Source of the DNA: Escherichia coli
Lineage (GTDB): Bacteria > Pseudomonadota > Gammaproteobacteria > Enterobacterales > Enterobacteriaceae
Reading direction: 5' to 3' (one strand)
DNA length: 64,000 bases
Assembly (NCBI RefSeq): GCF_003334355.1
Contig: NZ_QOWP01000008.1
In this document: positions 1-64,000 of the stretch, one piece after another
How the letters are laid out: the number at the start of each line of letters is the position of its first letter
How positions within the stretch are numbered: the first letter of the stretch is position 1
Made by a program: the position numbers and the translations under genes
Notes under the pieces: generated by a model
Database searches by the model: none
What the model saw: only the letters and a program-made list of their open reading frames with translations
Told to the model about the DNA's origin: nothing

Positions 1-52
1 CGATCTGCTTTCCGCAGGCATGGAACTGCTGAAAGGGAAACTCTTCCGCTAA
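1..52 (+). CDS. yidB: 3' end of upstream gene (partial; probably yidB, DUF937 protein); frame 2 reads ...DLLSAGMELLKGKLFR-stop
   Basis: Open frame entering the window, stop TAA at 50-52; position upstream of yidA matches K-12 synteny (from memory). Confidence 0.4.
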   Translation, partial: DLLSAGMELLKGKLFR

Positions 53-58
53 GCAAAT

Positions 59-90
59 GGGGAGCATGCAACCCGCGTTGCATCCCCTTT
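59..90 (+). terminator. Rho-independent terminator-like hairpin after yidB
   Basis: GC-rich inverted repeat (ggggagcatgcaac / gttgcatcccc) followed by a T-run. Confidence 0.5.
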
Positions 91-165
91 TCCCTCGGGT
101 GTTGTACTGATTTTTGAGCGGAATCGCGTTAGCATGGGTCAGGAACCAATCTACCTGGGGAACTC

Positions 166-978
166 ATGGCTATCAAACTCATTGCTATCGATATGGATGG
201 CACCCTTCTGCTGCCCGATCACACCATTTCACCCGCCGTTAAAAATGCGATTGCCGCAGCTCGCGCCCGTGGCGTGAATGTCGTGCTAACGACGGGTCGC
301 CCGTATGCAGGTGTGCACAACTACCTGAAAGAGCTGCATATGGAACAGCCGGGCGACTACTGCATTACTTATAACGGCGCGCTAGTACAGAAGGCCGCTG
401 ATGGTAGCACCGTGGCGCAAACTGCTCTCAGCTATGACGACTATCGTTTCCTGGAAAAACTCTCTCGCGAAGTCGGTTCTCATTTCCACGCCCTGGACCG
501 CACCACGCTGTACACCGCCAACCGTGATATCAGCTACTACACGGTGCATGAATCCTTCGTTGCCACCATTCCGCTGGTGTTCTGCGAAGCGGAGAAAATG
601 GACCCCAATACCCAGTTCCTGAAAGTGATGATGATTGATGAACCCGCCATCCTCGACCAGGCTATCGCGCGTATTCCGCAGGAAGTGAAAGAGAAATATA
701 CCGTGCTGAAAAGTGCGCCGTACTTCCTCGAAATCCTCGATAAACGCGTTAACAAAGGTACGGGGGTGAAATCACTGGCCGACGTGTTAGGTATTAAACC
801 GGAAGAAATCATGGCGATTGGCGATCAGGAAAACGATATCGCAATGATTGAATATGCAGGCGTCGGTGTGGCGATGGATAACGCTATTCCTTCAGTGAAA
901 GAAGTGGCGAACTTTGTCACCAAATCTAACCTTGAAGATGGCGTGGCGTTTGCTATTGAGAAGTATGTGCTGAATTAA
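166..978 (+). CDS. yidA: HAD-family sugar phosphatase (Cof-type)
   Basis: 270-aa ORF; N-terminal HAD motif IAIDMDGTLL; C-terminal GDQENDI motif; matches K-12 YidA length. Confidence 0.9.
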   Translation: MAIKLIAIDMDGTLLLPDHTISPAVKNAIAAARARGVNVVLTTGRPYAGVHNYLKELHMEQPGDYCITYNGALVQKAADGSTVAQTALSYDDYRFLEKLSREVGSHFHALDRTTLYTANRDISYYTVHESFVATIPLVFCEAEKMDPNTQFLKVMMIDEPAILDQAIARIPQEVKEKYTVLKSAPYFLEILDKRVNKGTGVKSLADVLGIKPEEIMAIGDQENDIAMIEYAGVGVAMDNAIPSVKEVANFVTKSNLEDGVAFAIEKYVLN

Positions 979-986
979 TCTGTGGG

Positions 987-1016
987 CGGGCAAACAGCAT
1001 AAACGCGTTTGCCCGC
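987..1016. terminator. Perfect 10-bp stem-loop between convergent yidA and yidX (putative bidirectional terminator)
   Basis: gcgggcaaac ... gtttgcccgc inverted repeat immediately after the yidA stop; no strong T-run. Confidence 0.45.
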
Positions 1017-1023
1017 TTACTGA

Positions 1024-1680
1024 TTATTGGTTTACTGCATATACAACCAGAAATTGCAGCGGTGCAGTAATGATGTCCAGCGTAACAGTCACTGGCAGTA
1101 ATGCTGCGGAAACACCATCCGGAATGCCTCTGGGTGAATAGTATTCATAAAATCGCACTTTAAATGGATGGTAGAACGCCATCACCTTTGAGTAATCCAT
1201 GTTTTTATTTTTCTCATGGATTGTGCCTTTTAGGTTTTCCAGTGACCTGGTACAGTGTTGAACACCACAGGCAAAACCATAATGCGTTGCCAGTGCCTTT
1301 TCTTCTTCGTTATTCCAGTAGTAGTAAAGCGATATTGTGCCGGTAAATTTCTTTTTCCCCGCATTTAAAACAAATCTTGCGTCATCGGCAACCTGAATAT
1401 TGTGCCGGTTAAGTGCTGGATCATTGAGCATCTTAACGATGTCATCGGCACCATCAGTGATAAGGTAATCCAGCGATTCCCCTACAAAAACATAGCCTTT
1501 TGTTCCATTACTATCTTTTGCCTGCGATAGCCCAGTGATGGTGTCTGACTGCGATTGATACTTTCCTGAACTACCCTTTGCGGTATGGGAAACCAGAGCA
1601 TACGAGATACAGCCTGAAAGCATCAGCGCCAGTGGGAATAAACCGGCAGCCTTAAAAAATCCCTTAAAATTCAACTTCAT
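1024..1680 (-). CDS. yidX: Putative lipoprotein YidX (218 aa)
   Basis: ORF track 1024..1797; start placed at internal ATG (MKLNFKGFF...) giving a signal peptide with lipobox LSGC and a 218-aa product. Confidence 0.75.
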
Positions 1681-1817
1681 GATTAATCCTTTAAACGAGT
1701 AGCTAAGCCGTTGAAAGCATACTCTTCTTTCCCTCCTGTTTAGCGCCTGATATCCCTTTTCAGATTTCTGCCCGACGCATGTCATTTTTTTATGCATTGT
1801 TCTTTTTGTGATCTAAA

Positions 1818-1893
1818 TTGTAGTACAACAATATAAGTTTGTACTACATTACGCACACGGCAAACGCGAACGTCATCACGCTGGTACTACAAA
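1818..1893. promoter_or_regulatory. dgo promoter region with three TGTA-N-TACA-type GntR/FadR-family operator repeats (putative DgoR sites)
   Basis: tgtagtaca (~1820-1828), tgtactaca (~1840-1848), ggtactaca (~1883-1891) upstream of dgoR. Confidence 0.6.
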
Positions 1894-1957
1894 GTTGCCG
1901 CGTTATGCATCGATCGGGGTAAAGTAGAGAAGAACATACAGAGCACAAGGACTCTCC

Positions 1958-2647
1958 ATGACTCTCAATAAAACCGATCGCATTGTCATTACGCTGGGTA
2001 AACAGATCGTTCACGGCAAATACGTACCTGGCTCGCCACTTCCGGCTGAGGCGGAGCTCTGTGAAGAGTTTGCAACCTCGCGCAACATCATCCGTGAGGT
2101 GTTCCGTTCGTTGATGGCGAAACGGCTGATTGAAATGAAACGTTATCGCGGCGCGTTTGTGGCACCGCGTAACCAGTGGAATTACCTCGACACTGACGTA
2201 CTGCAATGGGTGCTGGAAAACGACTACGACCCACGGCTTATCAGTGCCATGAGCGAAGTGCGAAATCTGGTGGAACCGGCGATTGCCCGTTGGGCAGCAG
2301 AGCGCGCGACCTCCAGCGATCTGGCGCAGATTGAATCGGCGCTGAACGAGATGATTGCCAACAATCAGGACCGCGAAGCGTTTAACGAAGCGGATATTCG
2401 CTACCACGAGGCGGTGCTGCAGTCGGTGCATAACCCGGTGTTACAGCAACTTAGCATTGCGATCAGTTCGCTGCAGCGGGCGGTTTTTGAACGAACCTGG
2501 ATGGGCGATGAGGCCAACATGCCGCAAACGCTCCAGGAACATAAGGCGCTGTTCGATGCGATACGGCATCAGGACGGCGATGCGGCAGAGCAGGCGGCGC
2601 TTACCATGATCGCCAGCTCGACACGAAGGTTAAAGGAAATCACATGA
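1958..2647 (+). CDS. dgoR: GntR/FadR-family repressor of the D-galactonate operon
   Basis: 229-aa ORF; N-terminal winged HTH and FCD-like C-terminal domain; first gene of the dgo cluster. Confidence 0.9.
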   Translation: MTLNKTDRIVITLGKQIVHGKYVPGSPLPAEAELCEEFATSRNIIREVFRSLMAKRLIEMKRYRGAFVAPRNQWNYLDTDVLQWVLENDYDPRLISAMSEVRNLVEPAIARWAAERATSSDLAQIESALNEMIANNQDREAFNEADIRYHEAVLQSVHNPVLQQLSIAISSLQRAVFERTWMGDEANMPQTLQEHKALFDAIRHQDGDAAEQAALTMIASSTRRLKEIT

Positions 2648-3522
2648 CAGCTCGCTACATCGCAATTGACTGGGGATCGACCAATCTGCGCGCCTGGCTT
2701 TATCAGGGCGACCACTGCCTGGAGAGCAGGCAATCAGAAGCAGGCGTCACGCGCCTGAACGGAAAATCTCCGGCTGCGGTGTTAGCAGAAGTCACGACCG
2801 ACTGGCGTGAAGAAAATACGCCAGTGGTGATGGCAGGAATGGTCGGCAGCAATGTCGGCTGGAAAGTTGCTCCGTATTTATCTGTTCCTGCCCGTTTTTC
2901 GTCTATTGGCGAACAATTAACGTCTGTTGGCGACAATATCTGGATTATTCCCGGATTATGCGTCTCTCATGACGATAACCACAATGTGATGCGCGGCGAA
3001 GAAACACAATTGATCGGCGCGCGAGCTCTGGCTCCTTCCTCTCTTTATGTTATGCCCGGTACGCATTGCAAATGGGTGCAGGCCGATAGCCAGCAAATCA
3101 ACGATTTTCGCACCGTGATGACCGGTGAATTACATCATTTACTGTTAAATCACTCATTGATTGGCGCAGGTTTGCCGCCGCAGGAAAACTCTGCCGATGC
3201 CTTCGCGGCTGGCCTTGAGCGCGGCCTTAATGCGCCCGCCATATTGCCGCAGCTTTTTGAAGTTCGCGCCTCGCATGTGCTGGGAACACTTCCCCGCGAA
3301 CAGGTCAGCGAATTTCTCTCTGGTTTGTTGATTGGCGCAGAGGTTGCCAGTATGCGCGACTATGTGACCCATCAACACGCCATCACCCTTGTCGCCGGAA
3401 CATCGCTGACCGCGCGCTACCAGCAAGCCTTTCAGGCGATGGGTTGCGACGTGACGGCGGTGGCGGGCGACACGGCATTTCAGGCTGGTATAAGGAGCAT
3501 CGCACATGCAGTGGCAAACTAA
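2644..3522 (+). CDS. dgoK: 2-dehydro-3-deoxygalactonokinase
   Basis: 292-aa ORF; N-terminal IAIDWGSTNLRAW kinase motif; 4-nt overlap with dgoR stop. Confidence 0.9.
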   Translation: MTARYIAIDWGSTNLRAWLYQGDHCLESRQSEAGVTRLNGKSPAAVLAEVTTDWREENTPVVMAGMVGSNVGWKVAPYLSVPARFSSIGEQLTSVGDNIWIIPGLCVSHDDNHNVMRGEETQLIGARALAPSSLYVMPGTHCKWVQADSQQINDFRTVMTGELHHLLLNHSLIGAGLPPQENSADAFAAGLERGLNAPAILPQLFEVRASHVLGTLPREQVSEFLSGLLIGAEVASMRDYVTHQHAITLVAGTSLTARYQQAFQAMGCDVTAVAGDTAFQAGIRSIAHAVAN

Positions 3523-4123
3523 ACTCCCGCTGATCGCCATTTTGCGCGGCATTAAGCCCGACGAGGCGCTGGCGCATGTTGGCGCGGTGATTGACGCCGG
3601 GTTCGACGCGGTTGAAATCCCGCTGAATTCCCCACAATGGGAGCAAAGCATTCCCGCCATCGTTGATGCGTATGGCGACAAGGCGTTGATTGGCGCAGGT
3701 ACGGTACTGAAACCTGAACAGGTCGATGCGCTCGCCAGGATGGGCTGTCAGCTCATCGTTACGCCCAATATCCATAGTGAAGTGATCCGCCGTGCGGTGG
3801 GCTACGGCATGACCGTCTGCCCCGGCTGCGCGACGGCGACCGAAGCCTTTACCGCGCTCGAAGCGGGCGCGCAGGCGCTGAAAATATTTCCGTCATCGGC
3901 TTTTGGTCCGCAATACATCAAAGCGTTAAAAGCGGTATTGCCATCGGACATCGCAGTCTTTGCCGTTGGCGGCGTGACGCCAGAAAACCTGGCGCAGTGG
4001 ATAGACGCAGGTTGTGCTGGGGCGGGCTTAGGCAGCGATCTCTATCGCGCCGGGCAGTCCGTAGAACGCACCGCGCAGCAGGCAGCAGCATTTGTTAAGG
4101 CGTATCGAGAGGCAGTGCAATGA
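3506..4123 (+). CDS. dgoA: 2-dehydro-3-deoxy-6-phosphogalactonate aldolase
   Basis: 205-aa ORF overlapping the dgoK 3' end by 17 nt; KDPG-aldolase family. Confidence 0.9.
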
Positions 4124-5268
4124 AAATCACCAAAATTACCACGTATCGTTTACCTCCCCGCTGGATGTTCCTGAAAATTGAAACCGATGAAGGCGTGGTC
4201 GGTTGGGGCGAGCCCGTGATCGAAGGCCGCGCCCGTACGGTGGAAGCGGCAGTTCACGAGCTGGGTGACTATTTGATTGGTCAGGATCCATCGCGCATCA
4301 ATGACTTATGGCAAGTGATGTATCGCGCCGGATTCTATCGCGGCGGTCCGATCCTGATGAGCGCCATCGCCGGGATTGACCAGGCGTTATGGGATATCAA
4401 AGGTAAAGTGCTGAATGCGCCGGTCTGGCAACTGATGGGCGGCCTGGTTCGCGACAAAATTAAAGCCTACAGTTGGGTTGGCGGCGATCGTCCGGCGGAT
4501 GTTATCGACGGCATTAAAACGCTACGCGAAATCGGCTTCGATACCTTCAAACTGAACGGTTGTGAAGAACTGGGGCTAATTGATAACTCCCGCGCGGTAG
4601 ATGCGGCGGTTAACACCGTGGCACAAATTCGTGAAGCTTTTGGCAATCAGATTGAGTTTGGTCTTGATTTCCACGGTCGCGTCAGCGCGCCGATGGCGAA
4701 AGTGCTGATTAAAGAACTGGAGCCGTATCGCCCGCTGTTTATTGAGGAGCCGGTGCTGGCGGAACAAGCCGAATACTACCCGAAACTGGCGGCACAAACG
4801 CATATTCCACTGGCGGCGGGTGAACGCATGTTCTCACGCTTCGATTTTAAACGCGTGCTGGAGGCAGGCGGTATTTCGATTCTGCAACCGGATCTCTCCC
4901 ACGCGGGCGGTATTACCGAATGCTACAAAATCGCCGGAATGGCAGAAGCCTATGACGTGACCCTTGCGCCGCACTGTCCGCTCGGACCGATTGCACTGGC
5001 GGCTTGCCTGCATATCGACTTTGTTTCCTATAACGCCGTACTTCAGGAACAAAGTATGGGAATTCATTACAACAAAGGCGCGGAGTTACTCGACTTTGTG
5101 AAAAACAAAGAAGACTTCAGCATGGTCGGCGGCTTCTTTAAACCGTTAACGAAACCGGGCTTAGGCGTGGAAATCGACGAAGCTAAAGTGATTGAGTTCA
5201 GTAAAAATGCCCCGGACTGGCGTAATCCGCTCTGGCGTCATGAAGATAACAGCGTAGCAGAGTGGTAA
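4120..5268 (+). CDS. dgoD: D-galactonate dehydratase (enolase superfamily)
   Basis: 382-aa ORF; 4-nt overlap with dgoA. Confidence 0.9.
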
Positions 5269-5387
5269 TTCCTGCCACGTAAGCCCCTCATCGGGCACTA
5301 AAACAGCAATACAAAAATATAACCCTCTGTAAATTACAGGGCATGGTGAGCGGCTTCGCTATGCCCAAAATCTGGAGAAAGCTCGCT

Positions 5388-6680
5388 ATGGATATTCCCG
5401 TTAATGCAGCAAAGCCGGGGCGTCGGCGTTATCTGACGCTGGTGATGATCTTTATTACGGTAGTCATTTGTTATGTCGACCGCGCCAACCTGGCCGTGGC
5501 TTCCGCCCATATTCAGGAAGAGTTCGGTATTACCAAAGCGCAAATGGGCTATGTATTTTCGGTCTTCGCCTGGCTTTATACGCTATGTCAGATCCCCGGC
5601 GGTTGGTTTTTAGATCGCGTAGGTTCTCGCGTGACTTATTTTATTGCGATATTTGGCTGGTCAGTGGCGACTTTATTCCAGGGCTTTGCCTCGGGATTAA
5701 TGTCATTAATTGGTCTGCGCGCGATAACCGGTATTTTCGAAGCGCCCGCTTTCCCGACCAATAACCGGATGGTGACCAGCTGGTTCCCGGAACATGAACG
5801 CGCTTCTGCCGTTGGTTTTTATACGTCTGGTCAGTTTGTCGGTCTGGCGTTTCTGACTCCGCTGCTGATCTGGATTCAGGAGATGTTGAGCTGGCACTGG
5901 GTGTTCATTGTCACTGGTGGTATCGGCATTATCTGGTCGCTGATTTGGTTTAAGGTTTATCAGCCGCCGCGCCTGACCAAAGGTATCAGCAAAGCTGAAC
6001 TGGATTACATTCGTGATGGCGGCGGTCTGGTGGATGGTGATGCGCCGGTGAAGAAAGAGGCGCGTCAGCCGTTAACAGCCAAAGACTGGAAACTGGTGTT
6101 CCATCGGAAACTGATCGGCGTCTATCTTGGGCAATTTGCGGTGGCTTCTACACTGTGGTTTTTCTTAACCTGGTTCCCGAACTATTTAACCCAGGAAAAA
6201 GGAATCACGGCGCTGAAAGCAGGCTTTATGACCACGGTGCCATTCCTCGCGGCGTTTGTCGGCGTCCTGCTCTCTGGCTGGGTCGCGGATCTGCTGGTAC
6301 GTAAGGGCTTTTCACTGGGCTTTGCGCGTAAAACGCCGATTATCTGCGGCTTGCTGATCTCCACCTGCATTATGGGCGCTAACTACACTAACGATCCGAT
6401 GATGATTATGTGCCTGATGGCGCTGGCATTCTTCGGCAACGGTTTTGCTTCGATTACCTGGTCGCTGGTCTCTTCTCTGGCACCGATGCGCCTGATTGGT
6501 TTAACCGGTGGCGTGTTTAACTTCGCCGGTGGTCTGGGCGGCATCACCGTTCCGCTGGTGGTGGGGTACCTGGCGCAGGGTTACGGTTTCGCACCTGCAC
6601 TGGTTTATATCTCCGCCGTCGCGTTGATTGGCGCGCTCTCTTACATCCTGCTGGTGGGCGATGTGAAGCGCGTTGGCTAA
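5388..6680 (+). CDS. dgoT: D-galactonate:H+ symporter (MFS)
   Basis: ORF track 5343..6680; start placed at [15 protein letters not shown] giving 430 aa; 12-TM MFS profile. Confidence 0.85.
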
Positions 6681-7741
6681 TCTTTCAACTGTGGAATATG
6701 CGCCACACCACTGCGCATAATCCACTTTCTTAAAGCCGGTGCGGTCAGGCATCGGCTTTTTACTATCTTGCCGAAGAGTTTTAAACGCAGTTTGCGGGTG
6801 GCGCGCCAGTAAGCGGTATTGAGCTTCTCTGGCTGCTTCAGTAACACCGAACGCAGAATGTCTGCGCTATCCAGCGCATAGCTAATCCCCTCCAGCGAAC
6901 TGGCGCTGATAAATCCTGCCGCTTCGCCAATCAGAAAGGCGTTGTCCTTACCGCAGACAAAATCCTGCCAGCGTGAGGGAAACAGCACCGTGCATTTTTC
7001 GCTTTTCACCGCCTTACCAAACTGGAACTGAAAGGCGCTCATTTTCTCTTTCAGCGTCGTGAAACGCGTCTGACCGTCTTTCATTGGATAAGCACCGCCA
7101 AAGATAAAATAACCGTCTTTGCTGATACTCCATGAATAACAGTTAGTTATCGAATTATCAAAGATGCAGGAGTAGAACGGCACCGGATGTTTCTCTGCGA
7201 ACCACTGCTGGATAGCGACATATTTACGGATTTGATGATCCGGGTAGAGATGTCGCCGCACCATCGAGTTTGCGCCATCGGCACCGACCAGATAGCGGGC
7301 AGTAATATGTTGCTCCCAGCCGTCTGCACGAAAAATGACATGCCATTTATCATCCTCACGCCAGATTTTTCGACACAGGCTGTCGTGATAAACCTCAACG
7401 CTGGCGGGGATCAGCGATTTCATCCACAAGTCGAAAGCATGGCGATTAATATTGATATAGCTTCGCTGGTAGTTACGCGTGAGCGATGCGGCGACGTCGA
7501 CGGTTTTGACGCTGAAAATCTGCGGATTAGCGATCACATCGACAGGAAGCGTCAGCCCATCGCGAATAAAAGATAGCTGCGCGTCCGGTGCCAGCAGACC
7601 GCCGCAGGGTTTGCTGAAACCTTCAGTACCACACTGGTGCTTTTTATCCAGCGCGATCACCTGCATTTTGCCTGCTAACTTTCGTGCCAACGCCGATCCT
7701 GCCGGGCCGAGGCCAATAATCGCCACGTCGAAATGTTCCAT
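6677..7741 (-). CDS. cbrA: FAD-dependent oxidoreductase CbrA (colicin E2 tolerance)
   Basis: ORF 6677..7762; start at [19 protein letters not shown] (GxGxxG FAD motif) gives 354 aa; stop overlaps dgoT stop (convergent). Confidence 0.85.
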
Positions 7742-7805
7742 CTTTTCACTCACATTCATCACGATGGCAAAAGACTATTGTCTGAAAGTGAAGTCCTTGT
7801 GAAGT

Positions 7806-9056
7806 ATGATGGCGGGAACCGTTTTGTATCAGGACCACGCCATGAAACAGATAACCTTTGCTCCCCGTAATCACCTGCTCACCAATACCAATACCTGGAC
7901 GCCCGACAGCCAGTGGCTGGTATTTGACGTGCGTCCTTCTGGGGCGTCGTTTACCGGCGAGACCATTGAGCGTGTGAATATCCATACCGGCGAGGTCGAG
8001 GTTATCTATCGCGCGTCACAGGGCGCACATGTCGGCGTGGTGACCGTTCATCCGAAGTCAGATAAATATGTCTTTATTCACGGCCCTGAAAATCCTGATG
8101 AAACATGGCATTACGATTTCCATCATCGACGCGGAGTCATTGCTAAAGGCGGCAAGGTGAGCAATCTCGATGCAATGGATATTACTGCACCGTACACCCC
8201 AGGAGCGCTGCGCGGCGGCAGCCATGTACATGTCTTTAGCCCGGACGGTGAAAGGGTGAGCTTTACCTATAACGACCATGTAATGCATCAGCTCGATTCG
8301 GCGCTGGATTTGCGAAACGTCGGTGTTGCCGCACCGTTTGGTCCGGTGAATGTACAAAAGCAGCATCCGCGTGAATACAGCGGGAGCCACTGGTGTGTGC
8401 TGGTGAGCAAAACCACGCCCACGCCGCAGCCGGGCAGCGATGAAATCAATCGTGCTTATGAAGAAGGATGGGTAGGAAATCACGCGCTGGCGTTTATTGG
8501 CGACACACTTTCGCCAAAGGGCGAGAAAGTGCCGGAGCTGTTTATCGTTGAGTTACCGCAAGATGAAGCTGGCTGGAAAGCAGCAGGTGATGCGCCGTTA
8601 AGTGGAACGGAAACAACCCTGCCCGCGCCACCGCGTGGCGTCGTGCAGCGACGTTTAACCTTTACCCACCATCGGGCTTATCCGGGGTTAGTCAACGTCC
8701 CGCGCCACTGGGTGCGCTGTAATCCGCAGGGTACACAAATCGCGTTTTTAATGCGAGATGATAACGGCATTGTGCAACTGTGGCTTATCTCGCCACAGGG
8801 CGGCGAGCCGCGCCAGTTAACCCATAACAAAACGGATATTCAGTCTGCATTTAACTGGCATCCATCAGGAGAATGGTTGGGCTTTGTGCTGGATAATCGA
8901 ATTGCTTGTGCCCATGCGCAAAGCGGCGAGGTTGAGTATTTAACCGAAAACCACGCCAATCCACCTTCTGCGGACGCCGTGGTCTTCTCGCCGGATGGTC
9001 AATGGCTGGCGTGGATGGAAGGCGGCCAGCTGTGGATCACCGAAACTGATCGCTAA
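7806..9056 (+). CDS. yidR: YidR, beta-propeller (DUF3748) protein; start codon uncertain (ATG 7806/7809 or MKQ at 7842)
   Basis: 416-aa ORF; synteny between cbrA and yidQ. Confidence 0.8.
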   Translation: MMAGTVLYQDHAMKQITFAPRNHLLTNTNTWTPDSQWLVFDVRPSGASFTGETIERVNIHTGEVEVIYRASQGAHVGVVTVHPKSDKYVFIHGPENPDETWHYDFHHRRGVIAKGGKVSNLDAMDITAPYTPGALRGGSHVHVFSPDGERVSFTYNDHVMHQLDSALDLRNVGVAAPFGPVNVQKQHPREYSGSHWCVLVSKTTPTPQPGSDEINRAYEEGWVGNHALAFIGDTLSPKGEKVPELFIVELPQDEAGWKAAGDAPLSGTETTLPAPPRGVVQRRLTFTHHRAYPGLVNVPRHWVRCNPQGTQIAFLMRDDNGIVQLWLISPQGGEPRQLTHNKTDIQSAFNWHPSGEWLGFVLDNRIACAHAQSGEVEYLTENHANPPSADAVVFSPDGQWLAWMEGGQLWITETDR

Positions 9057-9057
9057 A

Positions 9058-9390
9058 TCAGTTATCAGGCATTCTGGCCGGTGGAATAACCGCATTGGTG
9101 GCTTGCGCGTTGGCTTCGCTTTTTTCAACGCGTGAGCGCACCGAGCTGTCTTTGCGGAACACATCCCACGGTAATAAAAGCGTGTCCATCACAGCGGTAA
9201 ACGGCATATCGAGAATCGCCAGCGACTTAGTGCCCCAGTTGGTTTCATCATCGCCAATCATGGTGGCGCTGGCGCGGGTGCCGGGATACGTTCCTTCTTT
9301 CCCTCCGGTATGGGACATCACGCTGGAGCATCCTCCGAGTAATGCCATTCCACTGCATATCATGAACGCTAACAACACATTTCTTATCAT
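9058..9390 (-). CDS. yidQ: Outer-membrane lipoprotein YidQ (DUF1375), 110 aa
   Basis: ORF 9058..9492; start placed at MIRNVLLAFMICSGMALLGGCSS (lipobox LGGC). Confidence 0.75.
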   Translation of the reverse strand: MIRNVLLAFMICSGMALLGGCSSVMSHTGGKEGTYPGTRASATMIGDDETNWGTKSLAILDMPFTAVMDTLLLPWDVFRKDSSVRSRVEKSEANAQATNAVIPPARMPDN

Positions 9391-9564
9391 AATAAATTCA
9401 TCTGTTGATCGTGGGTGTTGGCCTGATGAGTTATAGCGATCCCTTGCTGAAAATAACATCATCATTACGTCGCTCTGTGGCGGCAATCGCACTTTAACGT
9501 TTCGTGCTGCCCCCTCAGTCTATGCAATAGACCATAAACTGCAAAAAAAAGTCCGCTGATAAGG

Positions 9565-9594
9565 CTTGAAAAGTTCATTTTCAGACCCATTTTT
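9565..9594 (+). promoter_or_regulatory. sigma32 heat-shock promoter of ibpAB
   Basis: -35 cTTGAAA (~9565-9571) and -10 CCCATtTTT (~9586-9594) with 13-14 bp spacing. Confidence 0.65.
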
Positions 9595-9599
9595 ACATC

Positions 9600-9695
9600 G
9601 TAGCCGATGAGGACGCGCCTGATGGGTGTTCTGGCTACCTGACCTGTCCATTGTGGAAGGTCTTACATTCTCGCTGATTTCAGGAGCTATTGATT
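9600..9695 (+). promoter_or_regulatory. ibpA 5' UTR (RNA-thermometer region masking the SD AGGAG at ~9682-9686)
   Basis: About 95-nt leader between the sigma32 promoter and the ibpA ATG; established ROSE-like thermosensor in ibpA. Confidence 0.45.
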
Positions 9696-10109
9696 ATGCG
9701 TAACTTTGATTTATCCCCGCTTTACCGTTCTGCTATTGGATTTGACCGTTTGTTTAACCACTTAGAAAACAACCAGAGCCAGAGTAATGGCGGCTACCCT
9801 CCGTATAACGTTGAACTGGTAGACGAAAACCATTACCGCATTGCTATCGCTGTGGCTGGTTTTGCTGAGAGCGAACTGGAAATTACCGCCCAGGATAATC
9901 TGCTGGTGGTGAAAGGTGCTCACGCCGACGAACAAAAAGAGCGCACCTATCTGTACCAGGGCATCGCTGAACGCAACTTTGAACGCAAATTCCAGTTAGC
10001 TGAGAACATTCATGTTCGTGGCGCTAACCTGGTAAATGGTTTGCTGTATATCGATCTCGAACGCGTGATTCCGGAAGCGAAAAAACCGCGCCGTATCGAA
10101 ATCAACTAA
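9696..10109 (+). CDS. ibpA: Small heat-shock protein IbpA (alpha-crystallin family)
   Basis: 137-aa product [20 protein letters not shown]...; ORF track starts 6 nt upstream at a TTG. Confidence 0.95.
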
Positions 10110-10220
10110 TTCCCTAAGGCCGCCTGGCGCGGCCTGACATCTCCATGCTCGCCGTCAGGGAGCATATGCGAATCTTCAGATTTGCAGGTACTTACTCGCT
10201 TCTTAGAAGGAGAAATGACT

Positions 10221-10649
10221 ATGCGTAACTTCGATTTATCCCCACTGATGCGTCAATGGATCGGTTTTGACAAACTGGCCAACGCACTGCAAAACGCCGG
10301 TGAAAGTCAGAGCTTCCCGCCGTACAACATTGAGAAAAGCGACGATAACCACTACCGCATTACCCTTGCGCTGGCAGGTTTCCGTCAGGAAGATTTAGAG
10401 ATTCAACTGGAAGGTACGCGCCTGAGCGTAAAAGGCACGCCGGAGCAGCCAAAAGAAGAGAAAAAATGGCTGCATCAAGGGCTTATGAATCAGCCATTTA
10501 GCCTGAGCTTTACGCTGGCTGAAAATATGGAAGTCTCTGGCGCAACCTTCGTAAACGGTTTACTGCATATTGATTTAATTCGTAATGAGCCTGAACCCAT
10601 CGCAGCGCAGCGTATCGCTATCAGCGAACGTCCCGCGTTAAATAGCTAA
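10221..10649 (+). CDS. ibpB: Small heat-shock protein IbpB
   Basis: 142-aa product [19 protein letters not shown]...; paralog of IbpA immediately downstream. Confidence 0.95.
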
Positions 10650-10664
10650 CTAGCTATTCTCTTT

Positions 10665-10692
10665 GCCCCGCCATTCTGGTGGGGCTTTTTTT
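10665..10692 (+). terminator. ibpAB Rho-independent terminator
   Basis: gccccgcc...ggtggggc hairpin followed by T7. Confidence 0.7.
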
Positions 10693-10844
10693 GTCTTTCT
10701 TCTTCAACAATGCGTTAAATTTCGCCTGTTTAAGATATTTCGGCACGTTCTTTCCCGTGATAATGTGCGCTATAAGGCAAATCTGCTTCACCGATTCAGC
10801 CATAATCCGTAGCAATTAAAATGTTATCTCAAGAGAAATGGACG

Positions 10845-12506
10845 ATGAGTGATATAGCATTAACGGTCAGTATTTTGGCTTTGGTGGCAGTCGTCGGTTT
10901 GTTTATCGGCAACGTCAAATTTCGCGGCATAGGATTAGGTATTGGCGGCGTGCTGTTTGGTGGGATCATCGTCGGCCATTTTGTTTCTCAGGCGGGGATG
11001 ACATTAAGTAGCGATATGCTGCATGTTATTCAGGAATTTGGCCTGATTCTGTTCGTTTATACTATCGGGATTCAGGTAGGGCCGGGCTTCTTTGCCTCAT
11101 TGCGCGTCTCCGGATTACGCCTCAACCTGTTTGCTGTTCTGATCGTCATCATCGGTGGTCTGGTTACCGCCATCCTGCATAAACTGTTTGATATTCCACT
11201 GCCGGTAGTGCTGGGGATTTTCTCCGGTGCGGTAACCAATACGCCAGCGCTGGGGGCAGGGCAGCAGATCTTGCGCGACTTGGGTACACCAATGGAAATG
11301 GTCGATCAGATGGGGATGAGTTACGCGATGGCGTATCCATTCGGCATTTGCGGGATATTGTTCACCATGTGGATGTTGCGGGTTATTTTCCGCGTCAATG
11401 TCGAGACAGAAGCCCAGCAGCACGAGTCTTCACGCACCAATGGCGGCGCGCTGATCAAGACTATCAATATTCGCGTTGAGAACCCTAACCTGCATGATTT
11501 AGCCATTAAAGATGTACCGATTCTCAACGGCGACAAAATTATCTGCTCGCGTCTGAAACGAGAAGAAACCCTAAAAGTACCTTCGCCAGATACCATTATC
11601 CAACTGGGCGATTTGCTGCATCTGGTGGGGCAGCCAGCGGATTTACATAATGCGCAACTGGTGATTGGTCAGGAGGTCGATACCTCGCTGTCCACGAAAG
11701 GCACTGATTTGCGCGTCGAGCGTGTGGTGGTCACCAATGAAAACGTGCTTGGTAAGCGTATTCGCGACCTGCATTTTAAAGAACGCTATGACGTTGTTAT
11801 CTCGCGCCTGAACCGTGCCGGGGTCGAACTGGTCGCCAGTGGCGATATCAGCCTGCAGTTCGGCGATATCCTCAATCTGGTGGGGCGTCCGTCCGCAATT
11901 GATGCCGTTGCCAATGTGCTGGGGAATGCGCAGCAAAAACTGCAACAGGTTCAGATGCTGCCAGTGTTTATTGGCATCGGGCTAGGCGTATTGTTAGGTT
12001 CTATTCCCGTCTTTGTGCCAGGATTCCCGGCCGCGTTGAAACTGGGGCTGGCGGGCGGACCGCTGATTATGGCGTTGATCCTCGGGCGTATCGGCAGTAT
12101 CGGCAAGCTGTACTGGTTTATGCCGCCAAGCGCCAACCTCGCGCTGCGGGAGCTGGGGATCGTGCTGTTCCTCTCGGTCGTTGGTCTGAAATCTGGTGGG
12201 GATTTTGTGAATACCCTGGTCAATGGCGAAGGGCTAAGCTGGATTGGTTATGGTGCCCTGATCACCGCCGTTCCGCTGATTACTGTTGGCATTCTGGCGC
12301 GGATGTTAGCCAAAATGAATTACCTGACCATGTGCGGGATGCTGGCAGGTTCCATGACCGATCCTCCGGCGCTGGCGTTTGCTAATAATCTTCATCCAAC
12401 CAGCGGTGCGGCGGCGCTCTCTTACGCCACTGTCTATCCGTTGGTAATGTTCCTGCGCATTATCACCCCCCAATTACTGGCGGTGCTCTTCTGGAGTATC
12501 GGTTAA
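10845..12506 (+). CDS. yidE: Putative AAE-family transporter YidE (two RCK_C/TrkA-C domains)
   Basis: ORF 10821..12506; start at [12 protein letters not shown] gives 553 aa. Confidence 0.85.
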
Positions 12507-13140
12507 CTCTTTTCCGGGTGGAGTCGCCGTAAATGGTACTCCACCTGGTATTCGCTGGCATTTCTGAACATCACTGAATAATTCAAAAACTCCCCGCTCT
12601 CGCTATATGACAACGAGGTTATCCGCAGCAGTGGCGTGTGTTCCGCTACCTTCATTTGCCGCGCCAGCAGTCTATCGGCGAGCACTGGCGTCAGGCTTTC
12701 ATAATTACCGCCAATCAAAATCCCGCACTCTTGTTCAATATATTCAAACTTCGACCCTTCCAGATGTTGCAGCGAAAGATTACGGAACAGTTTTACCGGC
12801 ATATAGCTGTCTTCCAGCATCAGCGGTTTCCCTTCCACAAAACGAACGCGACGGGAGAAGTAGATCTGCTCGTTGATTTGAATCCGTAACTGGCTGGCAA
12901 TGGCCGGAGGCGCAGGCATGATTTCAAAAATCAGCACCTGGCTGGTGACCGTTTTTCCCTGCCGTGGCGGCGGACCACCAATCCCCACGCTACCAGCAGG
13001 TCAATGGCTTTACGGATGGTCATCCGCGATACCGCAAATTCTTCCGCCAACTTTTTTTCACCGGGAAGAAGGCTATTTAGCGTGAAATCTGCGGAATTAA
13101 GTCGAATTCTTAACCGCTCCGCAATGCTTTTGTAGATCAT
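12503..13140 (-). pseudogene. yidP: GntR/HutC-family regulator YidP, apparently frameshifted (HTH part 12931..13140 in one frame, UTRA part 12503..12988 in another)
   Basis: Two overlapping minus-strand ORFs in different frames: N-terminal HTH (MIYKSIAERL...VVRRHG) and C-terminal UTRA effector domain; the frame switch lies near a ggg-aaaaa-cgg run at ~12950-12960. Confidence 0.6.
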
Positions 13141-13435
13141 CTCTAGATCTCTTTTTTGCCTGCAAGCCCGGGTAATGCGCCCACAAGTTCTGCTTAATCG
13201 ATTGAAAAAACATCTTTTTTTTAAACATGTGTTCGATGCTGTGTACCAGTGCTCACAGATGTCTACTTTTTCGCGAAAACGTAGATCTCTACCGCCCAAC
13301 GAAAAGCATGAAAGCGATCACGAATCCCATTGGGTCGTCATGTTCTGCCGATCGCATCTTCCTATCCTCGCTCCAGGCCTGCCGCATAACCAATCAGGCT
13401 TCCTACTTACAGAATTGAGAAAAGAGGATGTGGAA

Positions 13436-17264
<3,829 letters not shown>

Positions 17265-17430
17265 TTTAATATCCCTCCGGCGAATTATGCTCACAACCTG
17301 AACTTAACAGAAAACAATCCGTTCAGGGATACGACGTTTGTATTTTAAGAATCTGACTGCCTGACCCGACGCATTTTACCTCTCCCTATATTCATGCGTC
17401 CGGGACATAAACATAAATAAGGGCTATGAG

Positions 17431-19146
17431 ATGAATTCGTTACAAATCTTGAGTTTTGTCGGTTTTACGCTGCTGGTGGCGGTGATCACCTGGTGGAAGG
17501 TCCGCAAAACAGATACCGGATCGCAACAAGGCTATTTTCTTGCCGGACGTTCACTAAAAGCGCCGGTTATTGCCGCTTCGTTAATGCTAACCAACCTTTC
17601 CACGGAACAACTGGTCGGCCTTTCCGGGCAGGCCTACAAAAGCGGCATGTCGGTGATGGGCTGGGAAGTGACTTCAGCGGTGACGCTGATCTTCCTCGCG
17701 CTAATCTTTTTACCGCGCTATCTGAAGCGCGGCATTGCCACCATCCCCGATTTTCTGGAGGAACGTTATGATAAAACGACGCGTATTATCATCGACTTCT
17801 GCTTCCTAATTGCCACCGGCGTCTGCTTTCTGCCGATTGTTCTCTACTCCGGCGCGTTGGCGCTCAACAGCCTGTTTCACGTCGGGGAATCGCTACAGAT
17901 TTCTCACGGTGCGGCTATCTGGCTACTGGTAATTTTGCTTGGTCTGGCGGGAATTTTGTATGCGGTGATCGGCGGACTGCGCGCAATGGCAGTGGCGGAC
18001 TCCATCAACGGTATTGGGCTGGTTATCGGCGGGTTGATGGTGCCGGTATTTGGCCTGATCGCGATGGGCAAGGGCAGCTTTATGCAGGGCATTGAGCAAC
18101 TCACCACCGTTCACGCCGAGAAATTAAACTCAATCGGTGGCCCGACCGATCCCTTGCCGATTGGCGCGGCATTTACCGGTTTGATTCTGGTGAACACCTT
18201 TTACTGGTGTACAAATCAGGGCATCGTGCAACGCACGCTGGCGTCAAAAAGCCTGGCGGAAGGGCAAAAGGGGGCGCTGTTAACGGCGGTGCTGAAAATG
18301 CTCGACCCGCTGGTACTGGTGCTGCCAGGGTTGATTGCGTTTCATCTGTATCAGGATTTACCGAAAGCCGACATGGCCTACCCGACGCTGGTCAATAACG
18401 TTCTGCCAGTGCCAATGGTGGGTTTCTTCGGCGCGGTGTTATTTGGTGCGGTGATCAGTACCTTCAACGGCTTTCTGAATAGCGCCAGTACGTTATTCAG
18501 TATGGGTATTTACCGTCGCATCATTAACCAGAATGCCGAGCCGCAGCAGCTGGTCACCGTCGGGCGCAAATTTGGTTTCTTTATCGCTATCGTTTCGGTG
18601 CTGGTCGCGCCGTGGATCGCCAACGCGCCGCAGGGGCTGTATAGCTGGATGAAACAGCTCAACGGCATTTACAACGTGCCGCTGGTTACCATCATCATTA
18701 TGGGCTTTTTCTTCCCGCGCATCCCGGCGCTGGCGGCAAAAGTAGCGATGGGGATTGGCATAATCAGCTACATCACCATCAACTATCTGGTGAAGTTCGA
18801 CTTCCATTTCCTCTATGTGCTGGCCTGTACGTTCTGCATCAACGTGGTCGTGATGCTGGTGATCGGTTTTATCAAACCGCGCGCCACGCCGTTCACCTTC
18901 AAAGATGCGTTTGCGGTGGACATGAAACCGTGGAAAAACGTCAAGATCGCGTCAATTGGCATCCTGTTCGCGATGATTGGCGTCTATGCCGGGCTGGCTG
19001 AATTCGGCGGCTACGGTACGCGCTGGTTAGCGATGATCAGTTATTTCATTGCCGCCGTAGTGATTGTCTACCTGATTTTTGACAGCTGGCGGCATCGTCA
19101 CGACCCAGCCGTAACCTTTACTCCCGACGGGAAGGATAGCCTATGA
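17431..19146 (+). CDS. yidK: Sodium:solute symporter (SSS family)
   Basis: 571-aa polytopic membrane protein. Confidence 0.85.
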   Translation: MNSLQILSFVGFTLLVAVITWWKVRKTDTGSQQGYFLAGRSLKAPVIAASLMLTNLSTEQLVGLSGQAYKSGMSVMGWEVTSAVTLIFLALIFLPRYLKRGIATIPDFLEERYDKTTRIIIDFCFLIATGVCFLPIVLYSGALALNSLFHVGESLQISHGAAIWLLVILLGLAGILYAVIGGLRAMAVADSINGIGLVIGGLMVPVFGLIAMGKGSFMQGIEQLTTVHAEKLNSIGGPTDPLPIGAAFTGLILVNTFYWCTNQGIVQRTLASKSLAEGQKGALLTAVLKMLDPLVLVLPGLIAFHLYQDLPKADMAYPTLVNNVLPVPMVGFFGAVLFGAVISTFNGFLNSASTLFSMGIYRRIINQNAEPQQLVTVGRKFGFFIAIVSVLVAPWIANAPQGLYSWMKQLNGIYNVPLVTIIIMGFFFPRIPALAAKVAMGIGIISYITINYLVKFDFHFLYVLACTFCINVVVMLVIGFIKPRATPFTFKDAFAVDMKPWKNVKIASIGILFAMIGVYAGLAEFGGYGTRWLAMISYFIAAVVIVYLIFDSWRHRHDPAVTFTPDGKDSL

Positions 19147-20636
19147 AACGCCCCAATTTTCTGTTCGTCATGACCGATACCCAGGCCACCAATATGGTCG
19201 GTTGCTATAGCGGTAAACCGCTGAATACGCAAAATATTGATAGTCTGGCGGCGGAAGGTATTCGCTTTAATTCCGCCTACACCTGTTCACCGGTTTGTAC
19301 GCCTGCACGGGCCGGACTATTTACCGGTATCTACGCTAACCAGTCCGGCCCGTGGACCAACAACGTCGCGCCAGGCAAAAACATCTCCACTATGGGGCGC
19401 TACTTTAAGGATGCCGGCTATCACACCTGTTACATCGGCAAATGGCATCTCGACGGTCATGACTATTTCGGCACTGGCGAGTGTCCGCCGGAGTGGGACG
19501 CTGATTACTGGTTCGATGGGGCGAACTATCTTAGCGAACTGACGGAAAAAGAGATTAGCCTGTGGCGCAATGGCCTAAACAGCGTCGAAGATTTACAGGC
19601 GAACCATATCGACGAAACCTTCACCTGGGCGCATCGTATCAGCAATCGGGCGGTGGATTTTCTGCAACAGCCTGCGCGCGCAGACGAGCCTTTCCTGATG
19701 GTGGTTTCGTATGATGAGCCGCATCACCCGTTCACCTGTCCGGTGGAGTATTTAGAGAAATACGCTGATTTTTACTACGAGCTGGGCGAGAAAGCACAGG
19801 ATGACCTGGCTAACAAACCGGAACATCACCGCTTATGGGCGCAGGCGATGCCATCGCCAGTCGGTGATGACGGGCTTTATCACCATCCGCTCTATTTTGC
19901 CTGTAATGACTTTGTTGATGACCAAATCGGACGGGTCATCAATGCCTTAACGCCAGAGCAACGTGAAAATACGTGGGTTATTTATACCTCCGATCACGGC
20001 GAAATGATGGGCGCACATAAGCTGATCAGTAAAGGGGCGGCGATGTATGACGACATCACCCGCATTCCGCTGATCATCCGTTCGCCGCAAGGGGAGCGGC
20101 GACAGGTCGATACGCCAGTCAGTCATATCGATTTACTGCCGACAATGATGGCGCTGGCAGATATTGAAAAACCAGAGATTCTGCCGGGGGAAAATATCCT
20201 TGCCGTGAAAGAGCCACGCGGCGTGATGGTGGAATTTAACCGCTACGAGATTGAGCATGACAGCTTTGGCGGTTTTATTCCGGTGCGTTGCTGGGTGACG
20301 GATGACTTTAAACTGGTACTCAACCTCTTCACCAGTGATGAACTTTACGATCGCCGTAATGACCCAAATGAAATGCATAACCTGATCGATGATATCCGTT
20401 TTGCAGACGTTCGCAGCAAAATGCATGACGCCTTATTGGATTACATGGACAAAATTCGCGATCCGTTCCGCAGTTACCAATGGAGTCTGCGTCCGTGGCG
20501 TAAAGATGCACGGCCGCGCTGGATGGGGGCGTTTCGTCCACGTCCACAAGATGGCTATTCGCCAGTTGTACGCGACTATGACACCGGCCTACCGACACAA
20601 GGGGTGAAGGTGGAGGAGAAAAAACAGAAGTTCTGA
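19143..20636 (+). CDS. yidJ: Cys-type sulfatase (arylsulfatase family)
   Basis: 497-aa ORF; sulfatase signature C-T-P-A-R-A-G-L-F-T-G near the N-terminus; 4-nt overlap with yidK. Confidence 0.85.
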   Translation: MKRPNFLFVMTDTQATNMVGCYSGKPLNTQNIDSLAAEGIRFNSAYTCSPVCTPARAGLFTGIYANQSGPWTNNVAPGKNISTMGRYFKDAGYHTCYIGKWHLDGHDYFGTGECPPEWDADYWFDGANYLSELTEKEISLWRNGLNSVEDLQANHIDETFTWAHRISNRAVDFLQQPARADEPFLMVVSYDEPHHPFTCPVEYLEKYADFYYELGEKAQDDLANKPEHHRLWAQAMPSPVGDDGLYHHPLYFACNDFVDDQIGRVINALTPEQRENTWVIYTSDHGEMMGAHKLISKGAAMYDDITRIPLIIRSPQGERRQVDTPVSHIDLLPTMMALADIEKPEILPGENILAVKEPRGVMVEFNRYEIEHDSFGGFIPVRCWVTDDFKLVLNLFTSDELYDRRNDPNEMHNLIDDIRFADVRSKMHDALLDYMDKIRDPFRSYQWSLRPWRKDARPRWMGAFRPRPQDGYSPVVRDYDTGLPTQGVKVEEKKQKF

Positions 20637-20682
20637 CGATAATGCCCGCTGATGATCACCCGGCGGGCATTATTCAGGCTGC

Positions 20683-21132
20683 TTAAACCAGTGAACCGCC
20701 GGTCAGGAAGGAAAAGATAAGGAATATCAGCAAAATGCTGCACACGATGCCGATACCAAAAAGCAAGGTATGGAAAGCCAGCGTCCCGCCGCCAAAAACC
20801 AGCGCGCCGCGAATGCCCCAGCGATTTTCCTTACGCATACCGCCAATAAATGCGCAAAGTAGCGCAGCAATGGCCAGTGCGATACCGCTTTGATTGAGGA
20901 TTTTATCGACATCTACGTCCTCTTTTTTCTCCACGGTGGTAATTTTTTCGCCTTTTATTCCGGCGAGAAGACCTCTTTTAATTTCAGCCGTTTTGTCCGC
21001 CACGATGCTTTCAAACGTTGGCGGTGGTGCGGAGAAAGGGCCGAATGAAAAGTGGATAATCCCCATCATTAAAGCGATGGCACCGAACAGCATGCCCAAT
21101 GAACTGATTTTATTTTGAGCTATGATACCCAT
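20683..21132 (-). CDS. yidI: Inner-membrane protein YidI (149 aa)
   Basis: ORF 20683..21240 (TTG-initiated in track); start placed at ATG MGIIAQNK with upstream GGAGG RBS. Confidence 0.75.
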   Translation of the reverse strand: MGIIAQNKISSLGMLFGAIALMMGIIHFSFGPFSAPPPTFESIVADKTAEIKRGLLAGIKGEKITTVEKKEDVDVDKILNQSGIALAIAALLCAFIGGMRKENRWGIRGALVFGGGTLAFHTLLFGIGIVCSILLIFLIFSFLTGGSLV

Positions 21133-21239
21133 CTGACCTCCTTGTAGCGGATGGCAAAAGCATATCAGGAAACGGGCGGACGAAATTCTTAAAAAAACCG
21201 CTAAAGGTAGAGCGTTAGTGAAATTGCAAAGGAGCAACA

Positions 21240-21587
21240 ATGAAAATTTCCCGCCTCGGAGAAGCGCCTGATTACCGCTTCTCGCTGGCTAATGAGCGTA
21301 CTTTTCTGGCGTGGATCCGTACTGCACTAGGATTTCTGGCGGCGGGGGTTGGGCTTGATCAACTTGCGCCAGATTTCGCCACGCCCGTCATTCGCGAACT
21401 GCTGGCGTTGTTGTTGTGTCTGTTTTCCGGCGGGTTAGCGATGTATGGCTACTTGCGCTGGTTACGCAATGAAAAAGCGATGCGTCTGAAAGAGGACCTG
21501 CCCTACACCAACAGCTTATTAATCATTAGCTTAATATTGATGGTCGTGGCGGTGATCGTTATGGGACTGGTGTTGTATGCCGGATAG
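21240..21587 (+). CDS. yidH: DUF202 inner-membrane protein YidH
   Basis: 115-aa ORF with hydrophobic segments. Confidence 0.85.
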   Translation: MKISRLGEAPDYRFSLANERTFLAWIRTALGFLAAGVGLDQLAPDFATPVIRELLALLLCLFSGGLAMYGYLRWLRNEKAMRLKEDLPYTNSLLIISLILMVVAVIVMGLVLYAG

Positions 21588-21939
21588 CCGCAAAGCCAGA
21601 CGCATTGCCGACCCAGGACTGCAGCCGGAGCGCACATCACTGGCGTGGTTTCGTACCATGCTGGGCTACGGCGCGTTGATGGCGTTGGCTATCAAACACA
21701 ACTGGCACCAGGCGGGCATGTTATTCTGGATTTCGATTGGCATTCTCGCCATCGTGGCGCTGATCCTCTGGCACTACACCCGTAATCGCAATTTAATGGA
21801 TGTCACGAATAGCGATTTTTCCCAATTTCACGTAGTCCGTGACAAATTTTTGATCTCCCTCGCGGTGTTATCTCTCGCAATACTGTTTGCTGTAACGCAT
21901 ATACATCAACTTATCGTATTTATTGAGAGAGTCGCATGA
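21577..21939 (+). CDS. yidG: Inner-membrane protein YidG (DUF202-like)
   Basis: 120-aa ORF overlapping yidH by 11 nt. Confidence 0.85.
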   Translation: MPDSRKARRIADPGLQPERTSLAWFRTMLGYGALMALAIKHNWHQAGMLFWISIGILAIVALILWHYTRNRNLMDVTNSDFSQFHVVRDKFLISLAVLSLAILFAVTHIHQLIVFIERVA

Positions 21940-22433
21940 CAGGAAGTCAGGTCATTGATGCTGAAGAGGACAGGCATAAACTGGTTGTAGAGTACAAGGA
22001 TGCTCTGCAACCTGCCGATTTTTATCACAATTTCAAACAGCGGGGCATCCGCTCCGTACAGCTCATTCCCTATCTTGAATTTGATGACCGGGGCGATCTG
22101 ACGGCCGCTTCGGTGACAGCAGAGCTGTGGGGGAAATTTTTAATTGCCCTGTTCGAGTGTTGGGTGCGGGCAGATATCAGTCGTATCTCGATTGAGCTTT
22201 TTGACGCCACCTTACAAAAATGGTGTGGCAGCGAAAACCCGCAACCGCGCTGTGACTGCCAGGCGTGCGACTGGCATCGCCTGTGCCCGCACGCTCGGCA
22301 GGAGACGCCAGACAGCGTGCTTTGTGCGGGCTATCAGGCGTTTTATTCTTACTCCGCACCGCATATGCGGGTGATGCGTGATCTGATAAAGCAGCATCGT
22401 TCTCCCATGGAGCTGATGACGATGCTGCGGTGA
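21936..22433 (+). CDS. yidF: YidF, Cys-rich protein resembling the C-terminal (SPASM-like) part of anaerobic sulfatase-maturating enzymes
   Basis: 165-aa ORF with CDCQACDWHRLCPHARQ and LCAGYQAF cysteine motifs; no radical-SAM CxxxCxxC N-terminal domain. Confidence 0.75.
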   Translation: MTGSQVIDAEEDRHKLVVEYKDALQPADFYHNFKQRGIRSVQLIPYLEFDDRGDLTAASVTAELWGKFLIALFECWVRADISRISIELFDATLQKWCGSENPQPRCDCQACDWHRLCPHARQETPDSVLCAGYQAFYSYSAPHMRVMRDLIKQHRSPMELMTMLR

Positions 22434-22440
22434 CGTGCGC

Positions 22441-23625
22441 TTAAACGGGCTGCCCCTGATGCGACATCCGCGTCGCCAGCGGCAGCCAGCACAGCACGAT
22501 CAACAATCCCATTAAGGTCATCAACAACCCCAGGCTGCCCTGACCGGTTTGCGGCAACATCGCAGAGAGCGACGCCAGCACGCCGGAACCAATGTTTTGC
22601 AGACCGCCGACCAGCGCGCCAGCCGTGCCCGCCAGGAAGGGGAACGGCTCCATCGCGCCGCTGGTCGCCAGCGGAAACAGCATCCCGGCACCGAAAAAGA
22701 ACAGCGCGGCGGGAACGAGCAGCGTCCAGACATTCATCACGCCAAACCAGTCGGGGATCCACATCAGCAAGCCAGCCAGCAGGCAGCAGATAACCGACTG
22801 CCACATTAACGTGGAGAAGCGTTTATTGGGACGTCCGGCAAACCATGCGCCAAAAAACGCTGCCGGAATCGGCAGAATAAACAAAATACTGACCGTCATA
22901 CTGCTCAGCCCTAACACCGCGCCCATCAGCACGCCGGAGCAGGCTTCAAAGGCGGCAATCCCGGCCAGACCGCCAATCAGCATCAGCAAATAACAGTTAA
23001 AACCGCTGTTACCGAAAAGCGTTTTATAACTGGTAAGCAGGCGCGTGCGCGGTGCATCGACCGGACGCGTTTCCGGCATCCAGCGGGCCATACTGAAGGT
23101 CACACCAGCACAAAGAACCAACAAAAAGAGATAACAGGCGCGCCAGTTCCACATCGTATCCAGCAGACCGCCGATTAGCGGTGCGAGCAACGGACTGACG
23201 AGAATCCCCATGTTTAACAGGCTGTTAGCATGGCGCAACTGTGTCCGTTCATATAAATCTCGCGGCAAAGTACGCGCCATTACGCCGCCAACGCCGGTGC
23301 CCATCCCCTGCATCGCGCTGGCGGCAATCAACACCGTCAAACTGGAGGTCGTGACCGCGACCAGCGTTGCCAGCATAAAAATGGACATTCCGACGAGGAT
23401 CACCGGTCGGCGGCCCACGCGGTCGGAAATCGGGCCATAAAACAGCTGTGAGACACCGTAAGTCAGCAGATAAGCGCCCATTACGCTCTGCACCGCCCCT
23501 TCACGGACGTTGAGATCGCGCGCCATATCGGCAATAGCTGGAATATAAATGGTTTGCGCCATCTGACCGACGGCCACGAGTAATACCAACATCAATAACA
23601 AATTGACGTTTCTTTGCCTTTTCAT
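22441..23625 (-). CDS. emrD: Multidrug efflux MFS transporter EmrD
   Basis: ORF 22441..23631; start at MKRQRNVNLLLMLVLL gives 394 aa. Confidence 0.9.
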   Translation of the reverse strand: MKRQRNVNLLLMLVLLVAVGQMAQTIYIPAIADMARDLNVREGAVQSVMGAYLLTYGVSQLFYGPISDRVGRRPVILVGMSIFMLATLVAVTTSSLTVLIAASAMQGMGTGVGGVMARTLPRDLYERTQLRHANSLLNMGILVSPLLAPLIGGLLDTMWNWRACYLFLLVLCAGVTFSMARWMPETRPVDAPRTRLLTSYKTLFGNSGFNCYLLMLIGGLAGIAAFEACSGVLMGAVLGLSSMTVSILFILPIPAAFFGAWFAGRPNKRFSTLMWQSVICCLLAGLLMWIPDWFGVMNVWTLLVPAALFFFGAGMLFPLATSGAMEPFPFLAGTAGALVGGLQNIGSGVLASLSAMLPQTGQGSLGLLMTLMGLLIVLCWLPLATRMSHQGQPV

Positions 23626-23799
23626 TATCACGGATGCTTTTATAAAAATAATTAGAATAAGTCACTACGCATTCCCATAAATGCGGGAGAGGAATCTATC
23701 ACATTGATGAATGTTAGCCAGATATACGCCAGGAATGGGGAATTGTTTAGCGGCAGAATATGTAAACAAAAGCGGCAATAAATGTTGCCGGGAGAGATG

Positions 23800-23837
23800 G
23801 TAGGGCGGATAAGATGCGTCAGCATCGCATCCGACAC
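23800..23837. repeat. REP (repetitive extragenic palindromic) element
   Basis: gtagggcggataagatgcgtcagcatcgcatccgacac matches the REP architecture GTAGG-CGGATAAG...GCATCCG. Confidence 0.6.
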
Positions 23838-23856
23838 CAACCCGCACGCTAAATAT

Positions 23857-23885
23857 AAAAGGGGAGCGGTTTCCCGCTCCCCTTT
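23857..23885 (-). terminator. tisAB Rho-independent terminator (palindromic, T-runs on both strands)
   Basis: aaaa-ggggagcgg-ttt-cccgctcccc-ttt just downstream of the tisB stop. Confidence 0.7.
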
Positions 23886-23904
23886 GGTGCGACTTGAATC
23901 TGAA

Positions 23905-23994
23905 TTACTTCAGGTATTTCAGAACAGCATCAAGCAGTTGCAGTGCTGCAACAATGAGTTTGAGGATAAGAATGGCGATATCCACCAGGCTCAT
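23905..23994 (-). CDS. tisB: Type I toxin TisB (29 aa, SOS-induced membrane peptide)
   Basis: Hand translation of the minus strand gives MSLVDIAILILKLIVAALQLLDAVLKYLK-stop; too short for the ORF track; LexA box about 240 bp upstream. Confidence 0.85.
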   Translation of the reverse strand: MSLVDIAILILKLIVAALQLLDAVLKYLK

Positions 23995-24230
23995 ACGCGT
24001 CTCCTGTGGTTCAGGAGCACTGCCAGCTGACGTACCTTTCCGCTGCCTGTTGCCAGCTGTTGTGCACGCGGTATCTCAAGGAGAAACGTTGTGCTTGTTG
24101 ACATAACACAGTGTGCTCACGCGGGGTTAAGGCGCTGACGGCACCACCCGTTTCAGCCAGGACTTAGTGCGCCGGGTAACGATGCGGCCCCCGCATAACA
24201 CATTGCGTACAGTGATATTATAGAAGTTTA

Positions 24231-24246
24231 CTGTATAAATAAACAG
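24231..24246. promoter_or_regulatory. LexA box (SOS operator) of the tisAB/istR-2 divergent promoter region
   Basis: CTGTATAAATAAACAG fits CTG-N10-CAG. Confidence 0.8.
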
Positions 24247-24355
24247 TAATATTTGGACAAAACGCAAACTGTGATCGATACTCAACTATGCACTAAATAC
24301 GTCAAAATTCGTGCCGAAATTGCGCGTTCTGCGCGGAACACGTATACTTTCAGTG

Positions 24356-24433
24356 TTGACATAATACAGTGTGCTTTGCGGTTACCAGCCGCAGGCGACT
24401 GACGAAACCTCGCTCCGGCGGGGTTTTTTGTTA
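24356..24433 (+). ncRNA. istR: IstR-1 antisense sRNA (approximate boundaries); longer IstR-2 would start upstream
   Basis: -10 TATACT at ~24343-24348; body contains gttgacataatacagtgtgct (24355-24375), matching a segment at 24097-24117 inside the tisAB 5' region; ends at a G/C-rich segment plus T6 (~24405-24430). Confidence 0.6.
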
Positions 24434-24558
24434 TCTGCAATTCAGTACAAAACGTGATCAACCCCTCAATTTTCCCTTGCTGAAAAATTTTCCATTGTCT
24501 CCCCTGTAAAGCTGTGCTTGTATAAATATTGTTAAACACAAAACCAACAAGGTCCCCA

Positions 24559-24657
24559 ATGACTACTTCCATGTTCAACGCAAAACTACTACCAACTGCG
24601 CCATCCGCCGCAGTGGTCGTCGTGCGTGTGGTGGTGGTCGTCGGCAATGCGCCGTAG
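24559..24657 (+). CDS. ivbL: ilvB operon leader peptide (Val/Leu-rich, 32 aa)
   Basis: Hand translation MTTSMFNAKLLPTAPSAAVVVVRVVVVVGNAP-stop, followed by the attenuator hairpin. Confidence 0.85.
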   Translation: MTTSMFNAKLLPTAPSAAVVVVRVVVVVGNAP

Positions 24658-24684
24658 GGACTGGAACAACACACGATTCCAAAA

Positions 24685-24716
24685 CCCCGCCGGCGCAAAC
24701 CGGGCGGGGTTTTTCG
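24685..24716 (+). terminator. ilvBN transcription attenuator
   Basis: ccccgccggcgcaaaccgggcgggg hairpin followed by TTTTT between ivbL and ilvB. Confidence 0.8.
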
Positions 24717-24762
24717 TTTAAGCACCTCCCGGAAAGTCGGCCCAGAAGAAAAGGACTGGAGC

Positions 24763-26451
24763 ATGGCAAGTTCGGGCACAACATCGACGCGTAAGCGCTT
24801 TACCGGCGCAGAATTTATCGTTCATTTCCTGGAACAGCAGGGCATTAAGATTGTGACGGGCATTCCGGGCGGTTCTATCCTGCCTGTTTACGATGCCTTA
24901 AGCCAAAGTACGCAAATCCGCCATATTCTGGCTCGCCATGAACAGGGCGCGGGATTTATCGCTCAGGGAATGGCGCGCACCGACGGTAAACCGGCGGTCT
25001 GTATGGCCTGTAGCGGACCGGGTGCGACTAACCTGGTGACCGCCATTGCCGATGCGCGGCTGGACTCCATCCCGCTGATTTGCATCACTGGTCAGGTTCC
25101 CGCCTCGATGATCGGCACCGACGCCTTCCAGGAAGTCGACACCTACGGCATCTCTATCCCCATCACCAAACACAACTATCTGGTCAGACATATCGAAGAA
25201 CTCCCGCAGGTCATGAGCGATGCCTTCCGCATTGCGCAATCAGGCCGCCCAGGCCCGGTGTGGATAGACATTCCTAAGGATGTGCAAACGGCGGTTTTTG
25301 AGATTGAAGCTCAGCCCGCGGTGGCAGAAAAAGCCGCTGCACCCGCCTTTAGCGAAGAAAGCATTCGTGACGCAGCTACAATGATTAACGCTGCCAAACG
25401 CCCGGTGCTTTATCTGGGTGGTGGTGTGATCAATGCGCCTGCGCGGGTGCGTGAACTGGCGGAGAAAGCGCAACTGCCTACCACCATGACTTTAATGGCG
25501 CTGGGCATGCTGCCAAAAGCGCATCCGTTGTCGCTGGGTATGCTGGGGATGCACGGCGTGCGCAGCACTAACTATATCTTGCAGGAGGCGGATTTACTGA
25601 TTGTGCTCGGTGCGCGTTTTGATGACCGGGCGATTGGCAAAACCGAGCAGTTCTGTCCGAATGCCAAAATCATTCATGTCGATATCGACCGTGCAGAGCT
25701 GGGTAAAATCAAGCAGCCGCATGTGGCGATTCAGGCGGATGTTGATGACGTGCTGGCGCAGTTGATCCCGCTGGTGGAAGCGCAACCGCGTGCAGAGTGG
25801 CACCAGTTGGTAGCGGATTTGCAGCGTGAGTTTCCGTGTCCAATCCCGAAAGCGTGCGATCCATTAAGCCATTACGGCCTGATCAACGCCGTTGCCGCCT
25901 GTGTCGATGACAATGCGATTATCACCACCGATGTGGGGCAGCATCAGATGTGGACCGCGCAAGCTTATCCGCTCAATCGCCCACGCCAGTGGCTGACCTC
26001 CGGTGGGCTGGGCACGATGGGTTTTGGCCTGCCTGCGGCGATTGGCGCGGCGCTGGCGAACCCGGATCGCAAAGTGTTGTGTTTCTCCGGCGACGGCAGC
26101 CTGATGATGAATATTCAGGAGATGGCGACCGCCAGTGAAAATCAGCTGGATGTCAAAATCATTCTGATGAACAACGAAGCGCTGGGGCTGGTGCATCAGC
26201 AACAGAGTCTGTTCTACGAGCAAGGCGTTTTTGCCGCCACCTATCCGGGCAAAATCAACTTTATGCAGATTGCCGCCGGATTCGGCCTCGAAACCTGTGA
26301 TTTGAATAACGAAGCCGATCCGCAGGCTGCATTGCAGGAAATCATCAATCGCCCTGGCCCGGCGCTGATCCATGTGCGCATTGATGCCGAAGAAAAAGTT
26401 TACCCGATGGTGCCGCTAGGTGCGGCGAATACTGAAATGGTGGGGGAATAA
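24763..26451 (+). CDS. ilvB: Acetolactate synthase I, large subunit (TPP-dependent)
   Basis: 562-aa ORF; TPP-binding motif GDGSLMMNIQE. Confidence 0.95.
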   Translation: MASSGTTSTRKRFTGAEFIVHFLEQQGIKIVTGIPGGSILPVYDALSQSTQIRHILARHEQGAGFIAQGMARTDGKPAVCMACSGPGATNLVTAIADARLDSIPLICITGQVPASMIGTDAFQEVDTYGISIPITKHNYLVRHIEELPQVMSDAFRIAQSGRPGPVWIDIPKDVQTAVFEIEAQPAVAEKAAAPAFSEESIRDAATMINAAKRPVLYLGGGVINAPARVRELAEKAQLPTTMTLMALGMLPKAHPLSLGMLGMHGVRSTNYILQEADLLIVLGARFDDRAIGKTEQFCPNAKIIHVDIDRAELGKIKQPHVAIQADVDDVLAQLIPLVEAQPRAEWHQLVADLQREFPCPIPKACDPLSHYGLINAVAACVDDNAIITTDVGQHQMWTAQAYPLNRPRQWLTSGGLGTMGFGLPAAIGAALANPDRKVLCFSGDGSLMMNIQEMATASENQLDVKIILMNNEALGLVHQQQSLFYEQGVFAATYPGKINFMQIAAGFGLETCDLNNEADPQAALQEIINRPGPALIHVRIDAEEKVYPMVPLGAANTEMVGE

Positions 26452-26454
26452 GCC

Positions 26455-26745
26455 ATGCAAAACACAACTCATGACAACGTAATTCTGGAGCTCACCGTTC
26501 GCAACCATCCGGGCGTAATGACCCACGTTTGTGGCCTTTTTGCCCGCCGCGCTTTTAACGTTGAAGGCATTCTTTGTCTGCCGATTCAGGACAGCGACAA
26601 AAGCCATATCTGGCTACTGGTCAATGACGACCAGCGTCTGGAGCAGATGATAAGCCAAATCGATAAGCTGGAAGATGTCGTGAAAGTGCAGCGTAATCAG
26701 TCCGATCCGACGATGTTTAACAAGATCGCGGTGTTTTTTCAGTAA
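26455..26745 (+). CDS. ilvN: Acetolactate synthase I, small (regulatory) subunit
   Basis: 96-aa ORF immediately downstream of ilvB. Confidence 0.95.
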
Positions 26746-26767
26746 CCGCTCAAGGCTTGAACAACAT

Positions 26768-26800
26768 CGCGCTTATCGTTAAGGTAAGCGCGTTTTTTTT
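26768..26800 (+). terminator. ilvBN Rho-independent terminator
   Basis: cgcgctta...taagcgcg hairpin followed by T8. Confidence 0.8.
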
Positions 26801-26818
26801 ACCCGCCAGGACAAGACC

Positions 26819-27409
26819 ATGATCACCGTTGCCCTTATAGACGATCACCTCATCGTCCGCTCCGGCTTTGCGCAGCTGCTGGGGCTGGAACCTGATTTGC
26901 AGGTAGTTGCCGAGTTTGGTTCGGGGCGCGAGGCGCTGGCGGGGCTGCCGGGGCGCGGTGTGCAGGTGTGTATTTGCGATATCTCCATGCCCGATATCTC
27001 CGGTCTGGAGCTGCTAAGCCAGCTGCCGAAAGGTATGGCGACGATTATGCTCTCCGTTCACGACAGTCCTGCGCTGGTTGAGCAGGCGCTTAACGCGGGG
27101 GCACGCGGCTTTCTTTCCAAACGCTGTAGCCCGGATGAACTCATTGCTGCGGTGCATACGGTTGCCACGGGCGGCTGTTATCTGACGCCGGATATTGCCA
27201 TTAAACTGGCATCCGGTCGTCAGGACCCGCTAACCAAACGTGAACGCCAGGTGGCGGAAAAACTGGCGCAAGGAATGGCGGTGAAAGAGATTGCCGCCGA
27301 ACTGGGCTTGTCACCGAAAACGGTACACGTCCATCGCGCCAATCTGATGGAAAAACTGGGCGTCAGTAACGACGTAGAGCTGGCGCGCCGCATGTTTGAT
27401 GGCTGGTGA
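26819..27409 (+). CDS. uhpA: Response regulator UhpA (NarL/LuxR family)
   Basis: 196-aa ORF; receiver domain plus C-terminal LuxR HTH. Confidence 0.95.
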
Positions 27410-28911
27410 TGAAGACGTTGTTCTCCCGCTTAATTACCGTTATTGCCTGCTTTTTTATCTTCTCTGCCGCATGGTTTTGCCTGTGGAGTATCAGCCTGCA
27501 TCTGGTTGAGCGCCCTGATATGGCGGTGCTGTTATTTCCGTTTGGTCTGCGTCTGGGGCTAATGCTGCAATGCCCGCGCGGATACTGGCCGGTGCTGCTG
27601 GGCGCGGAGTGGCTGCTGATTTACTGGCTAACGCAGGCGGTCGGTTTAACCCATTTTCCGTTATTGATGATCGGTAGTTTACTGACGTTACTGCCCGTAG
27701 CGCTGATCTCGCGCTATCGCCATCAGCGTGACTGGCGCACCTTGCTGTTACAGGGGGCGGCGTTAACGGCGGCGGCGTTGTTGCAGTCGCTGCCCTGGCT
27801 TTGGCACGGCAAAGAGTCGTGGAATGCGCTGTTGCTGACTTTAACTGGCGGCCTGACGCTGGCCCCGATATGTCTGGTGTTCTGGCACTATCTCGCCAAT
27901 AACACCTGGCTGCCGCTCGGCCCGTCACTGGTTTCTCAGCCAATCAACTGGCGCGGGCGACATCTGGTCTGGTACTTGCTGCTGTTTGTTATCAGTCTCT
28001 GGCTCCAGTTGGGATTGCCGGACGAACTGTCGCGCTTTACGCCATTCTGTCTGGCGCTGCCGATTATCGCGCTGGCCTGGCACTATGGTTGGCAAGGGGC
28101 GCTGATTGCGACGTTGATGAACGCCATCGCGCTGATCGCCAGTCAAACCTGGCGCGATCATCCGGTGGATTTATTGCTCTCGCTGCTGGTGCAAAGTCTG
28201 ACAGGGTTGTTGCTTGGCGCTGGCATCCAGCGGTTGCGTGAACTTAACCAGTCGCTGCAAAAGGAACTGGCGCGCAATCAGCATCTGGCTGAACGGTTGC
28301 TGGAAACCGAAGAGAGTGTGCGCCGTGATGTGGCGCGTGAGCTGCATGATGATATCGGTCAGACCATCACTGCTATTCGTACTCAGGCGGGCATTGTTCA
28401 GCGGCTGGCGGCAGATAACGCCAGCGTGAAGCAGAGCGGGCAGCTCATCGAACAACTATCGCTGGGCGTTTACGACGCGGTGCGCCGTTTGTTGGGTCGG
28501 TTACGTCCGCGCCAGTTGGATGATCTCACCCTGGAGCAGGCCATCCGCTCACTGATGCGGGAAATGGAGCTGGAAGGGCGCGGTATTGTCAGCCATCTCG
28601 AATGGCGAATCGATGAATCAGCGTTAAGCGAAAACCAGCGCGTGACGCTGTTTCGTGTCTGCCAGGAAGGGCTGAACAACATTGTGAAACATGCTGATGC
28701 CAGCGCGGTCACCCTGCAAGGCTGGCAGCAGGATGAACGGTTGATGCTGGTTATTGAAGACGATGGCAGCGGTTTGCCGCCGGGTTCCGGGCAACAAGGT
28801 TTTGGCCTCACCGGAATGCGCGAGCGCGTAACGGCGCTGGGTGGCACATTACACATTTCCTGTCTGCACGGCACGCGTGTCAGCGTTTCTCTACCTCAAC
28901 GTTATGTCTAA
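27409..28911 (+). CDS. uhpB: Sensor histidine kinase UhpB
   Basis: ORF 27406..28911; ATGATGA overlap with uhpA; membrane N-terminal domain; H-box LHDDIGQ. Confidence 0.9.
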
Positions 28912-28920
28912 GGTTCGATG

Positions 28921-30240
28921 ATGTTGCCGTTTCTGAAAGCGCCTGCCGATGCGCCATTAATGACTGATAAACATGAAATTGATGCCCGTTATCGCTACTG
29001 GCGTCGGCATATTCTGCTGACCATCTGGCTGGGTTACGCGCTGTTTTACTTCACGCGTAAAAGTTTTAACGCCGCCGTACCAGAAATCCTTGCTAACGGC
29101 GTGCTCAGCCGTAGCGATATCGGCCTATTAGCGACCCTGTTTTACATTACTTACGGCGTGTCGAAGTTTGTCTCCGGCATTGTCAGCGATCGCTCAAATG
29201 CCCGTTATTTTATGGGGATAGGGCTTATCGCCACTGGCATCATCAACATTCTGTTTGGCTTCTCGACGTCGCTATGGGCGTTTGCCGTGCTCTGGGTGCT
29301 GAACGCCTTTTTCCAGGGCTGGGGTTCACCGGTGTGTGCGCGTCTGTTAACCGCCTGGTATTCTCGTACCGAGCGCGGCGGTTGGTGGGCATTATGGAAC
29401 ACGGCGCATAACGTCGGCGGCGCACTCATTCCCATTGTGATGGCAGCGGCTGCACTACATTACGGCTGGCGTGCCGGGATGATGATTGCTGGTTGTATGG
29501 CGATCGTCGTGGGAATTTTTCTCTGCTGGCGGCTGCGCGATCGCCCGCAGGCGTTAGGTTTACCGGCGGTCGGTGAATGGCGACACGACGCGCTGGAGAT
29601 AGCTCAACAACAAGAAGGGGCAGGGCTGACGCGTAAAGAGATCCTCACCAAATATGTGTTGCTGAATCCGTATATCTGGCTGCTTTCGTTTTGCTATGTG
29701 CTGGTCTATGTGGTCCGGGCGGCGATCAACGACTGGGGCAATTTGTATATGTCCGAGACGCTGGGCGTCGATCTGGTCACGGCGAATACGGCAGTGACGA
29801 TGTTTGAACTGGGTGGATTTATCGGTGCGCTGGTAGCGGGTTGGGGCTCGGACAAATTGTTTAACGGCAACCGAGGGCCGATGAATTTGATTTTCGCCGC
29901 CGGAATTTTGCTTTCAGTCGGCTCCCTGTGGCTGATGCCATTTGCCAGCTACGTGATGCAGGCAACCTGCTTCTTCACCATTGGTTTTTTTGTCTTTGGC
30001 CCGCAGATGTTAATTGGTATGGCGGCGGCAGAGTGTTCCCACAAAGAGGCGGCAGGGGCGGCGACGGGGTTTGTCGGCTTGTTTGCTTATCTGGGGGCGT
30101 CGCTTGCTGGTTGGCCGCTGGCGAAAGTGCTCGATACCTGGCACTGGAGCGGATTTTTTGTGGTTATCTCTATCGCCGCCGGGATTTCCGCACTGCTGTT
30201 ACTGCCCTTTTTGAACGCCCAGACACCGCGTGAAGCGTGA
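28921..30240 (+). CDS. uhpC: Membrane sensor/regulator UhpC (MFS, OPA family)
   Basis: ORF 28918..30240; about 439 aa; homologous to UhpT. Confidence 0.9.
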   Translation: MLPFLKAPADAPLMTDKHEIDARYRYWRRHILLTIWLGYALFYFTRKSFNAAVPEILANGVLSRSDIGLLATLFYITYGVSKFVSGIVSDRSNARYFMGIGLIATGIINILFGFSTSLWAFAVLWVLNAFFQGWGSPVCARLLTAWYSRTERGGWWALWNTAHNVGGALIPIVMAAAALHYGWRAGMMIAGCMAIVVGIFLCWRLRDRPQALGLPAVGEWRHDALEIAQQQEGAGLTRKEILTKYVLLNPYIWLLSFCYVLVYVVRAAINDWGNLYMSETLGVDLVTANTAVTMFELGGFIGALVAGWGSDKLFNGNRGPMNLIFAAGILLSVGSLWLMPFASYVMQATCFFTIGFFVFGPQMLIGMAAAECSHKEAAGAATGFVGLFAYLGASLAGWPLAKVLDTWHWSGFFVVISIAAGISALLLLPFLNAQTPREA

Positions 30241-30377
30241 TGCATCTCACCTTTTCACTTCATATCCGGCAAAACTAAGAAATTTTCCAGGTTTTTCCTG
30301 GACGCTATCTCAGGCCTGATTTGCTGCTGATTTTTACAATGCATGCCTCACGCAGGTATTCATTTCAGGAGTAACCC
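30241..30377 (+). promoter_or_regulatory. uhpT promoter region (UhpA- and CRP-dependent in K-12)
   Basis: Intergenic region between uhpC and uhpT; assignment by position and established knowledge, individual sites not resolved. Confidence 0.4.
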
Positions 30378-31769
30378 ATGCTGGCTTTCCTAAACCAGGT
30401 TCGCAAGCCGACCCTGGACCTTCCGCTCGAAGTGCGGCGCAAAATGTGGTTCAAACCGTTCATGCAATCCTACCTGGTGGTCTTTATCGGCTACCTGACG
30501 ATGTACCTGATTCGCAAGAACTTTAACATCGCGCAGAACGATATGATTTCGACCTACGGGTTGAGCATGACGCAGCTGGGGATGATCGGCCTGGGTTTCT
30601 CCATCACTTATGGCGTGGGTAAAACGTTGGTTTCATACTACGCCGACGGCAAAAACACCAAACAATTCCTGCCGTTCATGCTTATCCTCTCTGCTATTTG
30701 TATGCTGGGCTTCAGTGCCAGTATGGGCAGCGGCTCGGTTAGCCTGTTCCTGATGATTGCCTTCTACGCCTTAAGCGGCTTTTTCCAGAGTACCGGCGGT
30801 TCGTGCAGTTACTCCACCATCACCAAATGGACGCCGCGTCGTAAACGCGGGACATTCCTCGGTTTCTGGAATATTTCTCACAACCTTGGCGGTGCAGGCG
30901 CAGCAGGTGTGGCGCTGTTCGGGGCAAATTACCTGTTCGATGGCCATGTCATCGGCATGTTTATCTTCCCGTCGATTATCGCGCTGATTGTCGGTTTTAT
31001 CGGCCTGCGTTACGGTAGCGACTCCCCGGAATCTTATGGCCTCGGCAAAGCTGAAGAACTGTTCGGCGAGGAGATCAGCGAAGAGGACAAAGAGACAGAA
31101 TCTACCGATATGACCAAGTGGCAGATCTTTGTTGAGTATGTGCTGAAAAACAAAGTGATCTGGCTGCTGTGCTTCGCCAACATTTTCCTCTATGTGGTAC
31201 GTATTGGTATCGACCAGTGGTCAACCGTATACGCGTTCCAGGAACTGAAACTCTCTAAAGCGGTGGCGATTCAGGGCTTTACGCTGTTTGAAGCTGGTGC
31301 GCTGGTCGGTACGCTGCTGTGGGGCTGGCTCTCTGACCTGGCGAACGGTCGCCGTGGCCTGGTGGCCTGCATCGCGCTGGCGCTGATTATCGCCACGCTC
31401 GGTGTGTATCAACATGCCAGCAACGAATATATCTATCTGGCTTCTCTCTTTGCGTTGGGTTTCCTGGTCTTTGGCCCGCAATTGTTGATTGGTGTGGCTG
31501 CTGTTGGCTTTGTACCTAAAAAAGCGATTGGCGCTGCCGATGGTATTAAAGGCACCTTTGCTTACCTGATTGGTGACAGCTTTGCCAAGTTAGGTCTGGG
31601 AATGATTGCCGATGGGACGCCGGTATTCGGCCTTACCGGCTGGGCAGGCACCTTCGCCGCACTTGATATCGCCGCGATTGGTTGTATCTGCCTGATGGCG
31701 ATAGTGGCGGTGATGGAAGAACGCAAAATCCGCCGCGAGAAAAAAATTCAGCAGTTGACAGTGGCATAA
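30378..31769 (+). CDS. uhpT: Hexose-6-phosphate:phosphate antiporter UhpT
   Basis: 463-aa MFS/OPA ORF. Confidence 0.95.
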
Positions 31770-31787
31770 ACGTAACTGGTGACTTTT

Positions 31788-31812
31788 GCCCGGCATGACG
31801 CCGGGCTTTTTT
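31788..31812. terminator. Terminator hairpin between convergent uhpT and ade
   Basis: gcccggc-atgac-gccgggc followed by T6. Confidence 0.8.
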
Positions 31813-31813
31813 A

Positions 31814-33580
31814 TTATTCCGTGACTTCCAGCGTAGTGAAGGCAAACTTCTCGCCATCAAATAGCCCCTGACTGGTTAGTTTTAGCGCGGGGATCACTGG
31901 CAGAGAAAGAAACGCCATCTGAATAAACGGCTCATCGGGTAACGGACCGCATTCACGGGCGGCGGCTTTCAAGGCGTCAATCTGTTCCGCCAGCGACTGC
32001 GCCGTGTCGGTGCTCATCAGGCCGGCAATGGGCAACGGCAGATGACTTTGGACCTGGCCGTTACGTACCACGCACAGCCCGCCGCCATCCTGAATCACCT
32101 GATTGACCGCCAGCGCCATCTCTTCGGCACTGCGACCGATCACCACAATATTATGGCTGTCATGGCTGACCGTCGCAGCCAGCGCACCTTCATTCAGTCC
32201 AAAGCCGCCAAGCAAACCACAAGCCGGAGCCAGCCGTTGCCCGTAACGCTCAAGTACGGCAATAAAGCTCACATCATCGCGATCAAAACCATTTTCGCTG
32301 TAGACGCTGGAGTGGGAGTGCGTAATCAATTCGTTATGGATGACGTCAATGACCCGATAGCGTTTTCCGGGCGTAAATTGCAGGGCAAAGTCGCTGGCGG
32401 AAACTGGCTGGCGGGCAATGGTGTTGCCATATGGCGGAGCGGATTGTGCCAGTCTCGCCGACTCTTCCGCCTGTAAGGTTTGCGCATCAATCGGCTCGCC
32501 TTTCACCAGTACCTGCTGCACCGTGACCTTACGCGCATCGCTCAACAGGACGATATCGGCCTGCTTGCCGGGTGCCAGTAAGCCGAGGTGATTCAGACCA
32601 AAGTGGCGCGCCGTCGACCAGCTGGCGACGCGATATGCCACATGCAGCGGCACATTGTGTTGTTCGATCAGGCGGCGAATTAAGGCATCGATGTGTCCTT
32701 CATGGGCGATCTCCCACGGGTTACGGTCATCGGTACAGAGCATGCATTGCGGGCTGTTAAATTCGTTGATCAACGGTGCCAGCGCGTTGAGATTGCGGGC
32801 AGCGGACCCTTCGCGGATCATCAACGACATGCCGAGTTGTAATTTCCGGCGTCCTTCTTCCAGCTGATAACTTTCGTGGCAGTTTTCAATACCCGCAGTA
32901 ATATAGGCGTTAAGTTCTTTACCACCCAAACCCGGGCAGTGACCGTCCAGCGTCAGGTGGCGAAATGCATCCAGTTTATCGAGCAGCGCATTCTGCCCGC
33001 TAATTACGCCAGGGTAGTCCATCATTTCTGCAAGGCCGGTAACCTGCGGATGGTCCCGCCAGGCGAGCATCTGTTCAAGGGTAAAACTGGCACCGTTAAC
33101 ATCGCAGCCTTCCAGGGCGGGTACGCAAGAGCTGACCTGTAAGTACTGGTTTTGCCTTGCCTGTTCGGCACAGCGGGCAAACCAGGCGAATCCGGCTTCT
33201 CCCATCACGTTGACGATTTCATGAGGGTCGCAAATAACGGTCGTCAGGCCGCGCGGCAGGGTAGCGGTTTCAAAAGTGACCGGCGTCATCATGCTGGATT
33301 CAATATGCAGGTGAGCATCAATAAACCCTGGCACCGCCGTTGCGCCGCGAGCATCAATCCGCTGCAAAGCCGGAGCATCAGCGTATTCTGCGCCAACACC
33401 GGCAATGTAACGTCCTTTAATCACAATTGGGCCGGAAATTTCTCCGCCATTGATCAGGTCGAGAATAGAGACATTATCAATAATATAATCGGCAACAGCG
33501 TCGCCACGGGAAACGGCTAACAATTCCTGGTATTCAGCCCGGCTAATGTGATGAAATTTATGGTTAATAGAATTATTCAT
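31814..33580 (-). CDS. ade: Adenine deaminase (amidohydrolase superfamily)
   Basis: 588-aa ORF; metal-binding motif [12 protein letters not shown]. Confidence 0.9.
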
Positions 33581-33672
33581 ATTTTTCTCATTTTGATTTT
33601 ATCAATTTGATTATTATTTATCATAAAGAAACGTCGCGAGATTATTAAAGAATATCCATTAATGTGCAATTG

Positions 33673-33693
33673 AAATGTGATAATTATCACTGA
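33673..33693. promoter_or_regulatory. Candidate CRP-binding site in the ade/adeQ divergent intergenic region
   Basis: aaaTGTGAtaattaTCACtga fits TGTGA-N6-TCACA with one mismatch. Confidence 0.45.
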
Positions 33694-33754
33694 ACCGTTG
33701 TTGTCATTTGTTTTACAAAAGCAAGGGATTAAATCTCCTCCAATGGACAAAAAA

Positions 33755-35089
33755 ATGAATAATGACAATACCGATTACGTGAGTAATGAATCAGGGACGC
33801 TTTCGCGATTATTTAAACTACCTCAGCATGGGACCACCGTCCGCACAGAATTGATTGCGGGGATGACCACTTTTTTAACCATGGTGTACATCGTTTTTGT
33901 GAACCCGCAAATCCTCGGCGCGGCACAAATGGACCCGAAAGTGGTGTTTGTTACCACCTGTTTGATTGCCGGTATCGGCAGTATTGCGATGGGGATATTT
34001 GCTAACTTACCCGTGGCGCTGGCTCCGGCAATGGGGCTGAACGCCTTCTTTGCCTTCGTGGTCGTGGGGGCGATGGGCATCTCCTGGCAGACCGGGATGG
34101 GCGCAATATTCTGGGGCGCAGTTGGACTATTTTTGCTCACGCTGTTTCGTATCCGGTACTGGATGATCTCCAACATTCCCTTAAGTTTACGTATTGGTAT
34201 CACCAGCGGAATTGGATTATTTATCGCCTTAATGGGATTAAAAAATACTGGCGTTATTGTCGCCAATAAAGACACGCTGGTGATGATTGGCGATTTAAGT
34301 TCTCACGGCGTGTTGTTAGGTATTTTAGGGTTTTTTATTATAACCGTGTTGTCATCACGTCATTTTCATGCCGCGGTGCTGGTTTCTATTGTGGTGATGT
34401 CTTGCTGTGGATTATTTTTCGGTGATGTTCATTTTAGCGGCGTCTATTCCATCCCGCCTGATATTAGCGGCGTCATTGGTGAAGTAGATTTGAGCGGCGC
34501 GTTAACACTTGAACTCGCCGGTATCATTTTCTCCTTTATGCTGATCAACCTATTTGATTCATCAGGAACATTAATTGGTGTAACTGATAAAGCGGGCTTA
34601 ATAGATGGTAACGGTAAATTCCCCAATATGAATAAGGCGCTGTATGTTGATAGCGTCAGTTCGGTGGCGGGTGCGTTTATCGGTACCTCGTCTGTTACTG
34701 CCTATATTGAAAGTACTTCTGGTGTGGCAGTCGGTGGCCGCACGGGGCTGACTGCGGTTGTGGTTGGCGTTATGTTCCTGTTGGTTATGTTCTTCTCACC
34801 GCTGGTGGCGATAGTTCCTCCTTACGCAACCGCCGGAGCGTTAATCTTTGTTGGCGTGCTGATGACTTCGAGCCTGGCGCGCGTTAACTGGGATGATTTT
34901 ACCGAATCGGTGCCTGCGTTTATTACCACGGTGATGATGCCCTTTACTTTCTCGATCACCGAAGGGATTGCACTCGGCTTTATGTCGTACTGCATCATGA
35001 AAGTATGCACCGGGCGCTGGCGCGATCTGAACCTGTGTGTGGTGGTGGTCGCAGCTCTGTTTGCACTGAAGATTATTCTGGTGGATTAG
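33755..35089 (+). CDS. adeQ: Adenine permease (NCS2/AzgA family)
   Basis: ORF 33677..35089 (GTG in track); start at MNNDNTDYVSN gives 444 aa. Confidence 0.85.
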   Translation: MNNDNTDYVSNESGTLSRLFKLPQHGTTVRTELIAGMTTFLTMVYIVFVNPQILGAAQMDPKVVFVTTCLIAGIGSIAMGIFANLPVALAPAMGLNAFFAFVVVGAMGISWQTGMGAIFWGAVGLFLLTLFRIRYWMISNIPLSLRIGITSGIGLFIALMGLKNTGVIVANKDTLVMIGDLSSHGVLLGILGFFIITVLSSRHFHAAVLVSIVVMSCCGLFFGDVHFSGVYSIPPDISGVIGEVDLSGALTLELAGIIFSFMLINLFDSSGTLIGVTDKAGLIDGNGKFPNMNKALYVDSVSSVAGAFIGTSSVTAYIESTSGVAVGGRTGLTAVVVGVMFLLVMFFSPLVAIVPPYATAGALIFVGVLMTSSLARVNWDDFTESVPAFITTVMMPFTFSITEGIALGFMSYCIMKVCTGRWRDLNLCVVVVAALFALKIILVD

Positions 35090-35141
35090 TAACTGGCGAG
35101 GGTTTCCAGATATCATGAGTTCTGATTACGCAGGAGAACTC

Positions 35142-35594
35142 ATGATCTGGATAATGCTCGCCACGCTGGCGGTAGTGTTTGTGGTTGGTTTTCGGGTGCT
35201 GACATCCGGGGCCAGAAAAGCGATTCGCCGTCTCAGCGATCGGCTGAACATCGATGTCGTACCCGTGGAGTCGATGGTCGATCAAATGGGAAAGTCAGCT
35301 GGTGACGAATTTTTACGTTATTTGCATCGTCCGGATGAGTCGCACCTGCAAAACGCCGCGCAGGTGTTGCTCATCTGGCAAATTGTCATTGTCGATGGTA
35401 GCGAACAGAACCTGCTGCAATGGCATCGGATTTTACAAAAAGCTCGCCTCGCCGCGCCGATTACCGACGCTCAGGTCAGGCTGGCGCTAGGTTTTCTGCG
35501 CGAAACCGAACCTGAAATGCAGGATATTAATGCTTTTCAGATGCGCTATAACGCGTTCTTTCAGCCTGCCGAGGGCGTTCACTGGTTGCATTGA
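35142..35594 (+). CDS. yicN: DUF1198 protein YicN
   Basis: ORF 35115..35594; start at MIWIMLATLAVVFVV gives 150 aa. Confidence 0.8.
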   Translation: MIWIMLATLAVVFVVGFRVLTSGARKAIRRLSDRLNIDVVPVESMVDQMGKSAGDEFLRYLHRPDESHLQNAAQVLLIWQIVIVDGSEQNLLQWHRILQKARLAAPITDAQVRLALGFLRETEPEMQDINAFQMRYNAFFQPAEGVHWLH

Positions 35595-35804
35595 AACCGT
35601 TTCGTCTTATCAGCCTACAGACCGCGCCTGACCTGTCGGGTGGATAAGACGTTCACGCCGCATCCGGTAATCTTTGCCCTGTTCCGTTTCGATCTTAACT
35701 CCAGCTCAAGCAACACCGTAAAAGTTGCAAAAACGTTAAATGCGTCACACATTTCAATGTTAAAGTGGTCGGCTTTTCCCCTGAAACATGCCACGGGTAA
35801 CACC

Positions 35805-36995
35805 ATGAGTGAATTTATTGCCGAAAACCGCGGCGCGGATGCCATCACCCGACCGAACTGGTCAGCCGTTTTCTCGGTGGCGTTTTGTGTCGCCTGTCTG
35901 ATTATCGTTGAGTTTTTGCCCGTCAGTTTGTTGACGCCAATGGCCCAGGATTTAGGCATTTCGGAAGGGGTTGCCGGGCAATCGGTGACCGTGACCGCCT
36001 TTGTGGCAATGTTTGCCAGTTTGTTTATTACCCAGACAATTCAGGCTACTGACCGCCGCTACGTTGTTATTTTGTTTGCCGTTTTGCTGACGCTCTCCTG
36101 CTTGCTGGTTTCCTTTGCTAACTCATTCAGTTTGCTTTTAATCGGTCGTGCCTGTCTGGGGCTGGCGCTGGGCGGGTTCTGGGCGATGTCGGCGTCGCTG
36201 ACCATGCGTCTGGTGCCGCCGCGTACGGTGCCGAAGGCGCTGTCGGTGATCTTCGGCGCGGTTTCTATTGCGCTGGTGATTGCCGCGCCGTTGGGCAGTT
36301 TTTTAGGCGAGCTTATCGGTTGGCGCAATGTCTTTAATGCGGCGGCGGTGATGGGCGTGCTGTGTATTTTCTGGATTATCAAATCATTGCCTTCACTGCC
36401 AGGCGAACCCTCGCATCAGAAACAAAATACTTTCCGCTTATTACAACGTCCGGGTGTGATGGCAGGGATGATCGCCATCTTCATGTCTTTCGCCGGGCAG
36501 TTTGCTTTCTTCACGTATATTCGCCCGGTGTATATGAACCTGGCGGGATTCGGCGTGGATGGCTTAACGCTGGTGCTGTTGAGTTTTGGTATCGCCAGCT
36601 TTATTGGTACGTCGCTTTCGTCGTTCATTCTTAAACGTTCGGTAAAACTGGCCTTAGCAGGCGCGCCGTTAATACTGGCTGTGAGTGCGTTGGTACTGAC
36701 GTTGTGGGGAAGCGATAAAATCGTTGCTACCGGCGTGGCGATTATCTGGGGGCTAACTTTTGCATTGGTTCCTGTCGGCTGGTCAACGTGGATCACCCGC
36801 TCGCTGGCCGATCAGGCAGAAAAAGCCGGGTCTATTCAGGTGGCGGTTATTCAGCTTGCTAATACCTGTGGCGCGGCAATCGGCGGTTATGCGCTGGATA
36901 ATATTGGTCTGACTTCGCCGTTGATGTTGTCCGGCACATTGATGTTGCTGACTGCATTGTTGGTTACTGCAAAGGTGAAAATGAAGAAATCCTGA
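35805..36995 (+). CDS. nepI: Purine ribonucleoside efflux pump NepI (MFS)
   Basis: ORF 35640..36995; start at [10 protein letters not shown] gives 396 aa. Confidence 0.85.
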
Positions 36996-37035
36996 TATCA
37001 GGTAAAGAAGCGTTGGTCAGTAGTTGTTGCTGTTC

Positions 37036-37329
37036 TTACATATCCGGGCATTCTACCTTACCCAACGCTTCCCAATAATTGCTCTGATTATTACGTTCCA
37101 TCGCCACGATGGCCTCGCGTATATGTTGTTTATTGTTTTCATCTGACAACATTAACTTTTCCCACGCTTCATCTGATAATGACGCCTGTGGCGTGCAAAT
37201 TTTACGTAAATCTTGTAATACCGTGGTTTTCTCTTTTGCGGACTGCAGTGAGCTAAAAGGCGACTCGGCGTATACGATGCCTGGCATAGCGAAAAAAGTG
37301 AAAATAAGCAGTAGTGTCGTTGGTTTCAT
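37036..37329 (-). CDS. yicS: Small secreted protein YicS
   Basis: 97-aa ORF with N-terminal signal peptide. Confidence 0.8.
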   Translation of the reverse strand: MKPTTLLLIFTFFAMPGIVYAESPFSSLQSAKEKTTVLQDLRKICTPQASLSDEAWEKLMLSDENNKQHIREAIVAMERNNQSNYWEALGKVECPDM

Positions 37330-37550
37330 GGATTCAACCTTTTACAAATGTGTATCGAATGAAGCATAAGTGTAGTTTGCTTTCATCGCTCTCATCATGC
37401 TGTACGAAACGCGCTTGCGTGGTCAGTAAGAAGTGCCAGACTTTATATTCCACTTTTATTCCTTTTTATTCTTATCGATAGCGTTTCGTTTTTTAAACCG
37501 CAGCGACCTTACCGCTATAGTCAGGTAATCATTAATAAAAGGATAAAAAA

Positions 37551-38369
37551 ATGAAACTGACAACACATCATCTACGGACAGGGGCCGCATTATTGCTGGC
37601 CGGAATTCTGCTGGCAGGTTGCGACCAGAGTAGCAGCGATGCAAAACACATTAAAGTTGGCGTTATAAATGGCGCAGAACAAGATGTCGCGGAAGTCGCT
37701 AAAAAGGTGGCAAAAGAGAAATATGGCCTCGATGTTGAACTGGTAGGATTTAGCGGTTCGTTGCTACCGAACGATGCGACAAATCATGGCGAACTTGATG
37801 CGAATGTCTTCCAGCATCGACCCTTTCTTGAACAAGATAATCAGGCGCATGGTTATAAACTGGTAGCGGTGGGAAATACGTTTGTCTTCCCTATGGCGGG
37901 TTATTCCAAAAAAATCAAAACCGTGGCGCAAATAAAAGAAGGCGCGACAGTGGCGATCCCCAACGACCCGACCAACCTTGGTCGCGCACTTTTACTGTTG
38001 CAAAAAGAGAAGCTAATTACTCTGAAAGAGGGAAAAGGGTTATTACCTACCGCGCTGGATATAACCGATAATCCTCGTCATTTGCAGATTATGGAACTCG
38101 AGGGGGCGCAGCTCCCGCGCGTACTGGATGATCCCAAAGTTGATGTGGCGATTATCAGCACCACTTACATTCAGCAGACCGGGCTTTCTCCGGTGCACGA
38201 CAGCGTATTTATTGAAGATAAAAATTCGCCGTATGTGAATATTTTGGTGGCACGGGAAGATAATAAGAATGCAGAAAACGTGAAGGAATTTCTGCAATCT
38301 TATCAATCATCCGAAGTCGCTAAAGCGGCAGAAACCATCTTTAACGGTGGCGCGGTGCCTGGCTGGTAA
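37551..38369 (+). CDS. nlpA: Lipoprotein-28 NlpA (MetQ-like methionine-binding lipoprotein)
   Basis: 272-aa ORF; lipobox LLAGC. Confidence 0.9.
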   Translation: MKLTTHHLRTGAALLLAGILLAGCDQSSSDAKHIKVGVINGAEQDVAEVAKKVAKEKYGLDVELVGFSGSLLPNDATNHGELDANVFQHRPFLEQDNQAHGYKLVAVGNTFVFPMAGYSKKIKTVAQIKEGATVAIPNDPTNLGRALLLLQKEKLITLKEGKGLLPTALDITDNPRHLQIMELEGAQLPRVLDDPKVDVAIISTTYIQQTGLSPVHDSVFIEDKNSPYVNILVAREDNKNAENVKEFLQSYQSSEVAKAAETIFNGGAVPGW

Positions 38370-38372
38370 TTC

Positions 38373-39296
38373 TCACTCATCCCGCGCCGGACGATTTATT
38401 TTTCTGGCGCGGCGACGGGAATCCATTGAAATCAAAATTACCGATGACAGAATCAGCAGCGTTCCCAGCCAGTCCGGTAATGTGAACGTGATCCCCAGCA
38501 ACAGCAAAGAGAGTAGCGCGCTACTTAATGGTTCTGCACAGCTCAAAATGCTGGCTTTTGGACCGCCAATTAATTGTGCTCCTTTCAGGTACAGACTAAA
38601 TGTCAGGGACGTACCAATGACGATCAAATAAAAAAACGCCAAAATCAAACTGCCGTTAACGACAAAGTTTGTCCCTTGTCTGGCATAAAAAGGCAACAGA
38701 ATCAGACCGCCGATCAGCATACTCCAGCCGACGACAGACAACGTGCCATAGCGGGCAATTAGCGTTGAGGGATAGGTGGTATAGAATGCAGCAGCAAATG
38801 CCGAGGCAATGCCCCAGAACAACGCGGCAGGAGAGATCGATAATGACGTCGGATTACCGTGTGTCACCAATAAAAAAGTCCCGACCAGCGATGTCAAAAT
38901 AGCGCAGAAAACCAGAATGCCCGGGCGCGATTTACGCACCAGTGAGAACCAGGCGACGATAATCGTCGGTGAGAGGAATTGCAGCACCGTTGCCGTGGCT
39001 GCGTTCGATTTTTCGATGGTTAGCAAAAAAGTGAGCTGTACAGTTAGCGCGCCAACCACGGAAAAAATCAGCAGGCTAATGGCATCTTTATGATTGTTAA
39101 TAATAGAAAAGATTTTATCGCCATGAACAAATGACAGCGTCAGTAGAATCAAACCGGCGAATATCAAACGCGTCATAGTCAAAAACTGCGACGACATCTG
39201 GCTTTGCTCCATGATGTATTGCGCGCAGACCCCTGAACTTCCCCACAACACGGCGGCAATCAGAACGTTCAGCATCCCCTTTCTGGTGGAACCCAT
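38373..39296 (-). CDS. yicL: EamA/DMT-family transporter YicL
   Basis: 307-aa ORF with 10-TM profile. Confidence 0.85.
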
Positions 39297-39406
39297 TTTT
39301 CCCTCTGCATACTGTTTTGTCGTTTATGTATGCAGGCATGATAGCAAAAATGGCGAGGATGGCTCTGTTTGCGCCACGCCGATTTTTCTTAGCCCAGACT
39401 GGTGAG

Positions 39407-40591
39407 CTAAATATCTTTAATAAACAGCAGGCAAATTATCGCAATACCCAACATCCCTATCGCCAGCCAGAACAACGCATGGTAGCTCCAGATTTCAACC
39501 ATAATTCCGTCAACAGAGCCGGCGATAATCCAGCCGACGCGTGAAGTATTTGCATATAACGTTGTCGCAGAGCCTATTTTTTCAGGCATCAGGTCCTGAA
39601 ATTAAAGCATGCCGATACCACAGAGAATACCAAGGAAGATGGCATTAAGAATTTGCAATTCCAGCTCAACCGCCGGAGTCGTCGCCATGAGTACGCTGGC
39701 GTAAAAACACATTCCACTCACGATAGCAATGAGCATTAATAGTCGCTTGCCAATACGTTTCATGTAATAGCCTGCGATTAACATCATCGGAATTTCCAGA
39801 CCGGCAGCGATACCAATCATTTCTCCAGCCAGTTTATCGGTTAGATGCAGTTCATCAATAATAAATAGCGGCATATTTATCATGTAGAGATTATTCGCCG
39901 CCCACATCATTGAACAGACCACAAAAAGTAGCCGCGTATCCCGCTTCCTGTGGGTGGAGGGTAAAATTTCTACGGGTTGGGTAACGACAGGAATATTTCT
40001 TTGTATTGATGGCAAAAACAACCAGACTATCAGCCCGCAAACAACAAATGCGATGGCAGCGGTGAGATACATCACTTTAAAACTAAATCCCATTGCCAGT
40101 TCATAAGCGAGCGGTGGCCCGATAACCCAGGCAAGCGAGATCTGAGCACGTAAAAATGTACTGAACATGACCGTCTCACGGCCTGTTCTGTCGGCGTGTT
40201 CACGGGCGAGGGCGAACATTTGCGGGTTTGCGGTGGAAGCAAAACTACTCAGAAGTACGCCCGTTGAGAGGAGAATGAAGTAGTTGCGATTCCACGCAAA
40301 AAGCGTGCAGGCCAGCACTCCAAATAAGCAACATAGCAGAATCAGTAATTTACGGTCGCCTTGTTTATCGGAGTGCCTTGCCAGAAATTGACTGACCAGA
40401 ATTCCCATAATAGCGCTACCGGTGAAGAAAAAACCTACCATTATAGGACGGGCTTTCAGTTCATCTGCGAGGAATATACTTAGGGTAGGAGTCTGAAGAG
40501 CGCCCGCAATACCCGTCAGAAAGGCGACAAGTAAAAATGCCGCGGCAGTGAGATCAAGTATTTTTGATGGAGTGGTAGCCGTTTTTTGCAT
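39407..40591 (-). pseudogene. setC: MFS sugar efflux transporter SetC with an in-frame TAA at 39602-39604 (fragments of 329 aa and 60+ aa)
   Basis: ORFs 39602..40591 and 39407..39589 are in the same frame, separated only by a TAA and 4 sense codons; 329+1+4+60 = 394 codons, the length recalled for intact SetC. Confidence 0.7.
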
Positions 40592-41227
40592 TCTTCTGAA
40601 TCACCGGGCGAAAAAATATAACTGAGTTACAAATAAGTACCAGTCGAATGAGTATTGTATTAAGAATTTTTGAGTATCGCTGATACAACCAGAAAGCAAT
40701 GCTAGCGCAATATTATAGGGCCAGCAATTGAGATTATTAGCAAAAGCATGTTAAGAATTAATTACTGAATTTATATATTAATTATAGTAAGGCAATGAGC
40801 TATTTTTGATAGTAAAAATAAAACAAGTTGATTTGATATATTAAATGAACAAATTAATCTTGATGGCAGTCTGATTATTGGTGAAGTTTATAGTCAGTTT
40901 TTTTCGCCAGCGGTTAAAGAAATAGAATAGTCGTATAAAAAAGGGTGTTCTGGGGCGAGTAAAACAACATCTTCACCTTAATGGCGATACAGTTGGCTGA
41001 GAGTCAGCAGGGGGGCAAATCACCTGCAAATAAACACGGCGCATACTGGCGTGAATATCGCGGATGCGTTCGAGGACAGAAGAACCGACAGGCGGATTCT
41101 TCAGCCGCTCATCGTCCATCACAAAACCTTAGACCAGGTATTCCTGAAGCCGATTGAATATTGAGCAGTAGAAAATATCTGGATTGACAGTATTACAAGG
41201 GGTTGGAGAACGTCAGGAGAGGCATTT

Positions 41228-41322
41228 TGGCGGAAGATCACAGGAGTCGAACCTGCCCGGGACCGCTGGCGGCCCCAACTGGATTTGAAGTCCAGCCGCC
41301 TCACCGGAGACGACGATCTTCC
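41228..41322 (-). tRNA. selC: tRNA-Sec (selenocysteine tRNA)
   Basis: 95-nt sequence whose reverse complement reads GGAAGATCGTCGTCTCCGGTGAGGCGGCTGGACTTCAAATCCAGTTGGGGCCGCCAGCGGTCCCGGGCAGGTTCGACTCCTGTGATCTTCCGCCA, with anticodon TCA and encoded CCA end. Confidence 0.95.
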
Positions 41323-41614
41323 GCGCCTCGATTGCTACATGGAGGCGGGGCGCATTATAGCTACTTCCTTGAGTTTCTACATCCCCCAGATCAGTTTTTT
41401 CCGCCTAATACACGCAGCGTATTATCACGAAAGCATTATAGTTCATATAAAACCCATATTTTACAATGATATATGAGCGGAATTAACGCTACCACGATCA
41501 CATAAAACAAGAATCATAAATTAATAACCAGATATCGGAATATTCGCTCTCACAGGGATGGTTTACAAAATGCGTTATCGGTCTCAGCACCCCTATAGCA
41601 TCAAGGAAAAGCAG

Positions 41615-42997
41615 ATGAAGAGTGAAGTGTTGTCCGTTAAAGAGAAAATTGGTTATGGCATGGGAGACGCCGCCAGCCACATTATTTTCGATAACGTAAT
41701 GTTATATATGATGTTCTTTTATACCGATATTTTTGGCATTCCTGCCGGTTTTGTCGGAACCATGTTTTTGGTCGCTCGTGCACTGGATGCGATTTCCGAT
41801 CCTTGCATGGGGTTGTTGGCCGATCGAACGCGCTCTCGCTGGGGTAAATTTCGTCCGTGGGTACTGTTTGGCGCACTGCCATTCGGGATCGTCTGTGTAC
41901 TGGCCTATAGCACGCCAGATCTCAGTATGAACGGCAAAATGATCTATGCAGCAATTACTTACACCCTACTTACCTTACTTTATACCGTCGTCAATATCCC
42001 TTACTGCGCATTGGGTGGTGTAATCACCAATGACCCGACTCAGCGTATCTCGCTGCAATCCTGGCGTTTTGTGCTGGCGACCGCGGGAGGCATGCTTTCT
42101 ACTGTTCTGATGATGCCACTGGTTAATTTAATTGGCGGTGATAATAAACCACTCGGTTTCCAGGGCGGTATCGCGGTCCTTTCCGTGGTGGCATTCATGA
42201 TGCTGGCATTTTGTTTCTTCACCACTAAAGAACGCGTTGAAGCACCACCTACAACAACGTCTATGCGGGAAGATTTACGTGATATCTGGCAAAACGACCA
42301 GTGGCGGATTGTCGGTTTACTAACCATTTTCAATATCCTGGCGGTGTGCGTACGCGGTGGGGCGATGATGTATTACGTCACATGGATTTTGGGCACGCCG
42401 GAAGTGTTTGTCGCTTTTCTCACCACTTATTGCGTGGGTAACCTGATTGGTTCCGCACTGGCAAAACCTCTGACCGACTGGAAATGTAAAGTCACTATCT
42501 TCTGGTGGACGAACGCCCTGCTGGCAGTGATTAGCCTCGCGATGTTCTTTGTTCCCATGCAGGCCAGCATCACTATGTTTGTCTTCATCTTCGTGATTGG
42601 TGTGTTGCATCAACTGGTGACACCTATCCAGTGGGTAATGATGTCCGATACCGTCGACTACGGCGAGTGGTGCAATGGTAAACGCCTGACCGGGATCAGT
42701 TTTGCTGGCACGCTGTTTGTGCTCAAACTGGGGTTGGCCTTCGGCGGCGCTCTTATCGGCTGGATGCTGGCTTATGGCGGATATGATGCGGCAGAAAAAG
42801 CGCAGAACAGCGCCACGATTAGCATCATTATTGCGCTATTCACGATTGTTCCGGCGATCTGTTATTTGCTGAGCGCGATTATCGCTAAACGCTACTACTC
42901 ACTCACGACGCACAATCTGAAAACCGTTATGGAACAGCTGGCTCAGGGTAAACGCCGTTGCCAGCAACAATTCACCTCTCAAGAAGTGCAGAACTAA
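41615..42997 (+). CDS. yicJ: GPH-family (glycoside-pentoside-hexuronide) cation symporter YicJ
   Basis: ORF 41558..42997; start at MKSEVLSVKEKIGYG gives 460 aa. Confidence 0.85.
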   Translation: MKSEVLSVKEKIGYGMGDAASHIIFDNVMLYMMFFYTDIFGIPAGFVGTMFLVARALDAISDPCMGLLADRTRSRWGKFRPWVLFGALPFGIVCVLAYSTPDLSMNGKMIYAAITYTLLTLLYTVVNIPYCALGGVITNDPTQRISLQSWRFVLATAGGMLSTVLMMPLVNLIGGDNKPLGFQGGIAVLSVVAFMMLAFCFFTTKERVEAPPTTTSMREDLRDIWQNDQWRIVGLLTIFNILAVCVRGGAMMYYVTWILGTPEVFVAFLTTYCVGNLIGSALAKPLTDWKCKVTIFWWTNALLAVISLAMFFVPMQASITMFVFIFVIGVLHQLVTPIQWVMMSDTVDYGEWCNGKRLTGISFAGTLFVLKLGLAFGGALIGWMLAYGGYDAAEKAQNSATISIIIALFTIVPAICYLLSAIIAKRYYSLTTHNLKTVMEQLAQGKRRCQQQFTSQEVQN

Positions 42998-43006
42998 GGA
43001 ACGGCA

Positions 43007-45325
43007 ATGAAAATTAGCGATGGAAACTGGTTGATTCAACCTGGCCTCAATTTGATTCACCCGCTTCAGGTGTTCGAGGTTGAACAGCAGGATAATGAAA
43101 TGGTGGTCTATGCTGCCCCCCGTGATGTGCGTGAACGTACCTGGCAGCTTGATACGCCTTTATTTACGCTGCGCTTTTTCTCCCCACAGGAAGGTATTGT
43201 CGGTGTGCGGATTGAGCATTTTCAGGGGGCGCTGAATAACGGTCCTCATTATCCGCTCAATATTTTGCAGGACGTGAAGGTCACAATCGAAAACACAGAA
43301 CGTTATGCTGAGTTTAAAAGTGGCAACTTAAGCGCGCGTGTCAGCAAAGGTGAGTTCTGGTCACTGGATTTTCTGCGCAACGGCGAACGTATTACCGGTA
43401 GTCAGGTGAAAAATAATGGCTACGTGCAGGACACGAATAATCAACGCAATTATATGTTTGAGCGGCTTGATCTTGGCGTTGGCGAAACAGTTTACGGTCT
43501 GGGAGAGCGCTTTACTGCCCTGGTGCGCAATGGCCAGACGGTAGAGACCTGGAACCGGGACGGCGGCACAAGTACTGAACAGGCGTATAAAAATATCCCG
43601 TTCTACATGACTAACCGTGGTTATGGGGTACTGGTCAATCATCCCCAGTGTGTCTCTTTTGAAGTGGGATCGGAGAAAGTCTCCAAAGTGCAGTTCAGCG
43701 TTGAGAGTGAATATCTCGAATACTTTGTTATCGACGGCCCGACGCCGAAAGCGGTACTTGATCGTTATACCCGCTTTACTGGTCGTCCGGCGCTGCCGCC
43801 CGCGTGGTCCTTCGGCCTGTGGCTAACCACTTCATTTACCACCAACTACGACGAAGCGACGGTAAACAGCTTTATCGATGGTATGGCGGAACGCAATCTG
43901 CCGCTGCATGTTTTCCACTTTGACTGTTTCTGGATGAAAGCCTTCCAGTGGTGCGATTTTGAGTGGGACCCGCTGACTTTCCCTGACCCGGAAGGGATGA
44001 TCCGCCGCCTGAAAGCGAAAGGGCTGAAAATCTGCGTCTGGATTAACCCCTATATCGGTCAAAAATCCCCCGTCTTTAAAGAGTTACAAGAGAAAGGCTA
44101 TTTACTCAAACGCCCGGACGGTTCGCTATGGCAGTGGGATAAATGGCAGCCAGGTCTGGCGATTTATGACTTTACCAATCCGGATGCCTGCAAATGGTAC
44201 GCCGACAAACTGAAAGGTCTGGTCGCGATGGGCGTTGATTGCTTTAAGACCGACTTTGGCGAACGTATCCCAACTGATGTTCAGTGGTTTGACGGTTCCG
44301 ATCCGCAGAAAATGCATAACCATTATGCGTACATCTACAACGAACTGGTGTGGAACGTGCTCAAGGACACCGTTGGTGAGGAAGAAGCTGTCTTGTTTGC
44401 CCGCTCGGCCTCCGTCGGTGCGCAGAAATTCCCGGTACACTGGGGTGGCGATTGTTACGCTAACTACGAATCAATGGCGGAAAGCCTGCGCGGTGGTTTG
44501 TCTATTGGCCTTTCAGGTTTTGGCTTCTGGAGCCACGATATCGGCGGCTTTGAAAATACCGCTCCGGCGCACGTTTACAAACGCTGGTGCGCGTTTGGTT
44601 TGCTCTCCAGCCATAGCCGTTTACACGGTAGCAAATCTTATCGTGTGCCGTGGGCCTACGATGATGAGTCCTGTGATGTGGTGCGCTTCTTCACGCAACT
44701 GAAATGCCGCATGATGCCGTATCTGTATCGTGAAGCTGCGCGTGCGAACGCGCGGGGTACGCCGATGATGCGGGCCATGATGATGGAGTTCCCGGACGAT
44801 CCGGCTTGTGATTACCTTGACCGTCAATACATGTTAGGCGACAACGTGATGGTTGCGCCGGTGTTCACTGAAGCGGGCGATGTGCAGTTCTACCTGCCGG
44901 AAGGTCGCTGGACACACCTGTGGCACAACGATGAACTCGACGGTAGTCGCTGGCATAAACAGCAGCACGGCTTCCTGAGTCTGCCCGTTTATGTGCGTGA
45001 TAACACTCTACTGGCGCTGGGCAACAACGATCAACGTCCCGATTACGTGTGGCACGAAGGCACGGCATTCCACCTCTTTAATCTGCAAGACGGGCATGAA
45101 GCCGTCTGTGAAGTGCCCGCTGCTGACGGATCGGTGATCTTTACTTTAAAAGCAGCACGTACTGGCAACACGATTACTGTGACTGGTGCGGGCGAGGCGA
45201 AGAACTGGACACTGTGCCTGCGCAATGTTGTGAAAGTAAATGGTCTGCAAGACGGTTCGCAGGCTGAAAGTGAGCAGGGGCTGGTGGTGAAGCCTCAAGG
45301 GAATGCGCTGACAATTACGTTGTAA
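43007..45325 (+). CDS. yicI: Alpha-xylosidase (GH31)
   Basis: 772-aa ORF with GH31 catalytic region (WINPYI ... KTDFGE). Confidence 0.9.
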
Positions 45326-45339
45326 TCTATTGATGGAAT

Positions 45340-45366
45340 GCCGGGTACGTCTGAGTCGTACCCGGC
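45340..45366. terminator. Hairpin between convergent yicI and yicH
   Basis: gccgggtacg-tctgagt-cgtacccggc perfect 10-bp stem. Confidence 0.65.
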
Positions 45367-45377
45367 GAGATTGATGT

Positions 45378-47087
45378 TTACCGCACCGGCTCCGTCGATG
45401 TAACTTCACCGCTGGAAACGATGCCAGCATTCATGGTTTGAGTCACTTGCTGCTTTGCGGCGTTCACGGCATGCAATTGCCCGCTAACCGTAGGTTTCAG
45501 CGGGGCATTGGCCTGAATATCTCCACTGGCGGTAAGCTGAATATTGCCGTCGCCAGTCAACGGTAATTCAGGCCATCCCCATTGTTGCAAAATATTCACC
45601 GGCACACCGCGTCCATTCAGGCTGATATGGGTCTGACGTTGTGGCGTTTGTGAAACACTGGCAGTGGCTTCCAGAATGCCTTTTTCAGTAAATGCACTCA
45701 GTTCGCTGATATTCACCGTGCTGCTGTTGGCGGTCAGCGCCAGCGACGGGCGACGAACATCAACACGATTGAATGTCGCGGCGGCGGCATTCAGATTCGC
45801 CGAGCCACTCCAGACGCCCCATTTATGATCGGTAACCAGCGTCAGGTTGGCACCGTAACCATCGAGCGTGGTGAGCTGCCACGGGAAGTCAGGGTCGATA
45901 TCAATGATCAGATTGCGGCTGGCGCTAAATCTCTTCAGTTGCAGGCTGTTTAACCAACCGGGTGTCGTTTCCATCCACAACTGTTGCCAGTTTTTCGGCA
46001 AGGTATATTCCAGCCCGGCAATTGCCGCATCATCAAGGATCAACGTTTTCCCGTCACGCAGCCAGTTCCCTGACGTTCTGACCATACCCCCTTCCCAGCG
46101 GCTGGTGAACTGGCGCAGCGCTACGCCCTGCGGGGAAAATTCCGCGTTTATAATCGGGTCAAATAAATGCAGCGAACCATAAATGAACTCGCTAGCGTTC
46201 ATCGACAGTTTGCCTTCTTGTGTCTGCCAGTCATCTTTACTGAAGGTCATGTTGCGCAAGCTGAGATCGAGGTCGGTCACCGCCCAGTCCGGACCTTGCA
46301 AACGAGCATCGATCACTTCCAGGCGACCAATCTGCAACGACGGGACAGAGCGTAATGGCGCAAAGAAGTCGGTTAGCGATTTTTCGCTTTGTAGACGGAT
46401 ATCCGCCATGCGCAGGTTTTCCACTTGCCAGCTGCCGTCGGCGTTACGCTGCGCGTTTCCGGTTAATGTCCCGCGCGCGATGTCGGCACCCAGGTTAGTC
46501 AGCGTAACGCGATCGTTATCAATACTGCCTTCAATCAGTACATTGGTGGCAGGAACATCATTGAGCGAAAGCGATCCGGCACTAAACTGAATCTGCGCCT
46601 TCGTACCCAGCACTTTACCGGCTTTTGGTGACCACGGAACTACGCCGCCATTTACCCGCTGCGCGCTCAGTTTCCATTCGCTATTCGGGCTATTAAACGC
46701 CATATCACGCAGTTGCAGACGATCGGCTTTGAACGGTAGCGGCGCGGTCTGGTCGGTGAGATTCAGCGTCCCGTTTTCCAGCAGGATGGTATCGACATGG
46801 CGTGGTTCGGTCAGTTGCCGACTGCTTAGCGCAATGTCGACACTTTTGGCCACCAGGGTCGCGGGCTGGCCATCACGACCAAACGTGACGTTCTCCAGCA
46901 CGATATGAGATGGCGCGGAAAAACGGTGATCCATCGCCCCGAAGGCCAGATGATAGTCGCTATTCTCGGAAACCCATGCGCTGATATGTTCTGCTCCCCA
47001 GCGGGTTTGCAGAAGAAAATAGAGGCCAGCGATCGCCACTAACAGAGCGATGAGAATGTAGAGAAGCAGCTTCCCAATAAATTTCAT
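45378..47087 (-). CDS. yicH: AsmA-family protein YicH
   Basis: ORF 45378..47111; start at MKFIGKLLLYILIALL gives 569 aa; N-terminal TM anchor. Confidence 0.85.
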   Translation of the reverse strand: MKFIGKLLLYILIALLVAIAGLYFLLQTRWGAEHISAWVSENSDYHLAFGAMDHRFSAPSHIVLENVTFGRDGQPATLVAKSVDIALSSRQLTEPRHVDTILLENGTLNLTDQTAPLPFKADRLQLRDMAFNSPNSEWKLSAQRVNGGVVPWSPKAGKVLGTKAQIQFSAGSLSLNDVPATNVLIEGSIDNDRVTLTNLGADIARGTLTGNAQRNADGSWQVENLRMADIRLQSEKSLTDFFAPLRSVPSLQIGRLEVIDARLQGPDWAVTDLDLSLRNMTFSKDDWQTQEGKLSMNASEFIYGSLHLFDPIINAEFSPQGVALRQFTSRWEGGMVRTSGNWLRDGKTLILDDAAIAGLEYTLPKNWQQLWMETTPGWLNSLQLKRFSASRNLIIDIDPDFPWQLTTLDGYGANLTLVTDHKWGVWSGSANLNAAAATFNRVDVRRPSLALTANSSTVNISELSAFTEKGILEATASVSQTPQRQTHISLNGRGVPVNILQQWGWPELPLTGDGNIQLTASGDIQANAPLKPTVSGQLHAVNAAKQQVTQTMNAGIVSSGEVTSTEPVR

Positions 47088-47207
47088 GGTCTTCCATCCC
47101 GTGAAATGCACATAAGGGAGTTATGCACGATTTACGCGCAATCCTCAAGGCGGGAATGGTTAAAGAGGTGAGACTGCGGCGGTAATTATCTTACCGCCGC
47201 CAGTGAA

Positions 47208-48599
47208 TTACTGTTTTTCTGGTGGGAAAATCAGATTCAGCACGATGGCAGTAATACCGCCCGCGGCGATCCCGGAGGAGAGCAGGTTTTTCAGCCATTC
47301 AGGGGCAAACTGCAAAATCAGCGGCTGCTGAGACACGCCCAGACCAACCGCCAGCGACAGCGCGATAATCAGAATCGCCCGACGGTTCAGCGGCTCACGA
47401 GAAACGATACGCACACCGGAGGCGGCGATGGTGCCAAACATTACAAGCGTTGCGCCGCCCAGAACCGGTTCTGGAATGTGTTGTACAAAACCGCTCACTG
47501 CCGGGAACAGACCCAGCACGATCAACATCAGCGCGACGACAAAACCGACATAGCGGCTGGCAACACCAGTCAACTGGATCACTCCGTTGTTTTGCCCGAA
47601 GCAGGAGTTCGGGAAGGTGTTAAACACCGCCGAAACAAACGAGTTCAGGCCGTTTGCCAGCACGCCACCTTTCAGGCGTTTCATGTACAGCGGACCGGAC
47701 ACTGGCTGTTCGGAAACGTCAGAGGTCGCCGTGATATCGCCAATGGTTTCCAGCGAAGTGATCATAAAGACCAGCATCAGCGGCAGCAGCAGACTCCATT
47801 CAATGCCAAGACCGTAATAGAGCGGCGTTGGCACCATAATCAGTTCTTGCGTCATCGGTTCGTTGCTTTCTGGCAACATGCCCATAAACCACGCCAGCGC
47901 ATATCCGGCCGCCATCGCAATCACCAGTGAGGCCACGCGTAAGTAAGGGTTACGTTGACGGTTAAGCAGGATAATTAAGGCTAAGACCACGCCTGCCAGC
48001 AGCAGATTTTTCGGTGCGCCGAAGGTGTTATCGCTCATGGCTGCGTAACCGCCGCCAATGGACGTTAACCCAACCTGAATTAGCGACAGGCCGATAATCA
48101 TCACCACAACGCCAGAAACCAGCGGCGTAATAATGCGGCGCGCCAGATGCAGAACGCGGGAGATCACCATCTCGGTGCAACTTGCCAGCATCAACGTGCC
48201 GAACAAAGCCGCCATCATGGTAGGAACATCAGCACCACCGGTTTTCAGCGCGGTACCGCCCATAATCAGCGGGGCAACAAAGTTGAAGCTGGTGCCCTGA
48301 ATAGACAACAGCCCGGAGCCAACCGGACCCCAGGCCTTAATTTGAATAATCGATGCCACACCGGAGGCAAACAGCGACATACTAATAATGTGTTGCGTGT
48401 CTTGTGCCGGTAAACCCAGCGCCTGGCAGATTAATAGCGCTGGCGTGATCACCGCAACGAACATCGCCAGCAGATGCTGACAGGCGGCAAACAGGGTTTG
48501 AGGAAGCGGCGGACGATCTTCAAGACGGTAAATCAGTTCGCTGTTTTGAGTCTGCGCAACCGGTTGCGCATTTTCTGACTCGAGGGTGGAAACAGACAT
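47208..48599 (-). CDS. xanP: Xanthine permease XanP (NCS2 family)
   Basis: ORF 47208..48608; start at [12 protein letters not shown] gives 463 aa. Confidence 0.9.
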
Positions 48600-48651
48600 C
48601 GAAAACAATCCCGTGGTAGCAAAGCGGGCATTTTAGCTGACCGAAAGAGAA

Positions 48652-48667
48652 AAGCAAACGTTTGCCA
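48652..48667. promoter_or_regulatory. PurR-box-like palindrome upstream of xanP
   Basis: aaGCAAACGTTTGCca contains the perfect palindrome GCAAACGTTTGC, about 55 bp upstream of the xanP start. Confidence 0.5.
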
Positions 48668-48878
48668 CATCCTCATCTAAATATTTAAATGAGATAAATG
48701 CACTTTTTTATATAACTTTTGGTATTTTTCTGCTTAAAATCCATGCCATTTGTTCATTAACAGCTGAGAATTTGACCCAGGAAAGCATAACTCGATACCC
48801 GTCATAGTTCATGAAGTTGCCACTGCGCGATGAAGTATGACGAGTATGAAAGAGTGATGCGGATACAAAGGAGTAACT

Positions 48879-50084
48879 ATGTTTCATCTCGATACTTTAG
48901 CAACGCTTGTTGCCGCAACGCTGACGTTGCTGCTCGGGCGTAAGTTGGTCCATTCCGTCTCCTTTTTGAAGAAATACACCATACCGGAACCTGTTGCGGG
49001 TGGTTTGTTGGTGGCGCTGGCGCTACTAGTACTGAAAAAAAGCATGGGCTGGGAAGTCAACTTTGATATGTCCCTGCGCGATCCGTTAATGCTGGCTTTC
49101 TTCGCCACCATTGGCCTGAACGCCAACATTGCCAGTTTGCGTGCCGGTGGGCGTGTGGTTGGCATCTTCTTGATTGTGGTTGTTGGTCTGTTGGTGATGC
49201 AAAATGCCATTGGCATTGGTATGGCTAGCTTGTTAGGGCTTGATCCGCTGATGGGGCTGTTGGCCGGTTCTATTACGCTTTCCGGCGGTCACGGTACGGG
49301 CGCTGCGTGGAGTAAATTGTTCATTGAACGTTATGGCTTCACCAATGCGACGGAAGTGGCGATGGCCTGTGCAACGTTCGGTCTGGTGCTGGGCGGCTTG
49401 ATTGGCGGTCCGGTGGCGCGCTATCTGGTGAAACACTCCACCACGCCGAACGGTATTCCGGATGACCAGGAAGTCCCGACGGCGTTTGAAAAGCCGGATG
49501 TGGGACGCATGATCACCTCGTTGGTGCTGATTGAAACTATCGCGCTGATTGCTATCTGCCTGACGGTGGGGAAAATTGTTGCGCAACTTTTGGCTGGCAC
49601 TGCTTTTGAACTGCCGACCTTCGTCTGTGTACTGTTTGTTGGCGTGATTCTGAGCAACGGTCTGTCAATAATGGGCTTTTACCGCGTCTTTGAGCGTGCG
49701 GTATCCGTGCTGGGTAACGTAAGCTTGTCGTTGTTCCTGGCGATGGCGTTGATGGGGCTGAAACTGTGGGAGCTGGCTTCGCTGGCGCTGCCGATGCTGG
49801 CGATTCTGGTGGTACAGACCATCTTCATGGCGTTGTATGCCATCTTCGTTACCTGGCGCATGATGGGCAAAAACTACGATGCGGCAGTGCTGGCTGCGGG
49901 TCACTGTGGTTTTGGCCTCGGTGCAACGCCAACGGCAATCGCCAACATGCAGGCGATCACTGAACGCTTTGGCCCGTCGCACATGGCGTTTTTGGTGGTG
50001 CCGATGGTCGGTGCGTTCTTTATCGATATCGTCAATGCGCTGGTAATTAAGTTGTATTTGATGTTGCCGATTTTTGCCGGTTAA
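48879..50084 (+). CDS. gltS: Sodium/glutamate symporter GltS
   Basis: 401-aa ORF. Confidence 0.9.
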   Translation: MFHLDTLATLVAATLTLLLGRKLVHSVSFLKKYTIPEPVAGGLLVALALLVLKKSMGWEVNFDMSLRDPLMLAFFATIGLNANIASLRAGGRVVGIFLIVVVGLLVMQNAIGIGMASLLGLDPLMGLLAGSITLSGGHGTGAAWSKLFIERYGFTNATEVAMACATFGLVLGGLIGGPVARYLVKHSTTPNGIPDDQEVPTAFEKPDVGRMITSLVLIETIALIAICLTVGKIVAQLLAGTAFELPTFVCVLFVGVILSNGLSIMGFYRVFERAVSVLGNVSLSLFLAMALMGLKLWELASLALPMLAILVVQTIFMALYAIFVTWRMMGKNYDAAVLAAGHCGFGLGATPTAIANMQAITERFGPSHMAFLVVPMVGAFFIDIVNALVIKLYLMLPIFAG

Positions 50085-50127
50085 CCGATGAAGCGGCGGT
50101 AGAAGTGCCGCCGCAACAAAGACAAAT

Positions 50128-50209
50128 GCCTGATACGCTTCGCTTATCAAGCCTGCGTATTGATTCATAATTTATTGAATTTGTAGGGTGATGAATCGCA
50201 TCCGGCAGG
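50128..50209. repeat. Pair of degenerate REP-like palindromic units (BIME-like) between gltS and recG
   Basis: gcctgatacgcttcgcttatcaagcctgcgta and gtagggtgatgaatcgcatccggcagg resemble REP consensus halves. Confidence 0.45.
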
Positions 50210-50252
50210 AAGGTAGGGTAACCTGAAATGGCGGTCTTCTCACTGCCGCCTT

Positions 50253-52334
50253 TTACGCATTCGAGTAACGTTCCGTCTCCGGCATCCAGCGTTCTATCAG
50301 GGCTTTTGCCTGTTGTGGGTAACGTTCGTGAATATGGCGTGCCAGGCGCTGAACTTCCGGGATCATCGCCTGATCGCGCAGTAAATCCGCCACTTTAAAT
50401 TCAGCATTACCCGTCTGACGCGTGCCTAACAATTCGCCAGGGCCGCGAATCTCCAGATCTTTTTGCGCAATCACAAAACCGTCGTTACTGTCGCGCAGCA
50501 CTTGCAGGCGAATTTGCGCCGTTTTAGAAAGCGGCGTTTTGTAGAGCAGCACGCAGTGAGAAGCCACCGCGCCACGACCTACGCGCCCGCGCAGCTGGTG
50601 TAACTGCGCCAGACCCAGACGCTCCGGGTTTTCGATAATCATCAGACTGGCGTTAGGCACATCAACGCCGACTTCAATAACGGTTGTGGCAACCAGCAGG
50701 TGTAGCTCACCTTGTTTAAACGACGCCATCACCGCCTGTTTCTCGGCAGGTTTCATCCGCCCGTGTACCAGGCCAACGTTCAACTCTGGTAGCGCCAGTT
50801 TCAACTCTTCCCAGGTAGCTTCCGCCGCCTGCGCTTCCAGCAATTCCGACTCTTCAATCAACGTACAAACCCAGTATGCCTGACGACCTTCAGTTATGCA
50901 GGCGTGGCGCACGCGGTCAATAATGTCGGTACGGCGGGTATCAGGAATAGCGACCGTAGTCACTGGCGTGCGGCCTGGCGGCAGCTCATCTATCACCGAG
51001 GTATCGAGATCAGCATACGCAGTCATTGCCAGCGTTCGGGGGATCGGCGTGGCGGTCATGATCAACTGATGAGGATGGAAGCCTTGCTGCTGGCCTTTCT
51101 CCCATAACGCCAGACGCTGATGCACGCCAAAACGATGCTGTTCGTCGATAATCACCAGCGCCAGGCCGTTAAACAGCACCTGTTCCTGGAAGATGGCGTG
51201 TGTACCGACAATCATCTGCACCTGACCGCTGGCGATAGCTTCCTGCTGTGCCAGCCGCGCTTTACCTTTCTGCTTACCGGCGAGCCAGCCCACTTCGATA
51301 CCAAGCGGTGCAAACCAGTTACGGAAGTTATTGGCGTGCTGTTCGGCGAGTAATTCGGTTGGTGCCATCAATGCCACCTGTTTGCCGTGGGCAATCGCAC
51401 GCAGCGCGGCGAGGGCAGCGACCAGCGTTTTACCGGAACCTACATCGCCCTGTACCAGGCGCATCATCGGCACATCCAGCGCCAAATCGCGCTCGATCTC
51501 CGCCACCACGCGAGCCTGAGCGCCCGTTGGCTTGAACGGTAAGGCGGCAAGAAGTTTATTTTTCAGCGTGTCATTGGCGCTCAGCGGCTGGGCATGGAAA
51601 CGTTGCGCTCCGGCGCGTAAGGCTAACATGCTGAGGTTATGCGCCAGCAGTTCTTCCAGAATCAGACGACGTTGCGCCGGATGCTGTCCGGTTTCCAGAT
51701 CGCTAAGCTGCAAAGTCGGTGGCGGGCGATGCAAAGTGCGCAACGCTTCTGGCAGCGTCATCATTCCTTGTGACAGTTCCGGCGGCAGGAGTTCTTCAAT
51801 GGCGCAGGTGTCGAGCAGATCCAGCGCCTGGTCGGTTAATTTACGCAGCGTGGCCTGCTTTACGCCTTCCGTAGTTGGGTAAACCGGCGTGAGCGTTTCC
51901 TGTAACTCTGGCGTGCTGAGATCGCCTTGCACGCGGTATTCCGGGTGGATCATCTCCGCACCATATTTACCGCGCTTTGCTTCTCCATAAGCCAGTACAC
52001 GGCGGCCCGCCGCCAGGCTATTTTTCATTGCCGCGCTGAAATTGAAAAAGCGCATGGTGAGGATGCCGGAACCGTCGCTGATCTGGCAGGTCATCATCCG
52101 TCGACCGCCGAAGGAGATATTGCAGTTCAGCACTTCGCCTTCCACCGTGGCATAAACGCCCGGCAGTAGTTCTCCGATGGGGTAGAGATGGGTGCGATCT
52201 TCGTAGCGCAGGGGAAGGTGTAAGAGTAGATCCTGCACGGTATGCAGGTTGATTTTCGCCAGTTTGTTACTAAGTGCTGCGCCAACGCCCGTTAGGGAAC
52301 TGAGTGGGACAGCATCTAACAGGCGACCTTTCAT
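50253..52334 (-). CDS. recG: ATP-dependent DNA helicase RecG
   Basis: ORF 50253..52367; start at MKGRLLDAVPL gives 693 aa; Walker A GDVGSGKT and DEQH motifs. Confidence 0.95.
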   Translation of the reverse strand: MKGRLLDAVPLSSLTGVGAALSNKLAKINLHTVQDLLLHLPLRYEDRTHLYPIGELLPGVYATVEGEVLNCNISFGGRRMMTCQISDGSGILTMRFFNFSAAMKNSLAAGRRVLAYGEAKRGKYGAEMIHPEYRVQGDLSTPELQETLTPVYPTTEGVKQATLRKLTDQALDLLDTCAIEELLPPELSQGMMTLPEALRTLHRPPPTLQLSDLETGQHPAQRRLILEELLAHNLSMLALRAGAQRFHAQPLSANDTLKNKLLAALPFKPTGAQARVVAEIERDLALDVPMMRLVQGDVGSGKTLVAALAALRAIAHGKQVALMAPTELLAEQHANNFRNWFAPLGIEVGWLAGKQKGKARLAQQEAIASGQVQMIVGTHAIFQEQVLFNGLALVIIDEQHRFGVHQRLALWEKGQQQGFHPHQLIMTATPIPRTLAMTAYADLDTSVIDELPPGRTPVTTVAIPDTRRTDIIDRVRHACITEGRQAYWVCTLIEESELLEAQAAEATWEELKLALPELNVGLVHGRMKPAEKQAVMASFKQGELHLLVATTVIEVGVDVPNASLMIIENPERLGLAQLHQLRGRVGRGAVASHCVLLYKTPLSKTAQIRLQVLRDSNDGFVIAQKDLEIRGPGELLGTRQTGNAEFKVADLLRDQAMIPEVQRLARHIHERYPQQAKALIERWMPETERYSNA

Positions 52335-52339
52335 GGCAC

Positions 52340-53029
52340 TTACCCTGCAGCCTGCATAGTAGCCCACCAGTCGGCATCAGCTTCGATCTCGCCTTGCTGA
52401 TTGACGTGGGGATAAGGCAGGCCTTTGCGTTTTGCGACTTTCGCCAGCACCGGATAGCCGCCTTCAAACAACAGGCGTTGTTGCTCTGCTTCCGGCAACA
52501 TGCTGTTTTCACGCAGGTACATGCCTGCATTTTGCCGCTGACGCTGGGCTTCGTAAAGAATGAGGGCTGAGGCAACGGAAACATTCAGCGACTGCACCAT
52601 GCCGATCATCGGAATGATGATGTCCTGATCCGCCAGGGCCAATGCTTCCTGCGTGATGCCCGTTTTCTCCTGTCCCATCAAAATGCAGGTCGGGCGAGTG
52701 TAATCAATTTCGCGGAAATCGACAGCGTTATCAGAAAGATGGGTTGCCAGAATCTGCATGCCCTGGCCTTTGAGATGAGCGACGGCATCGCCAATGGTGC
52801 GGTGTGTTTTCACCTGTACCCAGCTGTTACTACCCGCCGCTGCCGAAGCCATGGTGCGCATGCGGCTACCAGGCCAGACGGCGTGAACTTCATGTACGCC
52901 AACGGCATCTGCGGTACGAATAATCGCAGAAACGTTATGAGGTTTGTGGACCTGCTCCATGCAGACGGTCAGATCAGGCTGCCGCCTGGCGAGCATTTCG
53001 CAGATGCGTGCATAACGTGTTGGGTTCAT
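52340..53029 (-). CDS. trmH: tRNA (Gm18) 2'-O-methyltransferase TrmH (SpoU)
   Basis: 229-aa ORF between spoT and recG. Confidence 0.9.
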   Translation of the reverse strand: MNPTRYARICEMLARRQPDLTVCMEQVHKPHNVSAIIRTADAVGVHEVHAVWPGSRMRTMASAAAGSNSWVQVKTHRTIGDAVAHLKGQGMQILATHLSDNAVDFREIDYTRPTCILMGQEKTGITQEALALADQDIIIPMIGMVQSLNVSVASALILYEAQRQRQNAGMYLRENSMLPEAEQQRLLFEGGYPVLAKVAKRKGLPYPHVNQQGEIEADADWWATMQAAG

Positions 53030-53035
53030 AAAACA

Positions 53036-55144
53036 TTAATTTCGGTTTCGGGTGACTTTAATCACGTCTGGCATCACGCGGATTTTGCGCATGATATTCG
53101 CCAGATGCACACGGTCACGAGCGGTCAGACGAATAAAGGCGCTGTAGACGCGACCATCTTTCTCTTCCGTATTCAAACTTTGAATATTCGAAGTCGTGGT
53201 GTTAATTGCCGCCGTCAGGTTTGCCAGCGCACCCTGATGATTGAACATCTCCACCTTGATTTCGGTGATGAACTCCTGCGCCGTCTCTTTATCCCATTCC
53301 ACAGCCATAAACTTCTCTGGCTCTTTCTGGTAGCCACGGATATTACGGCAGGATTCATGGTGGATCACCAGACCTTTACCGGGGCTGACGTGGGCGATAA
53401 TCGGGTCGCCAGGAATAGGGCGGCAGCATTTCGCAAAGGTGATCAGCACGCCATCGGCACCTTTAATGGGCAGATGTCCGTGGCTTTGGGTTGCCGGTGG
53501 AATGGAGGCGTCCCCATGTTGCAGATTTTTCGCGACCACCACGCTCATTGCGTTACCAAGTCCGATTTCTGCCAGCAGATCGTCAAGCGTTGCCAGCTTC
53601 ATGCGATCCAGCTCGCGCTGAATATTTTCCTGCGGGATTTCATTCAGCTTACGGCTACCACCCAAAGCATGGTTGAGCAGACGACGGCCCAGGCTTACAG
53701 AATCATCACGCTTGAGGTTTTTCAGCAACTGACGAATTTTGGCGCGCGCTTTCGAGCTAACGACAAAGTTCAGCCAAGCGGCATTCGGGCGAGCGCCCGG
53801 AGCGGTAATGATTTCAACGGTTTGACCGCTGGTAAGCGGCTGCGACAGCGGGTAAGGCTGGCGGTCAACGCGTGCGCCCACGCAGGCATGACCGATATCG
53901 GTATGCACTGCATAAGCGAAGTCGACGGGCGTTGCACCGGCAGGCAGCTCGACAATGCGCCCTTCCGGTGTGAAAACGTAAATCTCATCCGGGAAGAGAT
54001 CGGATTTAACGCTCTCGATAAATTCAAACGAACTACCGGCGCTCTGTTGCAGCTCCAGCAGGCTTTGCATCCAGCGCTGGGCGCGGATTTGTGCGGTAGT
54101 ACTGGTTTCGCCGTGCTCTTTATAAGCCCAGTGCGCGGCAACACCCATCTCCGCCATCTGATCCATATCTTCGGTACGGATCTGGACCTCAACCGGCACG
54201 CCGTGCGGGCCAATCATCGAGGTGTGCAACGACTGATAGCCGTTCGCTTTTGGAATGGCGATATAGTCTTTCACGCGGCCCGGACGCGGCTTGTACAGGC
54301 TGTGCATCTGGCCCAGCACGCGATAACAGGTGTCAGAATCATTGACGATCACGCGGAAAGCGTAGATGTCCATGATTGAGTGAAAACGCTGCTCTTTGAG
54401 CACCATTTTGCAGTAAATCGAATAAAGATGCTTTTCGCGACCACTGACGCGGCACGGTATTCCCGCTTCCTGCAAACGCCCTTCGATTTCAGAGAGGATT
54501 TTTTGGATCATCTCTTTACGGTTGCCGCGCGCGGCTTTCACCACTTCTTTAATTACGCGGTAACGATTGGGATACAGCGCCTCAAAACCCAGCTCTTCGA
54601 GTTCGGTTTTAATGTGGTGGATACCTAAACGGTGCGCCAGCGGGCTATAAATTTCGAGAGTTTCACGGGCGATGCGGCGACGTTTGTCCGGGCGAAGTGA
54701 GCCCAGCGTGCGCATGTTGTGGGTACGGTCGGCAAGTTTGATGAGGATGACGCGGATATCCTGCACCATCGCCATAATCATCTTGCGAAAGTTTTCGGCC
54801 TGCGCCTCTTTCTTATCGCGGAACTTGAGTTTATCAAGTTTCGACACCCCCTCTACCAGCTCGGCGACGCTTTTACCAAAAAGCTGTTCCATATCCTGGT
54901 AGGTGGCGGGAGTATCTTCAATCACGTCATGCAGCAGCGCCGCCATCAGCGTTTCATAGTCGAGTTTCATCTCGGCCAGAATGCAGGCAACCGCTACCGG
55001 GTGCGTGATATAGGGTTCACCGCTTGAACGTGTTTGCCCCTCGTGAGCATCACGTGCAACGAGATACGCCTGCCGCAGACGCTTGATTTGGTCTTCCGGC
55101 AGGTAGGTTTGAATCAGTTGATTCAGGCTTTCAAACAGATACAA
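53036..55144 (-). CDS. spoT: Bifunctional (p)ppGpp synthetase/hydrolase SpoT
   Basis: 702-aa ORF initiating at TTG; HD hydrolase and RelA/SpoT synthetase domains. Confidence 0.95.
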   Translation of the reverse strand: MYLFESLNQLIQTYLPEDQIKRLRQAYLVARDAHEGQTRSSGEPYITHPVAVACILAEMKLDYETLMAALLHDVIEDTPATYQDMEQLFGKSVAELVEGVSKLDKLKFRDKKEAQAENFRKMIMAMVQDIRVILIKLADRTHNMRTLGSLRPDKRRRIARETLEIYSPLAHRLGIHHIKTELEELGFEALYPNRYRVIKEVVKAARGNRKEMIQKILSEIEGRLQEAGIPCRVSGREKHLYSIYCKMVLKEQRFHSIMDIYAFRVIVNDSDTCYRVLGQMHSLYKPRPGRVKDYIAIPKANGYQSLHTSMIGPHGVPVEVQIRTEDMDQMAEMGVAAHWAYKEHGETSTTAQIRAQRWMQSLLELQQSAGSSFEFIESVKSDLFPDEIYVFTPEGRIVELPAGATPVDFAYAVHTDIGHACVGARVDRQPYPLSQPLTSGQTVEIITAPGARPNAAWLNFVVSSKARAKIRQLLKNLKRDDSVSLGRRLLNHALGGSRKLNEIPQENIQRELDRMKLATLDDLLAEIGLGNAMSVVVAKNLQHGDASIPPATQSHGHLPIKGADGVLITFAKCCRPIPGDPIIAHVSPGKGLVIHHESCRNIRGYQKEPEKFMAVEWDKETAQEFITEIKVEMFNHQGALANLTAAINTTTSNIQSLNTEEKDGRVYSAFIRLTARDRVHLANIMRKIRVMPDVIKVTRNRN

Positions 55145-55162
55145 GGGCGACCCGCTTTGTGA

Positions 55163-55438
55163 TTAACGACGACCTTCAGCAATAGCGGTAACGGCTTGTA
55201 ATTCAGCGGCTTCCTGCTCTTGCTGTTCCTGGCGTTCGCGAACGTCGAGGATCTGGTTGTTGATCAGACCTTCTTCGATTTCGCGCAGCGCGATTACAGT
55301 GGTTTTATCGTTTTCTTCCGGTACCAGCGGATCCTTTCCGCCTACCTGCATCTGACGAGCGCGACGCGCGGCGACCAGTACCAGGTCAAAACGGTTACCA
55401 ATTTTCTCTACAGCGTCCTGAACAGTTACGCGTGCCAT
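55163..55438 (-). CDS. rpoZ: RNA polymerase omega subunit
   Basis: 91-aa [32 protein letters not shown]. Confidence 0.95.
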
Positions 55439-55492
55439 ACTTAAAAAGCTCCACAGGTGAAGAAATGACTGGGCATGATACTGAAATCAGGT

Positions 55493-56257
<765 letters not shown>

Positions 56258-56281
56258 TATTCACTGCAATAAAGACGATTC

Positions 56282-56334
<53 letters not shown>

Positions 56335-56335
56335 T

Positions 56336-58670
<2,335 letters not shown>

Positions 58671-58961
58671 GGTTCTCTCCCTAAAAATCTGTCTGGCAGG
58701 GTAGCGATTTGTGCGTATTGTCACGATTGAGATTTTTTAAGGTGAGAGGAAATTGATAACTTGTAGTTATGTGAAATCGCTATTTTCTGTAGCGTAGATG
58801 CATTCTTCTGACTTCTTGTCTGAGAAAATGCATAAGAAAAAATAGGTTAAAATTGAGGGGGGGAAAAGAAAGGTGCAATGTTTAGCCATTGTGTTCACCG
58901 CACCTGGACTTTGGCTTACGCATCGGGTATCTCAATCAACAAAAAGAGTTTTTAGTTTCTG

Positions 58962-59786
58962 CTATTTCTTCTCTGTAATTTTTACACTGTTTTCCAACTG
59001 CTTGATGCTGACCTGCGGGGTCGGCAACTCCTCAGGCATGGTTCCGCCAAGTTCCTGAATGGTTTGCCTCACCTTGCGACCCACGTCAAAGTGTGTGGTG
59101 TTTGCTTGCTGTTTTGAATTCACGCCATCCCGCTTGAGTTTTTCTTCTGTTTGGGTAGCTCGAAAGAGATTAGCCGCCAGTTCTGTTGAACCCATATGAT
59201 CCAGGATCTTCTGACTCTTTTTCAGCCCCTTCCGCTGATGGATGGCTTTCTGATCTAATCCACCATACAGCCCCCGGTAACCATGATTCTGAAATATGGC
59301 GAAATCGATAGCTGTCGCTACCCCAGCTTGCTGCGCTGCCTCAACTAATTGTTTGTTATGTTCTTTCAATTCATTTCTCAGAAAAAGACGCTTTTCGTCT
59401 TCACGAAGTTGCCTGAAAGCTTCATCGTCAGCCAGCTCCTGCCGTCGGGTCTGGATAGCAAAATAAGTTTGCCCTGCCGCAATAACCGGTTTCGCAGGGT
59501 CGCCGTTTTGTACTACCAGGTAACAGGCATAGCGGGAGAGATGAACATCTTCAAGTTCTCGTTGAGCCCCTGAACCTAATACAACCATTTTGGTGGTTTC
59601 AACGAAATGGTCAGATGCAGCTTGATTGCTGGCTTCGCACGCTTGAGTCGCGCGGGCAAGTACCTTTTGAAAATTGCGCCAGTCCCGATAATCCAGTAAC
59701 GGTGCCAATTCTCTCGCTGACCAAAATTCTTGCCCTTCAGTGCCATAATGCCGTATTTCTTCAAAAGGTTGATGATGTTCGTTCAT
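58962..59786 (-). CDS. dinD: DNA-damage-inducible protein DinD
   Basis: ORF 58962..59798; start at MNEHHQPFEE gives 274 aa; LexA box 46 bp upstream. Confidence 0.85.
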   Translation of the reverse strand: MNEHHQPFEEIRHYGTEGQEFWSARELAPLLDYRDWRNFQKVLARATQACEASNQAASDHFVETTKMVVLGSGAQRELEDVHLSRYACYLVVQNGDPAKPVIAAGQTYFAIQTRRQELADDEAFRQLREDEKRLFLRNELKEHNKQLVEAAQQAGVATAIDFAIFQNHGYRGLYGGLDQKAIHQRKGLKKSQKILDHMGSTELAANLFRATQTEEKLKRDGVNSKQQANTTHFDVGRKVRQTIQELGGTMPEELPTPQVSIKQLENSVKITEKK

Positions 59787-59831
59787 TGCCCACTCCATGT
59801 GATATCGATTGCAAAGAAAGTAAATCTGTAA

Positions 59832-59847
59832 CTGTATTTATATACAG
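59832..59847. promoter_or_regulatory. LexA box of the dinD promoter
   Basis: CTGTATTTATATACAG fits CTG-N10-CAG. Confidence 0.8.
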
Positions 59848-60007
59848 TTGTGAGTATCTCACGTTCTCAGTGTGCTGGGCAAAAAGACATCGCAAAATCT
59901 GGAACAGGCACGCAAAACAGAATTGAAAGTTGCGGAGAAGAAAAATGCCGCTCTGTTTGAGTGGGCGGCATTTGTGAAGGCTGAAAAGTAAGAATTGGCG
60001 TTACGAG

Positions 60008-60871
60008 TTATTCAATGTTCTGAATCTGTTCGCGCATCTGCTCAATCAACACTTTCAGCTCAATCGCGGAGTTTGTCACTTCGGCATTGATAGACTTCGA
60101 AGCAAGAGTGTTCGACTCGCGGTTGAACTCCTGCATCATAAAGTCCAGACGACGACCAACGGCTTCTTTTTTCTTCAGAATGTTGTACGTCTCATTAACA
60201 TGCGCTTCGAGGCGGTCCAGTTCTTCGGCAACGTCAATTCGTTGTGCCAGCAGAACCAACTCCTGCTCCAGACGGTTGTTTTCCAACTGCACCTGAGCAT
60301 CTTCCAGCTTCGCGACCAAGCGTTCACGCTGCCATTGCAGGATTTCCGGCATATGGGAGCGGACTTTGACCACTTCGGCGGTGACGCCTTCCAGACGCTG
60401 CTCAATCAACGCTTTCAGCGCCTGACCTTCGGTTTCGCGAGCGATGATAAAGTCATCCAGGGTGCCATCCAACGCCGCGAGAATTTCAGCGGCAATCGCG
60501 TCGAGATCCTGCTCCTGGGCTGCCATCACGCCCGGCCAGCGTAGAATATCAACCGGGTTGATTTCCCCTTCGTCACTCTGCATTTTTACCCAGTTCGCGG
60601 CAGTTACCAGCTGTTTAGCCAGTTTTTCATTGAGGATCAGCTCACCTTGTGCGCTAACATCTGGCTCATAGCGCAGGGTACATTCCACTTTACCGCGCGT
60701 CAGGCGAGAACGAATACGCTCACGAACGACAGGTTCAAGGCTACGGAACTGCTCCGGCAGACGAAAGTAAGTTTCCAGATAACGCTGGTTTACCGAGCGC
60801 ATTTCCCAGGTTGCGCTCCCCCATTCACCCTTGATTTCACGCCGGGCGTAGGCGGTCATACTGCGGATCAT
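60008..60871 (-). CDS. yicC: YicC-family stress-induced protein
   Basis: 287-aa ORF; divergent from rph. Confidence 0.9.
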   Translation of the reverse strand: MIRSMTAYARREIKGEWGSATWEMRSVNQRYLETYFRLPEQFRSLEPVVRERIRSRLTRGKVECTLRYEPDVSAQGELILNEKLAKQLVTAANWVKMQSDEGEINPVDILRWPGVMAAQEQDLDAIAAEILAALDGTLDDFIIARETEGQALKALIEQRLEGVTAEVVKVRSHMPEILQWQRERLVAKLEDAQVQLENNRLEQELVLLAQRIDVAEELDRLEAHVNETYNILKKKEAVGRRLDFMMQEFNRESNTLASKSINAEVTNSAIELKVLIEQMREQIQNIE

Positions 60872-60997
60872 AGACGTTCCTGTTTATAAAAGGAGAGGTG
60901 GAAGGATTATAGCCATCGATGCCTTGTCAGGATAGGAATAACCGCCGGAAGTCCGTATAATGCGCAGCCACATTTGTTTCAAGCCGGAGATTTCAAT

Positions 60998-61714
60998 ATG
61001 CGTCCAGCAGGCCGTAGCAATAATCAGGTGCGTCCCGTTACCCTGACTCGTAACTATACAAAACATGCAGAAGGCTCGGTGCTGGTCGAATTTGGCGATA
61101 CCAAAGTGTTGTGTACCGCCTCTATTGAAGAAGGCGTGCCGCGCTTCCTGAAAGGTCAGGGCCAGGGCTGGATCACCGCAGAGTACGGCATGCTGCCACG
61201 TTCTACCCACACCCGTAACGCTCGTGAAGCGGCGAAAGGTAAGCAGGGTGGACGCACAATGGAAATCCAGCGTCTGATCGCCCGTGCTCTTCGCGCGGCA
61301 GTAGATTTGAAAGCGCTGGGTGAGTTCACCATTACGCTGGACTGCGACGTGCTTCAGGCTGATGGTGGCACGCGTACCGCGTCGATTACGGGTGCCTGCG
61401 TGGCGCTGGCAGATGCGCTACAGAAGCTGGTGGAAAACGGCAAGCTGAAAACCAACCCGATGAAAGGGATGGTAGCCGCAGTTTCTGTCGGAATTGTGAA
61501 CGGCGAAGCGGTTTGCGATCTGGAATACGTTGAAGACTCAGCCGCAGAGACCGACATGAACGTAGTGATGACCGAAGACGGGCGCATCATTGAAGTGCAG
61601 GGGACGGCAGAAGGCGAGCCGTTCACCCATGAAGAGTTACTCACCTTGTTGGCGCTGGCCCGAGGGGGAATCGAATCCATTGTAGCGACGCAGAAGGCGG
61701 CGCTGGCAAACTGA
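60998..61714 (+). CDS. rph: RNase PH, apparently wild-type full-length (238 aa)
   Basis: ORF 60974..61714; start at [14 protein letters not shown]; C-terminus ...[18 protein letters not shown] with an intact G5 run. Confidence 0.9.
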
Positions 61715-61720
61715 TTTTTA

Positions 61721-61748
61721 AGGCGACTGATGAGTCGCCTTTTTTTTG
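61721..61748 (+). terminator. pyrE attenuator (UTP-sensitive intrinsic terminator)
   Basis: aggcgact-gatg-agtcgcct hairpin followed by T8, 7 nt after the rph stop and about 30 nt before the pyrE ATG. Confidence 0.85.
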
Positions 61749-61779
61749 TCTGTAGAAAAGTAAGATGAGGAGCGAAGGC

Positions 61780-62421
61780 ATGAAACCATATCAGCGCCAG
61801 TTTATTGAATTTGCGCTTAGCAAGCAGGTGTTAAAGTTTGGCGAGTTTACGCTGAAATCCGGGCGTAAAAGCCCCTATTTCTTCAACGCCGGGCTGTTTA
61901 ATACCGGGCGCGATCTGGCACTGTTAGGCCGTTTTTACGCTGAAGCATTGGTGGATTCCGGCATTGAGTTCGATCTGCTGTTTGGCCCTGCTTACAAAGG
62001 GATCCCGATTGCTACCACAACCGCCGTGGCGCTGGCGGAGCATCATGACCTGGACCTGCCGTACTGCTTTAACCGCAAAGAGGCAAAAGACCACGGTGAA
62101 GGCGGCAATCTGGTCGGTAGCGCGTTACAAGGACGCGTAATGCTGGTGGATGATGTGATCACCGCCGGAACGGCGATTCGCGAGTCGATGGAAATTATTC
62201 AGGCCAATGGCGCGACGCTTGCTGGCGTATTGATTTCGCTTGATCGTCAGGAACGCGGGCGCGGCGAGATTTCGGCGATTCAGGAAGTTGAGCGTGATTA
62301 CAACTGCAAAGTGATCTCTATCATCACCCTGAAAGATCTGATTGCCTACCTGGAAGAGAAGCCAGAAATGGCGGAACATCTGGCGGCGGTTAAAGCCTAT
62401 CGCGAAGAGTTTGGCGTTTAA
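61780..62421 (+). CDS. pyrE: Orotate phosphoribosyltransferase
   Basis: ORF 61765..62421; start at [11 protein letters not shown] gives 213 aa. Confidence 0.95.
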
Positions 62422-62429
62422 AGAAACTC

Positions 62430-62451
62430 GCCGGATGAAAAGTCATCCGGC
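62430..62451. terminator. Hairpin terminator between convergent pyrE and slmA
   Basis: gccggatga-aaag-tcatccggc inverted repeat. Confidence 0.7.
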
Positions 62452-62457
62452 GTCATA

Positions 62458-63054
62458 TTACTGCAACTGCGCGGCAATTAGCGGCCAGCGGGCGTCAAAA
62501 TCATCCGTCGGGCGGTATTTAAATTCGCTGCGGACAAAGCGTGACAGCATACCTTCACAGAAGGCCAGGATCTGGCTTGCCAGCAGGGTTTCATCGGTGG
62601 TGTAACCTTCACCCTCACGCATTCTCTTTTCACGCAATACCTGGCGCAGCTGCGCTTCAATACGCTCGAACAGCTGGTTGATGCGCCCTTGCAGGCGATC
62701 CTGTTCAAACATTAGCGCATGACCAGTGAGGATGCGGGTCAGGCCAGGATTACGCTCACCAAAACCGAGAAGCAGCAACACAATCAGACGCAGGCGCGCT
62801 GTGGTGTCTTTCTCATCTTTCAGAATCAGGTTGATGCGAGTAATCAGGCTATCTTCGATAAACTCAATCAGGCTATCGAACATGCGGGTCTTACTGGGGA
62901 AGTGGCGATACAGTGCCGCTTCGGAAACGCCGACAGAGGCGGCCAGTTTTGCCGTCGTGATACGTTGGCTTCCATCGCTGGATTCCAGCATCAGCGCCAG
63001 AGACTGAAGTATTTCCTCGCGACGGTTCCTTTTCGCAGTTTGTTTTTCTGCCAT
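62458..63054 (-). CDS. slmA: Nucleoid occlusion factor SlmA (TetR family)
   Basis: ORF 62458..63096; start at [20 protein letters not shown] gives 198 aa. Confidence 0.9.
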
Positions 63055-63160
63055 GTTACAAAATACCCCTGAAAATAAGCACTTGCCAGGCGGCACCCAC
63101 GCTATGACCGCAAACGAAATGTTTGCGGCTATGTTATGACGTTATTCGGATGCGTATGTG

Positions 63161-63619
63161 TTACTGACGACCAGAGTGACCAAAGCCGCCTTCACCGCGG
63201 TCGGTGGCGTCGAAATCTTCCACCAGATTAAATTCAGCCTGTACTACCGGAACAAAAATCATCTGGGCGATGCGTTCGCCAGGTTGAATGGTGAAGCTGT
63301 CCTGACCACGGTTCCACACGGAAATCATCAACTGGCCCTGATAGTCGGAATCGATCAATCCTACCAGGTTACCAAGCACGATACCGTGCTTATGTCCCAA
63401 TCCGGAGCGCGGCAGCATCATTGCCGCCAGTGAAGGATCGGCAATATGAATCGCCAGCCCGGTCGGAACCAGCGTAGTGTCACCCGGAGCCAGTTCTACG
63501 GCGTCGTCGAGACAGGCACGCAGGTCAAGTCCGGCAGAGCCAGAGGTGGCATAAGTCGGGAGCGGAAATTCCTTCCCAACGCGCGGGTCCAGAATCTTAA
63601 CGTCGATTTTTTTCATCAT
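63161..63619 (-). CDS. dut: dUTP diphosphatase (dUTPase); start may be the second ATG (63616)
   Basis: 152-aa [38 protein letters not shown]; 5' end overlaps the dfp 3' end in another frame. Confidence 0.95.
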
Positions 63620-64000
63620 AACGGGTCACGATCTCGTCGAGTAATAATTGGCCAAGGAGCTCTTTGCGCTCAAGCGGTAAGACTTTATCTCCGTCCTGCC
63701 AGAAAAGGTGTAATGCGTTGTTGTCGCTGTTAAACCCTTGAGTTGGCTGGGAAACATCGTTCGCGCAGATCAGATCAAGGTTTTTACGGATACGTTTTTG
63801 CCGGGCGTATTCTTCCACATTATTTGTTTCGGCGGCAAATCCAACGACGTAGGGTCGATGGTCTTTTAGTGCGGCAACGCCTGCGACGATATCGGGGTTT
63901 TTAACCATTTTTATTGTTAATTCATCACCCTGCGTGGCCTGCTTTTTGATTTTCTCTGGGGCCACGGTAGCTGCGCGATAATCAGCCACGGCGGCGCAAC
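63597..64000 (-). CDS. dfp: Phosphopantothenoylcysteine decarboxylase/synthetase CoaBC, C-terminal part (5' end beyond the window)
   Basis: ORF 63597..63989 ends ...[15 protein letters not shown]; reading frame stays open to the window edge. Confidence 0.9.

Follow-up and report, generated by a model that had tools for sequence, protein, structure and literature searches.

It was concluded that the selC locus in the analysed stretch of Escherichia coli DNA (64 kb in length, hereafter the window) is very probably an unoccupied attachment site (attB), as predicted from its sequence, with a K-12-like configuration and with an old relic of a rhuM gene in its flank. The selC gene is a well-known docking site of mobile islands in E. 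coli. In the window, the tRNA gene was intact, the core of its 3' end was present in a single copy, and the junction beside it was one that is interrupted in relatives by integrase-bearing DNA with a duplicated att sequence. A tyrosine integrase, a bounding direct repeat and accessory cargo, by which an island would be recognized, were all absent from selC. The first-pass annotation of this DNA had described the site as empty; that observation was partly confirmed, and its interpretation was partly supported. The finding is correct in outline, ordinary and already known. The rhuM fragment beside selC is on record both in the PGAP annotation and as the K-12 pseudogene yicT (b4653), so nothing essential at the locus is new. 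The coordinates of the features are collected in the table below.

Table. Features of the selC region in the window and of the loci used for comparison (positions with the prefix L refer to the comparator loci).
Feature	Position	Strand	Basis and remarks
selC, tRNA-Sec (anticodon UCA)	41228-41322	minus	ARAGORN; Rfam RF01852; intact, encoded CCA end included
Predicted attB core, 3'-terminal 24 nt of selC (TTCGACTCCTGTGATCTTCCGCCA)	41228-41251	minus	present once in the window
selC-setC spacer	40592-41227		636 bp, measured from the 3' end of selC to the start codon of setC (40591)
Spacer part separating selC (3' end) from the rhuM fragment	41150-41227	none	78 nt, 41% GC
RhuM-family internal fragment, pseudogene	40988-41149	minus	tblastn, Pfam PF13310, PGAP; 162 bp, 52.5% GC
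yicT (b4653), K-12 pseudogene in NC_000913.3	40988-41119 of the window		begins 109 nt away from the 3' end of selC
AT-rich sequence upstream of setC	40592-40987	none	396 bp, 31.6% GC, single-copy, unannotated
Imperfect inverted repeat, 30 nt	40594-40623 / 40892-40921		70% complementary
setC, sugar efflux transporter	39407-40591	minus	ORF list; nonsense codon at 39602-39604
LF82 selC region	L003:6187-8480		RhuM at L003:7391-8428
LF82, degenerate repeat of the selC end	L003:7252-7279		with 10 nt of flank
Pseudescherichia vulneris, tRNA-Sec and rhuM	L035:803-2175	same for both
Morganella psychrotolerans, tRNA-Sec and rhuM	L034:9094-10363	same for both
E. albertii, selC, integrase and rhuM	L019:11271-14045	same for selC and rhuM
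ATCC 8739, AAA ATPase beside the integrase	L008:9824-11590

The tRNA-Sec gene was the sole tRNA gene recorded by ARAGORN in the whole 64-kb window. It was matched by the Rfam model RF01852 over its full length (model positions 1-91 of 91, 83.8 bits, E 2.8e-17), and its alignment with selC of K-12 MG1655 gave zero differences, hence the gene had rightly been called intact. An alignment with one MAG contig and three further Enterobacterales genomes showed the 34 nt at the 3' end of selC to be invariant. Since selC lies on the minus strand, its 3' side points to lower coordinates. The gene order was the same in the window and in K-12, namely nlpA, yicL, setC, the spacer, selC, yicJ and yicI. The spacer, earlier put at about 640 bp, measured 636 bp in both and differed from that of MG1655 by 2 SNPs, and selC as well as the rhuM fragment were 100% identical to their K-12 counterparts; the description of the site as K-12-like was thus borne out. 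However, the window was not K-12 itself, as 24 SNPs were counted in 6.6 kb and a nonsense codon in setC was private to the window. The 15 nt adjoining selC (41213-41227) were common to the LF82-type loci and to some island-bearing loci: the homology to LF82 stopped at 41213, and the island-bearing genomes matched selC together with those 15 nt.

The occupancy of selC was assessed by searching for a second copy of the tRNA 3' end and for integrase sequences. When the 24-nt core was searched for in the 64-kb window with up to 3 mismatches allowed, selC itself was the only match (0 further matches were expected by chance). A gapped search by blastn-short, in which selC, and its 3' half with 30 nt of flank, were used as queries, resulted in a best non-self score of 24.3 bits, which lay within the range of 20.3-26.3 bits obtained from shuffled windows in the same search. 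The integrase queries were two selC-linked integrases, from E. coli 2013C-4465 and Z1002. The best tblastn match in the whole window had an E value of 3.2, and the best match in the spacer alone, recorded with permissive settings, was 17 residues long with an E value of 0.074. Short direct and inverted repeats of 11-30 nt (70-93% identity) were present in the window and looked like chance. No block of island cargo was found at selC, where one 162-bp gene fragment was followed by setC after 396 bp. As the att core was present in one copy and no integrase was found, nothing is integrated at selC. The search of positions 40592-41227 for an att duplication or an integrase remnant, which the first-pass annotation had suggested, was therefore performed and yielded neither, and its statements that the site was empty, that an integrase was missing and that the tRNA 3' end was not directly repeated all withstood the searches.

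The att and integrase tests were able to detect a real insertion, since the att copies of 042 and ATCC 8739 were found in these occupied genomes. ATCC 8739 was used as a near-isogenic comparator, as it shared 99.9% backbone identity with the window across 24 kb. In this strain, a 10.4-kb P4-like satellite carrying an integrase, an AAA ATPase, psu, ogr/delta, an icd-like gene and a primase was located between selC and the rhuM fragment, and its attR, consisting of 17 nt of the selC end with a 4-nt deletion, abutted the flank seen in the window. The P4-like insert of E. coli 042 was bounded on its distal side by an attR that repeated 21 nt of the selC end exactly. BLAST matches reached 24-30 nt into selC. 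In O157:H7 strain 493/89, selC was followed by an integrase, a CP4-like remnant and the LEE. A P4-like insert at selC was also present in VG1046-3E9 and B-3008, two very close relatives. The comparison with island-bearing strains, likewise suggested beforehand, thus demonstrated that the junction was interrupted in ATCC 8739, 042 and O157:H7 493/89, but not in the window. These islands and P4-like satellites share the tRNA gene and its 3'-end core with the window, which, unlike them, was without an integrase, an attR copy or cargo. In the occupied strains of the ATCC 8739 and 042 type, the flank of the window was kept beyond attR, and the rhuM fragment was always found there, on the chromosomal side. 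A weak match to the PADLOC candidate PDC-S49 (E 1e-14; a prediction) was also recorded for the AAA ATPase beside the integrase of ATCC 8739.

Further, the frequency of the empty junction was determined in a set of 5426 complete E. coli genomes. The junction query comprised 223 nt, that is, selC and 128 nt of the flank, and was counted when covered contiguously. In this collection, which is weighted towards clinical isolates, the contiguous junction of selC and the flank was found in 2490/5426 genomes (45.9%), and the full 636-bp spacer was found in 3619 of them; it follows that about 1129 genomes have an insert between selC and the flank. Outside both classes, 845 genomes were of the LF82 type, and the remainder showed other arrangements, such as the LEE of O157:H7. 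The contiguous-junction class included EHEC O111:H- strain 11128 and a strain named ETEC1716. As both share the empty junction, an empty selC is no sign of a commensal, and the earlier view that the window reflected a commensal state had to be abandoned. The pathotype is set by many other loci.

The statement that island genes were missing altogether did not hold, as a 162-bp piece of rhuM was detected 78 nt from selC. By tblastn, it corresponded to residues 121-185 of the 345-aa RhuM protein of LF82 (63% identity, E 4e-18, 54 codons in one frame), and its peptide was matched by PF13310 (Virulence_RhuM) with an E value of 1.1e-10 at model positions 51-98 of 252. At the nucleotide level, 89% identity to LF82 rhuM was found in the aligned columns. 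The translation in the one minus-strand frame read LQEYLV*GFVMDDERLKNPPVGSSVLERIRDIHASMRRVYLQVICPPADSQPTV. Compared with LF82 RhuM, the fragment was damaged by one in-frame stop and two in-frame deletions, and since 54 of ~345 codons survive, the RhuM ORF is incomplete and the sequence is a pseudogene fragment, not a gene. Neither the fragment peptide nor the full-length RhuM had a match in NCBIfam or PHROGs.

In all K-type genomes inspected, among them 81EVA, MG1655 and PSS-12, PGAP had labelled the fragment a partial pseudogene of rhuM. The yicT pseudogene is the same fragment from its ATG onward, where an ATG-started ORF of 44 codons is found; a literature search for yicT together with selC gave no results. 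The fragment in the window was 100% identical to that in MG1655 and occupied the same position relative to selC. K-12, 042, IAI39 and GN03551, the first three belonging to phylogroups A, D and F, respectively, all had the fragment with the same boundaries. The stop codon was present only in the window and in K-12 among the genomes compared, and IAI39 had a frameshift instead. The identity to 042, IAI39 and GN03551 was 95-97% for the fragment and ~98% for setC.

An intact rhuM gene is located beside selC in other genomes. In the LF82 type, an intact rhuM, encoded on the strand of selC, was located 52 nt downstream of it, and the LF82 protein was matched by PF13310 with an E value of 6e-118. The setC gene, which is placed between the fragment and yicL in the window type, was absent from the LF82 type, where an AT-rich gene for a 165-aa hypothetical protein without a family match preceded yicL. 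The rhuM gene of LF82 was flanked by selC on one side and on the other by a repeat of the selC end in degenerate form, which read AGAGGCATTTTGGCG, a 4-nt deletion and ATCACAGGAGTCG; the deletion was the same as in attR of ATCC 8739. Being located between selC and a repeat of the selC end, rhuM lies inside an att-bounded insert in LF82. A RhuM-family gene (PF13310) directly downstream of selC and on the same strand is common to the LF82 type (B2), to the selC end of SPI-3 and, as a fragment, to the window; according to PMC9251186 and PMC3680342, sugR and rhuM of Salmonella SPI-3 are situated at the end of the island next to selC. In contrast to LF82, the window retained residues 121-185 only, with the stop and the two deletions, had no attR-like repeat and contained setC.

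RhuM was also surveyed by using the conserved coding motif MDDERLKNPP with one genome per species, which resulted in at least 80 readable loci from many phyla. Among the matches listed, 12 tRNA genes were identified by ARAGORN, and four of these were tRNA-Sec. In P. vulneris and M. psychrotolerans, rhuM began downstream of tRNA-Sec at a distance of 170-250 nt. The selC and rhuM genes of E. albertii were separated by a tyrosine integrase, truncated to 266 aa (E 1.7e-44 to PRK09692), and by one ORF. A 4.1-kb contig (L092) binned as a Sphingobacterium sp. MAG contained a tRNA-Sec gene with only 4 differences to E. coli selC in 95 positions, and its RhuM was 78% identical to that of LF82; with a tRNA-Sec of the enterobacterial type and such a RhuM, the contig was probably assigned to the wrong bin. 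RhuM has been proposed as a toxin domain on account of its occurrence within restriction-modification operons and its fusion to DOC domains (Anantharaman et al., PMC3710099). The RhuM protein of LF82 was matched by the phage-defence candidate PDC-S05 of PADLOC with an E value of 3e-173, which is a prediction. The recurrent linkage of selC and rhuM across genera and the candidacy of RhuM for defence are modest leads for studies of RhuM.

We proposed that the 162-bp rhuM piece is the leftover of an older, rhuM-carrying insert at selC. The tyrosine integrases of P4-like satellites and selC islands act on the 3'-terminal 17-24 nt of the tRNA gene; an intact tRNA is restored on integration, and part of its 3' end is repeated (attR) at the distal border of the insert. 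The old insert may have been worn down by deletions from either side before the split of phylogroups A, D and F, and later integrations at the tRNA end would push the rhuM relic outward. The few comparator genomes suggest a decay series leading from an integrase with rhuM, through rhuM alone between att copies, to the fragment. The same boundaries in A, D and F and the position on the chromosomal side of attR indicate that the fragmentation is probably old and unrelated to the present-day inserts. An old distal att copy that would mark the end of the presumed ancient insert was not found in the window by the gapped search. A wider reading was regarded as doubtful, namely that the "empty" flank of K-12 may be the last decay stage of a selC-specific rhuM element (represented in turn by E. 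albertii, LF82 and K-12), that selC may long have been a docking site of defence genes, and that the fragment and the AT-rich DNA may have been kept for the expression of setC or selC.

The part of the spacer nearest setC was the lowest-GC 396-nt stretch of the window, only 0.1% of the 396-nt windows being as low, against a mean of 51.8% for the whole window. The spacer had been described as AT-rich, which proved right for these 396 bp (31.6% GC) and wrong for the rhuM fragment (52.5% GC). The AT-rich stretch was found once per genome, unannotated, in 3630 genomes; diverged copies elsewhere in E. coli were not found by a distant-mode search, and no homology to the gene for the 165-aa hypothetical protein of LF82 was found by tblastn or blastn. 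In the Rfam search, no structured RNA was matched in the spacer and tRNA-Sec was the only match above the threshold; a sub-threshold match to a group II intron inside setC (E 0.87) was discarded. Promoter-like and terminator-like sites in the spacer showed no excess over shuffled sequence. The stretch is presumably the promoter and 5' region of setC. An AT-rich composition of this kind is typical of H-NS targets. The imperfect inverted repeat given in the table flanks the most AT-rich 268 bp; it was considered as an att remnant and rejected, and it is probably due to chance in low-complexity, AT-rich DNA.

The properties of the spacer also bear on an explanation in which the fragment and/or the AT-rich stretch would have been co-opted, be it for setC regulation, as an H-NS-bound silencer, as a small RNA, as a 44-codon small protein (yicT) or as a terminator or insulator of selC. 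This was judged to be quite improbable. The segment was indeed kept with the same boundaries across phylogroups, it includes the most AT-rich stretch of the window (the link to H-NS being general knowledge), and the ORF of yicT starts with ATG. However, the fragment diverged slightly more than setC, its reading frame had been interrupted by a stop in one lineage and, in IAI39, by a frameshift, and the whole segment was missing from about a third of the genomes; moreover, no Rfam family was matched and the promoter-like and terminator-like sites remained at the level of shuffled sequence.

It was also considered that the fragment could be the scar of a recent and imprecise island excision in this particular strain. 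The P4-like inserts at selC of ATCC 8739, VG1046-3E9 and B-3008 suggest that gain and loss are ongoing in the lineage, yet a recent scar was held to be highly improbable, as the fragment had identical boundaries in K-12, 042, IAI39 and GN03551 and was separated from the insert by attR in the occupied strains, where it lay on the chromosomal side, and as ATCC 8739 and the window differed at only 4 positions over the 2.5 kb preceding attR. With its shared boundaries and its place outside the inserts, the fragment is older than, and independent of, the inserts of today. A truly virgin site, in which a plain intergenic spacer would resemble RhuM by chance, agrees with the absence of an integrase and an att repeat from the window and with the missing NCBIfam and PHROGs matches of the peptide, but was hardly credible in view of the 89% nucleotide identity to LF82 rhuM, the two independent pseudogene annotations and a GC content that stands apart from the AT-rich rest, and the profile score, together with the tblastn score for 54 codons in a single frame, refuted a chance similarity to RhuM.

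The importance of the locus beyond correct annotation is small. Fossils of earlier cargo can persist at a tRNA integration site that is empty, and counts of occupied and unoccupied sites should therefore be based on the att duplication and the integrase rather than on any foreign-looking sequence. An empty selC says nothing on the pathotype.

The setC gene of the window differed from those of K-12 and 81EVA at codon 330, where TAT was replaced by TAA (Tyr330 to stop, Y330*), resulting in a predicted protein of 329 aa instead of 394 aa. When 41-mers of both alleles were counted in the 5426 complete genomes, the nonsense allele was found in 0 and the wild-type allele in 3782 genomes. The nonsense codon is either private to the strain or a sequencing error. 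The genomes closest to the window were phylogroup-A-like, for example PSS-12 and 81EVA. PSS-12, the closest complete genome, contained a 777-bp IS1 in a gene for an AraC-family regulator, which was absent from the window (~16969-16987), and otherwise differed from it by ~10 SNPs per 24 kb.

Follow-up and report, generated by a model that had tools for sequence, protein, structure and literature searches.

For two adjacent genes of Escherichia coli, yicJ and yicI, a putative transporter and a glycosidase, the question is whether they form one operon for the uptake and hydrolysis of alpha-xylosides and, if so, how such an operon would be switched on and where its message would end. We analyzed the locus within a window of 64 kb, the whole stretch of DNA considered here, which comes from the E. 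coli chromosome and is collinear with that of K-12 MG1655 (36 SNPs over 10.5 kb); at yicJ–yicI the differences from K-12 are synonymous or flanking only. As in K-12, the two genes are flanked by selC on one side and yicH on the other. Numerous E. coli strains have 100% identical DNA, annotated in RefSeq as yicJ and yicI, and among 5426 complete E. coli genomes, all but one (5425) carry the pair. The locus is the core-genome yicJI operon of E. coli (K-12 b3657–b3656), and the identity of both genes is practically beyond doubt. It is also already known, as the genes are annotated, the enzyme has been crystallized and the operon has been published. The features considered are collected in Table 1. 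A permissive Rfam search of positions 40500–46000 returned tRNA-Sec alone; neither the leader nor the hairpin matched a known riboswitch or sRNA. Two further observations concern the surroundings: nearby setC carries a premature stop in this strain, and the locus is a landmark with island-insertion sites on either side, namely selC and the yicI/yicH gap, which receives the frz island.

Table 1 Features of the yicJ–yicI locus, in positions of the 64-kb window.
Feature	Position	Strand	Description
Published sigma-E (sigma-24) promoter of yicJ/yicI	40846–40880	+	start at about 40880
GATCACA box	41496–41502	+	TCACA invariant in 14 genera
Direct repeats, 21 bp apart	41508–41523 (CAAGAATCATAAATTA), 41529–41544 (CAGATATCGGAATATT)	+	proposed activator site, XylR-operator-like
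Candidate -10 TACAAA	41564–41569	+	inside conserved block GATGGTTTACAA (41557–41568)
yicJ Shine-Dalgarno AAGGAAA	41603–41609	+	AAGGA conserved across genera
yicJ	41615–42997	+	ATG 41615, stop TAA 42995–42997, 460 aa; GPH cation symporter, putative alpha-xyloside importer
yicJ stop and 9-bp spacer with yicI Shine-Dalgarno (TAAGGAACGGCA)	42995–43006	+	
yicI	43007–45325	+	ATG 43007, stop 45323–45325, 772 aa; GH31 alpha-xylosidase, cytoplasmic
Hairpin: GCCGGGTACG, 7-nt loop, CGTACCCGGC	45340–45366		10-bp G+C-rich stem

The YicI protein is 100% identical to that of K-12 and is, therefore, the very enzyme that has been assayed and crystallized (PDB 1WE5, 1XSI, 2F2H). It matches these entries, each with six chains in its solved structure, over its full length. 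YicI scores 1433 bits against the NCBIfam alpha-xylosidase equivalog NF007940 (cut-off 606) and presents the Pfam architecture PF13802 + PF01055 + PF21365, with the GH31 TIM-barrel and the N-terminal mutarotase-like and C-terminal domains all found. The catalytic motifs are present, with D416 in KTDFGE and D482 in WGGDCY, the nucleophile and the acid/base, respectively, according to the literature; the xylosidase-specific residues C307/F308 are also present. A D482A variant has been described as an acid/base mutant. The K-12 annotation names the yicI product 'alpha-D-xyloside xylohydrolase', alpha-xylosidase activity has been demonstrated (Okuyama 2004) and YicI is active on xyloglucan oligosaccharides (Carneiro 2022). 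NCBIfam equivalogs, Pfam domains, PDB matches and RefSeq annotation thus all agree with the initial annotation of a GPH transporter followed by a GH31 alpha-xylosidase. Its remark that the physiological substrate is not well defined holds in part only, the substrates of YicI in vitro being known.

Both genes lie on the + strand and are separated by exactly 9 bp (TAAggaacggcaATG), a distance reported at the outset and confirmed here from the list of open reading frames and the sequence, and the yicI Shine-Dalgarno AAGGAA overlaps the yicJ stop codon. Because of this short gap and of the ribosome-binding site lying over the stop, we place yicJ and yicI on one mRNA. This order, with yicJ immediately before yicI, recurs in all but one of the Enterobacterales species compared (18 of 19). 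The stop/Shine-Dalgarno/ATG junction is kept in the 15 loci nearest to E. coli and is overlapping or differently spaced in Cedecea, Rahnella and Hafnia, while in one locus (L009), yicJ has been deleted and yicI retains the upstream block of yicJ. A terminator-like match near 42973–42988 (- strand) is within chance expectation, and terminator-like and promoter-like matches inside yicJ and yicI are likewise at chance level. With a shared strand, a short gap, conserved adjacency and no intervening terminator, the pair has the sequence properties of a two-gene operon, and an RT-PCR product across the yicJ–yicI junction was reportedly obtained in the 2011 work of Reperant. The literature speaks of the 'yicJI metabolic operon' (Reperant 2011) and links yicJI deletion to a fitness phenotype, on LB without added xyloside. 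The initial proposal that alpha-xylosides are taken up and hydrolyzed from such an operon fits both annotation and literature, and the comparison across Enterobacterales, with its conserved adjacency and junction, adds support.

Where the message would end is less straightforward. The hairpin begins 15 nt past the yicI stop, where yicI and yicH (- strand) converge, their stops (45325 and 45378, respectively) leaving a gap of 52 bp that holds it. Its energy is -19.4 kcal/mol alone and -20.9 kcal/mol as the centroid in context, and the 64 kb contain 18 inverted repeats of this class, the hairpin included. No U-tract follows it on either strand, the next letters being GAGATTGATGTTT (+ strand) and ATTCCATCAATAG (- strand), and it is missing from the matches of the terminator scan. 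The hairpin is not a canonical intrinsic terminator, as it has the stem-loop of one but not the U-tract. What had been called a strong hairpin is indeed strong, but with the U-tract missing it can be considered only a putative terminator. Probably, the hairpin marks where the yicJI message ends or protects that end. It could, instead, have nothing to do with termination of yicJI and act in both directions or for yicH, be an element of the repeat type or mark the place of frz insertion. The lack of a U-tract on both strands would agree with this, as would the shuffle z-scores (-1.9 for the + strand and a better value, -3.0, for the - strand), the REP-like repeats found at the same position in some other genera and the frz island that is inserted directly after the hairpin in about 1600 E. 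coli genomes. In frz strains, however, the hairpin stays with yicI and shows a compensatory pair while yicH lies 7 kb away; in ATCC 11775, for example, it is kept after yicI with one G-C pair replaced by A-T, and the frz island comes next instead of yicH. Canonical T-run terminators at the hairpin position in Rahnella, Hafnia and Mangrovibacter also speak for a role in ending yicJI. Three further E. coli strains, without the frz island, show no change in the hairpin, and most other genera examined carry non-homologous stem-loops after yicI, with loci L013 and L029 as exceptions. We consider a hairpin unrelated to yicJI termination to be unlikely, albeit the alternative to be taken most seriously here.

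Upstream of yicJ, the TCACA box and the two direct repeats, which lie 72–107 nt before the ATG, make up the only strongly conserved block, and the repeats are the best-conserved sequence of the selC–yicJ spacer. The GATCACA box might serve CRP as a half-site or form the distal end of the activator site. A full CRP site was rejected, as only 3-mismatch matches were obtained, at 41487 and 41571 (198 such matches found, 211 expected). In xylF and xylA, the XylR operators are tandem as well, and the yicJ repeats look like them; the consensus of the yicJ repeats, CAAGAATCGTAAT, is nearly that of xylF repeat 1, CAAAAATCGTAAT, and the 21-bp spacing is common to both. A XylR weight matrix built from only the four K-12 xylA/xylF half-sites picks the repeat block as the best tandem in 14 of 14 genera, a score reached by 0–1 of 200 shuffles, and also selects the block in Rahnella, Hafnia and Kluyvera (18–26 bits), with the Rahnella repeats, at 26 bits, resembling xylA sites. 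With this four-site matrix, the E. coli yicJ site scores 14–16 bits, as compared to 36 for the training sites, and the block ranks third of all positions in the window, both strands considered. Control of both YicJ and YagG by XylR was predicted computationally in 2001.

On the basis of these likenesses, we somewhat favor control of yicJI by XylR. The repeats might, however, bind another activator, of the AraC family or otherwise, or answer to an alpha-xyloside itself, and the operon would then stand outside the xylose regulon. Operators of the AraC type are all A/T-rich direct repeats, such that another regulator could bind those of yicJ, and both the small training set of four sites and the modest E. 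coli score should be considered in this respect. Among distant YicI homologues, a divergent AraC-family regulator gene of the locus itself is the commonest neighbor arrangement (27 of 60 loci), from which it follows that an enzyme of the YicI type is commonly paired with a dedicated regulator. In the literature searched, we found no experimental link between yicI and XylR, which also leaves room for a different activator. Nonetheless, no regulator gene adjoins yicJI in any Enterobacterales locus, and the xylF-like consensus, the 21-bp spacing, the likeness of the Rahnella repeats to xylA sites and the earlier prediction, which names XylR, all speak for XylR, leaving an activator other than XylR rather unlikely.

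For the promoter itself, TACAAA is a candidate -10 hexamer of yicJ, proposed from the cross-genus alignment, in which positions T41562, T41564, A41565, A41567 and A41568 are invariant. It lies about 34–35 nt from repeat 2, and the TAAAAT of xylF, read by eye, lies about 33–34 nt from its repeat 2. A consensus scan for a sigma-70 promoter gave no match in the selC–yicJ spacer, the sole hit being at 40751–40779. Published data would place the promoter elsewhere: besides the sigma-E start described below, an RNA polymerase/H-NS SELEX peak comes with predicted hexamers at 41422–41467 (Shimada 2014). The window does contain these hexamers (+ strand, TTATCA-18-TATAAA; - strand, TTGTAA/TATAAT), but the stretch around them is not conserved between genera, and they were dropped as the main promoter.

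YicJ, like YicI, is 100% identical to its K-12 counterpart. It scores 1056 bits against the NCBIfam equivalog NF008526 (cut-off 836) and 520 bits against TIGR00792 (cut-off 231), PF13347 (MFS_2) is recorded in all of its close homologues, and residues 6–446 align to MelB structures (1e-55). These scores above cut-off, together with the full-length architecture and the homology to MelB, place YicJ in the GPH symporter family (TC 2.A.2). An in-frame start at 41558, giving an ORF of 479 aa, was rejected, since NF008526 aligns over 1–460 of 460 positions from 41615. As, in addition, the AAGGA Shine-Dalgarno is conserved across genera and the stretch 5' of 41615 is not conserved in frame, we regard 41615 as the real start. 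MelB, the melibiose:Na+ symporter of melAB, is the structural prototype of GPH symporters. Its helix II residues D55 and D59, the cation-site aspartates, correspond to D58 and D62 of YicJ and are conserved as aspartates. MelB K18/D19 and D124, its sugar-binding positions, correspond to S21/H22 and N127, and because these residues differ, the substrate of YicJ cannot be read from homology. The melAB system, in which MelB is paired with an alpha-galactosidase, also differs from yicJI in gene order and enzyme family.

Import of alpha-xylosides by YicJ is likely. The literature searched yielded no transport measurements for YicJ, and the protein might carry some other cargo, such as another pentoside, an acid of the xylonate type or a compound resembling a glucuronide, with the adjacency to yicI reflecting shared regulation rather than a shared substrate. 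YagG, whose family is the closest named relative of YicJ (495 bits), now bears the K-12 label of a putative D-xylonate transporter, which, like the deviating residues at the MelB sugar site, would suit such a cargo. The yagG–yagH pair of prophage CP4-6 resembles yicJI in that yagG encodes a GPH transporter and is preceded by the same TCACA box and tandem repeats, spaced from the ATG much as in yicJ. It differs in that it is prophage-borne rather than core and in that yagH encodes a putative beta-xylosidase of another glycosidase family. Another cargo would also agree with the absence of GPH pairing outside Enterobacterales among the 80 loci sampled. At none of about 60 non-enterobacterial loci with a YicI homologue was a GPH gene found within 6 kb, and pairing with a GPH transporter as a general trait of YicI-type enzymes was, therefore, rejected. 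Against a different cargo stand the tight junction conserved across Enterobacterales families, the K-12 label 'putative xyloside transporter YicJ' and the xylP–xylQ pair of Lactobacillus pentosus, which reportedly handles isoprimeverose. There too, the gene of a GPH transporter immediately precedes that of a GH31 alpha-xylosidase and has a link to the xylose regulon; the products are reported to be an isoprimeverose:cation symporter and an alpha-xylosidase (Chaillou 1998, Heuberger 2001). The XylR of L. pentosus is a ROK-type repressor, unlike the enteric XylR, an AraC/LacI-hybrid activator, which is the regulator proposed for yicJI. XylQ was reported to be 46% identical to a Thermotoga enzyme that is, in turn, 51% identical to YicI. 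As the pairing was not found in the intermediate lineages sampled, the two pairs may have arisen independently. In E. coli itself, yihO/yihP–yihQ likewise combines GPH import with a cytoplasmic GH31 hydrolase, and YihQ structures match YicI at about 1e-43, but that larger locus serves sulfoquinovosides (YihQ being a sulfoquinovosidase) and has another regulator. Taking these points together, we consider a cargo other than alpha-xylosides distinctly unlikely.

A further promoter lies far upstream. The sigma-E consensus is GGAACTT-N16-TCAAA. The published sigma-E promoter of yicJ/yicI has, in the window, the candidate -35 element TGAACAA (40846–40852), a spacer of 17 nt, the candidate -10 element TCTGA (40870–40874) and 6 nt to the start. 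This start, mapped onto the window through the K-12 coordinates of selC and the collinearity with K-12, precedes the yicJ ATG by 735 nt, with selC in between. A published list of sigma-E promoters includes yicJ (PMC3326320). With the start assigned and the motifs present, one could propose that yicJI serves mainly in envelope stress or general fitness, being read through selC from about 40880, and that xyloside catabolism is not its physiological role. The phenotype of the yicJI deletion on LB without xyloside would agree with this proposal. Transcription from upstream can, moreover, reach yicJ, as the Ler-activated LEE island raises yicJ 2–4 fold in enteropathogenic E. coli. Nonetheless, the distal promoter lies beyond the insertion point at selC, where islands (ATCC 8739, P4-like element) put kilobases before yicJ, the sequence 5' of selC is not conserved between genera although the proximal block is, and YicI is a specific alpha-xylosidase, all of which make a primarily stress-related role improbable indeed. 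It is more doubtful still that the sigma-E transcript, running antisense across selC (tRNA-Sec), would let stress raise yicJI while hampering tRNA-Sec, a coupling that would be lost with selC islands. Separate transcription of yicJ and yicI can be given hardly any credence, in view of the 9-bp gap with the Shine-Dalgarno over the stop, the conserved junction, the published operon status and the joining of yicI alone to the yicJ upstream region in L009.

We, therefore, return to the reading of yicJI as an operon for alpha-xyloside import and hydrolysis, under XylR-like control and with a hairpin at its 3' end, which, as an overall picture, we hold to be quite likely. The identities of the genes, the activity and structure of the enzyme, the adjacency and the conservation are established by the present data or by earlier work; the YicJ substrate, control by XylR and termination at the hairpin are the parts that we infer. 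YicJ, as a 12-helix GPH cation symporter, would bring in small alpha-xylosides, the likeliest being isoprimeverose (alpha-Xyl-1,6-Glc) and short oligosaccharides of xyloglucan. In the cytoplasm, these would then be cleaved to D-xylose and glucose or an oligosaccharide by YicI, which is a retaining GH31 enzyme (Asp416, Asp482). Both genes would be carried on a single mRNA ending at or near the hairpin, and the main promoter is probably activator-dependent, acting through the TCACA box and the XylR-like repeats, such that xylose released by YicI would reinforce yicJI expression.

As a discovery, the locus matters little, being textbook-annotated. The broader proposal, to which we give an even chance, is that yicJI is, across Enterobacterales, a silent scavenging operon activated by xylose and XylR and directed at isoprimeverose from xyloglucan-degrading gut bacteria. 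If XylR-dependent induction by xylose is true, alpha-xyloside scavenging would join the enteric xylose regulon, a hint that enteric bacteria cross-feed in the gut on what is released when xyloglucan is broken down.

The two genes assigned by the initial annotation to a GPH symporter (yicJ) and a GH31 alpha-xylosidase (yicI), 9 bp apart, are confirmed in this arrangement by the ORF list and the raw sequence. The spacing is exactly 9 bp (TAAggaacggcaATG), with the AAGGAA ribosome-binding site of yicI overlapping the stop codon of yicJ. A longer yicJ ORF starting at 41558 was rejected, as the NCBIfam equivalog aligns over residues 1-460 from 41615; the 41558 start is also disfavoured because cross-genus conservation before 41615 is limited to the Shine-Dalgarno sequence. 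A 4.2-kb stretch here is 100% identical in many E. coli chromosomes, where tRNA-Sec, yicJ, yicI and yicH are annotated, and 5425 of 5426 complete E. coli genomes have the pair. The window and K-12 MG1655 are collinear (36 SNPs in 10.5 kb), and YicJ and YicI are each 100% identical to their MG1655 counterparts. In E. coli B1.H1.1 (L088), the annotation marks yicI as an incomplete pseudogene that lacks the N-terminus, and the pair is therefore occasionally disrupted within E. coli.

Features of the yicJI locus and its flanks, in window coordinates
Feature	Position	Strand	Description
sigma-E motifs	40846-40880	+	TGAACAA, 17 nt, TCTGA; located at mapped start
selC	41228-41322	-	tRNA-Sec
selC promoter	41354-41359	-	invariant TATAAT; 14-genus alignment
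GATCACA box	41496-41502		conserved block upstream of yicJ; 14-genus alignment
Direct repeats	41508-41523 and 41529-41544		21 bp apart; 14-genus alignment
Conserved GATGGTTTACAA	41557-41568		14-genus alignment
Conserved TCGGTCTCAG / ACCGGTCTCAG block	41578-41587		presumed yicJ 5' leader, downstream of candidate -10
yicJ	41615-42997	+	460 aa; ORF list and raw sequence
yicI	43007-45325	+	772 aa; ORF list and raw sequence
Hairpin	45340-45366		perfect 10-bp G+C-rich stem, 7-nt loop

Both protein identities also held. YicJ matches the GPH-family models NF008526 and TIGR00792 and is homologous to MelB structures; its aspartates D58 and D62 align to MelB D55 and D59, and the residues opposite MelB K18/D19 and D124 in the alignment are different. 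YicI matches the alpha-xylosidase equivalog, contains three GH31 Pfam domains, is matched over its full length by PDB 1WE5, 1XSI and 2F2H, and has Asp416 (KTDFGE), Asp482 (WGGDCY) and Cys307/Phe308 all intact. Its alpha-xylosidase activity has been demonstrated (Okuyama 2004), as has hydrolysis of xyloglucan oligosaccharides (Carneiro 2022), and Reperant 2011 ('The yicJI metabolic operon...') reported a fitness defect for a delta-yicJI mutant. For YicJ, annotated in K-12 as 'putative xyloside transporter', our literature search found neither a transport assay nor a growth substrate.

To characterize the region upstream of yicJ, where a divergent selC lies about 290 bp away in nearly all Enterobacteriaceae, the selC-yicJ spacer was aligned from 14 genera, and two conserved parts emerged, the selC promoter and a composite block ahead of yicJ. 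The direct repeats in this block are separated from GATGGTTTACAA by roughly 12-15 nt of variable sequence. The TCGGTCTCAG / ACCGGTCTCAG element at 41578-41587, which matches no Rfam family, may act as an operator or an RNA element or represent the initially transcribed region. The yicJ repeat consensus, CAAGAATCGTAAT, closely resembles xylF repeat 1, CAAAAATCGTAAT, and both have the 21-bp spacing. When a weight matrix trained solely on the four K-12 xylA/xylF half-sites was applied, the yicJ block came out as the top-scoring tandem of each of the 14 spacers, with 0-1 of 200 shuffles reaching the score. The matrix also selected the block in Rahnella, Hafnia and Kluyvera (18-26 bits), in Rahnella even though selC is not nearby. 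Across both strands of the 64-kb window the E. coli site ranks third, and the two matches above it fall, judged by position, within listed ORFs. Upstream of yagG in K-12 (L005, 370-598), a GTCACA box precedes a tandem XylR-like repeat (17.6 bits; 0/200 shuffles reach this score) located 113 nt 5' of the ATG, so that yagG and yicJ have in common a TCACA box, a tandem and a similar distance to the start codon. YicJ and YagG were predicted computationally to be XylR-regulated xyloside transporters (Laikova 2001, as cited in PMC2996990), and the candidate operator upstream of yicJ, re-derived here independently, reproduces this prediction. Our literature search found no experimental confirmation of XylR control of YicJ or YagG. 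On the sequence data we regard control of yicJI by XylR as moderately probable, a rating that reflects the small matrix and the generically A/T-rich nature of AraC-type sites. In Rahnella (L018 3327-4400 and L026 3275-4348), where selC is not adjacent to yicJ, yicJ is preceded, on its own strand, by a 357-aa ORF that matches no NCBIfam model.

Other promoter data should be considered for this region. Reg-Seq used for 'yicI' the sigma-E start of Rhodius 2005 (K-12 3,836,664), which in window coordinates is about 40880, past selC and 735 nt ahead of yicJ. A transcript from this start would cross the whole tRNA-Sec gene antisense before reaching yicJ. The selC island-insertion point, too, lies between this start and yicJ. 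In ATCC 8739, which is identical across yicJI, a P4-like element with an integrase occupies this insertion site, and because this island intervenes, the sigma-E start cannot be linked to yicJ in such strains. In the window the insertion site (40592-41227) is empty, as in K-12, and next to selC there is no more than a short RhuM-family pseudogene remnant (about 40988-41149; named yicT in K-12). In enteropathogenic E. coli the LEE island, activated by Ler, increases yicJ 2-4 fold, and transcriptional read-through into yicJ from upstream is plausible. A genomic SELEX study placed an RNA polymerase/H-NS peak in the selC-yicJ spacer with predicted hexamers, which are present in the window but unconserved between genera in the 14-genus alignment.

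Farther upstream, setC (39407-40591) carries an in-frame premature stop at 39602-39604 (- strand, TAT to TAA, ...GIGML*FQDL...), which splits the gene into ORFs of 329 and 60 aa. In the closest complete E. coli genome, position 39602 is A, not T, and setC is annotated as intact (394 aa). None of the complete genomes in the collection is 100% identical over the stretch with the stop.

A strong hairpin had also been noted after yicI. It is indeed present, within the 52-bp gap (45326-45377) that separates the convergent stops of yicI and yicH, yet as no T-run stands beside it on either strand and the terminator scan did not pick it up, it should not be considered a canonical intrinsic terminator. 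The hairpin is unchanged in three other E. coli strains without the frz island. This 7-kb carbohydrate island, whose insertion site is the yicI-yicH gap and which encodes a BglG-type antiterminator, fructose-type PTS IIA/IIB/IIC, two aldolases, a ROK protein and a sugar isomerase, sits right after the hairpin in ATCC 11775 (L087 9651-16931) and is absent from the window. The two genes yicI and yicH are contiguous, as in the window, in 3818 of 5426 genomes, while about 1600 of the 5426 give a split match like that from the island in ATCC 11775. Among frz-carrying strains the hairpin was inspected in one, ATCC 11775, where it has remained next to yicI and carries one compensatory G-C to A-T change; this links it with the 3' end of yicJI and not with yicH. 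Other genera have non-homologous stem-loops at the same position in most loci, with canonical T-run terminators in Rahnella, Hafnia and Mangrovibacter and no convincing stem-loop in two loci (L013 and L029). ORFs after yicI in Citrobacter (L007, L041) and Mangrovibacter (L017) match the frz-island ORFs in size.

A scan for YicI with one genome per species yielded 80 loci, 19 from Enterobacterales (Citrobacter, Enterobacter, Kluyvera, Leclercia, Cedecea, Mangrovibacter, Rahnella, Hafnia and others) and about 60 more distant. Of the 19, 18 have a yicJ orthologue (73-90% identity) as the gene directly preceding yicI. The stop/Shine-Dalgarno/ATG junction occurs in the 15 loci nearest E. coli, and in Cedecea, Rahnella and Hafnia the junction is overlapping or differently spaced. 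The remaining locus, from a Pseudocitrobacter metagenome-assembled genome (L009), has yicJ almost entirely deleted (5600-6003) but keeps the XylR-like upstream block and the yicJ-yicI junction, and yicI alone is therefore fused to the operon promoter; the deletion could be an assembly artefact. The distant homologues (55-66% identity; L022-L086, from Paenibacillus, other Bacillota, Chloroflexota and others) have no GPH gene within 6 kb in any of the approximately 60 loci. The gene that most often lies beside them encodes a divergent AraC-family regulator (27/60); next come sugar ABC-transporter permeases, YesM-like histidine kinases and a GH3 enzyme.

The proposal of a two-gene alpha-xyloside operon is thus supported by this adjacency, the K-12 annotation and the published yicJI operon. 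The locus is a K-12-type yicJI operon, all essentials of which were already known; what is added here is comparative support for the operon, the re-derived XylR-like operator and the qualification of the hairpin. Given its distribution, the pairing of transporter and enzyme is a feature of Enterobacterales as a lineage, and it parallels, perhaps independently, xylP-xylQ, the isoprimeverose system of Lactobacillus.

Follow-up and report, generated by a model that had tools for sequence, protein, structure and literature searches.

A published PurR box, conserved across Enterobacterales, as the probable primary operator of Escherichia coli xanP, with a candidate second box inside the coding sequence

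Introduction

Does the short palindrome between the divergently oriented genes xanP and gltS of Escherichia coli serve as an operator for the purine repressor, and, if so, is it the only one that xanP possesses? PurR, the purine repressor, belongs to the LacI family and binds DNA once it has bound hypoxanthine or guanine. The region considered here is part of a 64,000-nucleotide (64-kb) stretch of DNA, referred to below as the window, for which an original prediction, made without database searches, had interpreted a palindromic element upstream of xanP as the core of a PurR operator and suggested that xanthine uptake is under purine-repressor control. PurR control of xanP via the 16-mer at this position has been known since 2011 and is curated in RegulonDB. 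Here, we place this known operator in its comparative context, relate it to the probable xanP promoter and describe a second PurR-like box within the xanP reading frame.

Results and discussion

The palindrome upstream of xanP is identical to a published PurR motif

When the 701 bp surrounding the site are compared with 5426 complete E. coli genomes, 5425 of these show a match, in many cases with 100% identity, and the region is annotated there with gltS and xanP; homologues of the latter are named XanP and carry PF00860. The divergent region between the two genes indeed contains a perfect 12-bp palindrome, GCAAACGTTTGC, at the place where it had been predicted (Table 1). Its edge lies 54 nt from the xanP ATG (position 48599, minus strand), in close agreement with the distance of about 55 bp given originally. 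Read along the window, the 16-bp element that includes this core is AAGCAAACGTTTGCCA. Its reverse complement, TGGCAAACGTTTGCTT, which corresponds to the xanP strand, is identical, letter for letter, to the xanP motif listed in Table 1 of Cho et al. (2011; PMC3159470), so that the assignment of the palindrome to the core of a PurR operator holds. The same 16-mer, referred to as site 1 in the following, is also found in the K-12 reference, 68 nt 5' of the xanP ATG.

The proposed control of xanP by the purine repressor is supported by published in vivo data as well, and in this respect the prediction arrived at a relationship that had already been reported. A PurR ChIP-chip peak is present at xanP, with a log2 ratio of 2.08 in the presence and 1.36 in the absence of adenine (PMC3159470). 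Addition of adenine lowers xanP expression 20.12-fold, the purR-dependent change amounts to 30.82-fold, and xanP is listed as one of the newly discovered direct targets of PurR repression (PMC3159470). In the same study, the peak was assigned to xanP only, with gltS not assigned to PurR, and a single motif was given for xanP (Table 1 in PMC3159470). Moreover, xanP is a member of the PurR-1 iModulon (PMC8376909), and the evidence class of its PurR site in RegulonDB is strong (PMC3548332). No gel shift or footprint on site 1 was found in the literature searched.

Table 1. Coordinates of the features at the xanP/gltS locus, given as positions in the 64-kb window. Positions relative to the gene refer to the xanP ATG.
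Feature	Position	Strand	Remarks
Perfect 12-bp palindromic core GCAAACGTTTGC	48654-48665	.	Central CpG; single occurrence in the window
PurR operator 1 (PUR box) of xanP, site 1	48652-48667	-	TGGCAAACGTTTGCTT on the xanP strand; -68 to -53 from the ATG
Inferred -35 hexamer TTGCTT	48652-48657	-	Promoter-proximal arm of the PurR box; in 87/89 sequences
Inferred -10 hexamer TAAAAT	48630-48635	-	Phylogenetic footprint; predicted transcription start near 48623
Probable Shine-Dalgarno sequence GGGA of xanP	48609-48612	-	Conserved block 5' of the ATG in the alignment
xanP (yicE), xanthine/proton symporter, regulated gene	47208-48599	-	Open reading frame; RefSeq annotation with the same ATG
Candidate PurR operator 2, perfect 16-bp palindrome GCGCAACCGGTTGCGC	48554-48569	.	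+31 to +46, codons 11-16 (A-Q-P-V-A-Q)
gltS, divergent neighbour	48879-50084	+	ATG 212 nt from the box

Site 1 is the best match to classical PurR sites in the window

As a bare string, the palindrome is not significant in 64 kb of DNA. If up to one mismatch is allowed, 0.41 matches to the 12-mer alone are expected per shuffled window, and at least one such match occurred in 36 of 100 shuffles. The significance of the site therefore had to come from its matrix score, position and conservation. For the first of these, we used a weight matrix built from the 15 classical PurR sites of Cho et al. (2011), from which the xanP site had been left out. A scan of this kind, which had been suggested along with the original prediction, put the xanP box at the top of all matches on both strands of the 64-kb window, with a score of 19.1-19.2 bits. 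Leave-one-out scores of the classical sites span 11.8-25.3 bits, a range that includes this value, and 10 of these sites score higher. Compared with the consensus ACGNAAACGTTTGCNT, site 1 differs at three of its four outer positions (distal TG for AC, and T for G at position 15), whereas its 12-bp core forms a perfect palindrome. The exact tail probability at the score of the xanP box is 1.7e-7 per position, equivalent to about 0.02 expected matches per window, and 10 of 200 random windows generated with a first-order Markov model attained this score. That site 1 is more than a chance match follows from its conservation in 89 of 89 orthologous regions, described below, together with the published in vivo binding.

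Site 1 is conserved across the Enterobacterales and probably overlaps the -35 element of xanP

To follow the site beyond E. coli, we compared 89 regions upstream of xanP, comprising 81 Enterobacteriaceae sequences (xanP loci were collected from 80 species of this family) and those of eight genera from other Enterobacterales families, namely Serratia, Yersinia, Pectobacterium, Hafnia, Rahnella, Erwinia, Leminorella and Pantoea. A first homologue search had returned only proteins that were at least 90% identical and was of no use for distant comparison, while a search among representatives yielded one relative with 65% identity, from an endosymbiont, and one with 51% identity, from an unrelated lineage; the eight other genera were retrieved by a renewed search that started from the endosymbiont protein. 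The core GCAAnCGnTTGC is found in all 89 regions, at -65 to -78 from the ATG, so that its conservation extends across the order, and the sequence farther 5' of site 1 is neither conserved nor alignable. Site 1 also accompanies xanP in Pectobacterium, Erwinia, Leminorella and Pantoea, in which gltS is not its neighbour.

The same alignment was used to place the xanP promoter by phylogenetic footprinting. On the xanP strand, the conserved footprint consists of the box, followed by TTTT, GTCnGnTAAAAT, GCTTTnCCACC, the probable GGGA ribosome-binding site and the ATG. A TAnAAT sequence is located exactly 16 nt past the 16-mer in 88 of the 89 sequences, in the form of TAAAAT in 84, TAGAAT in 3 and TACAAT in 1 of them. 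Given the fixed distance of 16 nt between the conserved TAAAAT and the TTGCTT hexamer in the promoter-proximal arm of the box, site 1 probably overlaps the -35 element of the xanP promoter. A generic sigma-70 consensus scan of positions 48450-48950 called no promoter; it missed the one proposed here because the -35 hexamer matches the consensus at only three of six positions. PurR motifs are typically situated at -35 and -10 elements (PMC3159470), a placement with which occlusion of the -35 element by PurR would be in line.

A candidate second PurR box lies inside the xanP reading frame

The second-best locus of the window under the classical-site matrix is a perfect 16-bp palindrome within the xanP coding sequence, GCGCAACCGGTTGCGC, which scores 13.7-14.0 bits. 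A common variant of this box, GCGCAACCGATTGCGC, reaches 15.6 bits, and scores of 14.0-15.6 bits fall within the range of the weaker listed PurR sites. No further locus in the 64 kb attains the score of the second box, and the chance expectation for a match at this level within 150 bp of site 1 is only about 0.003.

All 81 Enterobacteriaceae sequences have the second box at +31, and 80 of them retain an intact core GCAAnCGnTTGC. Its variation concerns positions 7 (C, A or T) and 10 (G or A), in addition to rare changes at outer positions; positions 7 and 10 also vary among known PurR sites (PMC3159470). The change from G to A at position 10 alters the protein, replacing Val with Ile. In codons 10-15, the entropy at third positions is 0.08-0.09 bits, compared with a gene mean of 1.03 bits, corresponding to ranks 1 and 2 among 459 five-codon windows, and the N-terminal residues around the box are variable. 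The combination of fixed synonymous sites, a tolerated Val/Ile exchange and variable neighbouring residues argues for selection on the nucleotides rather than on the peptide.

The eight genera from other Enterobacterales families, all of which have site 1, lack the second box and have an unrelated N-terminal tail in its place. Its confinement to the Enterobacteriaceae points to an acquisition at the level of this family, and the retention of site 1 in genera without it indicates that the second box is not essential for PurR control. In Candidatus Schneideria, an endosymbiont with a reduced, AT-rich genome, both boxes have been lost. Operator 1 of Yersinia and Hafnia, GCGCAACCGATTGCTT, is identical to the second box at 14 of 16 positions, and the second box has the stretch AACCGATTGC in common with the purB operator. 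The distance between site 1 and the second box is 98 bp in the window and ranges from 97 to 110 bp across sequences, a variation that makes cooperative (phased) looping between the two unlikely.

A conserved T at position 48570, a synonymous third position in codon 10, and a conserved A at 48553 extend the palindrome of the second box to 18 bp. The flanks of 16 known K-12 PurR sites (A 14, T 7, G 6, C 5) rule out that the conserved T reflects a flank preference of PurR. On the plus strand, positions 48553-48570 were also predicted to be terminator-like; this call reflects the palindrome of the second box and was rejected, as the T-run lacks conservation in other species. In the published ChIP-chip data, the peak at xanP (3,826,187-3,827,555) is 1.4 kb wide, covers both boxes and cannot separate one occupied site from two (PMC3159470). 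A full-text sequence search of the accessible literature found site 1 only in the study of Cho et al. (2011) and did not find the second box, although RegPrecise, RegulonDB or closed-access papers may still list it.

The xanP boxes resemble known PurR operators in sequence and layout

Like the operators of the pur regulon (purF, purL, purMN, purHD, purT, purC and others), site 1 combines a central CpG with GCAA/TTGC arms in a near-palindrome of 16 bp. Its nearest relative in sequence is the purMN site, TCGCAAACGTTTGCTT, with which it shares 15 of 16 positions. It also resembles these operators in its occupancy by PurR in vivo and the purine-dependent repression of its gene (PMC3159470), and its probable overlap with the -35 element would place it, like them, at the promoter. 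Unlike them, it controls a transporter for salvage and uptake rather than a biosynthetic enzyme. In this regard, xanP is comparable to ghxP/yjcD, purP/yieG, codBA and tsx, whose PurR boxes likewise allow PurR and its purine corepressor to repress uptake along with synthesis. It differs from these transporter genes in that its repression ratio is among the largest and the ChIP signal at the gene is retained when no adenine is added (PMC3159470).

With respect to layout, the closest parallel is provided by purR itself. In the K-12 purR locus (1785-1800 and 1873-1888), a 19.3-bit box is located 60 nt before the ATG and a weak box, GAGCAAACGTTTCCAC, with a score of 10.2 bits, at +29, such that the two are 88 bp apart. 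We equate these boxes with operators O1 and O2 of Rolfes and Zalkin (1990). As in purR, a strong box before the xanP ATG is combined with a weaker one about 30 nt into the coding sequence (-68/+31 and 98 bp apart in xanP, compared with -60/+29 and 88 bp in purR). The location of the candidate second box within codons is also reminiscent of the purB operator (K-12 locus 1788-1803), found about 185-200 nt into the reading frame of its gene. PurR has been reported to bind inside the purB and purR reading frames and block elongation there (PMC3159470), with roadblock repression at the intragenic purB operator ascribed to He and Zalkin (1992), as cited in Cho et al. (PMC3159470). However, whereas both purR boxes are situated 3' of the promoter, box 1 of xanP seems to coincide in part with the -35 element, and PurR binding at xanP box 2 and a roadblock there are so far only proposed.

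A model of xanP repression

We consider it highly likely that PurR represses xanP by way of the upstream palindrome and that this element is the gene's primary operator (PUR box). The best-supported mechanism is that PurR, together with its purine corepressor, represses the xanP promoter via a box that doubles as its -35 element, and that the family-specific second box may assist in this process. When purines are plentiful, a PurR dimer would bind the 16-bp sequence TGGCAAACGTTTGCTT and, as the conservation of the promoter region suggests, cover the probable -35 hexamer TTGCTT, thereby keeping RNA polymerase off the xanP promoter. Synthesis of the xanthine/H+ symporter would then be switched off and purine uptake shut down along with de novo synthesis. 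PurR occupancy at xanP and repression of the gene in vivo are established by published work, whereas the position of the transcription start and the contact with the -35 element are predicted from the footprint. The second box, spanning +31 to +46, might add a roadblock or extra occupancy, similar to O2 in purR.

Alternative interpretations of the two boxes

The upstream palindrome could in principle be a chance match, or else the site of another regulator of the LacI family, and it might serve gltS rather than xanP. Such an interpretation could draw on the lack of significance of the 12-mer alone in the 64-kb window, on the location of the box in a region that xanP shares with the divergent gltS gene, and on an older comparative study whose table of the PurR regulon put gltS beside yicE. 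However, the box is invariant in all 89 sequences, keeps a fixed distance from the xanP -10 element and stays with xanP in the four genera in which gltS is not its neighbour. The published ChIP-chip and transcriptome data, which document PurR occupancy in vivo and purR-dependent expression of xanP (PMC3159470), already contradict this interpretation, leaving it with a very low probability. For the palindrome inside the reading frame, the balance tips slightly towards a second, weaker PurR operator, which would extend the main explanation by adding repression through a block of elongation or a higher local occupancy of the repressor. This idea is consistent with its score (14.0 bits, or 15.6 bits for the variant) and the small number of matches expected so close to site 1, with its fixed position and almost invariant core in the Enterobacteriaceae, and with the restriction of its variation to positions at which known PurR sites vary. 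The near-frozen synonymous sites beside variable residues, the similarity to operator 1 of Yersinia and Hafnia and the stretch in common with the purB operator point in the same direction. Further arguments come from purR, which has the same layout and whose own second box scores lower than that of xanP, from the elongation block exerted by PurR within the purB and purR reading frames, and from the place of xanP among the most strongly repressed PurR targets (PMC3159470). On the other hand, Cho et al. give only one motif for xanP, with a ChIP-chip peak too wide to separate the boxes (PMC3159470), eight genera retain site 1 in the absence of the second box, the conserved T at 48570 does not represent a flank preference of PurR, and the variable spacing makes cooperative looping unlikely.

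Alternatively, the second box could be kept as an mRNA hairpin, with a GCGCAA/UUGCGC stem and a CCGG loop, that acts in xanP translation or mRNA stability and is unrelated to PurR. In the mRNA, structure prediction folds the palindrome into a hairpin of 7 bp whose loop contains the variable positions 7 and 10, and the conserved flanking bases (T at -1, A at +17) would close it with a further U-A pair. As the T flank is not a PurR preference, some small room remains for this hairpin reading. It has few other arguments behind it and is at odds with the folding of the region, which is no better than that of shuffled sequence (z = 0.17), and with the Rfam search, which assigned no family and, at a permissive threshold, returned only a spurious snoRNA match over the region. 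In addition, no compensatory changes were seen; the stem variants (GCTA in two cases, GCCC) break the outer pairs and keep the 12-bp PurR core. Finally, the second box is almost a copy of genuine PurR operators, a similarity that a hairpin does not need. Conservation of the second box as an RNA element thus appears unlikely. Returning to the second-operator reading, its fuller version holds that xanP of the Enterobacteriaceae acquired a second PurR operator in codons 11-16 of a dispensable N-terminal tail, that this operator has been kept by selection at the nucleotide level, and that it acts as a roadblock or auxiliary operator not described in the literature available. We regard the arguments for and against this scenario as evenly balanced.

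Implications

The main finding of this analysis is not new, and its value is that of a positive control, in which a true operator was picked out from raw sequence. What the comparison of 89 Enterobacterales adds is evidence, drawn from sequence conservation, suggesting that the box also serves as the -35 element of a conserved promoter. The only element that is possibly new is the intragenic box, which would be of modest interest if it were a true second operator, a proposition for which the chances are about even. If PurR binds to it, the box would show, in a clear natural case, how codons can house a regulatory site that is preserved at synonymous positions, and it would be well suited to studying roadblock repression as well as synonymous sites that do not evolve neutrally. 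A second operator, if real, would also help to explain the place of xanP among the most tightly repressed PurR targets.

Other elements in the window

Apart from the two xanP boxes, the PurR matrix produced a weak match, AGGAAAACGATATCGC, at positions 827-842 (12-13 bits). It is located inside the yidA coding sequence and was dismissed as a PurR site, as it most likely arose by chance. In the vicinity of the purine-related genes adeD, adeQ, nepI and gmk (about 31800-37000 and 55400-56100), no match to the PurR matrix of at least 12 bits was detected.

The window also contains the tRNA-Sec gene selC, at 41228-41322, between setC and yicJ. selC is a classic integration site for genomic islands. 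In strain 22F46, whose sequence is 100% identical, a rhuM pseudogene fragment is annotated directly beside selC. In strain E2865, a P4-like prophage occupies the selC site, and an additional gene of 867 bp, which the window lacks, is located between gltS and recG.

At positions 13436-16374, genes for a transporter of the PTS IIB type and a 6-phospho-alpha-glucosidase are intact and adjoin a frameshifted gene for a GntR-family regulator, according to the annotation of a strain that is identical over positions 1-20000. The window therefore does not stem from K-12, whose glv genes have partly decayed. Finally, Rfam searches identified two known RNA elements, a ROSE_2 RNA thermometer at 9630-9702, upstream of ibpA, and the istR antitoxin RNA at 24300-24429, next to tisB.

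What the first reader, a model, noticed from the sequence alone, without database searches (positions are those of the whole stretch)
60998..61780. rph appears wild-type (238 codons), unlike the rph-1 frameshift of K-12 MG1655/W3110
The ORF from MRPAGR runs 238 codons to ...AALAN, and the stop lies 7 nt before the pyrE attenuator hairpin, the geometry needed for translation-coupled attenuation of pyrE. Together with the three disruptions above, this indicates the window is from an E. coli-like genome that is not standard MG1655.
Basis: partly seen in the sequence, partly recalled or inferred. Interest (0 to 1): 0.3.

Follow-up and report, generated by a model that had tools for sequence, protein, structure and literature searches.

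The report
Intact wild-type rph–pyrE operon
This is the normal, unbroken RNase PH gene followed by the well-known pyrE attenuator, as found in about 95% of complete E. coli genomes; only the K-12 laboratory lineage carries the 1-bp deletion, so the finding is correct but ordinary.

Summary
An ATG..TGA ORF at 60998..61714 (+) encodes a 238-aa RNase PH. It scores 380.8 bits on TIGR01966 (cut-off 141.5), has Pfam RNase_PH plus RNase_PH_C, and aligns end to end with the solved P. aeruginosa enzyme. Aligned to MG1655 (NC_000913.3), the window has GGGGG at 61664-61668 where MG1655 has GGGG. The MG1655 frame therefore ends early (…ARGESNPL*, 228 aa). The TGA (61712-61714) lies 7 nt before the G+C stem of the pyrE attenuator, or 5 nt if two A-U pairs are counted. 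The stem is GGCGACU/AGUCGCC at 61722-61739, followed by T8. pyrE starts at 61780. From the base after the G-run to the end of the aligned segment (61800), which covers the attenuator and the pyrE start, the sequence is identical to K-12. Of 5,425 complete E. coli genomes with the locus, 5,156 carry the exact 5-G, 85-nt segment. Only 168 carry the 4-G version, and those listed are nearly all K-12 laboratory derivatives. The window is not K-12: it has 6 substitutions in 901 bp here and is 98.3-99.3% identical over about 63 kb. It is closest to natural isolates such as strain PSS-12. The UTP-sensitive, translation-coupled attenuation mechanism and the rph-1 defect were described in 1984-1993. Already known; low interest.

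The parts
60956..60961 (+). Perfect TATAAT hexamer 36 nt upstream of the rph ATG. It is a candidate -10 element of an rph-pyrE promoter (inferred only).
   Evidence: Read directly. The sequence is identical in MG1655. The consensus scan did not call it because no good -35 lies at 16-18 nt.
60986..60989 (+). GGAG Shine-Dalgarno-like motif 8 nt before the rph ATG.
   Evidence: Sequence.
60998..61714 (+). rph, full-length ribonuclease PH: 238 aa, ATG to TGA.
   Evidence: ORF and translation. TIGR01966 at 380.8 bits, covering profile positions 1-235 of 236. Pfam PF01138 plus PF03725. Residues 2-237 align to residues 3-238 of PDB 1r6l. The near-identical genome PSS-12 annotates it as rph, WP_001247093.1.
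61664..61668 (+). G5 run. This is the site where K-12 MG1655/W3110 (rph-1) has only four G.
   Evidence: Alignment to NC_000913.3. The simulated 1-bp deletion reproduces the 228-aa …ARGESNPL* product.
61712..61714 (+). rph stop codon TGA, 7 nt upstream of the G+C stem of the attenuator.
61720..61747 (+). pyrE attenuator, an intrinsic terminator. The stem-loop is AAGGCGACU-GAUG-AGUCGCCUU, with its G+C core at 61722-61739. It runs into a T8 tract at 61740-61747.
   Evidence: Terminator-like site. MFE hairpin of -14.7 kcal/mol. 100% identical to the K-12 sequence.
61767..61772 (+). GAGGAG Shine-Dalgarno motif of pyrE, 7 nt before its ATG.
   Evidence: Sequence.
61780..62421 (+). pyrE, orotate phosphoribosyltransferase, 213 aa.
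   Evidence: TIGR00336 at 240.6 bits against a cut-off of 106.8. The protein is identical to MG1655 PyrE. Annotated as pyrE in PSS-12.

Best explanation
The region is the intact, wild-type rph-pyrE operon of a natural (non-K-12) E. coli.

rph encodes full-length RNase PH, a phosphorolytic 3' exoribonuclease that trims tRNA 3' ends. Its last codons also act as the leader for pyrE. The rph stop codon sits 7 nt before a G+C-rich hairpin plus U-tract, which is an intrinsic terminator placed between rph and pyrE.

The established model (Bonekamp et al. 1984; Jensen 1993) works as follows. When UTP is low, RNA polymerase moves slowly, and the ribosome translating the end of rph stays close behind it. 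Reaching the stop codon, the ribosome covers the 5' arm of the hairpin, so the terminator cannot form and pyrE is transcribed. When UTP is high, polymerase outruns the ribosome, the hairpin forms, and transcription stops before pyrE.

In K-12 rph-1, the loss of one G moves the stop about 29 nt upstream. The ribosome then never reaches the hairpin, termination is high, and pyrE is under-expressed. This window has the functional geometry.

Shown here: the sequence, the allele, the geometry, the family membership and the population frequency. Inferred from the literature and not tested here: the UTP dependence and the ribosome occlusion.
For: - **ORF and allele:** the ORF is 238 aa with a G5 run, against the G4, 228-aa product in MG1655.
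- **Family:** full-length match to the RNase PH equivalog, profile positions 1-235 of 236, whereas the MG1655 product matches only 1-221. The Pfam two-domain architecture is present. The protein aligns end to end with the solved RNase PH 1r6l.
- **Attenuator:** the hairpin plus T8 is called terminator-like and folds at -14.7 kcal/mol. It is identical to the experimentally studied K-12 attenuator.
- **Occlusion model:** if an assumed ribosome at the wild-type stop covers 12-15 nt, the hairpin drops to -5.4 or 0 kcal/mol. At the rph-1 stop position it stays fully foldable.
- **Operon structure:** no promoter-like site lies in the 65-nt spacer, and pyrE is intact.
- **Frequency:** the exact 85-nt segment from the G-run to the end of the hairpin is in 5,156 of 5,425 genomes. 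The 4-G version is in 168, and those listed are nearly all K-12 laboratory strains.
- **Literature:** the mechanism and the rph-1 phenotype are summarised in PMC11148124, PMC2784333 and PMC5933015.
Against: Nothing in the sequence argues against this explanation. The caveats are as follows.
- The shuffle z-score of the 81-nt fold is only -1.88, and terminator-like sites are not rare in the region (4 found against 2.2 expected). The regulatory role therefore rests on identity to the characterised K-12 element, not on statistics.
- Rfam has no family for this attenuator.
- The primary papers (Jensen 1993, Bonekamp 1984) could not be read here.
- The ribosome footprint used is an assumption.
Confidence: 0.97

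Rival explanations
1. The window is a K-12 derivative in which rph-1 has reverted or been repaired (an 'MG1655 rph+' laboratory strain), or the extra G is a homopolymer sequencing error on a K-12 background.
For: Repaired rph+ K-12 strains exist, for example the true reversion built in PMC5933015. JM83 is a K-12 strain with intact rph. The sequence from after the G-run to the end of the aligned segment (61800) is identical to K-12.
Against: There are six substitutions against MG1655 within 901 bp, including two amino-acid differences: A138 against V and T216 against I. Identity to MG1655 over about 63 kb is only 98.3-99.3%, with indels in yidP and glvG. The 901-bp segment is 100% identical to 12 natural isolates.
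Confidence: 0.01
2. The hairpin is simply the rph terminator and pyrE is transcribed from its own promoter. In that case the stop-to-hairpin distance has no regulatory meaning.
For: The structure is a generic intrinsic terminator. Its fold is not statistically exceptional.
Against: No promoter-like site lies in the 32 nt between the T-tract and the pyrE ATG, or anywhere in the spacer. Published genetics show that mutations moving the rph stop towards or past the hairpin restore pyrE expression and are repeatedly selected in MG1655. These include the 82-bp deletion and rph-1 reversion (PMC2784333, PMC3203608, PMC5933015). The 85-nt segment is invariant in 95% of genomes.
Confidence: 0.02

Closest known systems
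E. coli rph+ (wild-type RNase PH) / rph-pyrE operon with the UTP-sensitive intercistronic attenuator (Poulsen/Bonekamp/Jensen 1984-1993)
   Same: Same gene order, the same 238-aa reading frame, and the same stop codon, hairpin, T-tract, pyrE Shine-Dalgarno and pyrE start. The sequence is identical to K-12 from the base after the G-run through the pyrE start. The PyrE protein is identical.
   Different: The only differences are neutral-looking polymorphisms in rph relative to K-12: six substitutions, two of them non-synonymous (A138/V, T216/I). These are shared with many natural isolates.
rph-1 allele of E. coli K-12 MG1655/W3110
   Same: Same locus and the same surrounding sequence.
   Different: rph-1 has GGGG instead of GGGGG. 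Its product is 228 aa ending …ARGESNPL. Its stop lies 36 nt before the G+C stem rather than 7 nt. The rph-1 allele is in 168 of 5,425 genomes, against 5,156 for the allele seen here.
pyrBI leader attenuator of E. coli (UTP-sensitive, translation-coupled attenuation)
   Same: Same logic, from my own knowledge and not tested here: UTP-dependent polymerase speed and a trailing ribosome that blocks a terminator hairpin.
   Different: In pyrBI the translated ORF is a short dedicated leader peptide. Here the 'leader' is the 3' end of a full enzyme gene (rph).

Membership tests
Ribonuclease PH (NCBIfam TIGR01966; Pfam PF01138 + PF03725) | Score above the curated equivalog cut-off | tested here: met
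   380.8 bits against a cut-off of 141.5.
Ribonuclease PH (NCBIfam TIGR01966; Pfam PF01138 + PF03725) | Two-domain architecture, RNase_PH followed by RNase_PH_C | tested here: met
   PF01138 at residues 10-140 (E = 1.7e-30) and PF03725 at residues 157-222 (E = 1.4e-15).
Ribonuclease PH (NCBIfam TIGR01966; Pfam PF01138 + PF03725) | Complete C-terminus, the part lost in rph-1 | tested here: met
   Profile positions 1-235 of 236 are covered, against 1-221 for the MG1655 product. The protein aligns to residues 3-238 of the 239-aa chain 1r6l.
Ribonuclease PH (NCBIfam TIGR01966; Pfam PF01138 + PF03725) | Phosphorolytic 3' exoribonuclease activity | not testable with these tools
   Requires an enzyme assay.
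rph+ (wild-type) allele as opposed to rph-1 | Five G at the slippage site and a 238-codon frame ending …AALAN | tested here: met
   GGGGG at 61664-61668, against GGGG in NC_000913.3.
rph-pyrE translation-coupled attenuator | rph stop codon within a ribosome footprint of the terminator stem | tested here: met
   The TGA ends at 61714 and the G+C stem starts at 61722, a gap of 7 nt. Modelled occlusion removes the hairpin (with an assumed footprint).
rph-pyrE translation-coupled attenuator | G+C-rich hairpin followed by a U-tract, between rph and pyrE on the same strand | tested here: met
   The stem has 9 pairs (5 of them G-C), a 4-nt loop and a T8 tract, and folds at -14.7 kcal/mol. The pyrE ATG is 32 nt after the tract.
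rph-pyrE translation-coupled attenuator | Sequence identity to the experimentally characterised K-12 element | tested here: met
   Positions 61669-61800 are identical to MG1655.
rph-pyrE translation-coupled attenuator | UTP-dependent readthrough into pyrE | not testable with these tools
   Known for K-12 from the literature cited in PMC2784333 and PMC11148124. Not measured for this strain.

The most novel reading that the evidence does not exclude
The G5 run may be a recurrent slippage hotspot, so that rph-1-like alleles also arise outside K-12. One non-K-12 human stool isolate, 2015C-3101, carries GGGG on non-K-12 flanks and is annotated 'frameshifted'. If real, the locus would act as a natural mutational switch on pyrimidine supply. 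This concerns other genomes. In this window the allele is simply wild type.
Probability: 0.1. Interest if true: 0.25.

Novelty: already known. Interest (0 to 1): 0.05.

Why it matters
This has practical value only. It marks the window as coming from a non-K-12 E. coli with normal pyrE regulation. The source strain should therefore not show the partial pyrimidine starvation of MG1655/W3110 in minimal medium. It also shows that the first-stage reader can recognise a 1-bp allelic difference. No new biology follows: the rph-1 defect and the attenuation mechanism have been known since 1984-1993, and the wild-type allele is the norm in the species.

Tried and rejected
- **Rfam:** a scan of 60500-62600 at E <= 1 gave only a sub-threshold chance hit of the hairpin to RyhB (24.5 bits against a gathering score of 55). 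Rfam has no family for the pyrE attenuator.
- **Primary papers:** I tried to read Jensen 1993 (PMC204738), Bonekamp 1984 (PMC557777) and the Turnbough & Switzer review (PMC2415746). None is held. The mechanism is therefore cited through PMC11148124, PMC2784333, PMC5933015 and PMC3203608.
- **Source strain:** I first assumed the window was strain PSS-12. A base-by-base comparison rejected this: there are 17 mismatches, and PSS-12 has an IS1 in yidL that the window lacks. No genome shown in the searches is demonstrably identical over the whole window.
- **Repaired K-12:** considered and rejected on the substitutions.
- I gave the MG1655 protein with its start codon trimmed instead of its stop (227 aa). 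This does not affect the C-terminal coverage result.

Full report
**1. The observation**

The + strand carries an ATG at 60998 and a TGA at 61712-61714, with an open frame of 238 codons between them (MRPAGR…AALAN). A longer TTG-initiated version listed by the ORF finder (60974) is only the mechanical first-start call. A GGAG motif lies 8 nt before the ATG at 60998. That ATG is also the start annotated in MG1655 and in the near-identical genome PSS-12.

**2.

I fetched the MG1655 locus (NC_000913.3 3814000-3818000) and aligned it to the window.
- MG1655 lacks exactly one G in that run.
- The MG1655 frame then reads …ALARGESNPL* and ends after 228 aa. The record annotates it as 'truncated RNase PH'.
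- Deleting one G from the window in silico reproduces that product, with the premature TAG at window 61683-61685.
- The window also differs from MG1655 at six substitutions within 901 bp. Two change amino acids: residue 138 is A against V, and residue 216 is T against I.
- From the base after the G-run to the end of the aligned segment (61800), which includes the pyrE start, the two sequences are identical.

**3. What the gene is**

The 238-aa product scores 380.8 bits on the NCBIfam RNase PH equivalog TIGR01966 (cut-off 141.5) and covers profile positions 1-235 of 236. The MG1655 product covers only positions 1-221. Pfam finds RNase_PH at residues 10-140 and RNase_PH_C at residues 157-222. 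The protein aligns over residues 2-237 with residues 3-238 of the solved P. aeruginosa RNase PH, 1r6l (E = 3.7e-104). The downstream ORF at 61780-62421 is pyrE. It scores 240.6 bits on TIGR00336, and its protein is identical to MG1655 PyrE.

**4. The intercistronic region**

The 65 nt between rph and pyrE contain AAGGCGACU-GAUG-AGUCGCCUU followed by a T8 tract (61720-47).
- The pattern scan calls it terminator-like, with 9 pairs, 5 of them G-C.
- It is the dominant element of the MFE fold. Folded alone, it gives -14.7 kcal/mol.
The gap is five nucleotides if the A-U pairs are counted.
- No promoter-like site lies in the spacer.
- The statistics alone are unremarkable: the fold z-score is -1.88, and 4 terminator-like sites were found in the region against 2.2 expected. 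The regulatory assignment rests on identity with the characterised K-12 attenuator.
- Rfam has no model for this element.

**5. Mechanism**

The published model is summarised in PMC2784333, PMC11148124 and PMC5933015, which cite Bonekamp et al. 1984 and Jensen 1993.
- Transcription past the attenuator needs close coupling of translation to transcription.
- At low UTP, the ribosome finishing rph follows the polymerase closely and prevents the terminator hairpin from forming.
- In rph-1 the ribosome stops too early, termination is high, and PyrE is limiting.

A simple occlusion model is consistent with this. It assumes that a ribosome at the stop codon covers 12-15 nt counted from the first base of that codon. 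At the wild-type stop, the remaining RNA folds at -5.4 or 0 kcal/mol instead of -14.7. At the rph-1 stop position, 36 nt before the stem, the hairpin remains fully foldable. This step is inference, and the footprint is an assumption.

**6. How usual the allele is**

The 901-bp region is present once in 5,425 of 5,426 complete E. coli genomes. An 85-nt probe running from 9 nt upstream of the G-run to the end of the hairpin gives these counts:

| Probe version | Genomes matching exactly |
|---|---|
| 5-G probe | 5,156 |
| 4-G probe | 168 |
| Remainder with other differences | about 101 |

The listed 4-G genomes are almost all K-12 laboratory derivatives, including MG1655, W3110, BW25113, J53, HMS174 and evolved clones. 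The 4-G genomes align to the 5-G probe through the gap at 98.8% (H81), so the two counts are complementary. The wild-type allele is the species norm, and rph-1 is a laboratory-lineage peculiarity.

**7. Source of the window**

The window is collinear with MG1655 3877118-3813550 on the reverse strand, at 98.3-99.3% identity. It has three local differences:
- a deletion of roughly 70-80 bp in yidP;
- about 490 bp present in the window where MG1655 glvG is deleted;
- a divergent block of about 214 bp between dinD and yicC.

The nearest complete genome is strain PSS-12 (human faeces, Ecuador). It shows 17 mismatches over 47 kb, but it has an IS1 in yidL that the window lacks. The first 25 kb match several other natural isolates equally well. 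An intact rph alone would not prove it, however, because some K-12 lineages such as JM83 are rph+.

**8. Verdict**

The observation and the interpretation are both correct. The feature is the textbook wild-type rph-pyrE operon, which is already known, and the interest is very low.

Noticed in passing
window 61607-61616 and 61690-61699: Two copies of the 10-bp direct repeat GCAGAAGGCG flank the G-run. These repeats are reported to mediate the recurrent 82-bp rph-pyrE deletion selected in evolved MG1655 (PMC2784333, PMC3203608). The K-12-like strain NBRC 3301 (NZ_CP048439.1, L007) carries exactly such a deletion, and its rph is annotated as partial.
   Followed up: partly
L006 (NZ_CP027221.1, strain 2015C-3101) 844-1559: A 5.3-Mb human stool isolate has the 4-G rph allele on non-K-12 flanks (ACC…GCG, as in the window), and its rph is annotated 'frameshifted'. 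This is either an independent -1 slippage in nature or a homopolymer assembly error.
   Followed up: partly
window ~12503-13140 (-): The GntR-family regulator yidP is disrupted. Relative to MG1655 the window lacks roughly 70-80 bp around 12959-12965, and PSS-12 annotates the gene as 'frameshifted'.
   Followed up: partly
window ~13136-16374 (+): This is the glv locus. The PTS IIBC gene is split by an internal stop, giving ORFs at 13136-13945 and 13946-15052. The downstream 6-phospho-alpha-glucosidase gene (15007-16374) is intact. In MG1655, glvG is instead a pseudogene lacking about 490 bp. The two lineages have therefore decayed differently.
   Followed up: partly
window 16371-17303 (-): The AraC-family gene yidL is intact here. 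The otherwise near-identical strain PSS-12 has an IS1 inserted in it, 777 bp of extra sequence in all.
   Followed up: yes
window 59540-59754: A block of about 214 bp in the dinD-yicC intergenic region does not align with MG1655 by megablast, although the length is conserved. It is a locally divergent intergenic segment, possibly a repetitive extragenic element.
   Followed up: no
window ~40958-41292 (-): tRNA-Sec (selC) has only a short rhuM/yicT remnant beside it, and no pathogenicity island is integrated at this classic insertion hotspot. The coordinates are taken from the PSS-12 annotation.
   Followed up: no
window 60816: One of the few mismatches to PSS-12 lies in yicC, just upstream of rph on the opposite strand. 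PSS-12's YicC has its own protein accession (WP_338388884.1), so the difference may be specific to PSS-12.
   Followed up: no
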